From a phage, in the NCBI GenBank assembly GCA_036253495.1, contig GCA_036253495.1_4125.1: a stretch of 64,000 nt of DNA. One strand, given 5' to 3'. Positions within the stretch are counted from its first letter, which is position 1; every line of letters begins with the position of its first letter. Positions 1-64,000 of the stretch are shown here, one piece after another. A model generated the notes under the pieces. It was not told the DNA's origin. It made no database searches and worked only from the letters and a program-made list of their open reading frames with translations. The position numbers and the translations under genes were made by a program.

Positions 1-48
1 TATGTCGTAAAGATCATTAATGCGACACAACGTAGACAAGAATACAAG

Positions 49-390
49 ATGGAAATTCTACGCGGAGATAGTGAAATTCGTCTATATAATGTATCACGCT
101 ACACTAAGATACTGGTAAAACATTCTTATGAAGATGACGAGAAGTTAGCTGTAGCTAAAATTGATTCAAACACTTTCAAAGAACAAATGTTCATGGCTGC
201 TATGTCATATGATCAATTAACTTATAATAAGCTAGAAATGGGTTATAAATTACTTAGGTTATTAGAAGATCATTATGAAATTACAATTATGGACAAATTG
301 CTTACCAAAAGCCAAGAGGAACTAGAGAAAATGCATTTGTTATTAAAAAAATATATTGATGATAATTTAAATTATGGAGAAGTACGTTGA
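49..390 (+). CDS. hypothetical protein (113 aa from first ATG; frame is open to the window start, so the true start may lie upstream)
   Basis: ORF track; stop overlaps TTG start of next gene; no recognisable motif. Confidence 0.55.
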
Positions 391-1799
391 AAAGTAATTT
401 AGAAAATATACGCAAAAAAGCCGATAATTTAGTACTATGTTGTATAGGGGCTTTATTCGCTGTTACTTTAGTTTCCGGTGTTGTTCATGGTAGTTTTATT
501 ATTGCACTAATCGGTGCAGTTTTATTATTAGTAATGCTAACTCCTTTACTATTTGTTGAAAGTAATGCGTTCACTCGAACGTTGTTAAGTATAAATGTGA
601 TGTGCTGGAGTGCGTTACTAATACATCTTGGCTTAGGGATGGTGGAATGGCACTTTACAGTTTTTGTCTTTTTAAGTTTATTGATTGTATGGCGTGACTG
701 GCGTTGTGTATTAGCAGGTTCAGTACTGATTGCTATACATCATTTATTATTTGGATTGTTACAGGGTGCTGGAATTCCAATATTATTCGTGTTTTCTTTT
801 CACCATATTTCGTTATGGCACATTATAGAGCACGCAATATATGTAGTAGTACAGGCAATAGTTCTGATGTACGTAGCGTACATTATGGAGAAAGATGCAA
901 ATGAAGCAGATGAAATTCAACGAATTGCAAGATCAGTGAATTCTGAAGACGGCAATATTACTTTAGAAATACAAAATAATCATTTCAACTCCGAATTTGC
1001 ACAGACTTTTAGTAAAACAATATCAGCTATGCGTGAGGCAATTGAACAAGTACAAATTACAGTTCAGTCAATGAAAAGCAACTCCTATCATCTCGAAAGT
1101 AAAAGTAATGATTTAGCTTTCAGAACTGAAACACAAGGACAGGCACTTACTCAAATCGCTGCTGCTATGGAAGAATTAAGTGCTACATCTGCAAATACAT
1201 CTGATAACTCCAATACTGCAAAAAGTATGGTTAAAACTACAAAAGAATCCAGTACTAATGCAATTGAAAGTATCAATAATTGCAAAGAGCAGATGGATAG
1301 AATTAAAGAAGATTCTAATGCTATAGTTGCTATACTCAAAAATATAGAAACTATTGCTTTCCAGACTAATATTCTTTCTTTAAATGCCAGTATTGAAGCT
1401 GCTAAAGCTGGTGAACATGGACGTGGATTCTCTGTTGTTGCACAGGAAGTTCGTAACTTAGCAATGAAATGTGATGCATGTAGTAAAGAAATTAAAGAAA
1501 TCGTTGATAACTCCGTAAAAAACAACAACCAAGGAATAGAACAAATCAACGAAACTGCAAGTGATATTGATTCTATTGTAAAAAATGTTGATTCACTCTT
1601 GCAGTTCATTGATGATTTAGCTATAATGGCTGAACAACAAAGCATTGCAATCCTTCAGGTTACTGAGAGTGTTAATATGATGGACCGTTCAGTACAGCAA
1701 AATGCGGAGCATGTAAAGGACACAATGATGATGGTAGACAATCAACAGTCTGAAGTACATGCTTTACAAAAAGCCACTTCGATTTTTAACGTGAAATAA
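387..1799 (+). CDS. methyl-accepting chemotaxis protein-like membrane protein
   Basis: 470 aa; TTG start with GGAGA about 7 nt upstream; N-terminal ~150 aa strongly hydrophobic (several predicted TM helices); C-terminal region carries the MCP signalling-domain core [33 protein letters not shown]; intrinsic terminator immediately downstream. Confidence 0.85.
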
Positions 1800-1806
1800 T
1801 TTTAAA

Positions 1807-1832
1807 GCCAGGGTATTGACTCTGGCTTTTTT
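1807..1832 (+). terminator. rho-independent terminator
   Basis: GC hairpin gccagg..tctggc followed by TTTTTT. Confidence 0.7.
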
Positions 1833-1872
1833 CTTTGCTATTATTTTAATATTATTTAACCGAGGATATCAT

Positions 1873-2427
1873 ATGGACAATTACCTATTAATCTTACAAA
1901 TTTACAACGAACTGGGAAAACTTCTTGAAACGTGTAATTCACAGGGACGTAAATTAAGAATCGGTTTCGATTATGAAATTGAATACACAGGAGAGGGTAT
2001 TGCAACGCAGCAGATGTTCACAGAAGAAAATAAAACTATTCTGTGCGTTTACCCACATGAAGGTGATGAGGAAGACTGTGTTGTTGATTTTTCATATGAC
2101 AGTTCTTGGGCTTTTATTTCACGTAATCCTCGAATGAAAGAGGCAGTGGATTACAAAGAACCATCATATGATCCTATTGCGTTGTTCAGTACTGAGAATT
2201 TAGAAGAACAAAATTTCCAGAGTTCTGTAACTCACGATAAATTAATCACTGATGCACTTACGATTGAAGCTTTAGCACGTAACTATAAATTTGATTTCAA
2301 TCTCAATAATTATTATATGTCATATAGTGCAACAGCATCATTACTCACTGATGATCAATTAGTAGTATTACTCAAGGACTTGAAAAACTACGCACAAACG
2401 AGAAAAGAACATGAAAACACTAATTGA
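1873..2427 (+). CDS. hypothetical protein, FQ-motif paralog family
   Basis: Track ORF 1816..2427 trimmed to first ATG at 1873 (GAGGA RBS; upstream part overlaps the terminator); motif EEQNFQSS. Confidence 0.65.
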   Translation: MDNYLLILQIYNELGKLLETCNSQGRKLRIGFDYEIEYTGEGIATQQMFTEENKTILCVYPHEGDEEDCVVDFSYDSSWAFISRNPRMKEAVDYKEPSYDPIALFSTENLEEQNFQSSVTHDKLITDALTIEALARNYKFDFNLNNYYMSYSATASLLTDDQLVVLLKDLKNYAQTRKEHENTN

Positions 2428-2983
2428 TATTTTTAAAGTACTAGAAGAACTTACTCATAAGTTAGATGAACAAAAAAGAACTGAGAATATTTTTCATTAC
2501 TTCAACAATCCAATGTACCGATTAGTTTTTGATTGCAGTACTTTGTATCGTTATGCTAATATCCAAATACAACACTGCATTCAACATAAAACCAAAAATA
2601 TATGGTCAGTTGATGCTTCTTATGTGGCATCAGGCAGAGAGAGTAAATTTTTGGGTTCAGTTTCTGATTGTAGTCTTACTGTGAATAAACTCAAAGAAAC
2701 TAACGAATTAATCGTCAGAAATTTGTACGATGATTATTATGATGATGAAGAATATCTTCATATTGCACCTGAGCTACAAAATCCAGAAGAGCGAGAAGCA
2801 TATCTTTTCCAGTTGTCGTTGCTCCCAGGTTATGATATGATAGCTAAAGCTGATTTTGTATATCAACTATCAATGCAACTTGGTAGTGGGGAGTGTTCTG
2901 CTTTCAATAATCTATACAATGAAAGTACTGAAACACAAGAAGAATTATTGGAGGAATTAAATGCATTTCTCAAATCTTTATAA
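2411..2983 (+). CDS. hypothetical protein, FQ-motif paralog family
   Basis: ORF track; motif AYLFQLSL; short overlap with neighbours. Confidence 0.65.
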   Translation: MKTLIDIFKVLEELTHKLDEQKRTENIFHYFNNPMYRLVFDCSTLYRYANIQIQHCIQHKTKNIWSVDASYVASGRESKFLGSVSDCSLTVNKLKETNELIVRNLYDDYYDDEEYLHIAPELQNPEEREAYLFQLSLLPGYDMIAKADFVYQLSMQLGSGECSAFNNLYNESTETQEELLEELNAFLKSL

Positions 2984-3539
2984 TTACATGTCCGAAGAGT
3001 ATCAATATTACACTAAGATGGTTTTGAAAGTGAATGCTATTCTTAATAGTGATTTATGTAAAACTAAAAAGACATTTAATCTCCCATATATGCGTTTGGC
3101 GATTACTAAAGACCAGGAAGGTATGTATGATCATGCAGTAGTTTCGATGAATGATCTACGTGTCTTTCTGATAATTAAGTACAATAAAGAAGATTTAACC
3201 AACAACGATGGGTACATTAACTACGATTATATTATTGGAGGAAATGCTGAAGTTCCAGGGACAAGTGAATTTGCAGGGATTGTTATTTCAGGTAAAAAAA
3301 TTCCAAAGATTAATCTTAACAGTAGTACTATAGAAGAAGAACTATTCCAGTTAAGTACTATGTACAGTACTAACGAATTGGATTTATTACTTTTCAGTAC
3401 AATCGTCAATCATGAACTGGATAAGAAAGACAAATACTGTCCATTGCAACAAATTGTTCATCGTTTCAAACGTAGTGAATTTAAAAGAATTCATGAAGGT
3501 CTGGACAGTCTTATTAACAATACTGGGGATTTCTCATGA
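2961..3539 (+). CDS. hypothetical protein, FQ-motif paralog family
   Basis: ORF track; motif EEELFQLST. Confidence 0.65.
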   Translation: MHFSNLYNYMSEEYQYYTKMVLKVNAILNSDLCKTKKTFNLPYMRLAITKDQEGMYDHAVVSMNDLRVFLIIKYNKEDLTNNDGYINYDYIIGGNAEVPGTSEFAGIVISGKKIPKINLNSSTIEEELFQLSTMYSTNELDLLLFSTIVNHELDKKDKYCPLQQIVHRFKRSEFKRIHEGLDSLINNTGDFS

Positions 3540-4096
3540 AATATAGTCTTTACTATAGAGGGAAGTTCCTTGAGAAGTTTATTGAAGATTGTGTAGCTGC
3601 ACTGAGTTTAATTCGTGAAGGTGAATACATTAAAGTCAATCACACTGTACTAAGAGATCTTAATTTTTTTCTGAGTGGTGATTTGAATAATGATATGCAC
3701 TTCACAATAACGTACAACCACAAAGATATCATTGAAATCAATACACAACAACGACACATAAAAGAATACACCCGATTACGCAATACCAAGACAAAGCGTG
3801 TAGTAATTAAAAAAGGTGATGTAGAGTTGATGTGTAAAGATAGTACTGCAATAGATATCAGTACTTACTTCGATAATGAAGAAGATATGGATTGTGATTG
3901 CTTCCAGAAGAGTTTAATTATTGATGATCCGTATGTACTGTACGGTGCAGTACTGGCTCCGTTCTGTCAGAAGAACTTACCAGATGGATGTACGGTTGAA
4001 TTGAACTTGACAGAACTCATGAATGATGATATATTTGAGTACATGAGTACTAACTCCAAGGCAATGATTGAACATATTAAGGCAATCCAATGTTAA
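3536..4096 (+). CDS. hypothetical protein, FQ-motif paralog family
   Basis: ORF track; ATGA overlap; motif DCDCFQKSL. Confidence 0.65.
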   Translation: MKYSLYYRGKFLEKFIEDCVAALSLIREGEYIKVNHTVLRDLNFFLSGDLNNDMHFTITYNHKDIIEINTQQRHIKEYTRLRNTKTKRVVIKKGDVELMCKDSTAIDISTYFDNEEDMDCDCFQKSLIIDDPYVLYGAVLAPFCQKNLPDGCTVELNLTELMNDDIFEYMSTNSKAMIEHIKAIQC

Positions 4097-4575
4097 ATCC
4101 AGCAGACGTTATTAAATTTTGTAAAATTCTTGAGAAGTATTCTCATAAATTTGTGCACGAAGTACAGATAATGATTGATGGCATTCCCTTTAACTTCGTG
4201 AAAAACAACGACATTATCGCTGTGTTCTGTGGCTCATGGACATTTTGTGAACTCAACTGTCAAGAATCTCAAAATGTTATTGTGAAACGAAACATGATCC
4301 TATCAAGGGAAAGTTCAGTATTCATTGAACCAAGTGGTGAAATCATATACGAGAAAAAGAACGGCGACAGAACTTTAGATGATTTTATGGCTGAATTGAG
4401 CCTTGATAATGAGTTTCATAGAAATGCAGTACTGATACATAGTGCTATGGTGCATGAAACTAATTTAAATTCTATATCAATTAATTTCGGTGTTTATTCT
4501 TATTACAAATTTACATTTGATATGATATTTCAAACACTTAACAAACATCCTATATTCTGGAAATGCAATGAATAA
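4090..4575 (+). CDS. hypothetical protein
   Basis: ORF track; tight packing. Confidence 0.6.
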   Translation: MLNPADVIKFCKILEKYSHKFVHEVQIMIDGIPFNFVKNNDIIAVFCGSWTFCELNCQESQNVIVKRNMILSRESSVFIEPSGEIIYEKKNGDRTLDDFMAELSLDNEFHRNAVLIHSAMVHETNLNSISINFGVYSYYKFTFDMIFQTLNKHPIFWKCNE

Positions 4576-5026
4576 AGACGATTACGAATTACTGAAAAAG
4601 TTAATCCAGTACTGCCTCAATGAACTGGATAATGGTAAAGCTCGAAAATCAGGTTCATGGTTTGATGTAAGCTATCCATCAGACGGCGATGATATGATGA
4701 CATTATGGTCAAATGAAAGATACATTGATTATAGTGTAATGGATAATACTACTATAGATTATGTCAATGACAATGTATGGTATTTCAATACACAGTTAAT
4801 CATTGATATTAAAAGTATAGATTTAAGTACTGAGATTGATGAAGCAACCATATTTCAATTAAGTACTTTGTATTCTGATGAAGTGATATATCCGTTATTA
4901 CTTCTCCTACAGTTGCGAGCCATTGCAGCAGAACGTGGTTTCACATCCATATCATTTGCTCATGACATTGATGTACGAAGAGCTGAAATTACAAAATTAG
5001 TTGAGGGATATGATGGAACACTTTAG
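4568..5026 (+). CDS. hypothetical protein, FQ-motif paralog family
   Basis: ORF track; motif DEATIFQLST. Confidence 0.65.
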   Translation: MNKDDYELLKKLIQYCLNELDNGKARKSGSWFDVSYPSDGDDMMTLWSNERYIDYSVMDNTTIDYVNDNVWYFNTQLIIDIKSIDLSTEIDEATIFQLSTLYSDEVIYPLLLLLQLRAIAAERGFTSISFAHDIDVRRAEITKLVEGYDGTL

Positions 5027-5504
5027 TACTAAAGACTTTGTGGAATTGCATAAAATTCTTGAAGAAAAATATATCAATGAACAATATGGTCGATTCGAAC
5101 TGGCTCCAGATATTATTCTTAAAATACAAAAAGATGGTATGATCCGAGTTGTATTTGAGCAGAAAAGAGGTTTAGACCATGACATTTTCATGCTCTTTGA
5201 TAGCAATAGTCCTATCTATGATGCACCAAGTTTCGATACAAGCACCATTGGTTCACAATCCGCAGTCTTTCATCCAGGAACTACTGTTGTAAAAATCGAT
5301 GGTGTAGATTGCAACATGCGACCTGTATCATTGGATGAAATTGATGAAGTTGAATTTCAGAACAGTACTGTGAATAATTATAGTGCAATGTTCACCTACA
5401 TGTGCTATCTTAACAGTACTTGTTGCAAATTTCTTATGTACACATCGTATGTAAATGAAGATGAAGTACTACACTATGTATTGAAAAAACTAAGAGAATT
5501 ATGA
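5001..5504 (+). CDS. hypothetical protein, FQ-motif paralog family
   Basis: ORF track; motif EVEFQNST. Confidence 0.65.
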   Translation: MRDMMEHFSTKDFVELHKILEEKYINEQYGRFELAPDIILKIQKDGMIRVVFEQKRGLDHDIFMLFDSNSPIYDAPSFDTSTIGSQSAVFHPGTTVVKIDGVDCNMRPVSLDEIDEVEFQNSTVNNYSAMFTYMCYLNSTCCKFLMYTSYVNEDEVLHYVLKKLREL

Positions 5505-5505
5505 T

Positions 5506-6108
5506 ATGATCATTGACATGCCTATTCTTAATAAAATGCTTAACCCTGTCATTACGTTAGCTAAAAGTATTTCTAATAATGAAAAGTTGCATCTCCCATA
5601 CTCTATGTTAACGTATGCAACTGATTTTTACAGGATTGAAATCTCGGCATGTGAACAACGAATTACACTAGCATTCAAACGCCTTGGTGCTGGACTTGCA
5701 AATGATTTTGATATTTCACTGATACTTCATGGTGAATTAGAAGATAGTAAAATTCTGTCCTATGAAAGAATTCTTCGCAGTACAAATGAAATAAAATTAT
5801 TCAAAACATTTTCACATTATAATGGTTCTGATGTTTCATATTATTTTGATAAGGATTCATTTAAGAATATCAAAAGTGTTGAAGTGAAAGATTTCAGCGA
5901 AGAATGGTATTTTCAAAATACATTAATTCATTCTTTACCTTCATATGAAGAAATGAAGATGAACATTGATCTTTATGAAAAATTAAAATCAGAACTGAAA
6001 TGTAATTTTCTATTATCAATGAACTACAAAAAGATCAGTACTGATGTGGTATTGGAAGATGAACTAATGAAACGAATTTGGTCTGCTATACCAGTTATTA
6101 AGGAATAA
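5506..6108 (+). CDS. hypothetical protein, FQ-motif paralog family
   Basis: ORF track; motif EEWYFQNTL. Confidence 0.65.
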   Translation: MIIDMPILNKMLNPVITLAKSISNNEKLHLPYSMLTYATDFYRIEISACEQRITLAFKRLGAGLANDFDISLILHGELEDSKILSYERILRSTNEIKLFKTFSHYNGSDVSYYFDKDSFKNIKSVEVKDFSEEWYFQNTLIHSLPSYEEMKMNIDLYEKLKSELKCNFLLSMNYKKISTDVVLEDELMKRIWSAIPVIKE

Positions 6109-6110
6109 TA

Positions 6111-6650
6111 ATGCACATTGCAACATTATCAAATACTAAAGAATTTGAGCTATGGCCTGAGAAAGTTAACAGCTTAAGACAGCGTTATGTGAATTTCTGC
6201 CGTGGTATCAGGAAAGCCAGTAGAATGTCACATTCACTAAGCATGTCAATTGATGGTTGTGTTATGAATGCAGATAAGAACCGTTTGTACGTTGAATCAT
6301 ACAGTTCGCAAGCTCTGTACATTATGCTTCATGCTGGTACACAAATCCCACAGAATTCGATTGGTTGTTATTCAATTACATGGTCTGGACGAAAGTCTAC
6401 TAAATTATATCCGTGCAAAAGAAACGACCAATCGTTCAGTGTTGATATTAATTACTGTGAGTACACTGAAGAAGAACACTTTCAGCACAGTACTCTTCAT
6501 GATATCATTGAGTACAATGAATGCATCAATGTACTGGATAAATGTTATGATTTAGAACATAATACTGGTATCGTTGTAGTTAATAATTGCTTTTTTGATA
6601 GTGATGTACTTGATACATTAGATTATTTTTTAGAGGGTTACAATGACTAA
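6111..6650 (+). CDS. hypothetical protein, FQ-motif paralog family
   Basis: ORF track; motif EEEHFQHST. Confidence 0.65.
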   Translation: MHIATLSNTKEFELWPEKVNSLRQRYVNFCRGIRKASRMSHSLSMSIDGCVMNADKNRLYVESYSSQALYIMLHAGTQIPQNSIGCYSITWSGRKSTKLYPCKRNDQSFSVDINYCEYTEEEHFQHSTLHDIIEYNECINVLDKCYDLEHNTGIVVVNNCFFDSDVLDTLDYFLEGYND

Positions 6651-7260
6651 CATTAGAACAGAGTATGTTAAGTACGAGAAAGCACTACGTGATTTACTAA
6701 ACATTGCACCGGATTTAATTAGAGCTAAACAAACACTATTTGACAAGTACGGTCCGAAAAGTGAACTCAAGCTATCAAAAAAGGGAAAACCCACACAATA
6801 TACAACGCTGTATAATAGATATAGCGTTGGGATTTGTAATATCTATACAGATGAATTAGTACTGGAATTAACCCAAGACGATGATGAAGAAGCACATGAT
6901 TTATTTCCTGAATTTGAAGAGTGCATGTTTAGTCCAGGTAATCCAGTGTTTTTAACCTTAAATGATGGAAGAAAAACGCTAAAAGAATCGTTCATCACAT
7001 ATGATGCCAAAACTAAAACACTAATGGATATTGAATCTGGGTATAAGACTGATCTGAAATCACTTGAAGATTGTAAGGGTGCATTGTTTCAGATGGGTGT
7101 AATCACAGAGGTTACCACTACACCAGAAGAATTATGGCTTATGGTTTCAGTACTGAATGATTGGTACAAAGTGAAGAGTCTACGAAATATGTTCATTTAT
7201 ATCAAGCCTGATTGCATCAAGAAAGAAACACTAATTAACAATATGGTAATACCTGAATGA
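6643..7260 (+). CDS. hypothetical protein, FQ-motif paralog family
   Basis: ORF track; motif GALFQMGV. Confidence 0.65.
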   Translation: MTNIRTEYVKYEKALRDLLNIAPDLIRAKQTLFDKYGPKSELKLSKKGKPTQYTTLYNRYSVGICNIYTDELVLELTQDDDEEAHDLFPEFEECMFSPGNPVFLTLNDGRKTLKESFITYDAKTKTLMDIESGYKTDLKSLEDCKGALFQMGVITEVTTTPEELWLMVSVLNDWYKVKSLRNMFIYIKPDCIKKETLINNMVIPE

Positions 7261-7856
7261 AAAAAGATCCAAATGAAGACTTAATCAATTCTTTAAGTAC
7301 TATCAAAGATTTGTGGTTACGATATCGTGGATTGTATAGTGTTAAAGATACAGAAAATAACATACTCCAAAGTCTTAAAATCACGATTCGAATGCAATTC
7401 AAAAATGGAATGGCAGTTGATGTTGAGATGAACAAAACTGGAGTTTATGTATATGATGGTTCTCGAACTGCAATCTTTATGGCAGAATTCATAGATGAAG
7501 ACTGTAATCTATATTGTTCATACGACATTGAAAGTGGTGATATCGAAATGTTCGCTAATGAACCTATCCTGCTCCGTTTCACTAAATCATGGAATGAAGA
7601 TTACATTATATATCAAAATGGAGGCTTCTTAAATTCCGATGAGGAACCCATCGATAACATAGAAGAAATGGCATTCCAGAGTAGTACTGTTAATGATGAT
7701 GCATTATCTTATCAAGAAATCCTTGACACAGTGAATGGTTATGATAAGATACAGGCTGCAATGAAAGAGAACGGTATCTGTTACCTTACAGTACTGGACA
7801 AACTCTTCTACGATGAACTGTGTTCGTACCTGAACTGTATTCTCACTGAGGATTGA
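7257..7856 (+). CDS. hypothetical protein, FQ-motif paralog family
   Basis: ORF track; motif IEEMAFQSST. Confidence 0.65.
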   Translation: MKKDPNEDLINSLSTIKDLWLRYRGLYSVKDTENNILQSLKITIRMQFKNGMAVDVEMNKTGVYVYDGSRTAIFMAEFIDEDCNLYCSYDIESGDIEMFANEPILLRFTKSWNEDYIIYQNGGFLNSDEEPIDNIEEMAFQSSTVNDDALSYQEILDTVNGYDKIQAAMKENGICYLTVLDKLFYDELCSYLNCILTED

Positions 7857-8272
7857 TGATGATTCTATACCATGCAAGTACTGTTAAAATTGACAACTTC
7901 TACATTCCTTATGGTGGTTTACATATGGGAGGGAAGCATAGTGCTCTTGAGGCTGCGTTACGCAAGCTGAGAAGCCCACTGAACGTTGTTGATGCTGACA
8001 CGGTGTACTTGCATACCTTAGAAGTTGACGTTGATAACGTGCTTCTGTGTGAGGATATGGGTAGTGATGACGAATGGCGATCACTTATTGAGTATTGTGA
8101 TACTGAAGGTTACGATGCAGTTCAGTACAAGAATGAATACGAGCCGGACAATGTTCCTAGTTATATGATTTGGGATACATCTAAAGTTCGTATTGTTGAA
8201 GTTGATGCTATGCATATGGATGAAGCTGAAATGATTATCGAAGATTTTCTTGATGAATATGAAGGTGTATAA
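7856..8272 (+). CDS. hypothetical protein
   Basis: Track ORF 7853..8272 (TTG) trimmed to ATG at 7856 overlapping upstream stop (TGATG). Confidence 0.6.
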   Translation: MMILYHASTVKIDNFYIPYGGLHMGGKHSALEAALRKLRSPLNVVDADTVYLHTLEVDVDNVLLCEDMGSDDEWRSLIEYCDTEGYDAVQYKNEYEPDNVPSYMIWDTSKVRIVEVDAMHMDEAEMIIEDFLDEYEGV

Positions 8273-8796
8273 TGACTGATTCAATGACAGTACTGGTACG
8301 TACTAAGTTACTATTGAAGATTGGTGAGATTTTCACAGATCTTATGCACAATCAAATTGATATTACAGAACTAGATATTAAGCAACCGTGGGAAATTACA
8401 AGGTTCTCGGCGTTCCACCGATTGTCATATAAAGGTGAAACTGTTCTTGATTTTAATCACAAAGCAAAATTCATGGATTATGCCGCGTTGTACCGAAATA
8501 ATTATTCAGGTTGTATAACCAATAACTTCAAAGGAATAAAAGTACAGATTGAATCAATTGAATTTAACGAATTACTATATCCAGAATTTAAGTTAACTGA
8601 AGAATCTATGTTTCAGTACTCACTAATTCTAAAAGATCTAGAAACTCTAGAGTACTACAGAGAGTTAGTAGATATTTTTATGAATGTTCGTCTTTCAAAA
8701 GATATTGTGATATTCTGGTATACAGAGCGTATTACAGAGGAAGTACTTGAAGAATTTCTCGTAAATATGACAGCTATTAAGGAGAATTTATGTTAG
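8272..8796 (+). CDS. hypothetical protein, FQ-motif paralog family
   Basis: ORF track; motif EESMFQYSL. Confidence 0.65.
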   Translation: MTDSMTVLVRTKLLLKIGEIFTDLMHNQIDITELDIKQPWEITRFSAFHRLSYKGETVLDFNHKAKFMDYAALYRNNYSGCITNNFKGIKVQIESIEFNELLYPEFKLTEESMFQYSLILKDLETLEYYRELVDIFMNVRLSKDIVIFWYTERITEEVLEEFLVNMTAIKENLC

Positions 8797-9254
8797 ACAT
8801 TTTAGGAAACATTGATACGGTAAACTTTTTTATTCAAGACGCAATTATCAATATCACATCAAAGCCAATCCAAGTTAGAAGTAACTTTTATAGTGGGGAT
8901 GGTTATATGGTTGATATTGTTGAAGTTAAGAAAAATGTTTTCCAAATCAATATTCTCACACAAACGAGAACACAGATTTCTCGTATCATCATCAATAAAG
9001 ATGAAGCCGTCATTCGTTATAATTCAAAATTCATGATGTTCTTTAAAAAGAAAACTGGTATGTTCAGTACTAATCTCTTTGATGAATCATTTTATTCAAC
9101 CGATGTGGAATCTACCTTCTTCACACAAAGTACATTTATCAAATTTGATAGTATTGAGTTCGATTCAAATATCATGTCAGAAACATTACAATGCCTAAAG
9201 GTATTACATAATGAATTTACCAACTTTATCGATAGCCGAAACAAGATTAACTAA
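8790..9254 (+). CDS. hypothetical protein, probable FQ-family member
   Basis: ORF track; degenerate motif FFTQSTF. Confidence 0.6.
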   Translation: MLDILGNIDTVNFFIQDAIINITSKPIQVRSNFYSGDGYMVDIVEVKKNVFQINILTQTRTQISRIIINKDEAVIRYNSKFMMFFKKKTGMFSTNLFDESFYSTDVESTFFTQSTFIKFDSIEFDSNIMSETLQCLKVLHNEFTNFIDSRNKIN

Positions 9255-9669
9255 TATAAATGAATTAGTTAATGCTATCTTATCATGCAAATTAAAAATT
9301 GATACCAAATGTAAGTACAATGGTATTAATTTATACAAATTAAAATATTCACGAATACATAATTCAGTAAAATACATTTACGGTACTAGTCAAATCATCT
9401 TTGAAACGGTTACAGTGAACAGTAAATTACTTATTGATGTTTATATCAGTAATAAGATTAAAAATTCACAAAAAGTGTTGACAGTTTCTTCTGATAATGT
9501 TACTATGTTTGATACCAACAATAAGAAGTTAGATATTGATTTAGATGTTATTCTTGATGGTGACTTATTCCAGTACGAGTGTATTGGTCTAAATAATCCA
9601 TTTGATAAATCAGTACTAGTCAATTTAATCAAACATATTAAGGGTATTTTAGATGAAACTAACAACTGA
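9211..9669 (+). CDS. hypothetical protein, probable FQ-family member
   Basis: ORF track; motif GDLFQYEC; 44 nt overlap with upstream ORF, start uncertain. Confidence 0.55.
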   Translation: MNLPTLSIAETRLTNINELVNAILSCKLKIDTKCKYNGINLYKLKYSRIHNSVKYIYGTSQIIFETVTVNSKLLIDVYISNKIKNSQKVLTVSSDNVTMFDTNNKKLDIDLDVILDGDLFQYECIGLNNPFDKSVLVNLIKHIKGILDETNN

Positions 9670-10153
9670 TATGAAACTTTGCATTTCTTTGATTATGCGT
9701 TCATTCGATGACAAAAGGACAAGTAAAGTTACTATCACCAATGACCATTTACAATGCAGTACACTCAATAGTACTGTAGTTTTCGGATTACATAGCCTCC
9801 GTTTGACGATAGTAAATAATATTGACAATACGGCGATGTGTATTACCCCCTGCCACGTTCAGGATGAACATGGTGTTTATCTTCACCACATGGGGACTTC
9901 GTATTTCATTTTCAATGAAGAAAAGGGAGTACAAAAAGACTTTAACACGTTGTGCGTAGACGGCGGTGAATTGTTCCAGATGGGAACTTTATATCAGTGT
10001 GATTTTACTGATACATCTGAAGTACTTCCATTATTTCTTGATCTCATTAAGAATTTAGGTTCATTTACTGGTCGCTATAACAAATCATTAAAGGCACAGG
10101 CAATTCAAAATATCTCGGAAGCAATAGAATATTACGAAAACGCTGTGTCGTAA
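9653..10153 (+). CDS. hypothetical protein, FQ-motif paralog family
   Basis: ORF track; motif GELFQMGTL. Confidence 0.65.
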   Translation: MKLTTDMKLCISLIMRSFDDKRTSKVTITNDHLQCSTLNSTVVFGLHSLRLTIVNNIDNTAMCITPCHVQDEHGVYLHHMGTSYFIFNEEKGVQKDFNTLCVDGGELFQMGTLYQCDFTDTSEVLPLFLDLIKNLGSFTGRYNKSLKAQAIQNISEAIEYYENAVS

Positions 10154-10193
10154 CACCAGCACATGGATGTGCGATGACGATCAAGGATAGATC

Positions 10194-10667
10194 ATGGAGA
10201 TTAAAACTGTTGAAAACGGAAAGATTGATGACATTTTAGAGTTGGACGCTTTCAAAGTGCATGATATAATGTTTAACGTAAGAGACATTATCCAATGCCT
10301 TTTCTTGTGCAGCAAGTCAATGTATGAACATTTCCATTGCCCACGTACTAATATTTTTATACTAACTATCAGTACTGAAAACTCATTTATAATGGGTATA
10401 CCAATGAATACGAATGAAGAATATATTGATTGTGTTGTTCGTAATGATCCTTCTATCACACCACAGAGTGAAGTGCATAAGAAGAAAAATACATATACTA
10501 TTAAAGACGATAAAATTATGATGTGCGTTACCAAGGGTTTTCTACTTGACAACTTCATAATCAAAGATAGTTATCATGACTTTAAAGTATCTGAGAAGCA
10601 AGTCAACGTAGTTCTATATGCAAGTGATATCGAGAGCCTTACAGTGAAAGATCCAGACCTGGAGTAA
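10194..10667 (+). CDS. hypothetical protein
   Basis: ORF track; AGGATAG RBS before ATG. Confidence 0.65.
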   Translation: MEIKTVENGKIDDILELDAFKVHDIMFNVRDIIQCLFLCSKSMYEHFHCPRTNIFILTISTENSFIMGIPMNTNEEYIDCVVRNDPSITPQSEVHKKKNTYTIKDDKIMMCVTKGFLLDNFIIKDSYHDFKVSEKQVNVVLYASDIESLTVKDPDLE

Positions 10668-10669
10668 TT

Positions 10670-10807
10670 ATGGCTAAGAAATCTAAAGTAAACAACTTTG
10701 TTGCAAAGCACTGTAATGAGTTTAATAAGGCTCAAGTGCACGTGGACCGCAAGAAAGCTGCAAAAAATGGAAAAATTAAACACCAGTCGAGATTTTATCT
10801 CGACTAA
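10670..10807 (+). CDS. small basic protein (45 aa), hypothetical
   Basis: ATG 2 nt after upstream stop with GGAG RBS; MAKKSKVNNF...; below track size cut-off; terminator hairpin overlaps its 3-prime end. Confidence 0.4.
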   Translation: MAKKSKVNNFVAKHCNEFNKAQVHVDRKKAAKNGKIKHQSRFYLD

Positions 10808-10813
10808 TTTTTT
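10785..10813 (+). terminator. rho-independent terminator
   Basis: Hairpin agtcgagat/atctcgact followed by T-run. Confidence 0.65.
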
Positions 10814-10829
10814 GTCCGAGGAAATGTAA

Positions 10830-11666
10830 ATGTTCTTAAACTTCAAAGAGTATTCAGTACTTGATCATATCAAGATTCTATCTGAGAATCCTGAAACATT
10901 TGGTGCAGTAAAAACAGCAAATGGAGAATCTTATGATGTTTATAACATTACAGGACATACTGTTTCTGTAAAAAACAATATCCGTCCTTCGACACTAGAT
11001 ATTAATATTCGTAATAATGAAACTTATGAAACTTCACTATCATACGAATATGATTCAGATCTTAAGTCTGAAATATTCAACACACCATCAGTCCATTATT
11101 ACAAGTCAGAAGATACAATTCGTTACCGAGATACCACGATTAATGATATAGTTTTTAATCGTAGAATTAATGCCAGTGGTATAGTTTCAGTTCGTAGTAC
11201 TGATAGATTTGCAAAATATACTGTCGAAAATAATGTACGATCATTTGAAACAACTTTCCGTCTAACACAAGGTACAGAAGAAAGCAACATCACACTCCAA
11301 GAACGTTTGTCATCAGACGGGATTATTATGCGTAGTGTTGCTTTTTTCAGATATAACACCGAAGATGGGCGTCCAGTGATGTGTGATTTGGATATCACTC
11401 GTACAGGTGATAAAACAATTGCCACTATAACCTCTGGATACCGACATTCGTTTACATTAGAACTGGATGTACCTGATGCATCATTACTTGGTATTTTTGA
11501 TCCGCTGGCAGCATTTCAAGCAGAGTTAGTACTGAACCCTAAGCAGTACGAGATTCTTGATATCTTACGTAAAGGCATAGTTAATAAGTTGAAAACTTAC
11601 CAACAGTTAGGTGGTAAGATGAGTATAGTTAATACTATTCTCGAAAATATTGAAAGAGTAAGTTAA
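10830..11666 (+). CDS. hypothetical protein (278 aa)
   Basis: ORF track; GAGGAAATG RBS context. Confidence 0.7.
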   Translation: MFLNFKEYSVLDHIKILSENPETFGAVKTANGESYDVYNITGHTVSVKNNIRPSTLDINIRNNETYETSLSYEYDSDLKSEIFNTPSVHYYKSEDTIRYRDTTINDIVFNRRINASGIVSVRSTDRFAKYTVENNVRSFETTFRLTQGTEESNITLQERLSSDGIIMRSVAFFRYNTEDGRPVMCDLDITRTGDKTIATITSGYRHSFTLELDVPDASLLGIFDPLAAFQAELVLNPKQYEILDILRKGIVNKLKTYQQLGGKMSIVNTILENIERVS

Positions 11667-11686
11667 TACATGGAGATAGATTTAGT

Positions 11687-11989
11687 ATGGATACTAAATT
11701 TGAAATTAAATTCTTGACACAACCATATACTCCTAATACTGGGAAACGTTTTATTCCTGAAGGAGCAGTAGAGGTTGTTCACCCTGATGGTACTAAATTG
11801 TATTTGAATCCATGTTCATATGAGCGTGCTGTTGAAATGCTTATCATGAACTGTAAGCACAATACAAAGACAGAGGACAGTAAGTACATCAGTTATCTAT
11901 ATAGCGAGCACATCCTCGACTTCCAAGACGAGAATATGTTCATCCTTGCAATTCAAGACTTTGAAAATTGGATTGAAAATATTGTCTAA
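11687..11989 (+). CDS. hypothetical protein
   Basis: ORF track; GGAGATAG RBS. Confidence 0.65.
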   Translation: MDTKFEIKFLTQPYTPNTGKRFIPEGAVEVVHPDGTKLYLNPCSYERAVEMLIMNCKHNTKTEDSKYISYLYSEHILDFQDENMFILAIQDFENWIENIV

Positions 11990-11996
11990 AATCATC

Positions 11997-12024
11997 TGGA
12001 CATATGACAATTCAATGATATAAT
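11997..12024 (+). promoter_or_regulatory. sigma70-like early promoter (TGGACA-16-TGnTATAAT)
   Basis: -35-like TGGACA, 16 nt spacer, extended -10 TGATATAAT, about 30 nt upstream of the ATG at 12056. Confidence 0.5.
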
Positions 12025-12055
12025 GTTCGCATCTTTTTGATAAACGGAGATAAAG

Positions 12056-12442
12056 ATGAATACAAGTTCTATTCTAAAAGCAATTGGTGGTGTACTTCTC
12101 ATCGAGGTACAAGGTGAACCAAAACTATGTTGTTTAGAAGATATGAAACAAACTAAATTCTTTGGTACTGGTCAGATTTTCAATGCAATTCGTGTTTTGA
12201 ATGATAAAACAGTAGGTGACTACGGTCGTGCATGGCCTAACTATCGCAATGACGAAGGTGAAATCAGTACTGACTGGAAAACAATTGAAGCTGTTCGTCA
12301 GAATTGTGATTCAGATTGGGATTTCATTGTTGAAGTGTGTAATCAACTTCAAGAAGAAGTACCAGAGATTGTTGAACGTAAAGAAGTACTATCACAGCTA
12401 GAGAAGTTCCGTCACGGAACACTACAATACGAAGTACTGTAA
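12056..12442 (+). CDS. hypothetical protein
   Basis: ORF track; RBS ACGGAGATAAAG; preceded by promoter-like element. Confidence 0.7.
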   Translation: MNTSSILKAIGGVLLIEVQGEPKLCCLEDMKQTKFFGTGQIFNAIRVLNDKTVGDYGRAWPNYRNDEGEISTDWKTIEAVRQNCDSDWDFIVEVCNQLQEEVPEIVERKEVLSQLEKFRHGTLQYEVL

Positions 12443-12496
12443 TATCTCCGATTATTAAAACAAACTAATTAAACATTATATAAAAAGGAATTTAAA

Positions 12497-12805
12497 ATGG
12501 AAGACAACGGAATGAAATTTGATATGTTTGAAGGTGTACCAGAGTTTGATTTCAACAAGCTTGAAAATGGCGAAGAAGCAGAACTCGTAAGTGTTACCTT
12601 AAAATCGGATACTAAGAAGAAATACTCTTCAGCAGTTCGTGCTCGTTCACAAGAAGAATATGAAACGTTCATTGAAAGTATTCATTATGAAACAATGACT
12701 CGTGCAGATGGAAGTACTTATGAAGTTCGCGTTACAGTACTGAAACCTGAAGTTAATCCTCTTGAGAATTTGAAACCAGTCTACTGCTGGGGAACCTCAA
12801 ACTAA
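12497..12805 (+). CDS. hypothetical protein
   Basis: ORF track; RBS AAAAGGAA; followed by strong terminator. Confidence 0.7.
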   Translation: MEDNGMKFDMFEGVPEFDFNKLENGEEAELVSVTLKSDTKKKYSSAVRARSQEEYETFIESIHYETMTRADGSTYEVRVTVLKPEVNPLENLKPVYCWGTSN

Positions 12806-12820
12806 TACATAATAAAAAAA

Positions 12821-12846
12821 GGTCGGGAATATTCTCGGCCTTTTTG
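12821..12846 (+). terminator. rho-independent terminator
   Basis: Hairpin ggtcggg..ctcggcc followed by TTTTTG. Confidence 0.7.
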
Positions 12847-12859
12847 TCTATGAGGCACT

Positions 12860-13699
12860 ATGAAATTAAATTTTATTATCAACTTTAATGTTAAAGAAAC
12901 CGATCATTACGCATCAGAAGATGACCGTGTTGCACCAGCTTCGTCTGAATACATCAGAAATGAAAATGTCCATATGCATGAAAATTATTTCGACTTTGGT
13001 AATTTTATTATCTACCGTGGATTTAAGGATGTTGTATTCCGTTCCAGATATGAAGACTTTGAACATGCACTCATTGATGTACCAGATGAATTAGTATTCC
13101 AGTTCATGTTACTTGGTATTAAAGATTATGACTTTATAGTTTATAACCATTATACTAAGCGTATTATGATTGGTAATGATTCATATGATCTTACTTATTA
13201 TTCCAGTACTGATGAAGATTTAGAAAATATTAAACGCCGTTCTGGTGGTATACGTAATTGTTCATCTTCAAACTCCAGTAGAATGAGTGAAAGGTTTTTT
13301 GATTTCAAAAATAGCAATAATAACGACTGTGAAGACGCGGACAATACTGAACATGTAATGTTTGAAATTGACCACAATAATGGATATAATGACTTCCTTA
13401 ATGTTCTGAAGCCTTATATCAATCATAAATTCATCAAAGATGTAAATCTGGTAGCTCGTGACTTACAGTACAGTGATCGTACTGGTGGTATGCCTGTACC
13501 AATGGATCGTGTATGTACGAACAATACAGTGTTTAATGTACCACGAGAAGATGTTGCATTTGTATTTCTGGCATTTTTGAATTCAGATGCACTATGGGAC
13601 GATAATGAAAGACAATTTAGTTCAAGACATATTGAAATAATTCGTCAAAATACATTACTACTGTGGAAGAAATTTACTGAAAATACCCAGGACAAATAA
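12860..13699 (+). CDS. hypothetical protein (279 aa)
   Basis: ORF track; followed by terminator. Confidence 0.7.
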   Translation: MKLNFIINFNVKETDHYASEDDRVAPASSEYIRNENVHMHENYFDFGNFIIYRGFKDVVFRSRYEDFEHALIDVPDELVFQFMLLGIKDYDFIVYNHYTKRIMIGNDSYDLTYYSSTDEDLENIKRRSGGIRNCSSSNSSRMSERFFDFKNSNNNDCEDADNTEHVMFEIDHNNGYNDFLNVLKPYINHKFIKDVNLVARDLQYSDRTGGMPVPMDRVCTNNTVFNVPREDVAFVFLAFLNSDALWDDNERQFSSRHIEIIRQNTLLLWKKFTENTQDK

Positions 13700-13719
13700 A
13701 TTCTTGGTGATATAATGAT

Positions 13720-13752
13720 GAGTGGCAATATATCTTTGTCACTCTTTTTTTT
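13720..13752 (+). terminator. rho-independent terminator
   Basis: 9 bp stem gagtggcaa/ttgtcactc (one G-U) followed by a run of 8-9 T. Confidence 0.7.
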
Positions 13753-13760
13753 AATCCTGA

Positions 13761-14391
13761 AAGGTTCCATATGGAAATGATTAAGAGCCTAATCCACTCG
13801 AAAATGTAGAGGGTAGATGAGTAGTCCTTTCAGTACGAACAGCAGATGAAACCCGTCAGATGTGGGCATATTATGAACCCCTCACGGCAATGCGGCTGTA
13901 TAAAGAACTCCGATAAGCACACAGAGAGTTCCTAGATAGACATATAAGGATCGCACCTTACCAGATTTGCTAAGGGAGATTTCATTAGAAATTGCGGTCA
14001 ACTATTTGTACAAGATAGTTGCGTCCAAAATTTGGTGAAATCAAATACCAGTACTGTTCATATGGTACTCGTATTATGTGTCGGGATGTTTAAGACCGAC
14101 GACCGTTGCTACAAGAACCGCGATAGAGAGAAACAGAGCAACCCGCTTTCGCCTCGTTAAGAGAATTCGTGATATGAAATATGTGAAGACCACCAGCGTC
14201 AAATTTTAATTCTTTCCCCCAGTGGGGGGATGAAATATGCTCTTCCAAACCTCGTCAATATTAATTAAAACCATTTAGTACTATTAGAATTATTCAGAGC
14301 GTAGCGATGAATTAATTCTACTGATGTTGATTGAGTGCTAACGAAATCAATATCGAGTACATTATTTGATGTTTCCTAAAAAGGAATAATA
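13761..14391. other. ORF-free, GC-enriched intergenic island; candidate structured RNA, origin/packaging signal or decayed gene
   Basis: No ORF of 60 aa or more on either strand in a genome that is otherwise densely coding; local GC visibly higher than flanks (e.g. 14101-14160 about 50 percent); contains the hairpin cccccagtgggggg; only tiny peptide ORFs without credible RBS. Confidence 0.35.
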
Positions 14392-14934
14392 ATGCCTGTA
14401 TTTTCAAAGAACAAAACAACAGAGATCATTTATAAATCAAAAGAATTTGAAGTACTAGAAGAATTTGATAGAGATTCATTTGATGGATATAAAATAGTAA
14501 AAGAAAAAGGAACTATCAATCATATTGTTGAGTACATGGGAGGTGTAGAACTAGCAAAAATCACTTGTAGACCTACAAAAAACCCAGTAATTTTTTCTGT
14601 TCGCTATGGACATTACGGAGAAGAGCGATATAATTCTAATACAGTATCAAGGAAATTCCATGTTGTAGATGGGAAATTAGAAGGGGAATCCAGACAATAT
14701 AGTGTTCTTGGACTTCCTTTGTCAGTGAAGTACTTCCATCAAGGACATGATGTTACTATTGAAATTATGGATTTTATTGGGTTCAATGGTACAGTAGATG
14801 ACTTCAACTTCTATGTATTAGCAGAAGATGAAGCATTCAATATAATGATGAAGTACGGTTCTAGATTTAAATTTTTATATGAGTACAACCTGGACAGTAA
14901 ACTGTTCGATAATATCTTACAGAACTGTCTATAA
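14392..14934 (+). CDS. hypothetical protein
   Basis: ORF track; RBS AAAAAGGAA. Confidence 0.7.
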   Translation: MPVFSKNKTTEIIYKSKEFEVLEEFDRDSFDGYKIVKEKGTINHIVEYMGGVELAKITCRPTKNPVIFSVRYGHYGEERYNSNTVSRKFHVVDGKLEGESRQYSVLGLPLSVKYFHQGHDVTIEIMDFIGFNGTVDDFNFYVLAEDEAFNIMMKYGSRFKFLYEYNLDSKLFDNILQNCL

Positions 14935-14951
14935 TTAAAGGACTTAATGAT

Positions 14952-15479
14952 ATGGGGAAAAAGGATAATCCCACAAAAAACAAACATTCGGTACACTTCA
15001 GTACTGGAAAAGATAACTGGACTACTCCAAAGGAATTCTTTGAAGATTTGGATGAAGTCTGGGGATTTACACTTGATGCAGCATGTGTTAAAGAAACTGC
15101 ATTATGTGACAAGTTTTTTACACCGGAAGATGATAGTCTTTCACAGGATTGGGGAAACAATATCGTCTTTCTTAACCCACCATACAGCGACCTGAAACCT
15201 TGGCTATCTAAGGCAGTTGATGCTTATAATAATGGTGCAACAGTACTGATACTTGTTCCATCACGTACTGATACAATTGCATTTCAGGAATATGCATCTA
15301 AGCTTTGTGACTGTATTTGTTTTATTAAAGGACGTTTAAAATTTGGCATCCCTGAAGAACCAGATAAAAAGACTGATAGTGCTCCATTCCCTAGCTGTTT
15401 AATAGTACTGGATAAGTACTTAACACCAGCTAAAATCAACCATCTTAAATCTATCGGTCAGGTGATGAAGAATATATGA
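14952..15479 (+). CDS. dam: DNA N6-adenine methyltransferase, phage Dam family
   Basis: 175 aa; catalytic NPPY motif (FLNPPYSD); N-terminal WTTPKEFFEDL...FTLDAAC typical of small phage Dam-family enzymes. Confidence 0.8.
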   Translation: MGKKDNPTKNKHSVHFSTGKDNWTTPKEFFEDLDEVWGFTLDAACVKETALCDKFFTPEDDSLSQDWGNNIVFLNPPYSDLKPWLSKAVDAYNNGATVLILVPSRTDTIAFQEYASKLCDCICFIKGRLKFGIPEEPDKKTDSAPFPSCLIVLDKYLTPAKINHLKSIGQVMKNI

Positions 15480-16015
15480 AAGACACTTGTATAGTAACGT
15501 ATGGACGTATAAATCCAGTGCATTTGGGACATGGGTTAATTTTTGATAAAGCCGTATCGATGAAAGAACAATACAATGCTGATTTAAAAATATACCTTAG
15601 TACTACACAAGATTGTATTAAGAATCCATTACCACCTGAATTGAAAATGTATTACACTGAGGGTTTCTATCCAAGAATTCAACACAACATCAGTACTGAA
15701 GATAATCTTTTTGATATTATGCAGGAATTGAATGGTAAGTACAGTGATGTTCTTTTCATATGTGGTTCAGACAGGATAGAAAACTTTCAAAATGTACTTG
15801 ACAGATACAATGGAAACTTGTATAATTTTCGTAATATAAAAGCAATCCAAGCTGGTATAGACCGAACCGTTAGCAAGTACAGTTCAACTGAAATGCGTTC
15901 TTTTGCTAAGCGTGATGATTTTGAAAGCTTCAGTTCTTATCTACCAGGTGATGATAATGACTTGAAAATAAAACTTTTTAAAGATGTAATAAAATACATG
16001 AGGAAAGAACCATGA
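15476..16015 (+). CDS. HxGH nucleotidyltransferase (cytidylyltransferase fold; possible NMN adenylyltransferase)
   Basis: 179 aa; N-terminal GRINPVHLGH signature of the (H/T)xGH nucleotidyltransferase superfamily; ATGA overlap with dam. Confidence 0.6.
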   Translation: MKDTCIVTYGRINPVHLGHGLIFDKAVSMKEQYNADLKIYLSTTQDCIKNPLPPELKMYYTEGFYPRIQHNISTEDNLFDIMQELNGKYSDVLFICGSDRIENFQNVLDRYNGNLYNFRNIKAIQAGIDRTVSKYSSTEMRSFAKRDDFESFSSYLPGDDNDLKIKLFKDVIKYMRKEP

Positions 16016-16305
16016 CAGTACTCTTCAAAACTAACCCAGTACTATGGGAACAAAATGAAAGTTCAGGATATCGTAATATCCAAGTAGAATACAAAGGTAA
16101 CACTATTGTATCGGTTGTTGCGAACAAAACCCTAGGTGAATGGACATGTCAAGTGGTTCCAATGGGTTATTCATATCGTCTGGATGAAGTTGAATTTCTC
16201 GCTAATCTTTATTCACAAATGCAGTTCATTATGAACTTCCTTTGTACTGATACTGAACTTACACACGATGATGTAATCAACTTACTGGACAATTTACATG
16301 TCTGA
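16012..16305 (+). CDS. hypothetical protein
   Basis: ORF track; ATGA overlap. Confidence 0.65.
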   Translation: MTVLFKTNPVLWEQNESSGYRNIQVEYKGNTIVSVVANKTLGEWTCQVVPMGYSYRLDEVEFLANLYSQMQFIMNFLCTDTELTHDDVINLLDNLHV

Positions 16306-16588
16306 AATAAATGATATCACTTCTATCATATTGGATGAGTGTATTTTAGGATCATACGAAACATTTTCAGTACTAGACGGTATAGAACTATGGCACATTA
16401 AATGCCGTGGTATCAATGGCTTCAGTACTGAATGCAAAAAACTCTTGACTTCGTGCAGTACTGAAGGTAAACTGTGTACAGTGAGGTCATCACCGAGTCT
16501 TTCATATACTGGATATATAATTTATCTTGGAAGTGATCATTTATTCTATCTCACCAAGGAGAACTATTTTGACAAATACAAACAGTAA
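16298..16588 (+). CDS. hypothetical protein
   Basis: ORF track. Confidence 0.6.
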   Translation: MSEINDITSIILDECILGSYETFSVLDGIELWHIKCRGINGFSTECKKLLTSCSTEGKLCTVRSSPSLSYTGYIIYLGSDHLFYLTKENYFDKYKQ

Positions 16589-17186
16589 TACATATTTTCG
16601 TTACCTACGCCTTGGGCTATCACTTCGTCCAATTCGAGGTAAATGTGATTCTCTTGCTGATTTAGATTATGCATATTCCATTTATGATGATGGTGTACAG
16701 TATGTTCTGGGTGACTTCGGTGAGTTTGAAGAAACCAATGACAGTACTGGTATTATGGACGGCATTGAGAATCTAGATTGCATCGTAAACAGTTCAAGAC
16801 ATGATGTAATCAAAGAAATTCATAAATTTATTGAAACTAACACAGCAAAAACTACATGGTGTTTAGTAGGTACAGATCCACAAATGGCAATTGCTTTTGG
16901 TAATGAAGATGGATATGTAGCACAACTTATCATGGATTTTGCATCTAAAGAGAAATTTGAAGAATTCAAAGCAAAGATGGTTCAATCACTTCTTCAGATG
17001 GGTATCCCTGAAGATAAGATGCCAGAGATTCAAGATATTGAAGAATTTGTCTTAATTCCTTCAGATGAAAAATATGACGTATTATTCAGTACTCTGAACA
17101 TTCCAGGTGTTATCGTTGAAAGCTTTGATGACGATGATGGTGAAATCTACATCGAACTGGATGATGATGACGACGACGATGAATAA
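16527..17186 (+). CDS. hypothetical acidic protein with poly-Asp C-terminal tail
   Basis: 219 aa; ends ...IELDDDDDDDE; 62 nt overlap with upstream ORF so start uncertain; terminator downstream. Confidence 0.55.
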   Translation: MEVIIYSISPRRTILTNTNSNTYFRYLRLGLSLRPIRGKCDSLADLDYAYSIYDDGVQYVLGDFGEFEETNDSTGIMDGIENLDCIVNSSRHDVIKEIHKFIETNTAKTTWCLVGTDPQMAIAFGNEDGYVAQLIMDFASKEKFEEFKAKMVQSLLQMGIPEDKMPEIQDIEEFVLIPSDEKYDVLFSTLNIPGVIVESFDDDDGEIYIELDDDDDDDE

Positions 17187-17191
17187 TAATT

Positions 17192-17220
17192 ATGCCCGAC
17201 TTTGTTCGGGCATCTTTTTA
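17192..17220 (+). terminator. rho-independent terminator
   Basis: Hairpin atgcccga/tcgggcat followed by CTTTTTA. Confidence 0.7.
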
Positions 17221-17231
17221 AGGAAAAGTAA

Positions 17232-17504
17232 ATGGACTATCGAGTACTGAATAGAACATATAAAGCTTTATACAAAACATATATTGAAAGTAAAGTACAT
17301 AATCCTATCATTTATAAAAATCCAGTTTATATTATATGGAATGAATATTTTACAATGATTCAAAATTACTTTTACTCTAACGAAATCTTTATAGATGGTG
17401 AAATGCGTAAGCTAACACGCGTTGATAGTATAGGTGGTGAAATTGTGTTATTCTATACTGATTCTATTATTGGACAACAATCTATAAATTTAGAGATATT
17501 ATAA
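17232..17504 (+). CDS. small protein, IG-motif paralog family
   Basis: 90 aa; N-terminal MDYRVLNRTYK and central SNEIFIDGE. Confidence 0.65.
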   Translation: MDYRVLNRTYKALYKTYIESKVHNPIIYKNPVYIIWNEYFTMIQNYFYSNEIFIDGEMRKLTRVDSIGGEIVLFYTDSIIGQQSINLEIL

Positions 17505-17770
17505 TGAATTATAAGGATTTACATTTCACCTATAAACTAACATTTTATATGTATCGTTATGCTGATAACAACTTCATGGATAATGCATTTTATCATCGTT
17601 TGTGGAGTGATTATATAAATTCTTTACGTGAACATTTTATAGGTACTATAATTCAATACGAAGGTAAAACAGTAAAAATATTTCAAGTTGATAGTTACAA
17701 CGGGGATCTATGCTTCAAGGGTAGAGATTCTAGTGATGGATTACATGAGATTTATATCTATGAATTATAA
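17504..17770 (+). CDS. small protein, IG-motif paralog family
   Basis: 88 aa; MNYKDLHFTYK...LREHFIGTII. Confidence 0.65.
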   Translation: MNYKDLHFTYKLTFYMYRYADNNFMDNAFYHRLWSDYINSLREHFIGTIIQYEGKTVKIFQVDSYNGDLCFKGRDSSDGLHEIYIYEL

Positions 17771-18035
17771 GGATTTACAATTCACGTACAAAATTCTTCA
17801 TGAACAATATGAACGTGGTGAAGGAATATTAACTTACGATGAACGAGATTTTTTTCTTACATTGTGGTGTGAATATTTGGCAATGATTAACGAGATTTTT
17901 GTTGATAAAGAATATATGATTGACGACATGACTGTACGTATTATCAGAATTAAAAGTTATAATGGAAGTCTTGTTGGAATTTACTATAACAATGAAAAGG
18001 CGAAAAGCGGATTTGTTGATTTGGAGTATCTATGA
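17760..18035 (+). CDS. small protein, IG-motif paralog family
   Basis: Track ORF 17688..18035 trimmed to the ATG giving MNYKDLQFTYK, matching paralog N termini. Confidence 0.65.
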   Translation: MNYKDLQFTYKILHEQYERGEGILTYDERDFFLTLWCEYLAMINEIFVDKEYMIDDMTVRIIRIKSYNGSLVGIYYNNEKAKSGFVDLEYL

Positions 18036-18295
18036 ACTATAATGATTTACAATTCACGTATCAACTTTTATATGATGATATGAATAACGAATTAGGTTTC
18101 TACTATGAAGTACGTAATAAAATATGGTCAAATTATCTATCTGAGATACAACATCATTTTATAGGACTTCCAATACGTAGAAATAATAAAAACTATCGTT
18201 GTACTGATGTAGTAAGTCATAGAGGTAGGTTGCGTTTAGAATTCTACCGCAGAGACGGGGACTTCATTGGTATAAATTTACTGGATTTTAAATGA
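18032..18295 (+). CDS. small protein, IG-motif paralog family
   Basis: 87 aa; MNYNDLQFTYQ...IQHHFIGLPI. Confidence 0.65.
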   Translation: MNYNDLQFTYQLLYDDMNNELGFYYEVRNKIWSNYLSEIQHHFIGLPIRRNNKNYRCTDVVSHRGRLRLEFYRRDGDFIGINLLDFK

Positions 18296-18358
18296 TGAAA
18301 AACAACTTAAAGGAAATACAAGTATTTTATAGATTCTTATACTTGTCATATGTAACAG

Positions 18359-18580
18359 ATGAGTACTATGAAAGTGTGTATTATTTTTTTATGGCAACAT
18401 TACCGTACTATAGTAAGAGATTTATATATAGGAAAATCTATCATATCCAATGGTGAAAAATGTACCTGTACAGATGTTGTTAGTTTTAATGGTTCTTTAA
18501 CACTGTGTTTCAGATGCGATAATAATAGTGGGTCATTTTCATTAAACGTATATCAGTTAGAAGGAATAAATTTTGAATAA
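18359..18580 (+). CDS. small protein, IG-motif paralog family
   Basis: 73 aa; RDLYIGKSII...CTCTDVVSFNGSL resembles neighbours. Confidence 0.55.
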   Translation: MSTMKVCIIFLWQHYRTIVRDLYIGKSIISNGEKCTCTDVVSFNGSLTLCFRCDNNSGSFSLNVYQLEGINFE

Positions 18581-18773
18581 GTGTCCATATTGTAACAGTA
18601 CTCAATTAGCTCGTTTCCGCTTAGATTCAGACTGGGCCACTGGTGCTGGGGATTTCTTTCCCATCAATGATGATGCGGAATACACTGAAGAACAGCACAA
18701 AGATTTTGATAAATCATGGCGACCTGACATTGAGTGCATTTATTGCCTTAATTGTGAGCGTGTACATGACTAA
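18573..18773 (+). CDS. small zinc-ribbon protein
   Basis: 66 aa; CPYCN ... CIYCLNC cysteine pairs. Confidence 0.55.
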   Translation: MNKCPYCNSTQLARFRLDSDWATGAGDFFPINDDAEYTEEQHKDFDKSWRPDIECIYCLNCERVHD

Positions 18774-19029
18774 AGCTGAACTAATAGTTCATACATATAA
18801 AATGATATACAGTACTGAGTTATCCTGTGGTGCAGATAATCCAGTACTGGACTATTTTATAGAATCTTTGAAAGAACATTATATTGGTAAATCACTGATT
18901 CTTAATAATATTAATTTCACTGTAAAGGATGTAGCACCTGGAAAAAACGTACTAATAGTATGTGTTACTTCATCTGATAACCCAGTATACCCAATAACAA
19001 TAATTTTTGAGGTATTAGGTGATTTATGA
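18766..19029 (+). CDS. small protein, IG-motif paralog family
   Basis: Track ORF 18643..19029 trimmed to ATG overlapping upstream stop; LKEHYIGKSLIL. Confidence 0.6.
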   Translation: MTKAELIVHTYKMIYSTELSCGADNPVLDYFIESLKEHYIGKSLILNNINFTVKDVAPGKNVLIVCVTSSDNPVYPITIIFEVLGDL

Positions 19030-19316
19030 ATATCATTTTAATACAGAAAACATATGCTATATTGGTGAAAGATTATTCCATTACATTCGATTCACAAGAA
19101 AGTGCTCTACATAACCTATACAAAAACGTAACACAAGAATACAGAAATATGTTTTCTGACTTAGTAGTAGGAAGATATTTCAGTACTAGAAAATATCCAA
19201 AACTTCAAGCAGAGGATGTTTCTTTTTATTTCAATGGTCATATTACTATTCATAGTTTAGACCAAAATTCACCAACGTACTTAAACTTTTCATTCGATGA
19301 GGTAACCTTTTTATGA
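19026..19316 (+). CDS. hypothetical protein
   Basis: ORF track; ATGA overlap. Confidence 0.6.
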   Translation: MNIILIQKTYAILVKDYSITFDSQESALHNLYKNVTQEYRNMFSDLVVGRYFSTRKYPKLQAEDVSFYFNGHITIHSLDQNSPTYLNFSFDEVTFL

Positions 19317-19495
19317 GAACATTATTTTTTATCTGGAGTCTTTTTTCTCTTGCAGTACTGACAGTTGCAGGTGCTTATTCATTTTTAACAATGAATACAT
19401 GGTATATCAATTTACTATTTCCAATTGTCGGTGTAGGTTTAGGATTTACTTTACATAGTGTATGTAAGGATTTCAATGACAAATCAAACAAATGA
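19313..19495 (+). CDS. small hydrophobic (membrane) protein
   Basis: 60 aa, two hydrophobic segments. Confidence 0.5.
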   Translation: MRTLFFIWSLFSLAVLTVAGAYSFLTMNTWYINLLFPIVGVGLGFTLHSVCKDFNDKSNK

Positions 19496-19760
19496 AGTAC
19501 TTATTGCTGAAACAATGAAGATGATTTATAGTATTACTACAGCACAGAATATGCCCTATCCCATTAAGTCTTTATTGAGGACCGTGTATCTTGTGACTGT
19601 GCAGGAATACTATAAATCCAAGCACAAAAGCATTATTAGTGTTTATCGTGATTATGAAAGGATTCGTATTTTGTACTGGAACAAGAACCGAGTACGTTCT
19701 GAATGTGACCTTGCGGACTTCAAATTAGAGAATCTTTATTGTTATAAAGCGGGACAGTAG
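19476..19760 (+). CDS. hypothetical protein
   Basis: Track ORF 19458..19760; start placed at internal ATG, uncertain. Confidence 0.5.
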   Translation: MTNQTNEVLIAETMKMIYSITTAQNMPYPIKSLLRTVYLVTVQEYYKSKHKSIISVYRDYERIRILYWNKNRVRSECDLADFKLENLYCYKAGQ

Positions 19761-19818
19761 TATAAGTAGTGATATAATTGTTGGTATGGAATAATAACTA
19801 ACACAAGGAGCGTGTAGA

Positions 19819-20547
19819 GTGATTGACCGTATCAGATTTGCCAGCGAGTTAGCAAACCAATTAAACATTGCAAATTTCCAAATGCTAACATCCGTAATGG
19901 CAGAACATGCAACTGCATATTCAGTAAGTGGTGTCCAATGCGGACAAGAGAATTTACTAGCTGATGTATACAGTGAAGTGCAAGGTAAACAATATTCAGT
20001 CAAAACATACAAGGATAAGTTTGTTAGTCTGTATATGAACGGCGATATTGAAGAAGAACGTAAGTTTACCGATTTTATTATTGAACGTCGTGTATCAGGT
20101 GTGTCAAACCCGAATGCTGCAAGTGATGTAGTATTTGATGAAGTACTGAAAGATATATACGAAAATGAAGCGAAAAGTAAGAATCATTACAATGTACGTG
20201 AAACTAACACAGTGCTCTTGGGATATGATGAAGACGAATTTTTCTATTATTTCCGTATAACTGAAGTACCTTTTGATTATAAAAAACCACATACCACATG
20301 TGCTCGTGAATTTACTGAAAAGAGTAAAAACTACAAAAAGCACGAAGGCAATCGTTGTAGTGTAAATGGTTATGATGAGAATGGTGTACACATTTATGAA
20401 TGGGTACATCCGAACTGTCAGACTTACACACGTTGCCTTAAAAAGAGATATAATTTAGAAGAACATGAGTCTTTCTACTTCAAAGTTAAGAAGCAAGATT
20501 ATAACAGACCAGACGATTCTGAATTACTTGGTATGATTTACTTCTAA
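19819..20547 (+). CDS. hypothetical protein (242 aa)
   Basis: ORF track; GTG start with AAGGAG RBS. Confidence 0.65.
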   Translation: MIDRIRFASELANQLNIANFQMLTSVMAEHATAYSVSGVQCGQENLLADVYSEVQGKQYSVKTYKDKFVSLYMNGDIEEERKFTDFIIERRVSGVSNPNAASDVVFDEVLKDIYENEAKSKNHYNVRETNTVLLGYDEDEFFYYFRITEVPFDYKKPHTTCAREFTEKSKNYKKHEGNRCSVNGYDENGVHIYEWVHPNCQTYTRCLKKRYNLEEHESFYFKVKKQDYNRPDDSELLGMIYF

Positions 20548-20555
20548 GGTAAGTT

Positions 20556-20834
20556 ATGAATTTACAAAGAGATGTGTGGACATATGAATATCTTTTAGAA
20601 CTTTATGGTGATATGTATATTAAAAATAAACCATACATAGACGATATAAGGGCTATGATAGATGATTTTTCTTCTGAGTTTATTCCACTTTATACTAATA
20701 AAGAAGTTACACATAAATCAATGAATAAATCAGGTATCATTGATGAAATTGATTTTGATACACATGGTGTGTATTTTTATATTATTTTCTCCAATGATAC
20801 TGTTGGTATATACACGTATAAAGAATTAAAATAA
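20556..20834 (+). CDS. hypothetical protein
   Basis: ORF track; terminator downstream. Confidence 0.65.
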   Translation: MNLQRDVWTYEYLLELYGDMYIKNKPYIDDIRAMIDDFSSEFIPLYTNKEVTHKSMNKSGIIDEIDFDTHGVYFYIIFSNDTVGIYTYKELK

Positions 20835-20839
20835 GTACA

Positions 20840-20867
20840 GGCCAGCATGGATTGCTGGTCTTTTTTG
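20840..20867 (+). terminator. rho-independent terminator
   Basis: Hairpin ccagca/tgctgg followed by TTTTTT. Confidence 0.6.
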
Positions 20868-20877
20868 TAGGTACATT

Positions 20878-21177
20878 ATGGACAAAATACAATTAGTTAG
20901 TAGTACTATAACAATGCTTGCTGATGTTGCCAGATGGAGCAGTGGTGGTTCCGTTAGTACTATGCTCGGTATACTCACGCAATACACCTATACATGCAAT
21001 GGAATGTTATATGGTAAGGAGGTTGAAATTGATGATCCCTATGGAATTCCCATATCATATGACCGAGGTGTAATAAAAAGGGTTACTCTGAGACTAACAT
21101 ATCATCCATATTTTGTAGTAGAACTTCCAGATGGAAAATTAAGAGAATATGTTGCTAAAAGGTTAAAACTAAAATGA
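20878..21177 (+). CDS. hypothetical protein
   Basis: ORF track. Confidence 0.65.
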   Translation: MDKIQLVSSTITMLADVARWSSGGSVSTMLGILTQYTYTCNGMLYGKEVEIDDPYGIPISYDRGVIKRVTLRLTYHPYFVVELPDGKLREYVAKRLKLK

Positions 21178-21752
21178 ATATTGTAGAATTAAGTACTAAG
21201 CTGATTACTATGCGTAACGAGTGGTACAATTGGTATTATAACGGTACTGACATGGATTTTTCAAAATATCCATTTATGGAATCAGGATGTGATTCAAGAT
21301 ACCGCTGGTTGAGTAAAGATGATTCTGGTTTACATATTCGAGTTGATGATAGTGGTCAGGGAATTATAAAAGATTTACTTCAAGTTGAAGAACTCGTCCA
21401 TGATGAGTGGTGTGATAATGATCCATACCTAGGAAATATAATTTATGTAACTGAAGATGATTGTATATTCGTCATTCAGCGTCATGGTGATTCTATGTTT
21501 TATATAGCAGACAGCAGTACACCTGAAGGTGCAGCATCAGATGGTCTTATTCCTAAGATTAATATATTAGATTTTGGCTTACCTGAGCACTTCCAGATGA
21601 GTACTCTATTCGATATTCCACCGTTTGAGTTCTTTGACGAATTTAAATTGTACTACAGTGATCTTCAGAAATTGAGTACAGAGAGTCGTATTGAAATAAC
21701 TGTCAGGTACATGGACGGGGCAAAATTAACCGACACGGGGATAGAATTTTGA
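21174..21752 (+). CDS. hypothetical protein, FQ-motif paralog family
   Basis: ORF track; motif PEHFQMSTL. Confidence 0.65.
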   Translation: MNIVELSTKLITMRNEWYNWYYNGTDMDFSKYPFMESGCDSRYRWLSKDDSGLHIRVDDSGQGIIKDLLQVEELVHDEWCDNDPYLGNIIYVTEDDCIFVIQRHGDSMFYIADSSTPEGAASDGLIPKINILDFGLPEHFQMSTLFDIPPFEFFDEFKLYYSDLQKLSTESRIEITVRYMDGAKLTDTGIEF

Positions 21753-22438
21753 TTAAAGATTTAGATAGAATTTTATATGTACTAAGGGGTGTAATTACTT
21801 TACAACCACAGATTAACCGCATGGAGAGAGCCTTTGAATTAAAATCAAGAGAAACTCCATATTCACATATATCAAATGTAGTTGGCTCATTCTGCTCTGA
21901 AGACTCTGCATATGATATATATGTGTGTGAAGTACAGCCCAGTAATGATCTTGGTTTTGCAATCTTCGATAAAAATCAAGTACTGGTCAGTATGTTTCAG
22001 TGCAATAATCCTTTCTGGAAAACATGCCTGTACCCTGATTGGGCTATGCTTGACCCTACGAAGAGTAAGATTAAAGTATATGACTCTAAGAATGAAGAAG
22101 TTGTTATTGATTTGGATGAATCAATGACAGAGGAAGAACACTTCCAGCTTATGATGATGCGTGCGATGCCAGACTATGAAGCAATGATTAACACAGTACA
22201 ATACATTAAGGATACGATGAGATCATTGTGTAATCATGAGTTTTGTCATCCAGTATCTTATGAACATTTGGATTTAGATTTCAGTACTATCAAGTTTAAA
22301 GATAGTGTTATTGAATATATCCAAGAGAACACTAAATTTGATTTTATTAGTACAATGACAAATAATCCAAATACTAATTTCAGGCATCAGTACAATGAAT
22401 CTTTGTCTAATGGTCGAGATACCAGTTGGTGGAAATAA
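21749..22438 (+). CDS. hypothetical protein, FQ-motif paralog family
   Basis: ORF track; motif TEEEHFQLMM. Confidence 0.65.
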   Translation: MIKDLDRILYVLRGVITLQPQINRMERAFELKSRETPYSHISNVVGSFCSEDSAYDIYVCEVQPSNDLGFAIFDKNQVLVSMFQCNNPFWKTCLYPDWAMLDPTKSKIKVYDSKNEEVVIDLDESMTEEEHFQLMMMRAMPDYEAMINTVQYIKDTMRSLCNHEFCHPVSYEHLDLDFSTIKFKDSVIEYIQENTKFDFISTMTNNPNTNFRHQYNESLSNGRDTSWWK

Positions 22439-22439
22439 T

Positions 22440-22703
22440 ATGAATATCCAAGATAGATTGCAATTGTTGCACACACTTGAAGAAGCTGCTTTTGAACTTG
22501 TTAATAAAATTGCACAAGAACTCCCAAAAGGAACCAACATTCGTGTTCGTGAAATGGATTATTTAACGGGAGAAATTGAAGAAAAAGTTCTAACAGTGAT
22601 CAAAGTAACATACTATGAATCAGAGTTATCAATTCAATGTAAGTCAGATAATGGTTACGTTTCCTACTATGGCACAGATGTAGATATAGAGGTAATTAGA
22701 TGA
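22440..22703 (+). CDS. hypothetical small protein
   Basis: Track ORF 22395..22703 trimmed to ATG just after upstream stop. Confidence 0.55.
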   Translation: MNIQDRLQLLHTLEEAAFELVNKIAQELPKGTNIRVREMDYLTGEIEEKVLTVIKVTYYESELSIQCKSDNGYVSYYGTDVDIEVIR

Positions 22704-23845
22704 GTAATTTACGAGAAATATACAATGATTTAATGGAACTATGTGAATCTAATGATGCATTTTTCTATATAGATCACACAAGCCCTGGTGGTGGTTTATA
22801 CCGTGTATTCACCTATCGTCTGGCATCTTATACCGATTTCACAAATAAAAATGCACTAGAAACTCGTGGTTCTATGTGGGAAATTGATTCCAACGGAATT
22901 ATGATTCGTTGTGCAGCACGTACAATGAAAAAGTTCTTCAATGCATATGAAAACCCGTACACAATGTTCAGTACTGATACTACCTGTGATGATATTGCGG
23001 TTGTAATGCCTAAGCTAGATGGATCTATCATCAGCACATTCCGTGATAATGATGGTGAAATCCGTTGCAAATCACACACTTCGTTATCTTCTGACCATGC
23101 TATTAACAGTACTCGACTTTTGAACGAGAACCAAAATCTCTATCAATACATTGATGAAGCAGACCGTTTGGGCTATACTGTGAATCTGGAATACACAAGC
23201 CCAGAGTATCGAATTGTGTTACCATATCAGGTGGAACAGTTATTTGTTCTTAACGTTCGTCATCGTATTAGTGGTGAGTTGTTATGCGGTAAAGCACTAC
23301 GTGATAAGTTTCCATGCCTTTCACAGTACAGTACTAATATGACAGGTAATGACATTCATCATACATTCCCGATTATGCCTACATTTAAAGAGTCAATCGA
23401 TAAAGTACGTTCTATGATTGACATTGAAGGTTTTGTGTGTATAATGAAAGATGGTACAATGTGCAAAATCAAAACTGACTGGTATTGCTCTTTGCATTTA
23501 ACAAAAGATTCCATTCTTATTGATTCCCATTTATATGAAGCTGTACTGACTGGTGCAAGTGATGACTTAAAACAATTGTTCAGTACTGATACATATGCTA
23601 TGGATAAGATATTAAGAATGGAACAATTGGTATTTTCGTGCTATAATGCTTTACAAGATGAGGTAGAAAGCTTCGTCCATGCATACAAGCACTTAGAGCG
23701 AAAGGAATTCGCACAAAAGGTTCAGCAAGATTTACCGAATGTATTGAACCGACAAGGCTTGGCCTTTGCGTTGTACAATGGCAAAAGTGTCGATTATAAA
23801 GAGACTTTACTAAAGTACTACAAAGATGTACTAAAGGATTTTTAG
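22700..23845 (+). CDS. rnlA: RNA ligase 1 (T4 RnlA-like)
   Basis: 381 aa; nucleotidyltransferase motif I KxDG (VMPKLDGSI); N-terminal and C-terminal blocks (EIYNDLMELCE, IMKDGTMCKIKTDWY, GASDDLKQLF) colinear with T4 RNA ligase 1 as recalled. Confidence 0.85.
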   Translation: MSNLREIYNDLMELCESNDAFFYIDHTSPGGGLYRVFTYRLASYTDFTNKNALETRGSMWEIDSNGIMIRCAARTMKKFFNAYENPYTMFSTDTTCDDIAVVMPKLDGSIISTFRDNDGEIRCKSHTSLSSDHAINSTRLLNENQNLYQYIDEADRLGYTVNLEYTSPEYRIVLPYQVEQLFVLNVRHRISGELLCGKALRDKFPCLSQYSTNMTGNDIHHTFPIMPTFKESIDKVRSMIDIEGFVCIMKDGTMCKIKTDWYCSLHLTKDSILIDSHLYEAVLTGASDDLKQLFSTDTYAMDKILRMEQLVFSCYNALQDEVESFVHAYKHLERKEFAQKVQQDLPNVLNRQGLAFALYNGKSVDYKETLLKYYKDVLKDF

Positions 23846-23874
23846 TACTAACTAGCCCAGCACAAGGAGAAGTG

Positions 23875-24129
23875 ATGGCTAAACCTAAGTATAAAAATGA
23901 TGGTTCCCTTTCTCCTACTGAGTTCAGGAAAATACAACAAGAAATCGATGATTTACAGCACAAACGCTCAATGAAAGGTGTGAAGATTAGTAAGAAGCGA
24001 ATCGAGAATACTTTTGGGTGTAGTAGTACTGAATATAAGAAGAAAAGGAAACCAAAGGATGTTAAGCCGAGAATACATGATGTAACTCGCTATACATCAA
24101 AACGTGAAAATAAATTCGATCCACTATAA
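23875..24129 (+). CDS. small basic protein, hypothetical
   Basis: Track ORF trimmed to ATG with AAGGAGAAG RBS; Lys/Arg-rich. Confidence 0.6.
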   Translation: MAKPKYKNDGSLSPTEFRKIQQEIDDLQHKRSMKGVKISKKRIENTFGCSSTEYKKKRKPKDVKPRIHDVTRYTSKRENKFDPL

Positions 24130-24138
24130 GGAGTTCAT

Positions 24139-24375
24139 ATGAAAGTTGAAGTTCAGCATAGTATTGTTCAGGATATGTCAGTGGTTAAGTTTCTTTCTCT
24201 GAAAGATTACTTCAGATGTATCAAGTTCCTTGAAGAATCTCAATTACAGTGGACCCCCTTAAAGTACAGTTCATCCAATGACACTGCTAGTATTCGTTGT
24301 GATGAAGCTGTACTTGTAAAAATCTCCAAGCGATTTGGAGTTGGGAAATACAATGAAAAACAATCATTCAAGTGA
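24139..24375 (+). CDS. hypothetical protein
   Basis: ORF track. Confidence 0.6.
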   Translation: MKVEVQHSIVQDMSVVKFLSLKDYFRCIKFLEESQLQWTPLKYSSSNDTASIRCDEAVLVKISKRFGVGKYNEKQSFK

Positions 24376-24607
24376 TTTGTTATATTATAAAGTACTATCA
24401 GAATGTTTGACAGATGTATTGTACCGTGAGAGTAATACTCTACGTGCAAAATATATTAACAAAAGAGTACGTTATAAATCATCTTATGATGGGATGAATG
24501 TTTATGGTAAAATCACTAATGTATATGTAGATGATGATTTTACATTGAATATCACTGTCGATAATTGTATTGGTATCTCAATTGATGATATTATTGAGGT
24601 AATCTAA
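24353..24607 (+). CDS. small protein, IG-motif paralog family
   Basis: Track ORF 24335..24607 trimmed to internal ATG; LRAKYINKRVRY. Confidence 0.55.
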   Translation: MKNNHSSDLLYYKVLSECLTDVLYRESNTLRAKYINKRVRYKSSYDGMNVYGKITNVYVDDDFTLNITVDNCIGISIDDIIEVI

Positions 24608-24918
24608 TGAATAAAGCATTAAAAGAACTTCATAATTTAATGAATGCAGAAATTGAATTAACTAATACTATTTCTGAAATTGTTCATGATATGATTACAC
24701 AATACAAGAAATCACTCATTGGTAAGAAAGTTGAATGCTGGGATTACAACACTAAAACATGGTTCGAAACTATCATTAGTGATGTTAATGTTAAATTTCA
24801 TGTAGTTACTCATCACATTTCTGACGAGTGCTATGTAGAAGTAACTATAGGACACAACACGCGACATGAACGTTTTTCGTGGTACAATCTAAAGAATGTG
24901 AAATTTATTGAGGATTAA
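24607..24918 (+). CDS. small protein, IG-motif paralog family
   Basis: 103 aa; KKSLIGKKVEC. Confidence 0.6.
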   Translation: MNKALKELHNLMNAEIELTNTISEIVHDMITQYKKSLIGKKVECWDYNTKTWFETIISDVNVKFHVVTHHISDECYVEVTIGHNTRHERFSWYNLKNVKFIED

Positions 24919-25851
24919 ATGCCAACTATTACACTAACAGTTGGATTGCCAGGATGTGGTAAAACCACGTGGGCAGTGCAAGAAATTAAAAAAGCAAAGT
25001 CCAAGACTATCAACATCAACCGTGATGATATTCGAGAGTCTATGGCTGGGTCACATGATGCTTATAAATTCACTGATGCGAACGAGAAGTACGTAACTAA
25101 TCAACAGTTCAGTGCAGCAAACGCCGCAGCAGCGAATGGATGGAACATTATTGTGTCCGATACGAACCTGAAACAAGGTTTTCGTGATGAATGGAAACGT
25201 TGGGCTAAAGATAATGGCTACGACTACAAAGAAAAGAACTTCTACGAAGATTTTGTACCGAATGAAGACCGTGGTGCAGATGTTCATGAATTCTTTAAGA
25301 TTAAGGAATTCGTGAAGCTCTGTAAGAAACGCAACCTTCTTCGTGAGCGTTCAGTACAAGATGAAATCATTGACACTATGGCAGATACGTACTATTATAG
25401 TAAGGCGATGCACATTGGTTACTATGGTAATGCACGTGAAGCTGCTATCATTGTTGATATCGACGGTACTCTTGCTCATAAGTGGGGACGTAACCCGTTT
25501 GATGAAAGTACTGTCCTTCAGGATACACCAGATGAAGAAGTAATTCTGTCTGTCATTGCTGAGGCTGTTTTCCATAAGCGTAAGGTAATCGTCATGAGTG
25601 GGCGTACTGAAGGGTGTCGTGCTGATACTGAACAGTGGCTTAAGAATTGGGGCATTCCCTACGATGTATTGTTAATGCGAGCTATCGATGATAAACGTCC
25701 TGATGATGTTGTCAAATTCGAGTTGTATATGAATAACGTTGTTAATCATTACGATGTTAAGAAAGTATTTGATGACAGGGCCGCCGTTGTATTCATGTGG
25801 CGTAAGCTACTAGGCTTGAAAGTATTTCAGGTGGAACCTGGACTATTTTGA
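24919..25851 (+). CDS. pseT: polynucleotide 5-prime kinase / 3-prime phosphatase (T4 Pnk-like)
   Basis: 310 aa; N-terminal P-loop GLPGCGKTT; C-terminal HAD phosphatase motif IVDIDGTLA; colinear with T4 Pnk as recalled. Confidence 0.85.
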   Translation: MPTITLTVGLPGCGKTTWAVQEIKKAKSKTININRDDIRESMAGSHDAYKFTDANEKYVTNQQFSAANAAAANGWNIIVSDTNLKQGFRDEWKRWAKDNGYDYKEKNFYEDFVPNEDRGADVHEFFKIKEFVKLCKKRNLLRERSVQDEIIDTMADTYYYSKAMHIGYYGNAREAAIIVDIDGTLAHKWGRNPFDESTVLQDTPDEEVILSVIAEAVFHKRKVIVMSGRTEGCRADTEQWLKNWGIPYDVLLMRAIDDKRPDDVVKFELYMNNVVNHYDVKKVFDDRAAVVFMWRKLLGLKVFQVEPGLF

Positions 25852-25857
25852 TTATTA

Positions 25858-25892
25858 CAAAGGGATCAGTACTGATCCCTTTTCTTTTAATT
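25858..25892 (+). terminator. rho-independent terminator built on a perfect 20 nt palindrome
   Basis: agggatcagtactgatccct (perfect inverted repeat with CAGTACTG core and two GATC sites) followed by a T-rich tract. Confidence 0.7.
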
Positions 25893-25903
25893 TAGGTGAT
25901 ATA

Positions 25904-26164
25904 ATGGATAATAGTTATGATGTACATTTCAAACAATGCCAGTTGGTTTTACACTCCCTAATGGAAGAGTTGCGAATCAAGTACATAGGCAAAATTGCTA
26001 CATGTTTATCAACTGGAAGACGTGGGCAAATTGTAGAGATTTATTATTCTCCACTTAGTGATGAAATTAAAATAAAAGCTAAAATATTCCTAACTGGATC
26101 TAACAATTTCTTGGGTGAACATATGGTAAAAATTATCTCTGAATTATCGATAACGGATGAATAA
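25904..26164 (+). CDS. small protein, IG-motif paralog family
   Basis: 86 aa; LRIKYIGKIATC. Confidence 0.65.
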   Translation: MDNSYDVHFKQCQLVLHSLMEELRIKYIGKIATCLSTGRRGQIVEIYYSPLSDEIKIKAKIFLTGSNNFLGEHMVKIISELSITDE

Positions 26165-26166
26165 AC

Positions 26167-26433
26167 ATGGATATTAATAAAGATTTTAGATTTATCAATT
26201 CGCATATACAAGTACTGAAAACATTAGTAAAACAAGTATCAGAAAAATACACAGGAACTTATGTTAGATGTGCTTTTGATGCAAATGACTGGCAACGAAT
26301 TATAAAAATAGATTCAGTTTATCTTGATACAAATAATAGTATTACAGTTTCAGGTATTGATATGTATGGTCATCGATATCAATTTACTACAAGAGCCACA
26401 ATAACTACAGTGGATGGATATGAATACGAATGA
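26167..26433 (+). CDS. small protein, IG-motif paralog family
   Basis: 88 aa; VSEKYTGTYVRC. Confidence 0.65.
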   Translation: MDINKDFRFINSHIQVLKTLVKQVSEKYTGTYVRCAFDANDWQRIIKIDSVYLDTNNSITVSGIDMYGHRYQFTTRATITTVDGYEYE

Positions 26434-26719
26434 ATTCCAAGCATTATTGAAAACATTATATCTTCTTAAAGAAGAATCTCTTGCAATGTATAATGAAAAA
26501 CAATACAAGTTTGAAGAACAACTCATTCATTTTCATGATGAATATCTTGACTTTTTGAATAAAAAATACTCAAATGTTCAGTGCAAATATCGAGGTAGTG
26601 ATGTTATTATTACCGAAATCGAATCCAGTACTTACGGATATCCATACCTTTGTTGCAAATATATCCCAAGTAATATAACATTTCGCTCAAGAATGTATTC
26701 GAGGTTTATTTTTTCATGA
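26414..26719 (+). CDS. small protein, probable family member
   Basis: 101 aa; ORF track. Confidence 0.6.
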   Translation: MDMNTNEFQALLKTLYLLKEESLAMYNEKQYKFEEQLIHFHDEYLDFLNKKYSNVQCKYRGSDVIITEIESSTYGYPYLCCKYIPSNITFRSRMYSRFIFS

Positions 26720-26997
26720 ATAATGATTCATTGAAGTTTTTTTATTATCATTATCGTATTTTACGTAGTTTATATTTTTCAGAATCCGATGAAAGATTAC
26801 TAACATCATTATCAGTACTGATGGATAATTACGAGAACGAATTATCAAAAGTGGTTTTTGGTGTCAATGTTCTAGATGATACCGATTTAACATGGACAAT
26901 TATTGAAGTGGCGACCTGGAATGGTAATATTTTGTACAGGTGCGAACGAGCAGGTTTTTTATGGGATGCAACATATGACGAGATTAGAATTGTATGA
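26716..26997 (+). CDS. small protein, probable family member
   Basis: 93 aa; ATGA overlap. Confidence 0.6.
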   Translation: MNNDSLKFFYYHYRILRSLYFSESDERLLTSLSVLMDNYENELSKVVFGVNVLDDTDLTWTIIEVATWNGNILYRCERAGFLWDATYDEIRIV

Positions 26998-27274
26998 CAG
27001 GCAAGTGAAATTGATAAGAGATACTCGTCGTTTCTTTCATACTCAATTAGTAGACCCATGTTATGATATTTCCGATTTCCTTGAAACCTATCTCCTTGAT
27101 CTAACTACACCACTGCTTAAAAAATACGTAGGAACAAAAGCTATATATCTTGGAAGAGAAGTTGAAATTACCAACATATCATATTCTTATGGGGCATACA
27201 TGTATACGGCAAAATCTGATAATGGACAAAGATATTATGCAATACGATCAAGAGAACTTACTATTATTGGATAG
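26975..27274 (+). CDS. small protein, IG-motif paralog family
   Basis: Track ORF 26903..27274 trimmed to internal ATG; LKKYVGTKAIYLGREVEI. Confidence 0.55.
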   Translation: MTRLELYDRQVKLIRDTRRFFHTQLVDPCYDISDFLETYLLDLTTPLLKKYVGTKAIYLGREVEITNISYSYGAYMYTAKSDNGQRYYAIRSRELTIIG

Positions 27275-27302
27275 GCATCTTGCTATTCTTATCGACCTTG
27301 TG

Positions 27303-27566
27303 ATGGAAAGTGATGTAAAAATTTTTGAAAGTAGATTTCTTGAGGATTATAAAACTGAATTGCAAGAACTGTACAAAGGTAAAAAAGTATTACTTAGTAC
27401 TGGTGACTATGGTAAAATTGAGTACGTGTATTATGAATGGAAAAAGGTTATATATTTTATAAAAACCAAAATAAAATACCAAAATAAAACAAGAACCTAT
27501 AAAGCATATTACGATTCAAATGAGATAGAGATTATATATGACCAACACGTTAATAACAAAAAGTGA
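27303..27566 (+). CDS. small protein, IG-motif paralog family
   Basis: Track ORF 27150..27566 trimmed to first ATG after upstream stop; ELYKGKKVLL; start uncertain. Confidence 0.5.
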   Translation: MESDVKIFESRFLEDYKTELQELYKGKKVLLSTGDYGKIEYVYYEWKKVIYFIKTKIKYQNKTRTYKAYYDSNEIEIIYDQHVNNKK

Positions 27567-27861
27567 ATTAGATTATTTGAATTATATAAACAGATACTTT
27601 CTGATTCTATATAATATACTTCTTGAAGAACAATGCACTAAATCAAACCATCAGTTATATAACTATATTAACTGTATAATTAGTGAAATATATGAATCAT
27701 TGGAAAAGAGATTTAAGTACAGAACTATTAAGTGCGAAGATGATATTGTATATATTCATGGTGTTTTTGGTACAGGATATGGAATATTCGTTGATTATAA
27801 AATACACCCATTTGATCCGTACATAGAAAATAGTATGTACATAGAAGAGATTGAACTATGA
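27538..27861 (+). CDS. hypothetical small protein
   Basis: ORF track. Confidence 0.6.
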   Translation: MTNTLITKSELDYLNYINRYFLILYNILLEEQCTKSNHQLYNYINCIISEIYESLEKRFKYRTIKCEDDIVYIHGVFGTGYGIFVDYKIHPFDPYIENSMYIEEIEL

Positions 27862-28175
27862 CACAAGAAGAATATAATAAATTAATAATGTACGAGAATC
27901 ATTTTAATTATTGTCTGAAATGGTTATTGTACATTGATAACGTTGAGATGGATATGTACAGAAAAGAGGTGAATAAACGTGTTAAAGATTTCTATTACGA
28001 ATTGACTGATCTTTTTTATAATAATGTAGTATATGAAGCAAATACCAGTCGTGATTATGACCTTTATATCAAGCAAATATGGGGTACTGACTACGGTCTG
28101 ATGATTGATTGCAGTACTGATGTTAATACAGACAGACCCAGTACTACATTGTATCTGGATGAGATTTTCATATGA
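27858..28175 (+). CDS. hypothetical small protein
   Basis: ORF track; ATGA overlap. Confidence 0.6.
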   Translation: MTQEEYNKLIMYENHFNYCLKWLLYIDNVEMDMYRKEVNKRVKDFYYELTDLFYNNVVYEANTSRDYDLYIKQIWGTDYGLMIDCSTDVNTDRPSTTLYLDEIFI

Positions 28176-28474
28176 ATGAACTATTACTTTGTCATAAAAC
28201 ATACATTATGCTATTCAGAACGTGCCATGATATGCGAATTGAGGGGATACTAGACTACCCAACTATGATGATTAACTTCAGGGTGTTAATGGATTCATAT
28301 TCACAATCTGTTATTGATGCATTTGAAGGTAGAGAAATAAAGTTCAAAAATGCCAGGACAAATAATGAGCTATGTGATACAATTAAATCAGTGGGGATTT
28401 CGGTTCCAAATGTGTACGTAATCCCATTGATGTACGGAAAAGTAGTATCCACTAACGAAATTATTAGTATATGA
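28172..28474 (+). CDS. hypothetical small protein
   Basis: ORF track. Confidence 0.6.
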   Translation: MNELLLCHKTYIMLFRTCHDMRIEGILDYPTMMINFRVLMDSYSQSVIDAFEGREIKFKNARTNNELCDTIKSVGISVPNVYVIPLMYGKVVSTNEIISI

Positions 28475-28770
28475 TTAAAACATTATATGAAGCAGAAGAA
28501 ACATATAAACTTCTGTGGGAAACTTTTATTTTTGACAAATACTATAATAGAACTGAATGGTTAGAGGTAAGTAAAATATATCTTCAAATTTTAAATGATT
28601 ATTTTTGTCCGTTCGTTGCTGAATGTAAAAATAATCCAATTGAAGAAATTAATATAATCGAAATAGTAGATGGGTTTGGTGCGTGGTTGATATACCAAGA
28701 CAACTATCACTTTTCTAATTATATCGAAGATATCGGTAAAATAATTGTAATTAAAGGAGTCATACTATGA
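28471..28770 (+). CDS. hypothetical small protein
   Basis: ORF track. Confidence 0.6.
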   Translation: MIKTLYEAEETYKLLWETFIFDKYYNRTEWLEVSKIYLQILNDYFCPFVAECKNNPIEEINIIEIVDGFGAWLIYQDNYHFSNYIEDIGKIIVIKGVIL

Positions 28771-29384
28771 TTTATGCACTATACGTACTATACGTACTTG
28801 GTCTGGTTATTGGTTGGTTTTTGGCAAAATCTTACAACCGTAATGCACTGGCATACACAGTATTTGGTATTATTTTTACGCCAGTACTAGAACTAGGTTT
28901 ACTAATTATTATGGGTCGCCGTGACATGACACCAGTCATTGACGATAATCGTGATAAAGCAGTACATGATGTACCAGTTTTTGAAGGATATACGCCAACT
29001 TTAACTGTTGATGACGTTTACATTGATGGTGCTGCTGAAGAAGTTAAATCAGTTCAGGAAGAAGTTGAAGAAGTTCCAGTAAAAGAAGAACCACAACCAA
29101 AAGCATCAACAACTAAAACAAAAGCAAAAACTTCTAAGAAAACAAAAGGTCGCAAGACTAGCACTAAAAATACCAAAAAAACCAGTACAACTCGCAAAAG
29201 CACTAAAACTGATAAGGAAGCATCTTCCAGTACTACCAGTACTGATGATGGTACAAGCACTGTTCTACTGACAGCAGCAACAACTGCCGCAATTATCAGT
29301 ACTTCATCCTATAGCGACTCATCTTCCTCTTATGACAGTGGCTCTTGTGATAGTTCAAGCTCAAGTTCAGGAAGCTGTGATTAA
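28767..29384 (+). CDS. membrane-anchored protein with Lys/Thr/Ser-rich low-complexity tail
   Basis: 205 aa; two N-terminal hydrophobic helices, acidic linker, then KASTTKTKAKTSKKTKGRKTSTKNTKK... and Ser/Cys-rich C terminus. Confidence 0.6.
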   Translation: MIYALYVLYVLGLVIGWFLAKSYNRNALAYTVFGIIFTPVLELGLLIIMGRRDMTPVIDDNRDKAVHDVPVFEGYTPTLTVDDVYIDGAAEEVKSVQEEVEEVPVKEEPQPKASTTKTKAKTSKKTKGRKTSTKNTKKTSTTRKSTKTDKEASSSTTSTDDGTSTVLLTAATTAAIISTSSYSDSSSSYDSGSCDSSSSSSGSCD

Positions 29385-29728
29385 TGGTTCCGTTATCATC
29401 TGAACTAAGGTACTTCGAATCTCTCCTTGATCTTCAATCAGAATTCGTTAGTACCTTAAAAAATAAATTAATAGGCAAAAAAGTAAAATTCACTCAAGAG
29501 TATATTGACCACATCAATAAGGCTAAGGAGGATGAAGTAGATTCTGACTGGATTTATTGTGATGATGAAGCTTCTCATATCAACGAAAATACAGTTATGT
29601 TTATTACTTTGTTGCGAGTAAAGAATTCATCAATCTATGTTGATGTTGAATATGAAAATCCAAAAAGTTCTGAATGGTACGGATTCACTTACCGTTTAGA
29701 TCGTTTAGAACTAATAGAAGAGGAATAA
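29384..29728 (+). CDS. small protein, IG-motif paralog family
   Basis: 114 aa; LKNKLIGKKVKF. Confidence 0.6.
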   Translation: MVPLSSELRYFESLLDLQSEFVSTLKNKLIGKKVKFTQEYIDHINKAKEDEVDSDWIYCDDEASHINENTVMFITLLRVKNSSIYVDVEYENPKSSEWYGFTYRLDRLELIEEE

Positions 29729-29971
29729 ATGATTTTATTTTTTGCTTTGTATGGTGTAGGAGTACTGAGTACATTTATCAGTACTTTTCTTATCATCAAT
29801 TGGGGTTCTTTTAAAGATACCCCTACCACAATGATTAATATTAGTACCTGCTCTATGTTATCAGTACTGTGGCCTGTGTCGTTGGTGTATCTTTTCATTT
29901 CAATCTGTAAAGATTTTTACGATACACTAACAAAATTCAAGAAGAAGAAACATGACAAAGACGGAAATTGA
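29729..29971 (+). CDS. small membrane protein
   Basis: 80 aa; two hydrophobic segments. Confidence 0.55.
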   Translation: MILFFALYGVGVLSTFISTFLIINWGSFKDTPTTMINISTCSMLSVLWPVSLVYLFISICKDFYDTLTKFKKKKHDKDGN

Positions 29972-30206
29972 ACAGTTAAAGATGTTACAATCGTTATCTG
30001 ATGATTTTGTCCAACGTGCTAAGCACAAATATATTGGTCAAGAAATTCTTCTTAAACACTCCAGAGGTTGGCAAAAAATATGCATAAGAGATATGGGAAC
30101 ATATTATGGTGATGTGCGATATTACGTAGATTGCTATGTTAATGACCAAATTGCCAATACTCAAGTTGTCACCTATGATAAAATTATATGGATTAAAGAA
30201 CAATGA
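29952..30206 (+). CDS. small protein, IG-motif paralog family
   Basis: 84 aa; AKHKYIGQEILL. Confidence 0.6.
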   Translation: MTKTEIEQLKMLQSLSDDFVQRAKHKYIGQEILLKHSRGWQKICIRDMGTYYGDVRYYVDCYVNDQIANTQVVTYDKIIWIKEQ

Positions 30207-30946
30207 AACATTTCTTAGAAGTAACAGTTCCTGATGAAAAAGATTTGTATATAGTAGGAGACATTCACGGTAATGCAAAACTATGGGAACATACCAAGAA
30301 AGAATTTGGTATTACTCCTGAAGATTATGTATTCAGTTTAGGCGATTTAATTGACAGAGGTGAGCAAAGTGCTCACCTTTTGTTTGAGTTTTTATTCGCT
30401 GAGAATCGATATATGATCATGGGCAATCATGAATCGATGTGTATTGATTCTGCAACTCATCGTGACTGGTATCATTGCTGGACACAGAATGGGGGCGATA
30501 AGTTCCTGGAAGAAGTTGGTGTATCAGGAGTGGAATTCTTCCGTCAGTACTTGAACCAGCTACCTATGATTATCCAAATCAATCACAGAGGACTCAAGAT
30601 TGGCCTCGTACATGCAAGTGTAGACCTTAAGCACACTGACTGGAATAAGTTCATTACTGGGACAAAATCAATGTCCAGTGATACAATTGAGTCATGCCTA
30701 TGGGACAGAAAGACATTTGATTTCTGTAAAGCTAACAACGTCTTTAATGCACCACGTATTGCTAACGTCGATTACGTTCTTAGTGGTCATACCGCTGTGT
30801 TTGATCCCCTAATTTATGGAAACCGTATCTGGATTGACAGTCAGTTCCTTACTGGTGATTTGACTATTGCTACCCCACAAGGTGGTAAGATGCGTTATTT
30901 GCGTAAAGAAAAAGACGAATATTCATTCAGTCGATTCAAAAGGTAA
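30203..30946 (+). CDS. serine/threonine protein phosphatase (PPP-family metallophosphatase)
   Basis: 247 aa; motifs GDIHGN, GDLIDRG, GNHE. Confidence 0.85.
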   Translation: MKHFLEVTVPDEKDLYIVGDIHGNAKLWEHTKKEFGITPEDYVFSLGDLIDRGEQSAHLLFEFLFAENRYMIMGNHESMCIDSATHRDWYHCWTQNGGDKFLEEVGVSGVEFFRQYLNQLPMIIQINHRGLKIGLVHASVDLKHTDWNKFITGTKSMSSDTIESCLWDRKTFDFCKANNVFNAPRIANVDYVLSGHTAVFDPLIYGNRIWIDSQFLTGDLTIATPQGGKMRYLRKEKDEYSFSRFKR

Positions 30947-30951
30947 TTATT

Positions 30952-31230
30952 ATGCATGACATGATTGATAGTGCATTAACCGAATTTAACTTTTTTAAAA
31001 AATCACTCGATACAATAATCAATGATACCAACCAACAAATGAAAGACCATTTAAGTGATAAATTGGTTGGTCGTTGGGTTGAGCTACCATATATAGATGG
31101 AACTACTGTTGGTGTGATTCATAGAATTGTAACAATTCATGAAGTGAAGGTGTATGTTGAAATTTTGGTTGACAATGAAACTAACAAATGTTTTGTACAA
31201 TTAAGCACTGAAGATTTAACTTTTTTATAA
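30952..31230 (+). CDS. small protein, IG-motif paralog family
   Basis: 92 aa; LSDKLVGRWVEL. Confidence 0.6.
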   Translation: MHDMIDSALTEFNFFKKSLDTIINDTNQQMKDHLSDKLVGRWVELPYIDGTTVGVIHRIVTIHEVKVYVEILVDNETNKCFVQLSTEDLTFL

Positions 31231-31239
31231 GGATATAAA

Positions 31240-31467
31240 ATGAAAGTAATTTATGTTCAGGTTGAAAAATATCAAACTGAAGATGGTCGCATTTTTGATT
31301 CAGCTAAACAAGCTGAGCATCATGAACGTATTATTTCTGGTGTTCGTCGCATTTGTCCTAAATGTAACGGAACACAACAAGTTCCCGATGAAGAATTTCG
31401 TCGCTATTATGCATGTCCAGATTGTGATGGTAAAGGATATGTAGAAAAACAAGAGGTATGGAAGTGA
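31240..31467 (+). CDS. small DnaJ-type zinc-finger protein
   Basis: 75 aa; two CxxCxGxG repeats (CPKCNGTQ, CPDCDGKG). Confidence 0.6.
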   Translation: MKVIYVQVEKYQTEDGRIFDSAKQAEHHERIISGVRRICPKCNGTQQVPDEEFRRYYACPDCDGKGYVEKQEVWK

Positions 31468-31877
31468 AACTATATTGCTTAACAAACATGTACTGTCAGG
31501 GTGTTCAGGCTGGCATTCAGGCATTTCATGCTGGTATTAAACTCGTCAAAGATTATGAAGGTTCAGTATTCAGTACTCTAATCGATGAATGGTATAATGA
31601 GCACGAAACTATTGTAATTCTCAATGCTGGCAACCAAGATAAATTAACCACTCATTACGAGAATCTATCCAAACAGGGCAAGGTTCCATTTGCTAAATTC
31701 AATGAACCAGGTTTGAACGATACCCTCACTAGTGTAGCAGTACTATGCACTGAAGAAATGATTGATGACATGGCACTGATGCGTACTAACGACCCAATGA
31801 CTGATTTACAGCTATGTCACAAATACGGTCATATGTACGAAACACTAAAAGCTATGAGTACAATGAGGACTATTTGA
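31458..31877 (+). CDS. hypothetical protein
   Basis: ORF track. Confidence 0.6.
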   Translation: MEVKLYCLTNMYCQGVQAGIQAFHAGIKLVKDYEGSVFSTLIDEWYNEHETIVILNAGNQDKLTTHYENLSKQGKVPFAKFNEPGLNDTLTSVAVLCTEEMIDDMALMRTNDPMTDLQLCHKYGHMYETLKAMSTMRTI

Positions 31878-33073
31878 TGAATTTTCCTGAAAAGATTTTC
31901 GTCGCAAGACGTTTTGTTAGTGGGGATCAGGTTGACGGATATATTATCGACGCAACTAAAATGCACACTAAAGCATTTGAAACTAAGAAAGAACGTGTTG
32001 AGTACTGGGCAAGAACCAATAATATGCCGTCACTTATACTCGACAATGAACCGAAAAAAGGTTTTGCTATTGTTCAAAAATTGATTCACAGTGGGCGTGA
32101 TACCTATTTTGTTTGTCGTCACCCAGAAGGATTTGAGTTCAATATCACTGCAAACAATATGCTGGACTTAATCACACACAATGATATCGTTAATGGTGTA
32201 TTCCAAGATGCTATGTTCTTTAATAATAATCTTGAACTCATCAATGGTAATACAAAAACATTTGCTAAGATGCAAGAGAAGCAAGAAAAAGCTGAAGAAC
32301 GTAAAAGCGTTGTTGGTGAGTTGAAAGTTGGTGATGGATTCCTTTATAACAAAAAAGAGTACTACTATTGTGGTCGCGTTCATGCTCTTTGTTTGAAGAA
32401 AACTAAAGAATTCTCTTTACCTAACAAAAGTTCTTTCTATCATATGGTGTATTGTATCGCTGATGGTACATATGGTGTATGTGCAAGCCTTGACCGATAC
32501 GAATTAACACCCAGAGCACTCCATAACGTTAAAACAACAATGGAAGCTGAAATTGTTAAAGCAAATGCGTATTTCAATACGTACCGAATGCGAACTGAGA
32601 ACGCATTAGGTGAATGCAATAGACCAGTACTGATCAGTACTAAATCATTTAAAAGTACTGATATGAAAGTAAAATACACTGAAATCACTAAAGATGTTCT
32701 TGTTAATGGTCGTTTCAATGAAAACGTATTATTCATGACTGAACAGAATGGTCAAAAATATCGTGTATTCTTTGGTATTTCAGATAACAACAGCAGAAAT
32801 TCCTATGGATATTATCGCCATGATTATTCTATAGCGTACAAGGGTGATTTTGAAAAATACTGCGGATACCCAGTGGAAGTTGATGCGAATGGTGTAATGT
32901 CAATGGATGTTGATATCGATGAACATACATCTTTCAATACATGGCGTGGTTATAATTCACCTTTCTATCCACCAACCAAACGATACAGTAATAATACATC
33001 AGAATCTAATAAAAAACCTATGGTTCATATTAGCACTGACTGTCCTATTTTTTATGGAACCTATTATCTATAA
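31877..33073 (+). CDS. hypothetical protein (398 aa)
   Basis: Track ORF 31814..33073 trimmed to ATG overlapping upstream stop (ATGA). Confidence 0.6.
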   Translation: MNFPEKIFVARRFVSGDQVDGYIIDATKMHTKAFETKKERVEYWARTNNMPSLILDNEPKKGFAIVQKLIHSGRDTYFVCRHPEGFEFNITANNMLDLITHNDIVNGVFQDAMFFNNNLELINGNTKTFAKMQEKQEKAEERKSVVGELKVGDGFLYNKKEYYYCGRVHALCLKKTKEFSLPNKSSFYHMVYCIADGTYGVCASLDRYELTPRALHNVKTTMEAEIVKANAYFNTYRMRTENALGECNRPVLISTKSFKSTDMKVKYTEITKDVLVNGRFNENVLFMTEQNGQKYRVFFGISDNNSRNSYGYYRHDYSIAYKGDFEKYCGYPVEVDANGVMSMDVDIDEHTSFNTWRGYNSPFYPPTKRYSNNTSESNKKPMVHISTDCPIFYGTYYL

Positions 33074-33082
33074 GGGAATATA

Positions 33083-34501
33083 ATGAGCATTTTAGCAATT
33101 CTGGAACAAATCAAAAAGACTTCAAGTACACTTGGTAAGAAAGCAATCCTTGAAGAAAACAAAAACAATGAAACACTCAAAAAAGTACTGAAATATACGC
33201 TAGACCCTACTATCGTAAGTGGCTATAAGAAGCTACCAGACGCTACTGACGTGTATCAACATATGACGTTAGATGAAGCTATTGATAAGCTAGAATGCAT
33301 CTATAAGCGTGGTGTGACGGGTAATACAGGGCGTGATTTCATTGCTTCAGTACTAGGTTCTGTTTCCGACGATGACCAGGAAGTTCTCCGTAAAATGCTC
33401 ACGAAGAACCTTGATTGTGGTATTCAGGAAAAGAACTGTAATGATGTATTCGGTAAAGGCTTCATTAAAGATGAACCTTATATGCGTTGTTCATTGATTG
33501 ACAAGAAAACTGCTAAGAACATCAACTTCAAAGATTATGGTTATGCAGTCGCTGAGCATAAATTAGATGGGATGTATATGAACCACGTTGTTATCAATGC
33601 ATCATTAACATCCACTTCCCGTAATGGTAAGATTTATGACTTCCTCGGTTGTCGTGATGCTGAAATGGCTGGCCTTGCTCATCATATCCAAAGTACAGAT
33701 GAACGTTTCAGTAGTGGTGTAGTCTTTATGGGTGAGGGTTTAGTACTGGATACTGATGGGGAAACTATTCTTCCACGTACAACTGGTAACGGCATCATTC
33801 AGAAAGCTGGTAAGGATACTATCACCCAAAACGAAGCAATGCGTACTGTATTTGTACTATGGGATGTAGTGCCATACGATGCATATTGTGATGGTATCTG
33901 GGATGTAAAACGTAAGGAACGTCGCGAGATTCTCGAAGGTGCAATCAATGCATTAGGTAGTGAATTCGTGCGTATGGTTGGATATCGTAAGGTGAAGGAT
34001 CTCAAAGAAGCCTTTGCTTACAACTCTGAACTCATGAGTTCAGGTGAAGAAGGTTCAGTACTGAAATGTGAAGATGGTATCTGGAAATCTCATACTTCTC
34101 CTAAGCAGTTGAAAATGAAATTGAAAATGCAACTGGACTTGCGTATTGTTGGTTTCAATGAAGGTGAAGGTAAGCGTAAAGGTATGCTTGGTTCTTTACA
34201 ACTCGAAAGTGCTTGTGGTACACTGAAAGTAAGTGTTGGAACAGGCATTAAAGAGAAAGACGCTGAATGGACATTTAAAACCATTTGGGAAAGAATGCAA
34301 GAACTCATTGGCAAAGTTGTTACAATAGAGTGCAATGACGTAGTATATGATAAGCGTACTGGTGAGCCATCACTATTTTTACCAGTGTTTATTGAATTTA
34401 GATTTGACAAAAACACGTGTGACGATTATACTCGTATTTTAGAAATTCGCGAGAGTGCAGTTGAAGTGTTCTCTAACAGTATTATTGAATCAATTTCGTA
34501 A
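33083..34501 (+). CDS. ATP-dependent DNA ligase (T4 gp30-like)
   Basis: 472 aa; ligase motif I KxDG (AEHKLDGMY); N terminus ILEQIKKTSSTLGKKAILEENKNNE resembles T4 DNA ligase. Confidence 0.85.
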   Translation: MSILAILEQIKKTSSTLGKKAILEENKNNETLKKVLKYTLDPTIVSGYKKLPDATDVYQHMTLDEAIDKLECIYKRGVTGNTGRDFIASVLGSVSDDDQEVLRKMLTKNLDCGIQEKNCNDVFGKGFIKDEPYMRCSLIDKKTAKNINFKDYGYAVAEHKLDGMYMNHVVINASLTSTSRNGKIYDFLGCRDAEMAGLAHHIQSTDERFSSGVVFMGEGLVLDTDGETILPRTTGNGIIQKAGKDTITQNEAMRTVFVLWDVVPYDAYCDGIWDVKRKERREILEGAINALGSEFVRMVGYRKVKDLKEAFAYNSELMSSGEEGSVLKCEDGIWKSHTSPKQLKMKLKMQLDLRIVGFNEGEGKRKGMLGSLQLESACGTLKVSVGTGIKEKDAEWTFKTIWERMQELIGKVVTIECNDVVYDKRTGEPSLFLPVFIEFRFDKNTCDDYTRILEIRESAVEVFSNSIIESIS

Positions 34502-34515
34502 CGGATGATAATATC

Positions 34516-35592
34516 ATGATTGACAATGCTATTATACAAAGTGTGAATTTATTTTTATCAAGTGATGCATTGTCAATCTCTAATACTATTTGGAAAGAGA
34601 AATACAAATGGCTTCCAGAAAATTTTAGTTTTGATATGCTGGAAACTGATTCGTATAGTGAAAATAATAACAATATTCATGGTTTTGTCCGAACTGGTAA
34701 AAATGGATATACAAAAATGTATTTTCATAGTTGTGATGTTTGTAAACAAGATTCGTCATTGCACGGTCTTGGTATTTTCGCATCTGTACGAAGTAATTTG
34801 GAAAAAGGTATAGTTGCATGTGATTGTTCCATAACTTCAAAACTAACAAAATATCAATATATTGCTAAAATTTATAAAAAATGTTTGGAACTTGGATACG
34901 AATTTATTGGATTTAATGAGGATTGGGAATCAACACAGCCAAAAGGACTAATCCATCTAAAATTATCATGTAATATTCATGGATTATGGAATACAACAAC
35001 AATTGATAATTTACTGTTCCACTCTAAAGGTTGTAAGGAATGTGGGAGACGTAAAATCAGCCAAGCTAGAACAATTGGAGATGAATTCCATATAAATGAG
35101 TTTTTCAAAACAGGTAAATTTAGTAAAGGTAGTAAGTTTTGGCGTTCTGACCGTTTGAATACTTATGGTTACAAGAATTATTGGTTTTATGAATGTTCAG
35201 TATGTCATATGGTAGTTGAATCACAGATTGGTAACCTAAAGGATGGAAAAGTACCATGTTTATGTAATGGAAACATCCAACAACAATGCTATATAAATTT
35301 AGTACTTGACAATAATATTCCAATTGCATTAAAATATGGTATAGCAAACAACTTCACAACGAGAGAAAAATCTCAAAATAAGCATTCAATCTATGATATT
35401 GTAAACAGTGGTGTTTGGGAATTTGAAACAGTATCATTGTGTAAATCAGCAGAAGCGGAATGTAAGAGAATTTTCTCACCAGTACTTGAAGCTCGTGAAA
35501 TGAAAGATGGATATACGGAAACTACATCACCATTAGATATTGACAAAATCATTGAAATATATGAGAATTGGGGTGGTGTGCGAATAAAATAA
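34516..35592 (+). CDS. Cys-rich hypothetical protein
   Basis: 358 aa; several Cys pairs (CDVC, CKEC, CSVC); no confident family assignment. Confidence 0.6.
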   Translation: MIDNAIIQSVNLFLSSDALSISNTIWKEKYKWLPENFSFDMLETDSYSENNNNIHGFVRTGKNGYTKMYFHSCDVCKQDSSLHGLGIFASVRSNLEKGIVACDCSITSKLTKYQYIAKIYKKCLELGYEFIGFNEDWESTQPKGLIHLKLSCNIHGLWNTTTIDNLLFHSKGCKECGRRKISQARTIGDEFHINEFFKTGKFSKGSKFWRSDRLNTYGYKNYWFYECSVCHMVVESQIGNLKDGKVPCLCNGNIQQQCYINLVLDNNIPIALKYGIANNFTTREKSQNKHSIYDIVNSGVWEFETVSLCKSAEAECKRIFSPVLEAREMKDGYTETTSPLDIDKIIEIYENWGGVRIK

Positions 35593-35604
35593 CTGGAGGT
35601 GATT

Positions 35605-36396
35605 ATGAAATTTGTTGTAACGTCAGACGTACACGGTGGCACTGATTACCTCCATAGTGGTGATTACAGTGATACAGTACTGATCATTGCAGGGGACTTT
35701 GATGAAGCTAAACGCAGTCGTTATCGTACTGGTATCGAATCCCTGTGCAAGCAGTTCAAGAATGTAGTACTGGTTCCTGGCAACCACGAGTACTACGGTT
35801 CAAACATTCACAAGACTAATAAAGTTCTGTCCGATATGCAAGATGAGATTCCAAATTTCATCTTTTTGCAAAACAAATTTGTATGGCTGGATGGTGTCCT
35901 GCTCGTTGGTAGTACTCTGTGGACAGACTTTGACAAAGGTAATTCCATGACGAAGTTTGATGCTCGTCAGAAGATGAACGATTACAAACATATTCGTCAT
36001 GGAACAACATCCGAGCCTTGGCGTAAGAAACTGACACCCGAAGATACTGAGTTCATGCATCACAAAGATAAACAATTTATCAAAAATTCAGTTGACACAG
36101 TACGCTTAATGCAGGATAATGATTTCAAGGTCATCGTGATTACCCATCACGCACCGAGTTTTCAAAGTGTTTCGCCAAAATATAAAAACGATTCACTGAA
36201 TGGTTGTTACTGTTCAGACATGGATCAGTACATTGAAGATTTGGGTGCTGATGTTTGGATTCATGGTCATGTTCATAGTAGCTTTGATTACCACATCGGT
36301 AAGACACGTATCATTTGTAATCCAAGAGGTTACGAATCTTATAGTGGAGCTTGTGAGAATTTCGATTACAATCCCAAATTGGTATTCGAAATCTAA
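35605..36396 (+). CDS. calcineurin-like metallophosphoesterase
   Basis: Track ORF trimmed to ATG with GGAGG RBS; motifs SDVHGG, AGDFDE, GNHEYYG, GHVHSS. Confidence 0.8.
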   Translation: MKFVVTSDVHGGTDYLHSGDYSDTVLIIAGDFDEAKRSRYRTGIESLCKQFKNVVLVPGNHEYYGSNIHKTNKVLSDMQDEIPNFIFLQNKFVWLDGVLLVGSTLWTDFDKGNSMTKFDARQKMNDYKHIRHGTTSEPWRKKLTPEDTEFMHHKDKQFIKNSVDTVRLMQDNDFKVIVITHHAPSFQSVSPKYKNDSLNGCYCSDMDQYIEDLGADVWIHGHVHSSFDYHIGKTRIICNPRGYESYSGACENFDYNPKLVFEI

Positions 36397-36404
36397 GGAT
36401 TACT

Positions 36405-36800
36405 ATGATATATACATTGCATACAAAAGACAAAATGATCGTAATCAATGGAAGTACTCGTATGTTCCAAAGATATGGTATGCGTCTAGTGACTTATTGT
36501 GATAAAGTTCAATTCTATGATGATAAGAAAGGAATCAATTCAGTACTGAAAGATAGGTATCACTATAGTCGTGATATCCAGAGAGCAGATGATTTGGATT
36601 CTTTTAGTGGTAAAGTGTACGTTGTTGTTTGTGATGATAGTAAAGGTGATGTGTTACCTTTCAGTACTTTTGCATGTAATATGTTCTTTAGAAATGAACT
36701 CCCTGATTCATTCAGAATGATTGAGGTTGATTTTGATACCATACCGTGTGGAATTCGTTTAGAATTTCTTAACGCACTGGTATCAATTAGGGAGTACTGA
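36405..36800 (+). CDS. hypothetical protein
   Basis: ORF track; AAGGA RBS. Confidence 0.65.
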   Translation: MIYTLHTKDKMIVINGSTRMFQRYGMRLVTYCDKVQFYDDKKGINSVLKDRYHYSRDIQRADDLDSFSGKVYVVVCDDSKGDVLPFSTFACNMFFRNELPDSFRMIEVDFDTIPCGIRLEFLNALVSIREY

Positions 36801-37183
36801 TGAAACTTATTACTGTGTACACAATTGTATATAATAACGAAATCAAGTACGTGTTAAATGCAAACTTACACCACACTAGAGGTGAAACAAAGTTACAACA
36901 GAACAGTACAGAAATCTCTCACTACTGGCTGGATGATGATTCAGTTGAAGTGTATATTGATGGTCGTGCTGAATACTATGATGCAGTTTTCTTTGAAGAT
37001 TTAGATAAATCGAACGAATTCTTCATTTATGTCAGTACTGACCAATATTATACGCATTCTTTGTTTGACATTACCAACACTTCTGTGTATGATACAGGTA
37101 TGGTTAGGTTACTGAAGATAGACCCAACTCTGTACAACAAAGAAACAATTTACGGTTTACTAGATTTTACAAGAAAATTGTAG
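36800..37183 (+). CDS. hypothetical protein
   Basis: ORF track; ATGA overlap. Confidence 0.65.
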   Translation: MKLITVYTIVYNNEIKYVLNANLHHTRGETKLQQNSTEISHYWLDDDSVEVYIDGRAEYYDAVFFEDLDKSNEFFIYVSTDQYYTHSLFDITNTSVYDTGMVRLLKIDPTLYNKETIYGLLDFTRKL

Positions 37184-37208
37184 ACAAATACGAACACTGT
37201 GATATAAT
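37181..37208 (+). promoter_or_regulatory. sigma70-like early promoter (TAGACA-16-TGnTATAAT)
   Basis: TAGACA, 16 nt spacer, GTGATATAAT; about 36 nt upstream of the ClpP-like gene. Confidence 0.5.
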
Positions 37209-37243
37209 ACTCACATCAATGAAACAATAGAGGAAAATATACA

Positions 37244-37939
37244 ATGACTCAACAATTTATGTTTGGTGGTTATGCGAATGGTGAAACAACTAACATTTCA
37301 ATTCCATATGTAGTTGAAAAAGTTAATGGCAACGAACGTACTTATGATCTAGCATCTCGTATGATGCAAGACCGTATCATTTTCCTTGATACTGATTTCA
37401 ACGACCAGATGGCACATATCATCAAGCAACAATTGGTGTGGTTGGATTCTCAAGGTTCTGAACCAATTACTCTTTATATTTCCTCGCCGGGTGGTAGTGT
37501 TCATGCAGGTTTGGGTATTTCTGATATTGCTAAATCTTGTGTATCACCAATCCGCACAGTAGTGATGGGTTATGCAGCATCAATGGGTTGCTACACACAA
37601 TCAGTAGTTGGTACTAAAGGTTATCGTCTTGGTGGTAAACGCTCGTACTTTATGTGTCACCAAGTAAGTTCTGGTACACAAGGTCTGATCACTGATCAGA
37701 AAATTGCACTAAAACACTCTGATGCATTGAACACATTGCTGACGAAAGAAATCGCTGAAGCTGTAGGTGTTTCTCATGAAAAACTACTAGAAGATGCGGA
37801 CCGCGATTTGTGGTTGAGTGCAGATGAAGCACTTGAGTATGGTGAACTTGGATTTATCGATGGTATTATCCTTGGTCCACGTAATGAAAAAGGTCAATAC
37901 CTAGTTAAACGTCGCGGTGGCGTGGAAGAGTGGGTATAA
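37244..37939 (+). CDS. clpP: ClpP-family serine peptidase
   Basis: 231 aa; ClpP signature blocks ISSPGGSV.AGLGI and MGYAASMG (catalytic Ser), His in MCHQ, Asp in DADRDLW. Confidence 0.85.
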   Translation: MTQQFMFGGYANGETTNISIPYVVEKVNGNERTYDLASRMMQDRIIFLDTDFNDQMAHIIKQQLVWLDSQGSEPITLYISSPGGSVHAGLGISDIAKSCVSPIRTVVMGYAASMGCYTQSVVGTKGYRLGGKRSYFMCHQVSSGTQGLITDQKIALKHSDALNTLLTKEIAEAVGVSHEKLLEDADRDLWLSADEALEYGELGFIDGIILGPRNEKGQYLVKRRGGVEEWV

Positions 37940-37965
37940 TTCAGTACTAAAACTTAAAATATATT

Positions 37966-37990
37966 ATGCCTCACTATGTGGGGCATTTTC
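37966..37990 (+). terminator. rho-independent terminator
   Basis: Hairpin tgcctca/tggggca followed by TTTTC. Confidence 0.55.
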
Positions 37991-38002
37991 TAAGGAGTTA
38001 AA

Positions 38003-38296
38003 ATGTCAAAGAAACTTGTACGAAACTCTAGCACTGAAGAAGTTGAAATTCTTGATGATTCGGAATTCATCAGTACTGCACTAGAGCAGATCAGTACTCA
38101 AGCGTTAGCACTAAAAGACATTAAAGAATCAGAAGACCTACTGGTTGGTATGGCTGAAATTCTTGAATTGATGCAAGAAGTTCTTATGAAGAACAATATT
38201 AAACCAATTGATGCGGTGCAATATGCTGCAAATTTGCGAGCCGAACACGGTTCATTCAACGAGAAAAAAGCTGTCAGCACAGAAGATAAGGAATAA
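38003..38296 (+). CDS. hypothetical acidic protein
   Basis: ORF track; AGGAG RBS. Confidence 0.65.
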   Translation: MSKKLVRNSSTEEVEILDDSEFISTALEQISTQALALKDIKESEDLLVGMAEILELMQEVLMKNNIKPIDAVQYAANLRAEHGSFNEKKAVSTEDKE

Positions 38297-38300
38297 TACA

Positions 38301-38747
38301 ATGGCTAATGAACAACACAAAGAAGGTTATGACGCGTTTAAAAACAAAGTAGTTTTTAACAATGAACAGCTAAAATCACAGCACCCACTATTCCGTCAAG
38401 GCTATCGTGCTGCACAAGCTGACGCAATGAAGAAAAACAATGTAACCTTCCCAACTACATTGTTTGATATTCCTAAACGTCCTGAAGTGTTTAAGGCTGA
38501 TTGGACTGATATTATGGCAGCAACTAAACGACCACGTTTTGCAAAACTACATACCGACGAAGGTAAATGGCTGCTAATGGGTATCATGAAAGCTGTTGAA
38601 AAACGTGCACATACTATTGTCCGTTATCGTGATGTTGTTACTATGGTAGATGAAGCATTTGATATTGTACTTCAGTACGGCTACGATGAAGGTGTATTAA
38701 CTGTTGAAGATTGTCAACAATATAACTATACACCGACCGAAAAGTGA
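38301..38747 (+). CDS. hypothetical protein
   Basis: Track ORF 38208..38747 trimmed to ATG with AAGGA RBS. Confidence 0.65.
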   Translation: MANEQHKEGYDAFKNKVVFNNEQLKSQHPLFRQGYRAAQADAMKKNNVTFPTTLFDIPKRPEVFKADWTDIMAATKRPRFAKLHTDEGKWLLMGIMKAVEKRAHTIVRYRDVVTMVDEAFDIVLQYGYDEGVLTVEDCQQYNYTPTEK

Positions 38748-38757
38748 TTAAATAAAT

Positions 38758-38780
38758 GGGAGTCATTGTACTCCCTTTTC
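38758..38780 (+). terminator. rho-independent terminator
   Basis: Hairpin gggagt/actccc followed by TTTTC. Confidence 0.6.
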
Positions 38781-38795
38781 GCATAGGTAAATTAT

Positions 38796-39149
38796 ATGAG
38801 TAAAGTTTACATTTCTGTTGATATGGATTATTCATCTGATCCTATATGGACTTCTAAAACAGGAGACTATTGGATTAATGATGATCTTGATGGATACAAA
38901 AAACTTTTTAGTGCAGGTTTAATGCATAGCTTGTATGTTTACCAGCAAATTTGGGAGGCATCCAATTGGAGTTCATATCTGTCACCATCGGATATGATAA
39001 ATGTGGAAGCACCTGGGATGTTTATGATCCAACAAGCATCACATATATTAAGTCAAGCTTGTGCAGTACAAATAAAGAAGGAGTTTCCTGACTGGCACGT
39101 CTTTTATTGGTGCGACGCAAGTAACACTAGGAAGGAGGTAATACTTTAA
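38796..39149 (+). CDS. hypothetical protein
   Basis: ORF track. Confidence 0.65.
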   Translation: MSKVYISVDMDYSSDPIWTSKTGDYWINDDLDGYKKLFSAGLMHSLYVYQQIWEASNWSSYLSPSDMINVEAPGMFMIQQASHILSQACAVQIKKEFPDWHVFYWCDASNTRKEVIL

Positions 39150-39658
39150 TGATCTTTAAAATCACTAAAGAAAGCAGTATTGAGTTCTCAAAAAATATGT
39201 TTTTAATAAATGAGTACGCAAAAAATATCAGTACTGAAGCAATAGAAATAACCAAGAAATGGTACGATAATTATTTGAATACAAGAAAATGGTATCATAA
39301 AATTAATGATTACCAGTGGTTTCTTACTACTATAACTGAGGGAGATGGACTAGTATTAAGATATAATTGTATGAATTTTAATTACATTGGACTTGATTTC
39401 AATTCAACAATTGTTGGTATGGATATTAAAAAAATTAGAAAATTAACATCAATCAATACTAAGGAAATATATGAAGAATCGGGTAAAGTTTGGGAAGCTG
39501 TAACATTTATGATTAAGCACTCGTCATTTATGTATAGAAATTATGATATTAGTATGGATTTACAAGGTCGTAATATCCCATATACTTTAGATGAAAAACA
39601 ATATCATCACATGAAAATGTGTGAAGAGATGGTTGAATCTTTAAAATTAAAGGAGTGA
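39149..39658 (+). CDS. hypothetical protein
   Basis: ORF track; ATGA overlap. Confidence 0.65.
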   Translation: MIFKITKESSIEFSKNMFLINEYAKNISTEAIEITKKWYDNYLNTRKWYHKINDYQWFLTTITEGDGLVLRYNCMNFNYIGLDFNSTIVGMDIKKIRKLTSINTKEIYEESGKVWEAVTFMIKHSSFMYRNYDISMDLQGRNIPYTLDEKQYHHMKMCEEMVESLKLKE

Positions 39659-39659
39659 T

Positions 39660-40181
39660 ATGAACTATAATCAATTATCACAAGAAGATACTGATATTTG
39701 GCTAAAGAACGTAAACAATACGTTGGAACTTGTGCGACAATGTATTTCGGAAGCTGACCGTGTATCAGACGAAGCTAAAGAAAAAACATACAAACACTTT
39801 CACCGTAATATCTTCATGAAAATTTATGCACTTACTATGTATAATATGTACAAACCATCTGATATTTTTATTGGGTTGTATAGTGGGGCGATGTTCACAT
39901 TAGGTGGGATTTTTTCAGATACTGGTCGTACATTAGAACAAAACGAAAAAGATGTTATCGTGGCAGTTGATAAGATTATGAATAAGGAAGTGGATTTCAT
40001 TCTGGAAATCGTTCGTTGCTGGAATGTTTATAGCTCAAAACCATTTGACATTACACAGAAAGATATAGTAGACTATATGCGTATTTTACGTACACATCAG
40101 ATCTGTAAAGAACTATTAACCAATTTAGGGACATATGATGAAACATACAACGTGGTTGAAGATAGCCAGTGTCGTTGCTGA
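39660..40181 (+). CDS. hypothetical protein
   Basis: ORF track. Confidence 0.65.
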   Translation: MNYNQLSQEDTDIWLKNVNNTLELVRQCISEADRVSDEAKEKTYKHFHRNIFMKIYALTMYNMYKPSDIFIGLYSGAMFTLGGIFSDTGRTLEQNEKDVIVAVDKIMNKEVDFILEIVRCWNVYSSKPFDITQKDIVDYMRILRTHQICKELLTNLGTYDETYNVVEDSQCRC

Positions 40182-40617
40182 GGAAAGTAAGTGTCTTTCC
40201 CAGAAAGTAGGTTGTGTTATTGTAAAGAATAACCGAGTATTGAGTACTGGATATAACGGTACACCATCAAAGCAACCTAACTGTTGTGATGTTAATAAAC
40301 ATCTCGTAAACAATGGTCAATTTCAAAATTGGATTGATGAAGATGCAAAACACTTACATCACGAGTGGAGCAACATTCATGAGATCCATGCGGAAATGAA
40401 TGCATTACTATATAGTTCACCACAAGAACGTCAGGGTGCAACACTTTACACCACACTCCAACCGTGCTATACTTGTTCTAAGTTAATCGCTGGTAGTGGT
40501 ATTTCTCGTGTAATTTACGAAAAATCGTATCCTCGCACTCCACCAGAAGCTATTAAAGTACTGGAAGATGCTGGGATTATTGTAAATTGTATCTATGATA
40601 ATGGACTCAATAAATGA
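40135..40617 (+). CDS. cd: dCMP deaminase
   Basis: 160 aa; zinc-binding deaminase motifs HAEMNAL and PCYTCS. Confidence 0.85.
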   Translation: MMKHTTWLKIASVVAEESKCLSQKVGCVIVKNNRVLSTGYNGTPSKQPNCCDVNKHLVNNGQFQNWIDEDAKHLHHEWSNIHEIHAEMNALLYSSPQERQGATLYTTLQPCYTCSKLIAGSGISRVIYEKSYPRTPPEAIKVLEDAGIIVNCIYDNGLNK

Positions 40618-40874
40618 CAATGGTATATTTGTTTCTAGGTTGTATTGTTATATTTGTATTGTTTGCTATCTATTGTTTAGTTGATACTGATTATTCAATG
40701 CGTGGTAATAAGAATTATCAAGTACGTTTTTCCCCGCATAATAACAAGTACTACATTGTGAATGTTAGCCACACTACTGGTCGTGAAATGAAAGTAACTG
40801 GTAGATTTGGCTTTACAATTTACTATGATAACCAAATTGATGTTGATTATGTTGTTGAAAAGTTAAATAAATGA
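40614..40874 (+). CDS. small membrane protein
   Basis: 86 aa; N-terminal hydrophobic helix; ATGA overlap. Confidence 0.6.
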   Translation: MTMVYLFLGCIVIFVLFAIYCLVDTDYSMRGNKNYQVRFSPHNNKYYIVNVSHTTGREMKVTGRFGFTIYYDNQIDVDYVVEKLNK

Positions 40875-40875
40875 G

Positions 40876-40901
40876 AAAAGGAGCCTATGGCTCCTTTTTT
40901 A
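40876..40901. terminator. bidirectional rho-independent terminator between convergent genes
   Basis: aaaaggagcctatggctcctttttt: symmetric hairpin flanked by A-run and T-run. Confidence 0.7.
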
Positions 40902-41276
40902 TTATGCTTTTTTACGTAGGATGTATTGTCCATTATGTAATTTAATTTTGTGAATCATGTACATAGTGCAAAACCCTTCAATACCTGCTTCTTCATCTTT
41001 CAATTTAATGAAGAAAGTATTATCTCTTAGGCTTTCTACAAGGCTTTCATCTGAATCTTCGAAATTCATGATATATGAATCTTTATTTCTATACACCATC
41101 TGAACATATTCATAAACCTTACCGCTTTCATCGATTAGATCATAAGTATGTGCTGAACGTTGTTTTAAAATATATAGTTTACCAAGAATAGCTGCTCCAT
41201 TAATTTTAGCACCAGTAATTTCGATACCATTAATAGAAAAAGGAAGTCTTCCGGTTAATGCAATTGGTTTACCCAT
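40902..41276 (-). CDS. hypothetical protein, paralog of the N-terminal domain of the Ig-like repeat protein
   Basis: Track ORF 40902..41318 trimmed to internal ATG giving MGKPIALTGRLPF..., matching the N termini of its two paralogs; GGAGAAG RBS. Confidence 0.6.
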   Translation of the reverse strand: MGKPIALTGRLPFSINGIEITGAKINGAAILGKLYILKQRSAHTYDLIDESGKVYEYVQMVYRNKDSYIMNFEDSDESLVESLRDNTFFIKLKDEEAGIEGFCTMYMIHKIKLHNGQYILRKKA

Positions 41277-41336
41277 TATTATTATACTTCTCCAAGTAAA
41301 GTGCATGATAATTTTCATGCACTATATTATTAAAAA

Positions 41337-43763
41337 TTAAGCACTGATTGTTACAGTTGCAGTATCAGTTTTATTGCCATTCGCAGTAGTCACTGTAATG
41401 ACTACAGTACCTTCTTCTAGAGCAGTTACTAATCCATCATCACTAATAGATACTTTAGTAGGTTCATCTGCACTATAAGTTACTGATTTGTTAGTTGCGT
41501 TAGCTGGAAGAACTTCTGGAACTAGTTGAACTGTTTTAGTACCTGATAGTGAAAGATCAGTGGCTTTAGGTGTTAAACCAACGCTGGATACTGGTACTGG
41601 AATATTAACAGTTACAGCACATTTTGCAGTTTTTGCACCATCAGTAGTTTTTACAGTGATATCAGCAGTACCGTTTGCAACAGCAGTGATTAAACCACTT
41701 GCACTAACAGTTGCGACCCCAGCAGCAGAAGTACTATAAGTTACTGCTTTGTTAGTTGCATTAGCTGGTAGTACAGTTGGTGTTAGTTGTTGAGTTGCAC
41801 CAACAGATGTTAAAGTTGCTGTTGTTGGAGAAACAGAAACACTAGCTACAGGAACTGGGATTGACACAGTAATGACACCTTGACCTGTTTTACCACTTCC
41901 ATCAGCGGCAGTTGCGATAATGTTTGCAGTACCGTTAGTTAACGCAGTTACAACACCAGTACTAGCATCAACTTTCGCTACAGCAGGTGCACTAGAAGAC
42001 CATGTTACAGCTTTATTAGTTGCGTTAGCTGGAAGAACTTCAGCAGCCATTGCTTGAGTTGCGTTAACAGCAGTCAATGTTTTAGTTGCTGGTGTAACAT
42101 TAATAGTTGTTACTGGAACTGGAATTGCTACAGTTACTGCACAAACCGCAGTTTTTGCACCATCAGCGGTTGTTACGGTGATGTTAGCAGTGCCATTTGC
42201 TACAGCAGTTATCAATCCTGAAGTGCTAACAGTTGCTACACCCGCATTAGAAGTACTATAAGTTACTGCTTTATTGGTTGCATTAGTTGGTGCAACCGAT
42301 GGTGTTAGTTGTTGTGTTGCACCAACAGATCTTAAAGTTGCTGTTGTTGGAGAAACAGAAACACCAGTTACTGGTACTGGAATATTAACAGTTACAGCAC
42401 AAACTTTACTAAAGCCACCATCAGCAGTAGTAGCCGTGATATTAGCAGTGCCATTCGCTACCGCAGTGATTAAACCACTTGTACTAACGGTTGCAACACC
42501 AGCAGCAGAAGTTGCGTATGTTACTGCTTTGTTACGAGCATTAGCTGGTAGAACAGTTGCAGTTAATTGCTGTGTTGCACCAACAGAAGTTAATGAAGCG
42601 GTTGCAGGTGTTAGGTTAATACCAGTTACTGGGATCGTCACATCAATAATTGATTGTGCGGTTTTTTCACCATCAATAGTTGTTACGGTAATAGTGGCAG
42701 TACCATTATTAACAGAAGTTACTAAACCGTCATCATCAACTTCTGCTACTGTAGGTGCAGAAGATTCATAACGAACTTCCTGATTTGATGCAGTTCTTGG
42801 TAGTACCGTTGCTGTTAATGGTTCATTTGCACCAATAGTAGTGAATGTATATGTTTCAGGTGTTAACGTAACACCAGTTACTGCTGTTTGAACTTTAATA
42901 GAAGAAGTATCAGTAAATGAACCATCTTCAGATGTTGCAGTAATAGTAACATCACCATTGGATACACCTGTTACCAACCCAGAATCTTTATCAACTGTTG
43001 CAACGGATGGAGCAGATGAAGTCCATATAACTTTCTTGTCTGTTGCTGAGGCCGGAGTAACTTCAGCTAACAATTGTTGAGTTGACCCAACGTTTACAGT
43101 TGCAGATTTAGGAGAAACGGTAACACCAGTAACACCAGTACTGACAACGATAGAACACACATCTGTGAAATCACCATCGTGAGTTGTTACGGTTACATCA
43201 GCATTGCCATTTGCAAGTGCAGTTGCTAGACCTGTTTGAGCATCAACTTCAACGATTGTAGGAGCAGATGAAGAGTAGGTTACTGCCTTGTCTTTTGCAT
43301 TAGATGGAACTACTTGGGCTGATAGTTGTTTTGTTGCACCAACTTTAAGAGATGCATCTTTGGGTGTAATTACAACACCAGTTACGGGGATATCAGCATT
43401 AACATAATCGCGTTTTACGATACGACCATTATTTAATTTAATAACACGACCCATATAAAGCATAGTATACCCCATGCTAATACCATCATCAACATAGATC
43501 ATGAATGAATTGTCTTGAACCATATTAATTGCGTCTGCTGGTTCAACAGAATTTGGAATGTCGATACCACGAGTATCATACCAACGCATGGAAACTTTGT
43601 AATAGATATCACCATTATCATTGATGAGATCATACACGTTACCGGAACGTTGACGGTTAATATATAAAGTTTCCGTTAACACCTTACCATCGATTTTAGC
43701 GACAGAAACTTTAATACCACCAATACCAAAAGGCAATTTACCTTCACTAGATATTGCTTTCAT
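41337..43763 (-). CDS. virion-associated Ig-like (Big_2-type) repeat protein, Hoc-like decoration/adhesin candidate
   Basis: 808 aa; N-terminal ~130 aa domain shared with flanking ORFs, then about seven tandem ~90 aa repeats with VTGV..P.......G.TQQL...V.P.NATNK.VT..SS....ATV...GL.TAV.NGTA.IT pattern; late promoter upstream. Confidence 0.75.
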   Translation of the reverse strand: MKAISSEGKLPFGIGGIKVSVAKIDGKVLTETLYINRQRSGNVYDLINDNGDIYYKVSMRWYDTRGIDIPNSVEPADAINMVQDNSFMIYVDDGISMGYTMLYMGRVIKLNNGRIVKRDYVNADIPVTGVVITPKDASLKVGATKQLSAQVVPSNAKDKAVTYSSSAPTIVEVDAQTGLATALANGNADVTVTTHDGDFTDVCSIVVSTGVTGVTVSPKSATVNVGSTQQLLAEVTPASATDKKVIWTSSAPSVATVDKDSGLVTGVSNGDVTITATSEDGSFTDTSSIKVQTAVTGVTLTPETYTFTTIGANEPLTATVLPRTASNQEVRYESSAPTVAEVDDDGLVTSVNNGTATITVTTIDGEKTAQSIIDVTIPVTGINLTPATASLTSVGATQQLTATVLPANARNKAVTYATSAAGVATVSTSGLITAVANGTANITATTADGGFSKVCAVTVNIPVPVTGVSVSPTTATLRSVGATQQLTPSVAPTNATNKAVTYSTSNAGVATVSTSGLITAVANGTANITVTTADGAKTAVCAVTVAIPVPVTTINVTPATKTLTAVNATQAMAAEVLPANATNKAVTWSSSAPAVAKVDASTGVVTALTNGTANIIATAADGSGKTGQGVITVSIPVPVASVSVSPTTATLTSVGATQQLTPTVLPANATNKAVTYSTSAAGVATVSASGLITAVANGTADITVKTTDGAKTAKCAVTVNIPVPVSSVGLTPKATDLSLSGTKTVQLVPEVLPANATNKSVTYSADEPTKVSISDDGLVTALEEGTVVITVTTANGNKTDTATVTISA
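41500..43300 (-). repeat. in-frame tandem coding repeats (Ig-like domain array)
   Basis: Near-identical DNA segments recur at about 270 nt spacing; these also create the spurious antisense ORF 42274..42771. Confidence 0.6.
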
Positions 43764-43799
43764 ATACTTTCCTTTATAAATTGTATTGTAGTGTTATAT

Positions 43800-43807
43800 T
43801 ATTTATA
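43800..43807 (-). promoter_or_regulatory. T4-type late promoter TATAAATA
   Basis: Reverse complement of tatttata, about 36 nt upstream of the minus-strand start at 43763. Confidence 0.55.
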
Positions 43808-43831
43808 TTATACCAAAAGTATTTTAGGATT

Positions 43832-43854
43832 AAAAAAAGGAGTCCGAAGACTCC
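43832..43854 (-). terminator. rho-independent terminator (minus strand)
   Basis: Hairpin ggagtc cgaa gactcc; the A-run on + reads as a T-run on minus. Confidence 0.65.
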
Positions 43855-43867
43855 TTAAAATATAAAG

Positions 43868-44383
43868 TTATTGGAAACGAGCATACGGTGGGAATCTGGT
43901 TTGGTCAGGCCAATCTTTCGGAGAGAAGTAAGCAGTGAATTGCATTTTATCATTTGAATAAAGAACAAAATCATCTGGCTTTATTATAACTTTAGACAAC
44001 GAATTTGGCTCCACGTTCGTTCTTCTGAAAATTATTTCACCATTATGTAATTTTATTTTATTACTTTGATATTGAATACCAAAACCATACTTATTATTAA
44101 TAGCATCAGCTTCTTTTATGCAAAATGTATTATTTGCTAAAGATTTAGCAATTTCAGCATCGTCATCATCATACAACAATGTTGATTTATCTTTATTTCT
44201 ACCTGTGATTTTTATATCTTTGTAAATCTTGAAATTTTCAGATATTAAATCATATGAATCGAATGTTCTTTGTTTTATAACATACAATTCTTTAACAAAT
44301 ACTTGCCCTTCTATCTTTGCAGCAGTAACCTGCAATCCACCTATAACAAATGGAAATTGATCTAAGCCAGCTATTGGTTTCAT
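43868..44383 (-). CDS. hypothetical protein, paralog of the N-terminal domain of the Ig-like repeat protein
   Basis: 171 aa; MKPIAGLDQFPFVIGGLQVTAAKIEGQV...IKLHNGEII parallels the other two paralogs. Confidence 0.65.
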   Translation of the reverse strand: MKPIAGLDQFPFVIGGLQVTAAKIEGQVFVKELYVIKQRTFDSYDLISENFKIYKDIKITGRNKDKSTLLYDDDDAEIAKSLANNTFCIKEADAINNKYGFGIQYQSNKIKLHNGEIIFRRTNVEPNSLSKVIIKPDDFVLYSNDKMQFTAYFSPKDWPDQTRFPPYARFQ

Positions 44384-44517
44384 AACATCTCCTTACCTTA
44401 AAAATGGGATTGTAAACTGCCTCCCAATATGATACCATAGTTCAAATGGTCAATTGGTAAATCAATGAACTTAACAAAAACACTTGATACTACAGTCATA
44501 ATTGTTCAGTTTTGCAC

Positions 44518-44546
44518 TTGACATAATTGATCAATTATTGTACTAT
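44518..44546 (+). promoter_or_regulatory. sigma70-like promoter (TTGACA-17-TACTAT)
   Basis: Consensus -35 TTGACA, 17 nt spacer, -10 TACTAT, about 35 nt upstream of 44582. Confidence 0.5.
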
Positions 44547-44581
44547 TATTTATGTTCCTTAACTCAAATCCGAGGTAATCA

Positions 44582-45187
44582 ATGAAACGAATCTTGAAAG
44601 AGATTGTACAAACCGTTGTTTTAATCGCTGCATTAAACTTTCCGGCAGCGGCAGAAGTTTCAAAAAAATCATCTGTTTTTCTATTAAATGAACATGTTGT
44701 GTCAATTGATGGTGAACTAAATGATGAAACTGTACAAGAAGTGAAGAAGTTGTGGAAAGAAACAAGATTTAAAATTTTAACAATTACATCACCTGGTGGA
44801 GATTTTGATGCAGGATTAGATTTGGGATTGTTTGTGGCTGCTAAAAAGTTAACTGTTTATGTCCCAAAGCAATGTAATTCGTCTTGTAGTCTGGTTTTTT
44901 TCTCTGCATCATCTGAACGTAGGGATATGAGTGATACCGCAGTGATGGGTTTACATAACATCTCACTAGTATCTACGAATGGTGCAGATCCAGATACGAC
45001 ATTCGTTTCAGTTAGACAGTTGATGGAGTTTACACATCAAGTCTCAACTAAAGTTGGGTATCTTTTTACACTGTACGCACATAACGGTATCCCCGCTGAA
45101 ACACTCATTGATATCAGTACTAAACATGGTGAGGATATCGTTGTCTTACGAAGATCAGATCTCGTTAAATGGGGAATCATTCAATAA
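44582..45187 (+). CDS. secreted ClpP/S49-like (crotonase-fold) protein, possibly a divergent or inactive peptidase
   Basis: 201 aa; N-terminal signal-peptide-like segment; ITSPGGDFDAGLDLGLFV resembles the ClpP SPGG block, but the catalytic Ser context is not canonical. Confidence 0.4.
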   Translation: MKRILKEIVQTVVLIAALNFPAAAEVSKKSSVFLLNEHVVSIDGELNDETVQEVKKLWKETRFKILTITSPGGDFDAGLDLGLFVAAKKLTVYVPKQCNSSCSLVFFSASSERRDMSDTAVMGLHNISLVSTNGADPDTTFVSVRQLMEFTHQVSTKVGYLFTLYAHNGIPAETLIDISTKHGEDIVVLRRSDLVKWGIIQ

Positions 45188-45314
45188 AAAGTTGTATTTT
45201 TTATGAAGCAATGATATAATCCTAATACTAATTCATGATTTTGGTTAAGGGTGGTGTACTGCCACCCGATTTTAAGATATAATGGTTGTACATTATCAAC
45301 CAAGGAAACAAAAA

Positions 45315-45578
45315 ATGACAGAATTATCACATCTTCAAGGCTGGACAGAGTTCATCTTCTATGCTACTATAGTTACATATGGAATCATTGTTCTTTTATC
45401 AGTGATTATGGCAAGTGATTTCAAGAGTGGTTTTCTTGAAGAAAATGGTGAGTTTTCTTCTAAAACTGAAAAGTACTTTTATTATTTCTTTAAAATTTCG
45501 TATACAATTTTACTCATAATTTTGGGTTTACTATTGTATTTCATGTACACAATCTTAGATGTAATGCATCTTTTATAA
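45315..45578 (+). CDS. small membrane protein
   Basis: Track ORF 45282..45578 trimmed to ATG with AAGGA RBS; two hydrophobic helices. Confidence 0.55.
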   Translation: MTELSHLQGWTEFIFYATIVTYGIIVLLSVIMASDFKSGFLEENGEFSSKTEKYFYYFFKISYTILLIILGLLLYFMYTILDVMHLL

Positions 45579-45589
45579 CGGAGATATCA

Positions 45590-46192
45590 ATGACTTGTAT
45601 TATTGCTTACACTGATGGTAACACATCTTTTATCGCGGGTGACAAACTGGGTAGTAATGGTTTCACTAAAGCAATTCAAACTGAACCAAAAGTGTTTGAA
45701 AAAGAATTCATCAAAATCGATGAAAGTGGATTGAATCGCACCAAAGAAGTTATGGCAATGGGATACACGTCGAGCTTCCGCATGGGACAATTGCTGACGT
45801 ATAAACTTGATTTACCTGAACAGCAATCAAACCAAACATTCTCACAGTACTTAGTACTTGAGGTAATCCCACGTATTCGCACACTCTTCAAAGAAGAATG
45901 GGGTGCTCGTGATACAACTCAAGACGTTGGTGGTGGACAGTTTATTATTCTCCACAATCATACAATTTATGAAGTTCAAGAGGATTTTTCAGTACTCCAA
46001 CCTAAGACACAAATTACATCTGTTGGTAGTGGTACATATCATGCAATTGCAGCTATGCAAGCATATATTGAAGTTCAAAAAGAAACAGGTGTTAAGATGG
46101 TTGATCGCACCGATTCTATCTTCAAAATTGTAAGTGATAATGTTACCAGCGTTAGTGCTGAGTATGATTTACTAAGCTATCCTAAGCTGTAA
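45590..46192 (+). CDS. HslV/proteasome-like Ntn-hydrolase peptidase candidate
   Basis: 200 aa; Met-Thr N terminus then CIIAYTDG.TSFIAGD and later SVGSGTYHAIAAMQAY, resembling HslV blocks. Confidence 0.5.
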   Translation: MTCIIAYTDGNTSFIAGDKLGSNGFTKAIQTEPKVFEKEFIKIDESGLNRTKEVMAMGYTSSFRMGQLLTYKLDLPEQQSNQTFSQYLVLEVIPRIRTLFKEEWGARDTTQDVGGGQFIILHNHTIYEVQEDFSVLQPKTQITSVGSGTYHAIAAMQAYIEVQKETGVKMVDRTDSIFKIVSDNVTSVSAEYDLLSYPKL

Positions 46193-46200
46193 TACAAAAA

Positions 46201-46228
46201 AGGGGATTCTTATAATCCCCTATATTAA
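46201..46228 (+). terminator. probable rho-independent terminator
   Basis: Perfect 8 bp hairpin aggggatt/aatcccct; downstream tract is AT-rich rather than a clean T-run. Confidence 0.4.
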
Positions 46229-46252
46229 TTTAATAAGGAGAGTATTATAACT

Positions 46253-46465
46253 ATGATAACTATCAATTACTTTTCACTATGCTTTGTTTATTTTGTTGTT
46301 GTATTTCTAGCAGTTGTAGCGTACAATAATATTAAATGTATATATAAAATTATCAAAAACAAAGAGAAATTCAATGGATGGATGATATATCACATTGTCA
46401 TCTCGGTTGTGTGTATCTTATTTGTATACGATTTGAGTTCATTAGGTACAGTAGGTAAGCTATGA
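46253..46465 (+). CDS. small membrane protein
   Basis: 70 aa, two hydrophobic helices. Confidence 0.55.
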   Translation: MITINYFSLCFVYFVVVFLAVVAYNNIKCIYKIIKNKEKFNGWMIYHIVISVVCILFVYDLSSLGTVGKL

Positions 46466-47214
46466 TTTCTGACTCTTTTATAAAAAATAAAGGTAATAAA
46501 CGTGTATTGGTTATTTCCGGTGCAGGTCTATCCGTTGAAAGTGGGATGGAACCGTTTCGCATGGACGATGGCCTATGGGATCAATTTCAAATAAATGATG
46601 TATGTAACATTGCACGTCTTAGTACTAAGTATCATTTAGTACACACTTTCTATAATACATTACGTGTTAAAATGAAAGATTGTGTTCCTAATGATATGCA
46701 TTATTATATCAAATCTATAGAAGATACATACGGTGATAACTTTTTACATATGACTTCGAATATGGATGATCTCTATACTCGTATTGGTGGCAATGAATTA
46801 AAGTTACATGGTAATTTAAAAGAAGTTATTGAGAATTTTACAATTGGTGGTGACGATTATAGTATTGTGGATTGTGGTTATGAACCGTACATTCCGAAAG
46901 AAGGTGTCTTTGCGAAACCAAACGTAGTGTTCATTGGTGAATATTATCGTTATGTTGATGGTGAAAAACTCCCAATATACGATGAGCGTAATTTAGTATT
47001 GCAATCCTTAACAGAAGATGATACAGTTGTAGTCATTGGTAGCAGTGACACAGTACTGAAATGGTCACATCTGGTTGCGTGTTTACCATGCTTTAGTGTT
47101 AATATCAACATCAGAAAAAATGATAACGATTTCATGTTCAATGAAAAAATTATAAAACCAGCTACAAAAGCGATTCCAGTACTGGAAACTATCATTAAGG
47201 ATAGAATGAAATGA
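46462..47214 (+). CDS. Sir2-family NAD-dependent protein (deacylase/ADP-ribosyltransferase/NADase family)
   Basis: 250 aa; Rossmann motif ISGAGLSVESGMEPFR and catalytic-region LHGN; ATGA overlaps at both ends. Confidence 0.75.
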   Translation: MISDSFIKNKGNKRVLVISGAGLSVESGMEPFRMDDGLWDQFQINDVCNIARLSTKYHLVHTFYNTLRVKMKDCVPNDMHYYIKSIEDTYGDNFLHMTSNMDDLYTRIGGNELKLHGNLKEVIENFTIGGDDYSIVDCGYEPYIPKEGVFAKPNVVFIGEYYRYVDGEKLPIYDERNLVLQSLTEDDTVVVIGSSDTVLKWSHLVACLPCFSVNINIRKNDNDFMFNEKIIKPATKAIPVLETIIKDRMK

Positions 47215-47759
47215 TTCGAGAAGTACCTCTAGGTGAGTATGGTAAACGAGCAAACTTTGTATTCTGTTACTTCTTTGCTCGAAATTGTAACCCATATAAA
47301 GGTTATGATTTAAATGATATCCCTGTTGTGAATCTGGTATTACTCCAGCTTCGTTGGGATGGTTTACTGGGTGGTTGTGGTGGAACAGTTGAAGATACCG
47401 ATGCCACCTTAGAAGATGCACTATTCCGTGAAATTCAGGAAGAGATGGATTATAATATTTTCATCGAACAACTGAAACCATTGAAAACTTACGAACTATA
47501 TCCAGGAGCACATACTCATAGCTATAGTTATGAAGTTACTTACGAAGAATTGAAAGCGATTCGCGATGGATACTGTACTGCTAAACATGCAAGTGCAGAA
47601 GTGGCTGGTGTTAATTTATGTCACATTTCTCGTTATTCAAAGGGACAAAACCGAGAAGCAGGATATAATAATCTTATGACACAAAACTTCATAGGAACTG
47701 CTAAAATGGAATTAGAACATCTTGTTCAATCCGAGAATTTACTGATTAGTTACTTATAA
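47211..47759 (+). CDS. Nudix hydrolase-like protein
   Basis: 182 aa; Nudix-box-like GGCGGTVED...REIQEEMD with slightly non-canonical spacing. Confidence 0.55.
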   Translation: MIREVPLGEYGKRANFVFCYFFARNCNPYKGYDLNDIPVVNLVLLQLRWDGLLGGCGGTVEDTDATLEDALFREIQEEMDYNIFIEQLKPLKTYELYPGAHTHSYSYEVTYEELKAIRDGYCTAKHASAEVAGVNLCHISRYSKGQNREAGYNNLMTQNFIGTAKMELEHLVQSENLLISYL

Positions 47760-47770
47760 GGTGAATTATA

Positions 47771-48103
47771 ATGTCTTACTCAATGTTTCTGGATGATATT
47801 CGTGATCCTGAAAAGTATTATCCAAATCAAAACATGGTTTTATGTCGTGATTATGAAAGTGCATGTGCTTATGTAAATGAACATGGTTTACCACAATTTA
47901 TTAGCTTCGATCATGACTTAGGTGATGTTGGGGAGGATGAAAAAACAGGGTATTCATTTGCAAAATTTCTAATTGATTATATGGTCGAAAACAATATCAG
48001 TACTGGATTCGATTATATTATTCATAGCAGTAATCCTGTAGGGAAGGTCAACATTGACACATACTTACAGAATGGTTTTAGATTTTTGAGAGGGGACAAT
48101 TGA
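47771..48103 (+). CDS. hypothetical protein (conserved-looking FLDDIRDP / DHDLG / HSSNPVG motifs)
   Basis: 110 aa; immediately downstream of the Sir2-Nudix pair. Confidence 0.6.
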   Translation: MSYSMFLDDIRDPEKYYPNQNMVLCRDYESACAYVNEHGLPQFISFDHDLGDVGEDEKTGYSFAKFLIDYMVENNISTGFDYIIHSSNPVGKVNIDTYLQNGFRFLRGDN

Positions 48104-48399
48104 CAAAACATCATATACAAAGCTTTATAATCACAAGTGTTATATTTCTTGTTGTGTTTTGGTTCTTCTATCATCAAGATCAAACCAAGCACCGAAATAT
48201 ATACTACCGTACTGCTGTTGTTACTGACATAGGGCAGTGTGAAGAAAATACATGTTCATTTACTTATAAGACTGAAGATGGGTCTATTAAGTATGGAGCA
48301 TCAAGGAAACCAGTTTCAGTTGGGCAAATTGTTTACAATGAATGCTGGACAGAAAAGGCTCGCGGTCACCGCTGCTACGTTGACTATGAGCCACAATAA
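48100..48399 (+). CDS. small membrane protein
   Basis: 99 aa; N-terminal hydrophobic helix; ATGA overlap. Confidence 0.55.
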   Translation: MTKHHIQSFIITSVIFLVVFWFFYHQDQTKHRNIYYRTAVVTDIGQCEENTCSFTYKTEDGSIKYGASRKPVSVGQIVYNECWTEKARGHRCYVDYEPQ

Positions 48400-48463
48400 G
48401 AAGTGTCTGAGTCTATAATCTACCGTAGAGCACAAGGATGTGCTCATAACTCAAGGATGTTTT

Positions 48464-49903
48464 ATGAAAAAATACACAATTGACACAAACGTACTACTAT
48501 CCGATCCAAATGCAACCGTAGCATTTGATGGGGCAGCAGTGATTCTACCATTCACTGTTCTTGAAGAACTTGATTCAATCAAGAGCCGTAATGTTGACGT
48601 ATCACGTGATGCACGTTTCGCAATCCGTAACATCGATGCAATTCTGAAAGATGCTACTCATGAAGAAATCAGCAGTACTGGTGTTAATATTGCCAATATC
48701 CACAAAAATATGGATGCATCCAGTAAGCTATTCGTTATGACGAATGAAGAAGCTGAAGCACTTATTCGTATGGGCGGCAGTGAAGATAAAGTAGAAACTC
48801 TACTTAAAAGTACTGTACCAGATGACAAAATCATTCTAGTGGCTTTGGCATCACAATCAGTACTGGTAACTCGCGACATTAACATGCGTATCAAAGCAAT
48901 GAGCTACGGTGTTGAGGTACAAGATTACCGTCATGACGTTGCAATCGAAGATAGTGAGTTGATTCATATTGGTCAGCACCACCTTGATATTGATTTCTGG
49001 AAAACATTCAGTGAAGTTAATAATGCTGAAATTAAATCCCAACAAGAAGGTCGCCGTCTATATCACTATATTCCAACCGCATTGATTCAAGATGTTCTAC
49101 CAGATAATCTATGTATTGGTGATTATCTATATGATAATGCTGATGTACTATTCGTATACGAAGGTCAATCTGCTATCGAAGAAGAAGACGGTTCACTAAC
49201 ACCTGAAGATATTTTGGTATTCCAGGATATTGGTCAAAGTATCGCTCTTCGTGCTAAAGTTTGGGATATTAAAGCAAAGAATATTCAACAGGCACTAGCA
49301 ATTAACAGTATTCTTGACCCTGATGTACATTTGACAGTACTACTCGGTTCAGCAGGTACTGGTAAAACATTGATTACTGTTGCTACTTCACTCGAATTAG
49401 TGCTGGAAAAACGTAAATACGATCGTATAATCTTCTCCAAAACACAAGATTCTCAATTTGAAGAAATTGGTTTCTTGCCTGGTTCTGAAGCTGAAAAGGT
49501 CATCCCATTCTGTGGGGCTGCAATCGATGCTCTAGAGTATCTACACAAAGATGATGCTAACCCACAAGGTAGCATTGAAGAGATTCTCAAACGTAACGTA
49601 ATGCAGTTTAAAGCATTGAACTTTATTCGTGGTCGTTCTTTCACTAATACAATTCTAATTGTAGATGAATTCCAGAACATCACCCCTGCACAGGCAAAGA
49701 CTATTCTTACCCGTGCTGGACAAAACTGTAAGGTTATCATTATGGGTAACTTAGCACAGATTGATAGTAAGTTTATTAGTCCAGTGAACAGTGGTTTGAC
49801 ATATGTAACTGAAAAATTCAAAGATTGGGAAGGTTGCCGTATCATTGAATTGGAAGGTGTAGTACGTTCTGCACTCGCTGAGTTTGCAGAAGAAAATATG
49901 TAA
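48464..49903 (+). CDS. phoH: PIN-domain / PhoH-like P-loop ATPase (PhoH2-type)
   Basis: Track ORF trimmed to ATG with AAGGA RBS; N-terminal PIN-like IDTNVLLSDP, Walker A LLGSAGTGKT, Walker B IVDEFQN. Confidence 0.85.
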   Translation: MKKYTIDTNVLLSDPNATVAFDGAAVILPFTVLEELDSIKSRNVDVSRDARFAIRNIDAILKDATHEEISSTGVNIANIHKNMDASSKLFVMTNEEAEALIRMGGSEDKVETLLKSTVPDDKIILVALASQSVLVTRDINMRIKAMSYGVEVQDYRHDVAIEDSELIHIGQHHLDIDFWKTFSEVNNAEIKSQQEGRRLYHYIPTALIQDVLPDNLCIGDYLYDNADVLFVYEGQSAIEEEDGSLTPEDILVFQDIGQSIALRAKVWDIKAKNIQQALAINSILDPDVHLTVLLGSAGTGKTLITVATSLELVLEKRKYDRIIFSKTQDSQFEEIGFLPGSEAEKVIPFCGAAIDALEYLHKDDANPQGSIEEILKRNVMQFKALNFIRGRSFTNTILIVDEFQNITPAQAKTILTRAGQNCKVIIMGNLAQIDSKFISPVNSGLTYVTEKFKDWEGCRIIELEGVVRSALAEFAEENM

Positions 49904-49910
49904 TCTATTA

Positions 49911-49939
49911 TTGACATTAAATGTGTTCATTGCTATAAT
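49911..49939 (+). promoter_or_regulatory. consensus sigma70 promoter (TTGACA-17-TATAAT)
   Basis: Perfect -35 and -10 hexamers with 17 nt spacer, about 32 nt upstream of 49972. Confidence 0.65.
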
Positions 49940-49971
49940 GAACACACCATTATCGAAGAAGGAAGTAAATC

Positions 49972-50160
49972 ATGGCTAAACAACCTAAGAAAAAAGAACC
50001 AGAAGTTAAAGTTAAAAAAGTGAAAGTTATTCAATCCAAAGAACAACGCACTTATGAGCTACGTAAAGCTGAAACTTTAAGTGGGCTTCAGTCTCTACGT
50101 AAGCAAGGTGTACTAACACGTGCACAATATCGTGAACTGGTTGCACAAAAAGGTTTTTGA
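49972..50160 (+). CDS. small highly basic protein, possible nucleic-acid-binding
   Basis: 62 aa; MAKQPKKKEPEVKVKKVKV...; GGAAG RBS; driven by consensus promoter. Confidence 0.65.
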   Translation: MAKQPKKKEPEVKVKKVKVIQSKEQRTYELRKAETLSGLQSLRKQGVLTRAQYRELVAQKGF

Positions 50161-50263
50161 TTTAACGCGTTTTTTTGGAGTTCTTAATAAATACTTTCAT
50201 AAGAATAATAATACTTTTTATGAATTTAAAAAGAACTCCATGTGTTATTTCAGTAAGTTTTTC

Positions 50264-50291
50264 ATCCCTGTCAATTGGCAGGGATTTTTTA
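50264..50291 (+). terminator. rho-independent terminator
   Basis: Hairpin atccctg/cagggat followed by TTTTTT; preceded by a 9 bp inverted repeat pair (50177-50185, 50231-50239). Confidence 0.6.
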
Positions 50292-50304
50292 TTGGTGGTA
50301 AACT

Positions 50305-51051
50305 ATGGATCTTGAAAAACAAACCGAAGCAATCATCACCGAACTAATCAAAATTGGTTATAAATGCCCATTTATCTATGGTTCGTGGAATACTTTTTGT
50401 TTGTATAAGTATGATGACAAATTACCAAATGATATTGATGTTATTAATATAGTACCAGAAGAGTTTGAAGAAGGTGAGTTCTCTGTAAAATTAGATTGTA
50501 TTGATATACCTGTCAATATTGAATGTATGACTCTCAATCATCTTCGTGTCGAATTAATGCGTGGTGATGTTAAATACTATACCATCGGTTTTGGTACTAT
50601 TGTACCGAAATGTGCAAATCATCTTTTGATGTACCTTGGTCATATCGGTTCGGTTATGATGACACGCCGTAACAGTGAGATTCGTAAAATTTGCAGTACT
50701 GCATCAGATAAAGCCTTTAATAAAGGAAAAAAGAAGTTGACAGTACTGGAAGATTACGATAAGATGTTAGGACTAAAGAACATCTGGCATAGCATTCACT
50801 TCATCTATATCATTACGCATTATTACAATCTGTACAGATCCAACACTGAACATGAAATGAATATTGCGTCAATGAAACAAGAGTTTGATGTGCTTGAAAT
50901 GCTGAACATTCGCGACAACATATATAAGATATATGATGAAACATATGGTGATTATCATGTAAAAGCACAAGCTGTTATTGATTATGCGAAACCGATTCGT
51001 AACAAACTGATGACTGAATTTAGAAAATTATACCCCAAGGAGGATGTATGA
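50305..51051 (+). CDS. hypothetical protein, possible minimal nucleotidyltransferase fold
   Basis: 248 aa; N-terminal YGSW...(13)...NDIDVI resembles the GS...DxD pattern of Pol-beta-type nucleotidyltransferases (weak). Confidence 0.6.
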   Translation: MDLEKQTEAIITELIKIGYKCPFIYGSWNTFCLYKYDDKLPNDIDVINIVPEEFEEGEFSVKLDCIDIPVNIECMTLNHLRVELMRGDVKYYTIGFGTIVPKCANHLLMYLGHIGSVMMTRRNSEIRKICSTASDKAFNKGKKKLTVLEDYDKMLGLKNIWHSIHFIYIITHYYNLYRSNTEHEMNIASMKQEFDVLEMLNIRDNIYKIYDETYGDYHVKAQAVIDYAKPIRNKLMTEFRKLYPKEDV

Positions 51052-51114
51052 AAGATACTTTCAGAGGTCGCATGACTTTCCATTAAGGAACTTTAACTTA
51101 ATGGAGAAAATAAT

Positions 51115-51672
51115 ATGTTCTTTGACCAAACATTTACGTTGTACCATGATTCTGGAAAAGTAGAGATTGTTGATAATCTTCTACAATATATTGCTGACCA
51201 CGAAGGGGTTGATCTATTTCACAGCAAAATGAAATTTGATTTATCCGAGTTCAACAAGAAGAATCGTGAATCATTCTGGAAAAATCGTTTCTATTACGAA
51301 ATGTATCCTGAAAAGTTTGTAGGTTATTATCTCTGTACTGAAAAAGGTTTATTAGTATCGCCTGATTTACTTATGGGTGAATACATGGTTCTCTATAATG
51401 AGTACTGGGAACATAAACGTAAGGCCCGTGACACCGAATGGCGACACAAACGCTCTTACATGTACAAGCATAACCATTCTCGCTACAAACGTCCTAAGAC
51501 CCAACAAGAGCGTCGTATGGCGTGTGCAGTACTGAAGGATGATGGTGAACCTGATATTCGTGGAAAACGCAAGATGCGTTCACTACCGACATATTGGGAC
51601 GATTTTAGAACAAGACACAGTACTGGCTGGAAATACAGTACTAAGCGTAAAAAACAATACAAAGGGAGCTAA
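51115..51672 (+). CDS. hypothetical basic protein
   Basis: 185 aa; Arg/Lys-rich C-terminal half. Confidence 0.65.
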   Translation: MFFDQTFTLYHDSGKVEIVDNLLQYIADHEGVDLFHSKMKFDLSEFNKKNRESFWKNRFYYEMYPEKFVGYYLCTEKGLLVSPDLLMGEYMVLYNEYWEHKRKARDTEWRHKRSYMYKHNHSRYKRPKTQQERRMACAVLKDDGEPDIRGKRKMRSLPTYWDDFRTRHSTGWKYSTKRKKQYKGS

Positions 51673-51687
51673 TGCTCCCTATTTTTA
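51664..51687 (+). terminator. probable rho-independent terminator
   Basis: Hairpin gggagc taat gctccc followed by TATTTTTA; overlaps the stop codon. Confidence 0.5.
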
Positions 51688-51700
51688 TAGGTTAAACGTT

Positions 51701-52030
51701 ATGAGCAAAGTTGATGTTGATGTAGTTATTGGCTATATTGAAATTGAACAGTGTTGTATTGATACATTGATTGACACTCTTAATAAGTACCGTGCAGAGT
51801 ACAAGGGTAACATTAGTCTTTCACCGGACGGTGGTTACGGTGGATTCGATGGATACAATGTAATTTGGACACGAGAAGAAACGGATGAAGAATACAATAT
51901 CCGTTTGCAGTTAGAATCACAACGTCGCGAAGAAATTGAACGTCAAGAAATGAAACATTTAATGAACAAGAAATCATTAAGTGCTGAAGAGAAATCTAAA
52001 CTTCTAAAATATATCAAGGATTACATGTAA
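51701..52030 (+). CDS. hypothetical protein
   Basis: Track ORF 51539..52030 trimmed to first ATG after upstream stop. Confidence 0.6.
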   Translation: MSKVDVDVVIGYIEIEQCCIDTLIDTLNKYRAEYKGNISLSPDGGYGGFDGYNVIWTREETDEEYNIRLQLESQRREEIERQEMKHLMNKKSLSAEEKSKLLKYIKDYM

Positions 52031-52677
52031 TGAAAAATGTAACTCAAGAAAAGATTCTGTATCACGCTAAACATAACGGTTCTTTCAATATTATTAGCCG
52101 AGAATACGTTGGTCATATGGCTAAGTTGATTGATAATTTACTGGAATTTGATTTCCTGAATTGGGAAACTAATGATCTTTGGTATGAATACGCGGGACAG
52201 CAATGGGAACGTGATTATGATAATGCAACACATTCATACACTATCACCAAAGCAGGTGAAGTTCGTTTAGCCATTATGCGTTGTGCATATGCTTACAAAA
52301 ATCACAAAGGTGAAGAAAAACATACTCGTAGAAATGAAGAGCTATTGCTTCTCATGGAATCAGCAAAAATTACAATGCATGATTTGTTCCACCACCCACG
52401 TTGGTATGAAAATCTAACCAAAGCAGAGTACAAAGCGTTGCGTTACATTGATGAACAGAACAAAACGCCAATTTTAGTAGATGAAAGTGACGGTGAACTA
52501 AGCCTCAAATGTGTATTTGACAATTCCAGTACTGAGAGCATTGCTGACATTTCAGTACAAATGGCACTTAAAGCTATGGAACTATTCAAGACGCAATACC
52601 AAGGTACAAATGCCGATGAAATTGAGCGTGAGTTCATTACACGCGTACAGATTGCATTAGCTAAGACCAAAACTTAA
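52030..52677 (+). CDS. hypothetical protein
   Basis: ORF track; ATGA overlap. Confidence 0.65.
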   Translation: MKNVTQEKILYHAKHNGSFNIISREYVGHMAKLIDNLLEFDFLNWETNDLWYEYAGQQWERDYDNATHSYTITKAGEVRLAIMRCAYAYKNHKGEEKHTRRNEELLLLMESAKITMHDLFHHPRWYENLTKAEYKALRYIDEQNKTPILVDESDGELSLKCVFDNSSTESIADISVQMALKAMELFKTQYQGTNADEIEREFITRVQIALAKTKT

Positions 52678-52695
52678 AAACATTGGAAAATAATC

Positions 52696-52881
52696 ATGAA
52701 AAGACTTGCATATGTATTAGTATTAATGTTAATATCATCTTGTTCACTAATGGACTTTAAATACAGTACACAATACTATTCAGTGTTTGAAGAAGCACCA
52801 GATAACTGTTTACTAGAAAGTAATCAGATGTATGTCATTAATGGTGAAACAAAATTACAATACATTTGCAAAGAGGATTAA
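52696..52881 (+). CDS. small putative lipoprotein
   Basis: 61 aa; signal peptide with lipobox-like LISSC. Confidence 0.55.
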   Translation: MKRLAYVLVLMLISSCSLMDFKYSTQYYSVFEEAPDNCLLESNQMYVINGETKLQYICKED

Positions 52882-52884
52882 TTC

Positions 52885-53118
52885 ATGAAAAAGATTATCA
52901 TTTCTTGTTTAGTTGCTGGGGCAACCTTACTCGTAGGCTGTGCACCTAAAGTTAACGAGATGGATGCAGAAATGATCCGTAAGGACTTAACTAAACTGAA
53001 TCATAATGGCACACTCTATGCCTGTCATGAGATGCGACACGGACAGGATCTAAATCTTATGTGTCGCAAAATTGTTAACCGCAAACGCTTAACAACAGTC
53101 CCAAAGGATGCTCAATGA
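52885..53118 (+). CDS. small putative lipoprotein
   Basis: 77 aa; signal peptide with lipobox LLVGC. Confidence 0.6.
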   Translation: MKKIIISCLVAGATLLVGCAPKVNEMDAEMIRKDLTKLNHNGTLYACHEMRHGQDLNLMCRKIVNRKRLTTVPKDAQ

Positions 53119-53140
53119 AAGACGTAATGGGATATAAACT

Positions 53141-53500
53141 ATGAGTGATTATGTTGCATTCCTACATCGTTTTGGTAAAGCTGAAGAAAAGCACATCATT
53201 CGTCTACCAGCTTATGGTGAGAAAGACTGGTACAAAAGTACTATCAGTGTAGGTGCATTCCGTGACCGTGAAGCTGAATTCTTTCTCGGTAAACAACATG
53301 AACGAGAGGTACTTTGCTCCCTTTGGCGTTTAGACGAATGGGATGAAGAGAATGCAAGAACTGCGGTATCAATGCTTAAAATTGTTGGCATTGAGAACTA
53401 TCAGCACCCATATGATCTCTTACCTACGTTTGAACATGCTTCGTTATTTGACTTTTACAAAGCAATAGGGTACGATTATAAAAAGAAACGTTACATTTGA
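53141..53500 (+). CDS. hypothetical protein
   Basis: ORF track. Confidence 0.65.
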   Translation: MSDYVAFLHRFGKAEEKHIIRLPAYGEKDWYKSTISVGAFRDREAEFFLGKQHEREVLCSLWRLDEWDEENARTAVSMLKIVGIENYQHPYDLLPTFEHASLFDFYKAIGYDYKKKRYI

Positions 53501-53507
53501 GGATATC

Positions 53508-54125
53508 ATGACAACATCACAAAAGTACTGGTGGATTTTGGGACACCCTGAATTTATCAATAAAGACTACGTTGATGCTCGCATTGATGTTGAGCCACAC
53601 GATGTATGTCCCATCACCAATCGTATTGAAGATTATCCGGTACTGAATACAAAAACACAGTACTGGATCGAAATGCTAACTCCGTTTTTCGATGAAGACG
53701 AAGGGAAGTTCGTTCGTGGACATGAGTACGAGTTGGATTGTGGTGGTGATACATATGAAGAAGCAATTGATAATTTATACACCAAGATCCTAGAAAAGTA
53801 TGGTGATTACACACAAGAAGAAGCGGAAGCTAAGTATGATGCTGTACATCAGCGTGTAGTGACGAAAAGTGCTTTTCCTTCATCAATGTTCCAACCAGAA
53901 GAACTTCGTAACACATGGGAGAACTCAAAATTATCTGAAATTGAACTTGATTATATTCCAGGTGATATTGAAAACATTAAAGGTACAATAAAAGCCTTGA
54001 AAGAATTCCTCAAAACTTGTACAATAGAAGAACAAGAAGAGGCAAACAAACATTTACAATCAGAGGAATGTAAACTATGGGTGCTTGAGGAATCACTTAG
54101 AAAAGGTATAGACTACAACATATGA
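53508..54125 (+). CDS. hypothetical protein
   Basis: ORF track. Confidence 0.65.
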   Translation: MTTSQKYWWILGHPEFINKDYVDARIDVEPHDVCPITNRIEDYPVLNTKTQYWIEMLTPFFDEDEGKFVRGHEYELDCGGDTYEEAIDNLYTKILEKYGDYTQEEAEAKYDAVHQRVVTKSAFPSSMFQPEELRNTWENSKLSEIELDYIPGDIENIKGTIKALKEFLKTCTIEEQEEANKHLQSEECKLWVLEESLRKGIDYNI

Positions 54126-54490
54126 ACCCGAAATTGCTTAAACTGGTAGAAGAACTCCGTGAGATGCCGCCGATTGAACAAGTCGGTAATTACAAACGGT
54201 ATAGAGTAATTGCTCGTGCACTGGATAAGAAAGGTCGAGTACTGGCTACTCGTACCAACTCTTACACACAGACTCACCCTAAGCAGAAAGGCTTTGCAAT
54301 TCGTGCGGGTCGCCCTCAAGGGGAATTTTTACACGCTGAAATTTCGTGTCTTCTTGCTGCTCGTGCTGAAGTACATACTCTTCTTATCGCTCGTGTAAGT
54401 AAAGATGGAATTCCAGTTCCAGCAAAACCTTGTGAGATTTGTACATTAGCAATTCAGGAGTACGGGGTAAAAGAGATTATCCATACATGA
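54122..54490 (+). CDS. small cytidine/deoxycytidylate deaminase-like zinc-binding protein
   Basis: 122 aa; HAE (LHAEISCLL) and PCxxC (PCEIC) zinc-deaminase motifs. Confidence 0.6.
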   Translation: MNPKLLKLVEELREMPPIEQVGNYKRYRVIARALDKKGRVLATRTNSYTQTHPKQKGFAIRAGRPQGEFLHAEISCLLAARAEVHTLLIARVSKDGIPVPAKPCEICTLAIQEYGVKEIIHT

Positions 54491-54708
54491 AAATTGAACG
54501 ATATCAGCACCATACTGTACTGTTTGGTGAATCAATAATGTACTATTATATTTTTGAGCCAAAACATTCGTTACAAATAACTATATACGAAAATGGTAAA
54601 TTTAAAGATACCAATTTCCCATTACATGAATTGGCATTATATTCCAGTACTGATCACTTTAAGCATTTAGTATTTGTATATTGTATTCCAAATGAAAACG
54701 AGGAATAA
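54487..54708 (+). CDS. hypothetical small protein
   Basis: Track ORF 54439..54708 trimmed to ATG overlapping upstream stop. Confidence 0.55.
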   Translation: MKIERYQHHTVLFGESIMYYYIFEPKHSLQITIYENGKFKDTNFPLHELALYSSTDHFKHLVFVYCIPNENEE

Positions 54709-54710
54709 CT

Positions 54711-55121
54711 ATGTTAGAAGATGAGTTTCTAAAATTAAGTAGAAAGATATTTGATATACTAGGTGATGAAACAGATTTCAATCTAAGCGATAAAGATATC
54801 CCATTGGAAGATGGTGGTTTCTTTTTCGCATTTGGATCTACGTATAATCTGGATATTTCAAAGCCTATCAGTGATGATAGTGATTATACTGCAACAACAT
54901 ATTTTGATTTCCAGCTTAATGGACACAAAGAGCGTTTACTAACGTACAGACGTAAAGGTAGTTTCAATAGAACCGAGATTACATTAATGGATTTTGAGAA
55001 ACGCATCGAACTCGCGAAGAAACATCCATTCATCAGTACTCATGCGTTTAATAGGCTAATCGATCTATTAGACAGTTATCCAGAGACAATACGAGGGTCA
55101 TTACGTTTAAATGCAGATTGA
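54711..55121 (+). CDS. hypothetical protein
   Basis: ORF track. Confidence 0.65.
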   Translation: MLEDEFLKLSRKIFDILGDETDFNLSDKDIPLEDGGFFFAFGSTYNLDISKPISDDSDYTATTYFDFQLNGHKERLLTYRRKGSFNRTEITLMDFEKRIELAKKHPFISTHAFNRLIDLLDSYPETIRGSLRLNAD

Positions 55122-55296
55122 AATTTTAAAAAAAGAATATGATGGTGAAAGTCTATATGATATCCAAAGAGATGTGCATGAAGCTTTTGATTCAAGATTT
55201 AACCCATTAGCTGAACAAATCCCACAAGATGAATATGGCTTCCAACAAGGTACATTTACTGTAACTATTACATGGAGTCCAGATAAGACTAATTAA
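55111..55296 (+). CDS. hypothetical small protein
   Basis: 61 aa; ORF track. Confidence 0.5.
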   Translation: MQIEILKKEYDGESLYDIQRDVHEAFDSRFNPLAEQIPQDEYGFQQGTFTVTITWSPDKTN

Positions 55297-55396
55297 ACTA
55301 TTCATTGGTTGCAGTGCAATTGCAATTTATATGTTATGCCCAGCACCAATTAACACTGTTATGCTAATATGGTCAGTTGTTATTTTGTCTATTCTA

Positions 55397-55421
55397 TAAA
55401 GCACCCAAGTGGTGCTTTTTG
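55397..55421 (+). terminator. rho-independent terminator
   Basis: Hairpin agcacc/ggtgct followed by TTTTT. Confidence 0.65.
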
Positions 55422-55554
55422 TGTTTGTACAGTACTTAATCAATTGCACTTTTCCTTGATTTAGGTCAAGAGAAAAAGGCCAATATGAGGCTATAATGCT
55501 CTTTGTTGAAGTTAAATAAATTCACCCAAACGAATAACATACAAGGAATGTGAA

Positions 55555-56496
55555 ATGCAAATAGATAAATTATATACGGACGTAACTAACTTCCTCAACC
55601 AGAGTAACGCTGATTTAACAAATGAAAATGCAAATAAAGACGCTAAATGTGTTAATACACATCGTGATTTATTGGCAGGTATTCTTTCTAAACATTATTC
55701 CCAAGATGTGATTCCTGATGAATTGATGAAGTGGCATAATGAAGGTTACGGTCATATTCATGATTTAGACTATTACATTAGCCCATTAACAAACTGTTGT
55801 TTAGTTAATTATCCTGATATGCTTGCTAATGGCTTCATGATTGGTTGTGCCAAGATTGAAGAACCAAAAAGCTTTGGGGTAGCTTGTACAGTACTAACAC
55901 AGATTGTTCAGGCTGTGGCAAGTTCACAGTACGGTGGTCAGTCGTTGGCTCACATTGACACTGGCCTTGCACCATATGTACAAAAGTCATGGGATAAACT
56001 TCTAGAAAAACAAAAGAAATACAATCTTAGTACTGAATTCATCGAAGATGAGTTGCGTAAGGAAGTTTATGACGGTTGTCAAACAATTCTATATCAAACA
56101 AACTCAATGATCAGTACTAATGGTCAGGCTGCGTTCATTTCTTTGAGTTTAGGATTAGGTACATCTAAATTTGAAAAACTAATCACTGAACAATATTTGA
56201 AAGTACATGAAAATGGACTAGGTAAAGATAAGATTACTCCAGTATTTCCTAAAGTAATATTCTTTCTTCAGGATGGAATTAATATGAATACCAATGATAC
56301 TAACTATGATCTTAAACAGTTAGCTATGCGTTGTGCATCAAAAAGAATCTATCCAGACTTTGTTTCTGTACCATTGAACCATAAAGTAACTGGAAGTACC
56401 AGTACTGCTGTTACTCCTATGGGATGCAGAAGCTTCTTAGGTAAATGGGAAGATGAAAATGGCAACGAACAGTACAATGGCCGTTTCAATTTGGGT
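55555..56496 (+). CDS. nrdD: anaerobic ribonucleoside-triphosphate reductase NrdD, exon 1
   Basis: N-terminal 314 codons of a class III RNR; the frame runs into the interruption and stops at 56523; proposed 5-prime splice site after ...GRFNLG (exon ends in U). Confidence 0.75.
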
Positions 56497-57666
56497 AGAC
56501 ATACATGCCCCATTGCTGAGTGATCAGTAATTGCAAACACGTTAACATGCTGGAACCCCCTAAAGCCATAAACACTACAACGCAATCTTAATAGATAAAC
56601 GTGAATGTTACGAGAGTAGAAAAAAGTTTTATGGATATATAATAAGTTGTAAATCATATTATATGTACAATGGGAAATCAGCAGCCAAGCCATCATTAAT
56701 ATAATGGTGGAAGGTTCAACGAGTATAATACGTGACTCTAATATTAAAACTTCCATAAATAATATTTTATGGAGGATATATAATGAGAAAAGGAAGTATA
56801 TATAAAATAGAATGTATAGTAACTAATAAAGTTTATATTGGACAAACCGTTTTATATCCACCGATGAAAAGATGGGTGGAACACTGCCAAAACAATGATG
56901 AAAAATCATGTATTAGTAAAGCTATTAAAAAATTTGGTTTTGAAAATTTCACATTTCAAATTTTAAAAACTAATATTGATTTAAATAATCTTAATGATGA
57001 AGAAATAAAATATATTGAAATTTATGATAGTTATAAGAATGGTTACAACTCAACATTAGGTGGTCACCAAACCTTTAATGGAAGTAAAATAACTGAACTT
57101 GATGCTATAAAAATTATAGAATATATTAAATCATATAAAGATCTTTCATTCGTAGAAATAGCAAAAACTTTAAATGTTCCATACGGCTGTGTAAGTGATA
57201 TAAATTGTGGCGAAACTTGGTATCAAATAAATGAAACATACCCTATTAGAGATAACAAAAGAAATAAGATTGAAGATAATATAGATTCAATTTATGAGTT
57301 ATTGAGAAATGGTGTTTCTAGTATAGAAATTGCAAAAATATATAATGTTTCAAATGTCACCATTTGTAACGTTAATAATGGAACAATCTATCGAAACGAA
57401 TCAGTTGAATACCCAATTTTTAAACCACAAAATTCATCAAAACGACATTCTATTGAAATAGTTTCTAAGATTATTGATATGTTAATTAATACAGATAAAA
57501 ATTATTCTGAAATTGCAAAATGTTTAAATGTAGGAAGAAAAACTGTTGCAAATATCAATAACGGTTCTGGATATAAAGAACTATCAAATGAACTTGGTTA
57601 TATATCATTTCCTCTTCGTTAGAGTATGGTGTACTCTAATCCTTCATGAAAGTGAAGGTACAAATG
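56497..57666 (+). mobile_element. probable group I intron interrupting nrdD, carrying a GIY-YIG homing endonuclease ORF
   Basis: 1.17 kb separating two halves of nrdD; exon 1 ends in T, the interruption ends in G (candidate omega-G); GCCCC a few nt inside the 5-prime end can pair with exon GGGU (P1 with U-G wobble); ~285 nt structured segment precedes the ORF, as in the T4 nrdD intron. Confidence 0.6.
56783..57622 (+). CDS. GIY-YIG homing endonuclease (I-TevII-like)
   Basis: 279 aa; N-terminal GIY-YIG module (GSIYKIECIVTNKVYIGQT); repeated helix-turn-helix-like segments downstream; lies within the nrdD interruption. Confidence 0.8.
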   Translation: MRKGSIYKIECIVTNKVYIGQTVLYPPMKRWVEHCQNNDEKSCISKAIKKFGFENFTFQILKTNIDLNNLNDEEIKYIEIYDSYKNGYNSTLGGHQTFNGSKITELDAIKIIEYIKSYKDLSFVEIAKTLNVPYGCVSDINCGETWYQINETYPIRDNKRNKIEDNIDSIYELLRNGVSSIEIAKIYNVSNVTICNVNNGTIYRNESVEYPIFKPQNSSKRHSIEIVSKIIDMLINTDKNYSEIAKCLNVGRKTVANINNGSGYKELSNELGYISFPLR

Positions 57667-58530
57667 GTTGTCTCAATCAACCTACCGCTAATTGCTCTTG
57701 AAAGCACTACTGATGGTGATTTCTTTGATAAGATAGATGAGCATATGAACATTGCATACAGAGCACAGATGAACCGTGTAGAGCGTTTAAAAGGTACTAA
57801 GGCTAAACAGAACCCGATTCTGTTCATGGAAGGTGCTCTTGCACGTCTTGATGCAGAAGAAACTATTGACAAACTCTTCTACGATGGTTATGCTAGTATT
57901 AGTATTGGTTATGTAGGATTAGTTGAATGTTCAGAGATTTTGACTGGTTCAATCAGTAAAGAGTTCTGTATGTCAGTACTGAATTATATGAAAGTCAAAT
58001 GCGATGAGTTCAAAAAAGAGAGTAACATAGCTTTTAGTCTATATGGAACCCCAGCAGAGTCACTTTGCTACAAATTTGCACGTTGCATCGAATCTAAGTA
58101 CCCTTCAGTACTAAAACGTGATTACATCACAAATTCCTTCCATCAACCAGTATGGGTAGAAAGTTCACCATTTGATAAGTGGAGTTACGAAGAGGGCTTT
58201 GCTTACCTCAGCAATGGAGGAAACATCAGTTATGTGGAATCACCCAACCTAAGTAACAATATTCAAGCACTTGAGACTTTAGTCAATTACGCTTACACAA
58301 AGATTCCATATTTTGGCATCAACCAGCCAATTGACCAGTGTTTCGAGTGTGGGTATAAAGGTGAGTTCAGTGTAGATAAACACGGTTTTCATTGTCCAGT
58401 ATGTGATAATCGCAATGAGAAGACAATCTCAGTGATTCGTCGTGTTTCTGGATATTTGGGGAACCCATCGTCTCGTGGATTCAACAAAGGCAAACAACAA
58501 GAATGTTGTGAGCGTATACAACACAAATAA
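57667..58530 (+). CDS. nrdD: anaerobic ribonucleoside-triphosphate reductase NrdD, exon 2
   Basis: C-terminal part with zinc ribbon CFECGY...CPVCDN and glycyl-radical motif RRVSGYLG; exon junction reads ...FNLG|VVSINLPLIALE. Confidence 0.75.
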   Translation, partial: VVSINLPLIALESTTDGDFFDKIDEHMNIAYRAQMNRVERLKGTKAKQNPILFMEGALARLDAEETIDKLFYDGYASISIGYVGLVECSEILTGSISKEFCMSVLNYMKVKCDEFKKESNIAFSLYGTPAESLCYKFARCIESKYPSVLKRDYITNSFHQPVWVESSPFDKWSYEEGFAYLSNGGNISYVESPNLSNNIQALETLVNYAYTKIPYFGINQPIDQCFECGYKGEFSVDKHGFHCPVCDNRNEKTISVIRRVSGYLGNPSSRGFNKGKQQECCERIQHK

Positions 58531-58538
58531 GGTACATT

Positions 58539-58871
58539 ATGGATTTAAAGCCAATTGTAGTTAACAAATATAAAGAACCATATGATGTGTATATTGGTCG
58601 TGGGTCTAAATGGGGAAATCCATTTACCCACATTAATGACAAACAAACAAAGGCAGAGTTTATAGTTCCGACACGAGAAGAGTCGATTGAGAAGTTCAGA
58701 GAGTATCTTATCCAAAGAATTGAAAATGGTGAGGTTACTATCGAAGAACTACTTGAATTGGCTGGGAAGCGTCTTGGGTGCTTTTGTAAGCCAAAATCAT
58801 GTCATGGTGATGTTCTTGTAGAAATAGTGAGTGCAATATTAGATGAATTACCAGACGATAATCAAGGATGA
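58539..58871 (+). CDS. conserved phage protein of unknown function
   Basis: 110 aa; motifs YDVYIGRGSKWGNPF and GCFCKPKSCHGDVL. Confidence 0.65.
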   Translation: MDLKPIVVNKYKEPYDVYIGRGSKWGNPFTHINDKQTKAEFIVPTREESIEKFREYLIQRIENGEVTIEELLELAGKRLGCFCKPKSCHGDVLVEIVSAILDELPDDNQG

Positions 58872-59322
58872 TTTAGTCAATGGAGAGGGAGTTAGATGCT
58901 CCCTTTTTGTTTCAGGGTGTAGCCACGGATGTGAAGAATGCTTCAACGAAAAAGCATGGGATTATCGCAGTGGGGAAGTATTCAGTACTGAAACAGTTGA
59001 AATCATCCTGAATGAACTTAACAAGCCATATGTACAAGGATTATCCCTTTTAGGTGGTGATCCATTGATGCCAAAGAATATCAGTACTGTTATTGAGTTA
59101 TGTAAAGTAGTAAAAGAAAAATATCCAAATAAAGATATTTGGTGCTGGAGTGGTTATACTTTAGAGGAAATAATAAATAATCATGCCTCCGCAATACTAG
59201 AGTACATTGATGTATTAGTTGATGGTAAATTTATTCTTGAAGAAAAGAATTTAGAATTACCATTTAGAGGCTCTAATAATCAACGTATTCTTCGTAAAGG
59301 AGTAGATTATGCGTTATCTTGA
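58843..59322 (+). CDS. nrdG: anaerobic ribonucleotide reductase activating protein (radical SAM)
   Basis: 159 aa; N terminus MNYQ...VNGEGVRCSLFVSGC and cysteine cluster CSHGCEEC typical of NrdG. Confidence 0.85.
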   Translation: MNYQTIIKDDLVNGEGVRCSLFVSGCSHGCEECFNEKAWDYRSGEVFSTETVEIILNELNKPYVQGLSLLGGDPLMPKNISTVIELCKVVKEKYPNKDIWCWSGYTLEEIINNHASAILEYIDVLVDGKFILEEKNLELPFRGSNNQRILRKGVDYALS

Positions 59323-59467
59323 TATTATTTCTGAAAAGATACAGAAACGTGGAAATGAGTGGGTTGTTACTGACCACACAGGGAAGAAAGTTCTCGGTCG
59401 TCACCCAACCAGAAAAGAAGCACTTAAACAATTAAGAGCAGTTGAATTTTCTAAACACGGCGGTTAA
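59309..59467 (+). CDS. small hypothetical protein (52 aa)
   Basis: ATG overlapping the end of nrdG; below track size cut-off; terminator downstream. Confidence 0.35.
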   Translation: MRYLDIISEKIQKRGNEWVVTDHTGKKVLGRHPTRKEALKQLRAVEFSKHGG

Positions 59468-59474
59468 TATGAAG

Positions 59475-59500
59475 AAGCACCCTTTGGGTGCTTTTTTTAT
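59475..59500 (+). terminator. rho-independent terminator
   Basis: Hairpin agcaccc ttt gggtgct followed by TTTTTTT. Confidence 0.75.
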
Positions 59501-59505
59501 ACTAT

Positions 59506-59513
59506 TATAAATA
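59506..59513 (+). promoter_or_regulatory. T4-type late promoter TATAAATA
   Basis: Exact TATAAATA about 32 nt upstream of the tail-fibre-like gene start. Confidence 0.6.
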
Positions 59514-59544
59514 CACTATGGATATCTAGATAAAAGGGATATAT

Positions 59545-62244
59545 ATGGCAAAGAAAATATATGGTGGCATTGATGTTACACATAATGTAACAGTCAAAGG
59601 TAAGAGAAGTGTTCAGAGCATCAATGATAACGTATTTGATGAAAATGGCAATCTCACAATAGATGCATATACACAAGATGATATGCTGGAAATGGTTGGT
59701 ATGTTACCCATTTCTCGTTATGGTACACAAAACTATCTACCTGCTGGTGTCAATGGTACAACAGTTGGTTCTTCAGAAAATGCTAGTTCCAGAAATACAA
59801 AATTATTTTTGGAAGATGATAACACTTTAGTAATGTTACGTCCGGGTACTAATGGAAGTTCACAGGGGATTTATTATAGTTATATGACCCAGGCGGTTGG
59901 TACAACAAATACAAGTCGTATGGTTAATACTACTCGTGCATATAAACCAAATTATTTTGGTGCTGGGTATGCAGTTTATTTGTATCCAAGCAGTGATGAT
60001 ATTACTTGTGGTTTGGTGAGAACTGAAAATTCTGATGGTACATATATTGATAGAGTTTTTGTTTCAGTCAATAATGGTACTATGAATGATACAATGCACA
60101 CTGGTATTATTCTATCAGACCATACAGCCGTACAACCTTTTGGTGCAATACAATTTGTTATTCGTGCTGAAGATGGTTCATTATACTTTTTCAGTTTAGA
60201 TACACCAAGCAATACTCTTAAAATATCCGTTACTAAAGTTACTTTTAGTCCAAGTAATAACCCAGGTGGTGGTACTTATAGTGTTACTAGAATTACTGGT
60301 TGGGCCACAAGAACTTTTTATAATGCAATGGTATATGATGACAATATTGTTCCAACTATGAAAATAAATTCAACAAATACCAATGATAATCCATACGTTT
60401 TAATTCCAAGTGGTATTATTGGGTTTGGTGTTTATATGACAGATCCAGATTTATATGTTGCACAGAAATCTGGTACATCCGAATTCAGATTTAGATTATG
60501 TGGTGATATGTGGATGACAAATGGACGATATGACACACGCCCACAACATGGTTTTAGTATGACTTTTGATGTTGTGACAAAACAATGTAAATTAGATAAT
60601 ATGTTAACGACTACACCAGTTGCTGTTAATGACACGGGTTCAAGTATGAATGTAACGGGTCAATGCATAACAAAAGATCCATTTTATCTTCACGCGGGTC
60701 TGCGTAATATTTTTAGTAATTATTGCTATGTACCATCAACTGGTGATGCATTTTGTTCATTCTCACCAAACCTCGCAGAAGCATTGAACTTATCATATGC
60801 GAAATATCCACCACAGTCATTGTTTAATTTAATGAATGTTAGAAGTGTATCAGCAACTAATTTTATTAATGGTGTAGTATCACCAAGATTTGGTTCAGCA
60901 GTTGGTTCATACCAAGTAGGTGTAGAGTTATTACCAAATAACAGTACTAAACAATATTCAAGACGTTCTGGTGATGGTCGTTTTTATCCATCCTATGCTG
61001 TACATAAAGCTACACCGAACTTCACATTTAAGTCTCTAGACTATGGTACTGTTCCTGGTTATGAACCAACACCAGACCGAGCGTTTATAACTACACCAGA
61101 ATCTAGAATTTTTATAAGTTCAATTTCTGGATCAACGGTAACGACTAATGGTGGTGTTTTGGTGGCTGATAATAGAACATCAACTCCTATTAGTTTTGAT
61201 TATAAAGGTAATGTACTGAATAATGGTACAATCAGTATGTCTCAAGATATAATGAATGCTATTCGAAATTCCGAATTTGCTAAAGTTGCTAGTTCATGGA
61301 ATATATCACCAGAATCAATAAAAACATTATCTGTATTTGTTCCACAACAAACTGATATTCCTGTTTTTGGTGTTCTTGCAGCATCTACTACAGCCCGTGG
61401 TCTATATATTCGAGTTGTTGAATTGAATGTCAATACAAGAACTGGTGATATTACAACGTGGTCGTTCAAACGTTTAGTACATGAAAGTGTTCAAGCTGGG
61501 GATTACAAAACAGATACCGCATATCATCTTGATAGTGGAAGTATTGGTATTACTATATATGATGCGGGTTCTTTCTACTTCATTGGTGGTGGTATTCCTG
61601 GTTTCTTTAATACAGTTGGTAATACAAACTCTCCATTTTTCCGTGCTACAGTGGATAAAGCGACAGCCCAATTTAATAATTTCCATATAGCTGGTGGACG
61701 TCCGATCTATGCATTAGATGGTCAACCATTCGCTTTACCTAACATTGGGTTTGGTATTCTTCAAAGTATAGATAATAATAACAAAACAATTTTTAGAACA
61801 TATGGTACAACATTAGCGGATTATAATGCATGGACTGATAAAGGAAATCCAGTTATATGTCTTGTTTCCCAAGATGTTGCTCAAGGTTTTATTATATACT
61901 TCACCGAAGAGACACCAGTACTGATATCCGGTAAACACTATACATTACCAATATCAAATATAGATTTAACAACTGTGAAAGCAAATCCTGCCAATACTAC
62001 ATTTTATGTGTATATTAAATTAGTACAGGGTATTGCAAACTATCATATATCAACAACTGAATTAGCTGAAACTCATTCAATATTCTGGATTGGTACAGTG
62101 AAAACTGATAATTTACAAATAACCGAAATTAATATAGAAAAACGTTCTCGTTTAGACCTGTTTGGTTCATCATTCAACGCTGCCGGAAGTTCCTTCCCAG
62201 TAAGTTCTGGGTTCCCTTCAAGTTCTGGTAATGTGAATTGGTAA
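59545..62244 (+). CDS. tail fibre / receptor-binding protein candidate
   Basis: 899 aa; Gly/Ser/Thr/Asn-rich; late promoter; N-terminal block MLPISRYGTQNYLPAGVNGT shared with the ORF at 62856; C-terminal block shared with 62255..62845. Confidence 0.6.
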   Translation: MAKKIYGGIDVTHNVTVKGKRSVQSINDNVFDENGNLTIDAYTQDDMLEMVGMLPISRYGTQNYLPAGVNGTTVGSSENASSRNTKLFLEDDNTLVMLRPGTNGSSQGIYYSYMTQAVGTTNTSRMVNTTRAYKPNYFGAGYAVYLYPSSDDITCGLVRTENSDGTYIDRVFVSVNNGTMNDTMHTGIILSDHTAVQPFGAIQFVIRAEDGSLYFFSLDTPSNTLKISVTKVTFSPSNNPGGGTYSVTRITGWATRTFYNAMVYDDNIVPTMKINSTNTNDNPYVLIPSGIIGFGVYMTDPDLYVAQKSGTSEFRFRLCGDMWMTNGRYDTRPQHGFSMTFDVVTKQCKLDNMLTTTPVAVNDTGSSMNVTGQCITKDPFYLHAGLRNIFSNYCYVPSTGDAFCSFSPNLAEALNLSYAKYPPQSLFNLMNVRSVSATNFINGVVSPRFGSAVGSYQVGVELLPNNSTKQYSRRSGDGRFYPSYAVHKATPNFTFKSLDYGTVPGYEPTPDRAFITTPESRIFISSISGSTVTTNGGVLVADNRTSTPISFDYKGNVLNNGTISMSQDIMNAIRNSEFAKVASSWNISPESIKTLSVFVPQQTDIPVFGVLAASTTARGLYIRVVELNVNTRTGDITTWSFKRLVHESVQAGDYKTDTAYHLDSGSIGITIYDAGSFYFIGGGIPGFFNTVGNTNSPFFRATVDKATAQFNNFHIAGGRPIYALDGQPFALPNIGFGILQSIDNNNKTIFRTYGTTLADYNAWTDKGNPVICLVSQDVAQGFIIYFTEETPVLISGKHYTLPISNIDLTTVKANPANTTFYVYIKLVQGIANYHISTTELAETHSIFWIGTVKTDNLQITEINIEKRSRLDLFGSSFNAAGSSFPVSSGFPSSSGNVNW

Positions 62245-62254
62245 TGGAGATAAT

Positions 62255-62845
62255 ATGGCTTATAAATTTAGATCTGATGTGGAAGCGTATGCTTCCGTTA
62301 AATCACAAGGAAAAAATACTGGGACCACGATAACTGATCGTTCTGGTAATGTGTATCAAGCTGATGCTAATGGGAATGTTGATGTACCACTCATGAGTAC
62401 AGATGATGTGAATTACATTACCAGTTCCTTTCCGTTATCACAATTTGGTTCACTTTACAGTACTGAACCATTGGGTATTTCTGCTGCTGGTTTCAATTTA
62501 ACTTTCAGCAAAGAATTACCGTTATTCATGGCGGGAGCGGCGTATACCCTCCCAGCTAAAACAATAACGGACCCAGGAGTTACTGGAACTAATATTGAAA
62601 CACATTATGTATATGTTATATTAGATGTTGGGGTAGCTGACTACCTCATTTCTAAAACTCAACGCCCTGAAAGTAGTGTTAATATGTACATAGGACAACT
62701 GACAGTTTTCCCAGATGGCATTACAGGGGTCAGTATAAATAAAGTGTCAAGATTTGACGACTTCAGAGTAAGTGCTACAAAAATTGGTTCAGCTATCCCT
62801 ATCAGTTCTGGTACACCAGATGTGAATAGTGGGACAGAATGGTAA
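62255..62845 (+). CDS. tail-fibre-associated protein (shares C-terminal module with the upstream fibre gene)
   Basis: 196 aa; YTLPAKTITDP...HYVYVILDVG...SINKVSRFDDF parallels HYTLPISNIDL...FYVYIKLVQG...NIEKRSRLDLF; both end in SSG..W. Confidence 0.55.
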   Translation: MAYKFRSDVEAYASVKSQGKNTGTTITDRSGNVYQADANGNVDVPLMSTDDVNYITSSFPLSQFGSLYSTEPLGISAAGFNLTFSKELPLFMAGAAYTLPAKTITDPGVTGTNIETHYVYVILDVGVADYLISKTQRPESSVNMYIGQLTVFPDGITGVSINKVSRFDDFRVSATKIGSAIPISSGTPDVNSGTEW

Positions 62846-62855
62846 AGGAATATAT

Positions 62856-64000
62856 ATGGCTTCGAGACGAATTATAGGAAACGCAGAAATACTAGGGAAT
62901 TTGAAAATTAATGGAAAGTATGCATTACGTTCCTTTAATGGATTCCCTGCTGATTCTGCTGGTAATATCACTTACCAATATTATGACAAAGCGGAAGTGG
63001 ATCAAATGTTTGATATGCTTCCTGTTTCAAGGGTAGGTGATCAAGATTACCTACCGATGAGTATTAACGGTACATTTGAAGGTGCTTCTTCCTTTTCATT
63101 TGCAAAAATAATGCAACCTTGTATCATTGAAAATGATGGTACTGGTGTAATTTTACGTGCAGGTACAAATGGAAGTTCTTATGGTTTCTATTATGCTTAT
63201 ATAAAAAATATAAGAGATATAGAAACATTAACTCAAGATAATATAATTACAACCAACACGATGTATAGACCTTCTGTGCTACCAAGTACTGATTACATTT
63301 ATGAATTTTATGGGTCAAATGCATATGAATTACTATTTTGGGAATCGACTGATAGAGCATCATACTACCTTACATTAACAAATGAAACATTAAATGAATC
63401 TGCTCATAAACACTGTAGAATTCCAAAAACAGCAATAACAAATAAACCAATCTATGCACACATCGTAAATGATTCAGTTTATATATGGTGTATGGATTCA
63501 AGTGTATTGAGTAGTGTTCGCGGGTGTGCATTTATCATATACACAGTACCTTTAACTGCATTTAATACTGGTTCAGTTTCGACAGTAACACAGATTAGTG
63601 GTTATTCAGGAAGAACTATAAGAAATGTAACATACACTGCATCTAATAATATTCGTGTTTATGATAGTTATTCAGTGTTGGGTTCAGGTGGTGATGCACT
63701 AATAGCATATGATAATGGTGTTTCCAGAATAGATTATTGGGAAAATAACGCATTTAATACCCAAGCAGTTCTTAGCCCTGATGGTACAAAAATAAGAGTA
63801 GCGATATATCCAGGGTTTCGTGTCTTTACCGCAACAAAAACATCTAGTGTATATGCACTTGGTATCAGCTTTACATATGATATCAGTACTAAAACAATGA
63901 CACTTGACGGTTCTGAACGTGGTCCAATCAGAGTATCAGCTAATACATCAACTGGTAGTATAACAGTGAGTAACCCGTTTTCAATCAATATGGAAAACTT
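62856..64000 (+). CDS. second tail-fibre-like protein, 3-prime truncated by window end
   Basis: ATG 10 nt after upstream stop with AAAGGAA RBS; frame open to position 64000; N terminus paralogous to 59545 ORF (MLPVSRVGDQDYLPMSINGT; LRAGTNGSSYGFYYAY). Confidence 0.6.
   Translation, partial: MASRRIIGNAEILGNLKINGKYALRSFNGFPADSAGNITYQYYDKAEVDQMFDMLPVSRVGDQDYLPMSINGTFEGASSFSFAKIMQPCIIENDGTGVILRAGTNGSSYGFYYAYIKNIRDIETLTQDNIITTNTMYRPSVLPSTDYIYEFYGSNAYELLFWESTDRASYYLTLTNETLNESAHKHCRIPKTAITNKPIYAHIVNDSVYIWCMDSSVLSSVRGCAFIIYTVPLTAFNTGSVSTVTQISGYSGRTIRNVTYTASNNIRVYDSYSVLGSGGDALIAYDNGVSRIDYWENNAFNTQAVLSPDGTKIRVAIYPGFRVFTATKTSSVYALGISFTYDISTKTMTLDGSERGPIRVSANTSTGSITVSNPFSINMEN

What the first reader, a model, noticed from the sequence alone, without database searches (positions are those of the whole stretch)
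59545..64000. Three adjacent late genes built from shared tail-fibre modules
The 899 aa ORF and the truncated ORF starting at 62856 share an N-terminal block (MLP(I/V)SR(Y/V)G...YLP...NGT and L R (P/A) G T N G S S). The 899 aa ORF and the 196 aa ORF share a C-terminal block and the ending SSG..W. Such module shuffling is typical of receptor-binding proteins and may mark host-range determinants.
Basis: partly seen in the sequence, partly recalled or inferred. Interest (0 to 1): 0.4.

Follow-up and report, generated by a model that had tools for sequence, protein, structure and literature searches.

The report
Conserved three-paralogue virion fibre cassette
Three neighbouring late genes of a giant E. 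coli phage are ancient copies of one virion protein, two full-size and one that kept only its two ends; giant phages conserve this set as a trio, and it probably builds a variable host-binding appendage.

Summary
ORF A (899 aa) matches truncated ORF C (E 5e-25) and 196-aa ORF B (E 3e-18).

"Module shuffling" is the wrong description:
- The window is an Asteriusvirus jumbo coliphage, 96% identical to phage A4.
- Using A4's complete C (99% identical), A and C align end to end. They are whole-length tandem paralogues.
- B is the middle paralogue with about 715 central residues missing. It keeps a 65-aa N-terminal "head" and a 120-aa C-terminal "tail" domain.

Comparative evidence:
- Family genes sit in runs of three in 19 of 21 metagenomic viral loci.
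- In RaK2-like phages the A-, B- and C-type ends keep a fixed order.
- The all-beta, propeller-like body was lost independently at different positions.

Other support:
- A terminator plus a T4-type late promoter (ATAAATA) precedes the trio in 13 of 14 phages.
- A and C orthologues were detected in virion proteomes of phAPEC6 and JP4.
- The tail domain resembles the shoulder domains of phage receptor-binding proteins.
- The cassette is hypervariable between close phages, with recombinant patches in A's body.

Best reading: three non-identical chains of one variable host-binding appendage. Co-assembly and location are inferred, not shown.

The parts
59475..59500 (+). Rho-independent terminator closing the upstream nrdG/small-ORF unit: hairpin AAGCACCC-TTT-GGGTGCTT followed by a T-run.
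   Evidence: Sequence read; hairpin listed. The same hairpin is conserved upstream of the first gene of the trio in 13 of 14 related phages.
59506..59513 (+). T4-type late-promoter motif TATAAATA, 32 nt before the ATG of A.
   Evidence: The motif occurs only 3 times in the window against 10.7 expected. A second copy lies 37 nt upstream of an Ig-repeat structural gene. ATAAATA sits at -38 to -44 in 13 of 14 orthologous loci. The CBB paper reports the same motif before structural genes.
59545..62244 (+). Gene A (899 aa), the A-type (position 1) chain and a full-size family member (phrog_3573).
   Evidence: Orthologues were detected in virions: phAPEC6 gp323c and JP4_233.
59545..59739 (+). A 'head' (aa 1-65): a conserved segment with a short helix (aa 44-53) and the LPxSxYG motif. 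AF2 confidence for the monomer is low despite the conservation.
   Evidence: Invariant G35, P55, S57 and G60. pLDDT below 50. Head profile E 2e-26.
59779..61869 (+). A 'body' (aa 79-775): confidently predicted all-beta domains of propeller type. It begins with the family-invariant E90..R99-G-T-N-G104 motif.
   Evidence: pLDDT is mostly 80-95. The best PDB matches are beta-propeller proteins with low TM. The same whole fold occurs in jumbo-phage 'virion structural proteins'. Invariant residues are listed.
59851..60900 (+). Two recombinant or variable patches in A's body (nt 59851-60150 and 60451-60900; aa about 103-200 and 302-452) relative to the otherwise nearly identical phage A4.
   Evidence: Nucleotide identity drops to 64-89% within a background of about 100%. 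dS is 0.27-0.33 for aa 79-600, against about 0.03 in B, C and nrdG and 0 in A's head and tail.
61870..62241 (+). A 'tail' (aa 776-899): a small beta-sandwich domain (to about aa 865) plus a conserved, disorder-predicted C-terminal peptide RLDxFGxS..GSSFPVSxGxP..G..NW.
   Evidence: tail profile E 8e-56. The domain profile finds 514 cluster representatives. There is no Pfam or PDB sequence match.
62255..62845 (+). Gene B (196 aa, phrog_26864), the B-type (position 2) chain. It is head (aa 1-66) + 10-aa linker + tail (aa 77-196) and lacks the roughly 715-aa body.
   Evidence: Alignment. Best hits are both ends of the 916-aa CBB_148, and B shares a head insertion with CBB_148. dN/dS is 0.06-0.35. 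In the model, the beta-sandwich (aa 75-161) has pLDDT about 90. Its top PDB fold hits are phage receptor-binding, fibre and baseplate proteins.
62734..62741 (+). A second TATAAATA inside the 3' part of B, 115 nt upstream of C. It may be an internal late promoter or a chance match.
   Evidence: Not examined further.
62856..64000 (+). Gene C, the C-type (position 3) chain, cut by the window end. The first 381 of about 913 codons are present.
   Evidence: The window part is 99% identical to A4_497, which is 913 aa. Matches phrog_3573. The orthologue JP4_235 was detected in virions.

Best explanation
A, B and C are the three position-specific paralogues (A-type, B-type, C-type) of one conserved jumbo-phage virion appendage. 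They are transcribed together from a T4-type late promoter.

Domain plan of each chain:
- a roughly 65-aa N-terminal head
- a roughly 120-aa C-terminal tail, made of a beta-sandwich resembling receptor-binding-protein shoulder domains plus a conserved terminal peptide
- in full-size chains, a roughly 700-aa all-beta, propeller-like body between the two ends

Proposed mechanism (inferred):
- The heads and tails of the three chains form the common stem or anchor. The simplest version is an A:B:C hetero-oligomer with pseudo-threefold symmetry that docks onto the tail or baseplate periphery.
- The bodies are the exposed, fast-evolving ligand-binding (possibly enzymatic) parts.
- In this phage the B-type chain has lost its body and serves only as a stem or anchor subunit.

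Shown: homology, domain anatomy, trio conservation, purifying selection, mosaicism, the late-promoter motif, and virion detection of A and C orthologues.

Inferred: co-assembly, location on the virion, and receptor binding.
For: Homology and anatomy
- A and C are homologous end to end.
- B equals head plus tail, as in the full-size CBB_148.

Trio conservation
- Genes sit in threes: 13 IMG/VR loci have three adjacent family genes, 6 have two consecutive trios, and only 2 of 21 have another number.
- The same holds in the annotated phages: CBB, fHe-Yen9-04 and GAP32 are L-L-L; Asteriusvirus and Hallingskeid are L-mini-L; XaC1 is mini-mini-L; Agricanvirus is 420/1163/1150 aa.
- In RaK2-like phages the ends keep the order A-type, B-type, C-type. 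The body is missing at position 1 (L017, L018, L024, L025, XaC1), at position 2 (Asteriusvirus, Hallingskeid, XaC1), or shortened at position 3 (L024, L025) (trees).

Body-less forms are functional
- dN/dS for B is 0.06-0.35.
- Minis are a common class: 48 of the 146 best cluster representatives are 131-260 aa and 80 are 861-1250 aa, with the domain almost always at the extreme C-terminus.

Fold and virion association
- The nine best PDB fold hits of B's model are all phage receptor-binding, fibre or baseplate proteins: p2 RBP 1zru (E 3e-3), A-1(L) fibre, Mtd, HFTV1 baseplate and SPP1 gp22.
- Virion MS: phAPEC6 gp323c; JP4_233 and JP4_235 at similar low abundance.
- Late promoter.

Variability
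- Against phAPEC6, A, B and C are 53, 41 and 49% identical, while flanking genes are 81-96%.
- Recombinant patches are confined to A's body, while A's head and tail are identical to A4.
Against: - No direct evidence of co-assembly.
- B's orthologue was not among the 49 JP4 virion proteins, and it was not annotated in phAPEC6, so it could not be found there.
- Both MS lists also contain obvious non-structural proteins (thymidylate synthase, PhoH, ClpP-like), and A and C rest on only 2-4 peptides.
- The fold similarity of the tail domain is weak (TM 0.42, E 3e-3).
- The body's PDB matches are generic propellers (TM 0.2-0.33).
- The trio rule is not universal: EL and L034 have two genes, SPN3US-like phages one, and L029 one. 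Several IMG/VR loci are near-duplicates of each other.
- The phAPEC6 authors assign other proteins (Gp248, Gp256, Gp314) as tail fibres.
Confidence: 0.5

Rival explanations
1. The three products are independent homo-oligomeric (probably homotrimeric) fibres or spikes. Each docks at its own site through its own type of head and tail. A body-less B homotrimer then acts only as a plug, spacer or adapter at the B site.
For: - The tail domain's structural neighbours (p2 RBP, Mtd, A-1(L) fibre) are homotrimers (homotrimer status from my own knowledge).
- Position-specific conservation of the ends fits three distinct docking sites as well as it fits a hetero-oligomer.
- Some phages carry only one or two family genes.
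Against: - A fibre without any binding body would be expected to be lost. Instead body-less chains are retained under purifying selection, at different positions, in several lineages.
- The number three is kept whatever the sizes are, including paired L-mini-mini sets.
Confidence: 0.3
2. One reading: the three genes are mosaics assembled by horizontal shuffling of separate N-terminal and C-terminal tail-fibre modules between different receptor-binding proteins.
For: - Some exchange does occur. A's body carries recombinant patches relative to A4.
- In XaC1 and CBB the body and tail trees disagree. The bodies of CBB_148 and XaC1_225 are sisters at 100% bootstrap, but their tails group with different lineages at 59-76%.
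Against: - A and C are collinear homologues over their whole length.
- B aligns only to the two ends of the same family, with one clean internal gap.
- The ends are the stable, position-specific parts rather than the mobile ones.
- No foreign module was detected by Pfam, PHROGs or NCBIfam.
Confidence: 0.08
3. The proteins are not tail or baseplate fibres. They could be other virion-associated components, such as the hair-like whiskers on the sheath and capsid of phAPEC6 and CBB, or they could be non-structural proteins that co-purify with virions.
For: - phAPEC6 and CBB carry unexplained hairs whose genes are unknown.
- The MS evidence is thin, and both lists contain contaminants.
- The cassette lies among nucleotide-metabolism genes, away from the main structural block.
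Against: - The family is equally present in phages for which the CBB paper reports no such whiskers among other RaK2-like phages.
- The late promoter is shared with structural genes.
- The fold neighbours of the tail domain are receptor-binding and baseplate proteins.
- Many homologues are annotated as virion structural proteins.
Confidence: 0.1
4. B is a decaying remnant, a pseudogene-like fragment left by a deletion, with no function.
For: It is derived by loss of about 715 residues relative to its full-size counterpart, and it was not detected in JP4 virions.
Against: - An intact ORF of constant length (190-196 aa) is kept across phages that are only about 40% identical in B.
- dN/dS is 0.06-0.35.
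- It has its own Shine-Dalgarno sequence and tight spacing.
- Its invariant residues match those of full-size tails.
- Dozens of independent mini clusters exist in metagenomes.
Confidence: 0.02

Closest known systems
phiKZ gp131-gp135 tail-fibre paralogues (crystal structure of the gp131 C-terminal domain; phiKZ structural atlas, PMC13250141)
   Same: - An adjacent paralogue array in a jumbo phage.
- A shared attachment segment plus divergent bodies.
- gp131 carries a beta-propeller.
- The paralogues are modelled as co-assembling into a heteromeric fibre base on the outer baseplate.
   Different: - No sequence match to any PDB chain, and gp131 is not among the 50 listed Foldseek PDB hits.
- In phiKZ the shared module is N-terminal only. 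Here both ends are shared and the conserved globular module is C-terminal.
- Here the number is three with a fixed order, and body-less members exist.
Shoulder or N-terminal domains of trimeric receptor-binding proteins: lactococcal phage p2 RBP (1zru), SPP1 gp22 (2xc8), Bordetella phage Mtd (1yu0-4), cyanophage A-1(L) fibre (8kec)
   Same: The best fold matches of the B model, a short helix followed by a small beta-sandwich. In those proteins this part is the oligomerising, baseplate-proximal part (my own knowledge).
   Different: - The similarity is weak (E 3e-3, TM 0.42, 11-15% identity).
- In the known proteins the domain is N-terminal, with the receptor-binding head after it.
- Here the sandwich is C-terminal, and the body sits between the N-terminal helix and the sandwich.
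Goslar DUF7941 proteins gp22/gp23 (bioRxiv 10.64898/2026.04.21.720040)
   Same: A jumbo-phage virion paralogue family with long and short members. The short one keeps only the assembly module, and the family is proposed to build host-recognition filaments at the peripheral baseplate.
   Different: - A different family. The RAY genes listed as DUF7941 (gp8, 9, 11, 215, 218) are not the Agricanvirus genes that carry this tail domain (gp18-20).
- No Pfam hit.
- DUF7941 is reported as chimallivirus-specific and highly abundant. A and C orthologues are low-abundance.
(gp6)2-gp7 / TssF2-TssG type baseplate-wedge heterotrimers of contractile injection systems (my own knowledge, not tested here)
   Same: A precedent for three related chains of unequal length forming one heterotrimeric unit through shared terminal segments.
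   Different: No sequence or significant fold similarity. The T6SS baseplate chain 6giy_D appears only at E 5.3. This is an analogy of principle only.
PHROG families phrog_3573 and phrog_26864 (function unknown)
   Same: A and C match phrog_3573 (E 5e-196 and 2e-83). B matches phrog_26864 over its full length (E 2e-43).
   Different: These are unannotated clusters and carry no functional information. PHROGs separates the mini and the full-size forms although their heads and tails are homologous.

Membership tests
phrog_3573 / phrog_26864 (jumbo-phage proteins of unknown function) | A significant full-length match to the family profile. | tested here: met
   A: E 5.4e-196 over 1-899. C part: E 1.7e-83. 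B: E 2.3e-43 over 1-196 of phrog_26864.
Head-body-tail trio family defined here (RaK2-like jumbo phages) | Three adjacent genes whose heads and tails are A-type, B-type and C-type, in that order, preceded by a terminator plus ATAAATA. | tested here: met
   By best hit of head plus tail, A goes to CBB_147, B to CBB_148 and C (A4_497) to CBB_149. The promoter and terminator are present.
phiKZ gp131-like tail-fibre paralogue family | Sequence or fold similarity to the gp131 N-terminal attachment domain or to its seven-bladed propeller. | tested here: not met
   No PDB chain at E<=1 by sequence. The tail profile found none. gp131 is not among the 50 Foldseek PDB hits listed.
Lactococcal p2-type RBP shoulder domain / SPP1 gp22 fold | A helix plus beta-sandwich fold superposable on the shoulder domain. 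| tested here: inconclusive
Lactococcal p2-type RBP shoulder domain / SPP1 gp22 fold | Trimeric assembly at the baseplate. | not testable with these tools
   No multimer prediction or experimental data was available.
DUF7941 (Goslar gp22/gp23 filament family) | A match to the DUF7941 profile, or identity with the listed members. | tested here: not met
   No Pfam hit for A, B, C or their relatives. I could not confirm that this model is in the Pfam copy used. Independently, the listed RAY members (gp8, 9, 11, 215, 218) differ from the family's Agricanvirus genes gp18-20.
Glycoside-hydrolase five-bladed propellers (GH43/GH32/GH68) or tail-spike depolymerases | A conserved catalytic acidic triad at the propeller centre, and a significant family profile match. 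| tested here: not met
   Foldseek similarity is only generic (TM 0.2-0.33, 8% identity). There is no Pfam match. Only two acidic residues (E90, D743) are invariant among the 15 full-size paralogues.
   From the literature, for orthologues. A: phAPEC6 gp323c, 4 peptides, and JP4_233, 2 peptides. C: JP4_235, 2 peptides. B: not detected or not in the database. The evidence is low-coverage and contaminants are present in both lists.

The most novel reading that the evidence does not exclude
The trio encodes an obligate A:B:C heterotrimeric receptor-binding appendage. Its pseudo-threefold stem is built from the three non-identical heads and shoulder-like tails. Evolution tunes the number of propeller 'hands' per appendage (three, two or one) by deleting the body of individual chains. 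This design principle would be shared by hundreds of jumbo phages, including chimalliviruses such as RAY-like phages, and would identify part of the still unassigned peripheral baseplate or fibre density in these viruses.
Probability: 0.3. Interest if true: 0.7.

Novelty: new variant of a known kind. Interest (0 to 1): 0.5.

Why it matters
- The tail fibres and peripheral baseplates of jumbo phages are largely unassigned. The Goslar study could not assign its peripheral baseplate ring or tail fibres, and the genes for the phAPEC6 and CBB hairs are unknown.
- The result is a conserved three-gene set with fixed end types, optional bodies, no Pfam or PDB relative, and about 500 sequence clusters. 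This gives a concrete, testable candidate for a heteromeric host-binding appendage.
- For phage therapy with Asteriusvirus phages, it points to A's body (aa about 100-450) and to the 8-kb cassette as the places where close relatives differ. These are natural targets for host-range comparison or engineering.
- It also corrects database practice. The mini and full-size forms are split into separate PHROGs, and B and C are not even annotated in the phAPEC6 record.

Tried and rejected
- Pfam, NCBIfam and PDB sequence searches with single proteins and with a 34-sequence tail-domain profile gave nothing significant.
- I considered DUF7941 (Goslar) because of its long/short paralogue analogy. I rejected membership.
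- I considered a glycosidase or depolymerase function for the body, based on GH43/GH32 Foldseek hits. There is no supporting profile match or conserved acidic triad.
- I looked for virion evidence in four places:
  - The part of the CBB MS table I saw does not list CBB_147-149, although the record 'structural protein'.
  - The Agricanvirus MS was done on crude lysates, so it shows only expression.
  - The main text of the SPN3US paper does not mention gp172.
  - The fEgEco12 paper says nothing on this region.
- The tail-domain alignment A4 was too diverse for the locus finder, so the closer alignment A3 was used.
- NJ trees of the head alone are unresolved. The placement of XaC1_223 differs between tree and BLAST, so its A-type assignment rests on summed bit scores.

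Full report
**What is in the sequence.**
The region holds three same-strand ORFs separated by 10 nt each, each with its own Shine-Dalgarno sequence:
- A = 59545..62244, 899 aa
- B = 62255..62845, 196 aa
- C = 62856 to the window end, 381 codons

A rho-independent terminator hairpin lies just upstream at 59475-59500. The octamer TATAAATA follows at 59506-59513.

The reported similarities are real and far beyond chance:
- A 2-260 vs C 3-257: 28% identity, E 5e-25.
- A 779-899 vs B 77-196: 36% identity, E 3e-18.
- B also shares the N-terminal block with A (E 6e-5).

No further paralogue lies in the window.

**Identity of the replicon.**
The 4.4-kb region is 95.7% identical to Escherichia phage A4 and 91.3% identical to ph0011. 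Both are roughly 350-kb Asteriusvirus jumbo phages. The same three genes follow nrdD/nrdG in A4, EJP2, phAPEC6, JP4 and 121Q.

**Paralogy rather than shuffling.**
A4's complete C orthologue is 913 aa and 99% identical to the window's partial C. With it, A and C align over their whole length (26% identity, 967 columns, E 1e-54).

B aligns only to the two ends of the family:
- residues 1-66 match the first 61-66 residues, through the invariant LPxSxxG motif;
- residues 77-196 match the last 120 residues;
- a 10-residue linker replaces about 715 residues.

In Pectobacterium phage CBB, Cronobacter phage GAP32 and Yersinia phage fHe-Yen9-04, the same locus holds three full-size genes. B's best matches are both ends of the middle one, CBB_148, which is 916 aa (E 5e-15 and 7e-22). 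B shares a head insertion with it. So B is the middle paralogue without its body.

**A conserved trio.**
A profile of B-type sequences found 514 cluster representatives in 1.84 billion proteins. Among the best 146, sizes are bimodal: 48 are 131-260 aa and 80 are 861-1250 aa. The domain is almost always at the extreme C-terminus.

In 21 IMG/VR loci:
- 13 carry three adjacent family genes;
- 6 carry two consecutive sets of large-mini-mini;
- only 2 carry another number.

Some of these loci are near-duplicates of each other.

Agricanvirus chimalliviruses carry 420/1163/1150-aa members side by side. Phage EL carries two members, and SPN3US-like phages carry one.

In RaK2-like phages the combined head and tail of the first, second and third gene always classify as CBB_147-, CBB_148- and CBB_149-type respectively. 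The body, however, is missing at different positions (trees):
- position 1 in L017, L018, L024, L025 and XaC1;
- position 2 in Asteriusvirus, Hallingskeid and XaC1;
- shortened at position 3 in L024 and L025.

Body loss was therefore recurrent and independent, while all three end types were always kept.

B is under purifying selection (dN/dS 0.06 vs A4 and 0.35 vs ph0011), as are A and C.

**Structure.**
AlphaFold2 with a 33-sequence alignment gave a confident all-beta model for A residues 80-865 (mean pLDDT 79). Residues 1-78 and 866-899 are conserved but were predicted with low confidence.
- The PDB Foldseek matches are generic beta-propeller proteins: GH43, GH32, DPP8 and the phi11 receptor-binding protein. 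TM scores are low.
- In the viral model library the whole fold recurs in 'virion structural proteins' of many jumbo phages: Serratia BF (TM 0.82), CBB (0.76), PhiEaH1 (0.72), Joad and SEGD1.

B's model has a short helix (49-58) and a beta-sandwich (75-161, pLDDT about 90). Its nine best PDB matches are all phage receptor-binding, fibre or baseplate proteins: p2 RBP (E 3e-3, TM 0.42), A-1(L) fibre, Mtd, HFTV1 baseplate and SPP1 gp22. This is a consistent but weak lead.

The tail domain matches no Pfam, NCBIfam or PDB sequence. Only two acidic residues are invariant among the 15 full-size paralogues, so nothing supports a conserved glycosidase site.

**Expression and virion association.**
TATAAATA is depleted in the window: 3 copies against 10.7 expected.
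- One copy precedes A.
- One precedes an 808-aa Ig-repeat structural gene on the other strand.
- One lies inside B.

The terminator plus ATAAATA, at -38 to -44 from the start codon, is conserved upstream of the first trio gene in 13 of 14 phages from several genera. The CBB paper describes this motif before structural genes, together with a gp55-like sigma factor.

Virion proteomics:
- phAPEC6 virions contained gp323c, the 53%-identical orthologue of A (4 peptides).
- JP4 virions contained the orthologues of A (JP4_233) and C (JP4_235), each with 2 peptides and at similar low abundance. The B orthologue was not found.

Both lists include some non-structural proteins, so this evidence is supportive rather than conclusive.

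**Variability.**
Between the window phage (or A4) and phAPEC6, protein identity behaves as follows:
- flanking genes: 81-96%;
- A, B, C: 53, 41 and 49%;
- the next four small genes: 33-60%;
- the nucleotidyltransferase that follows: 88%.

This marks an 8-kb hypervariable cassette. Three of the small genes are themselves paralogues.

Between the window phage and A4, B, C and nrdG have dS of about 0.03. A's head, tail and residues 601-775 have dS of 0-0.008. A's residues 79-600 have dS of 0.27-0.33. The divergence is concentrated in nt 59851-60150 and 60451-60900. These are recombinant patches confined to the body. This is the pattern expected if the ends are anchors and the body is the host-facing part.

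**Interpretation.**
I conclude with high confidence that the finding is a late-expressed, virion-associated trio of ancient tandem paralogues, and that B is a functional body-less member.

The most economical explanation has four observations to cover:
- the fixed number three;
- the position-specific ends;
- the retention of body-less chains under selection;
- the shoulder-like fold of the tail.

It is that the three chains co-assemble through their heads and tails into one appendage that carries one to three variable bodies. The main rival is three separate homo-oligomers at three docking sites. Co-assembly, location (baseplate periphery versus sheath or capsid hairs) and receptor binding remain inferences.

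**Comparison with known systems.**
- The closest functional analogue is the phiKZ gp131-135 fibre paralogue set, modelled as a heteromeric fibre base. No sequence or fold membership was found.
- The Goslar DUF7941 family offers a parallel for long and short paralogues but is a different family.

My literature searches found no description of this trio.

Noticed in passing
window 55555-58530 (insertion about 56500-57650; GIY-YIG ORF 56783..57622): The anaerobic ribonucleotide reductase gene nrdD is split into two ORFs by a roughly 1.15-kb insertion carrying a GIY-YIG homing endonuclease (phrog_7168, E 9e-28). nrdD is uninterrupted in A4, ph0011, phAPEC6 and EJP2. No group I intron or other Rfam family was detected at E<=0.1, so this may be a free-standing endonuclease splitting the gene rather than an intron. 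The downstream flank (57750-58500) is only 69-84% identical to A4 in an otherwise roughly 100% background, which looks like a co-conversion tract.
   Followed up: partly
window 40902..44383, minus strand: An 808-aa ORF (41337..43763) made of about eight Ig-like repeats (phrog_215, 'structural protein with Ig domain'). It is flanked by two small paralogues (40902..41318 and 43868..44383, phrog_33171, virion structural protein). The only minus-strand TATAAATA of the window (43800-43807) lies 37 nt upstream of the large ORF. This is a candidate for the hair-like or decoration proteins seen on phAPEC6 and CBB.
   Followed up: partly
L001 (phage A4) 21107-23085, just beyond the window end: Directly downstream of C lie three small paralogous genes (186, 166 and 167 aa; phrog_18641/phrog_7868, unknown function) plus a 133-aa gene. 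Between A4 and phAPEC6 these are even more divergent (33-60% aa) than A, B and C. They form one hypervariable cassette with the trio and could be cognate assembly factors or accessory subunits, one per chain.
   Followed up: partly
window 59475-59544 and orthologous loci (L001-L023): Besides the terminator and ATAAATA, the leader contains a conserved (A/T)ATCT box about 20 nt downstream of the motif and a conserved AGGGATAT ribosome-binding region. These are kept across phages of different genera, which is unusually strong non-coding conservation.
   Followed up: no
L003 (phAPEC6, MK817115) 5990-9330: The GenBank record of phAPEC6 has no CDS for the B and C orthologues, leaving a 2.8-kb unannotated gap that contains intact ORFs. 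Its published virion proteome therefore could not have reported them.
   Followed up: yes
window 58530-58539 vs L001 13633-13995: A4, ph0011 and fHe-Yen9-04 carry a roughly 120-aa 'pyruvate formate-lyase' (GrcA-like glycyl-radical) gene between nrdD and the DUF4326 gene. The window phage and phAPEC6 lack it, so this is a presence/absence polymorphism next to the class III reductase.
   Followed up: no
L020-L022, L026, L027, L030 (IMG/VR metagenomic contigs): An uncultivated phage group carries two consecutive large-mini-mini trios of this family (about 976/237/232 aa, then about 980/227/247 aa), each chain with an extra roughly 37-aa N-terminal extension before the head.
   Followed up: no
L008 (XaC1) 8178-10913 vs L005 (CBB) 3321-6071: The body of XaC1_225 is sister to the body of CBB_148 (100% bootstrap), but its head and tail classify as C-type (CBB_149-like). 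This suggests exchange of a body between positions, or gene conversion of the ends, within the trio.
   Followed up: partly
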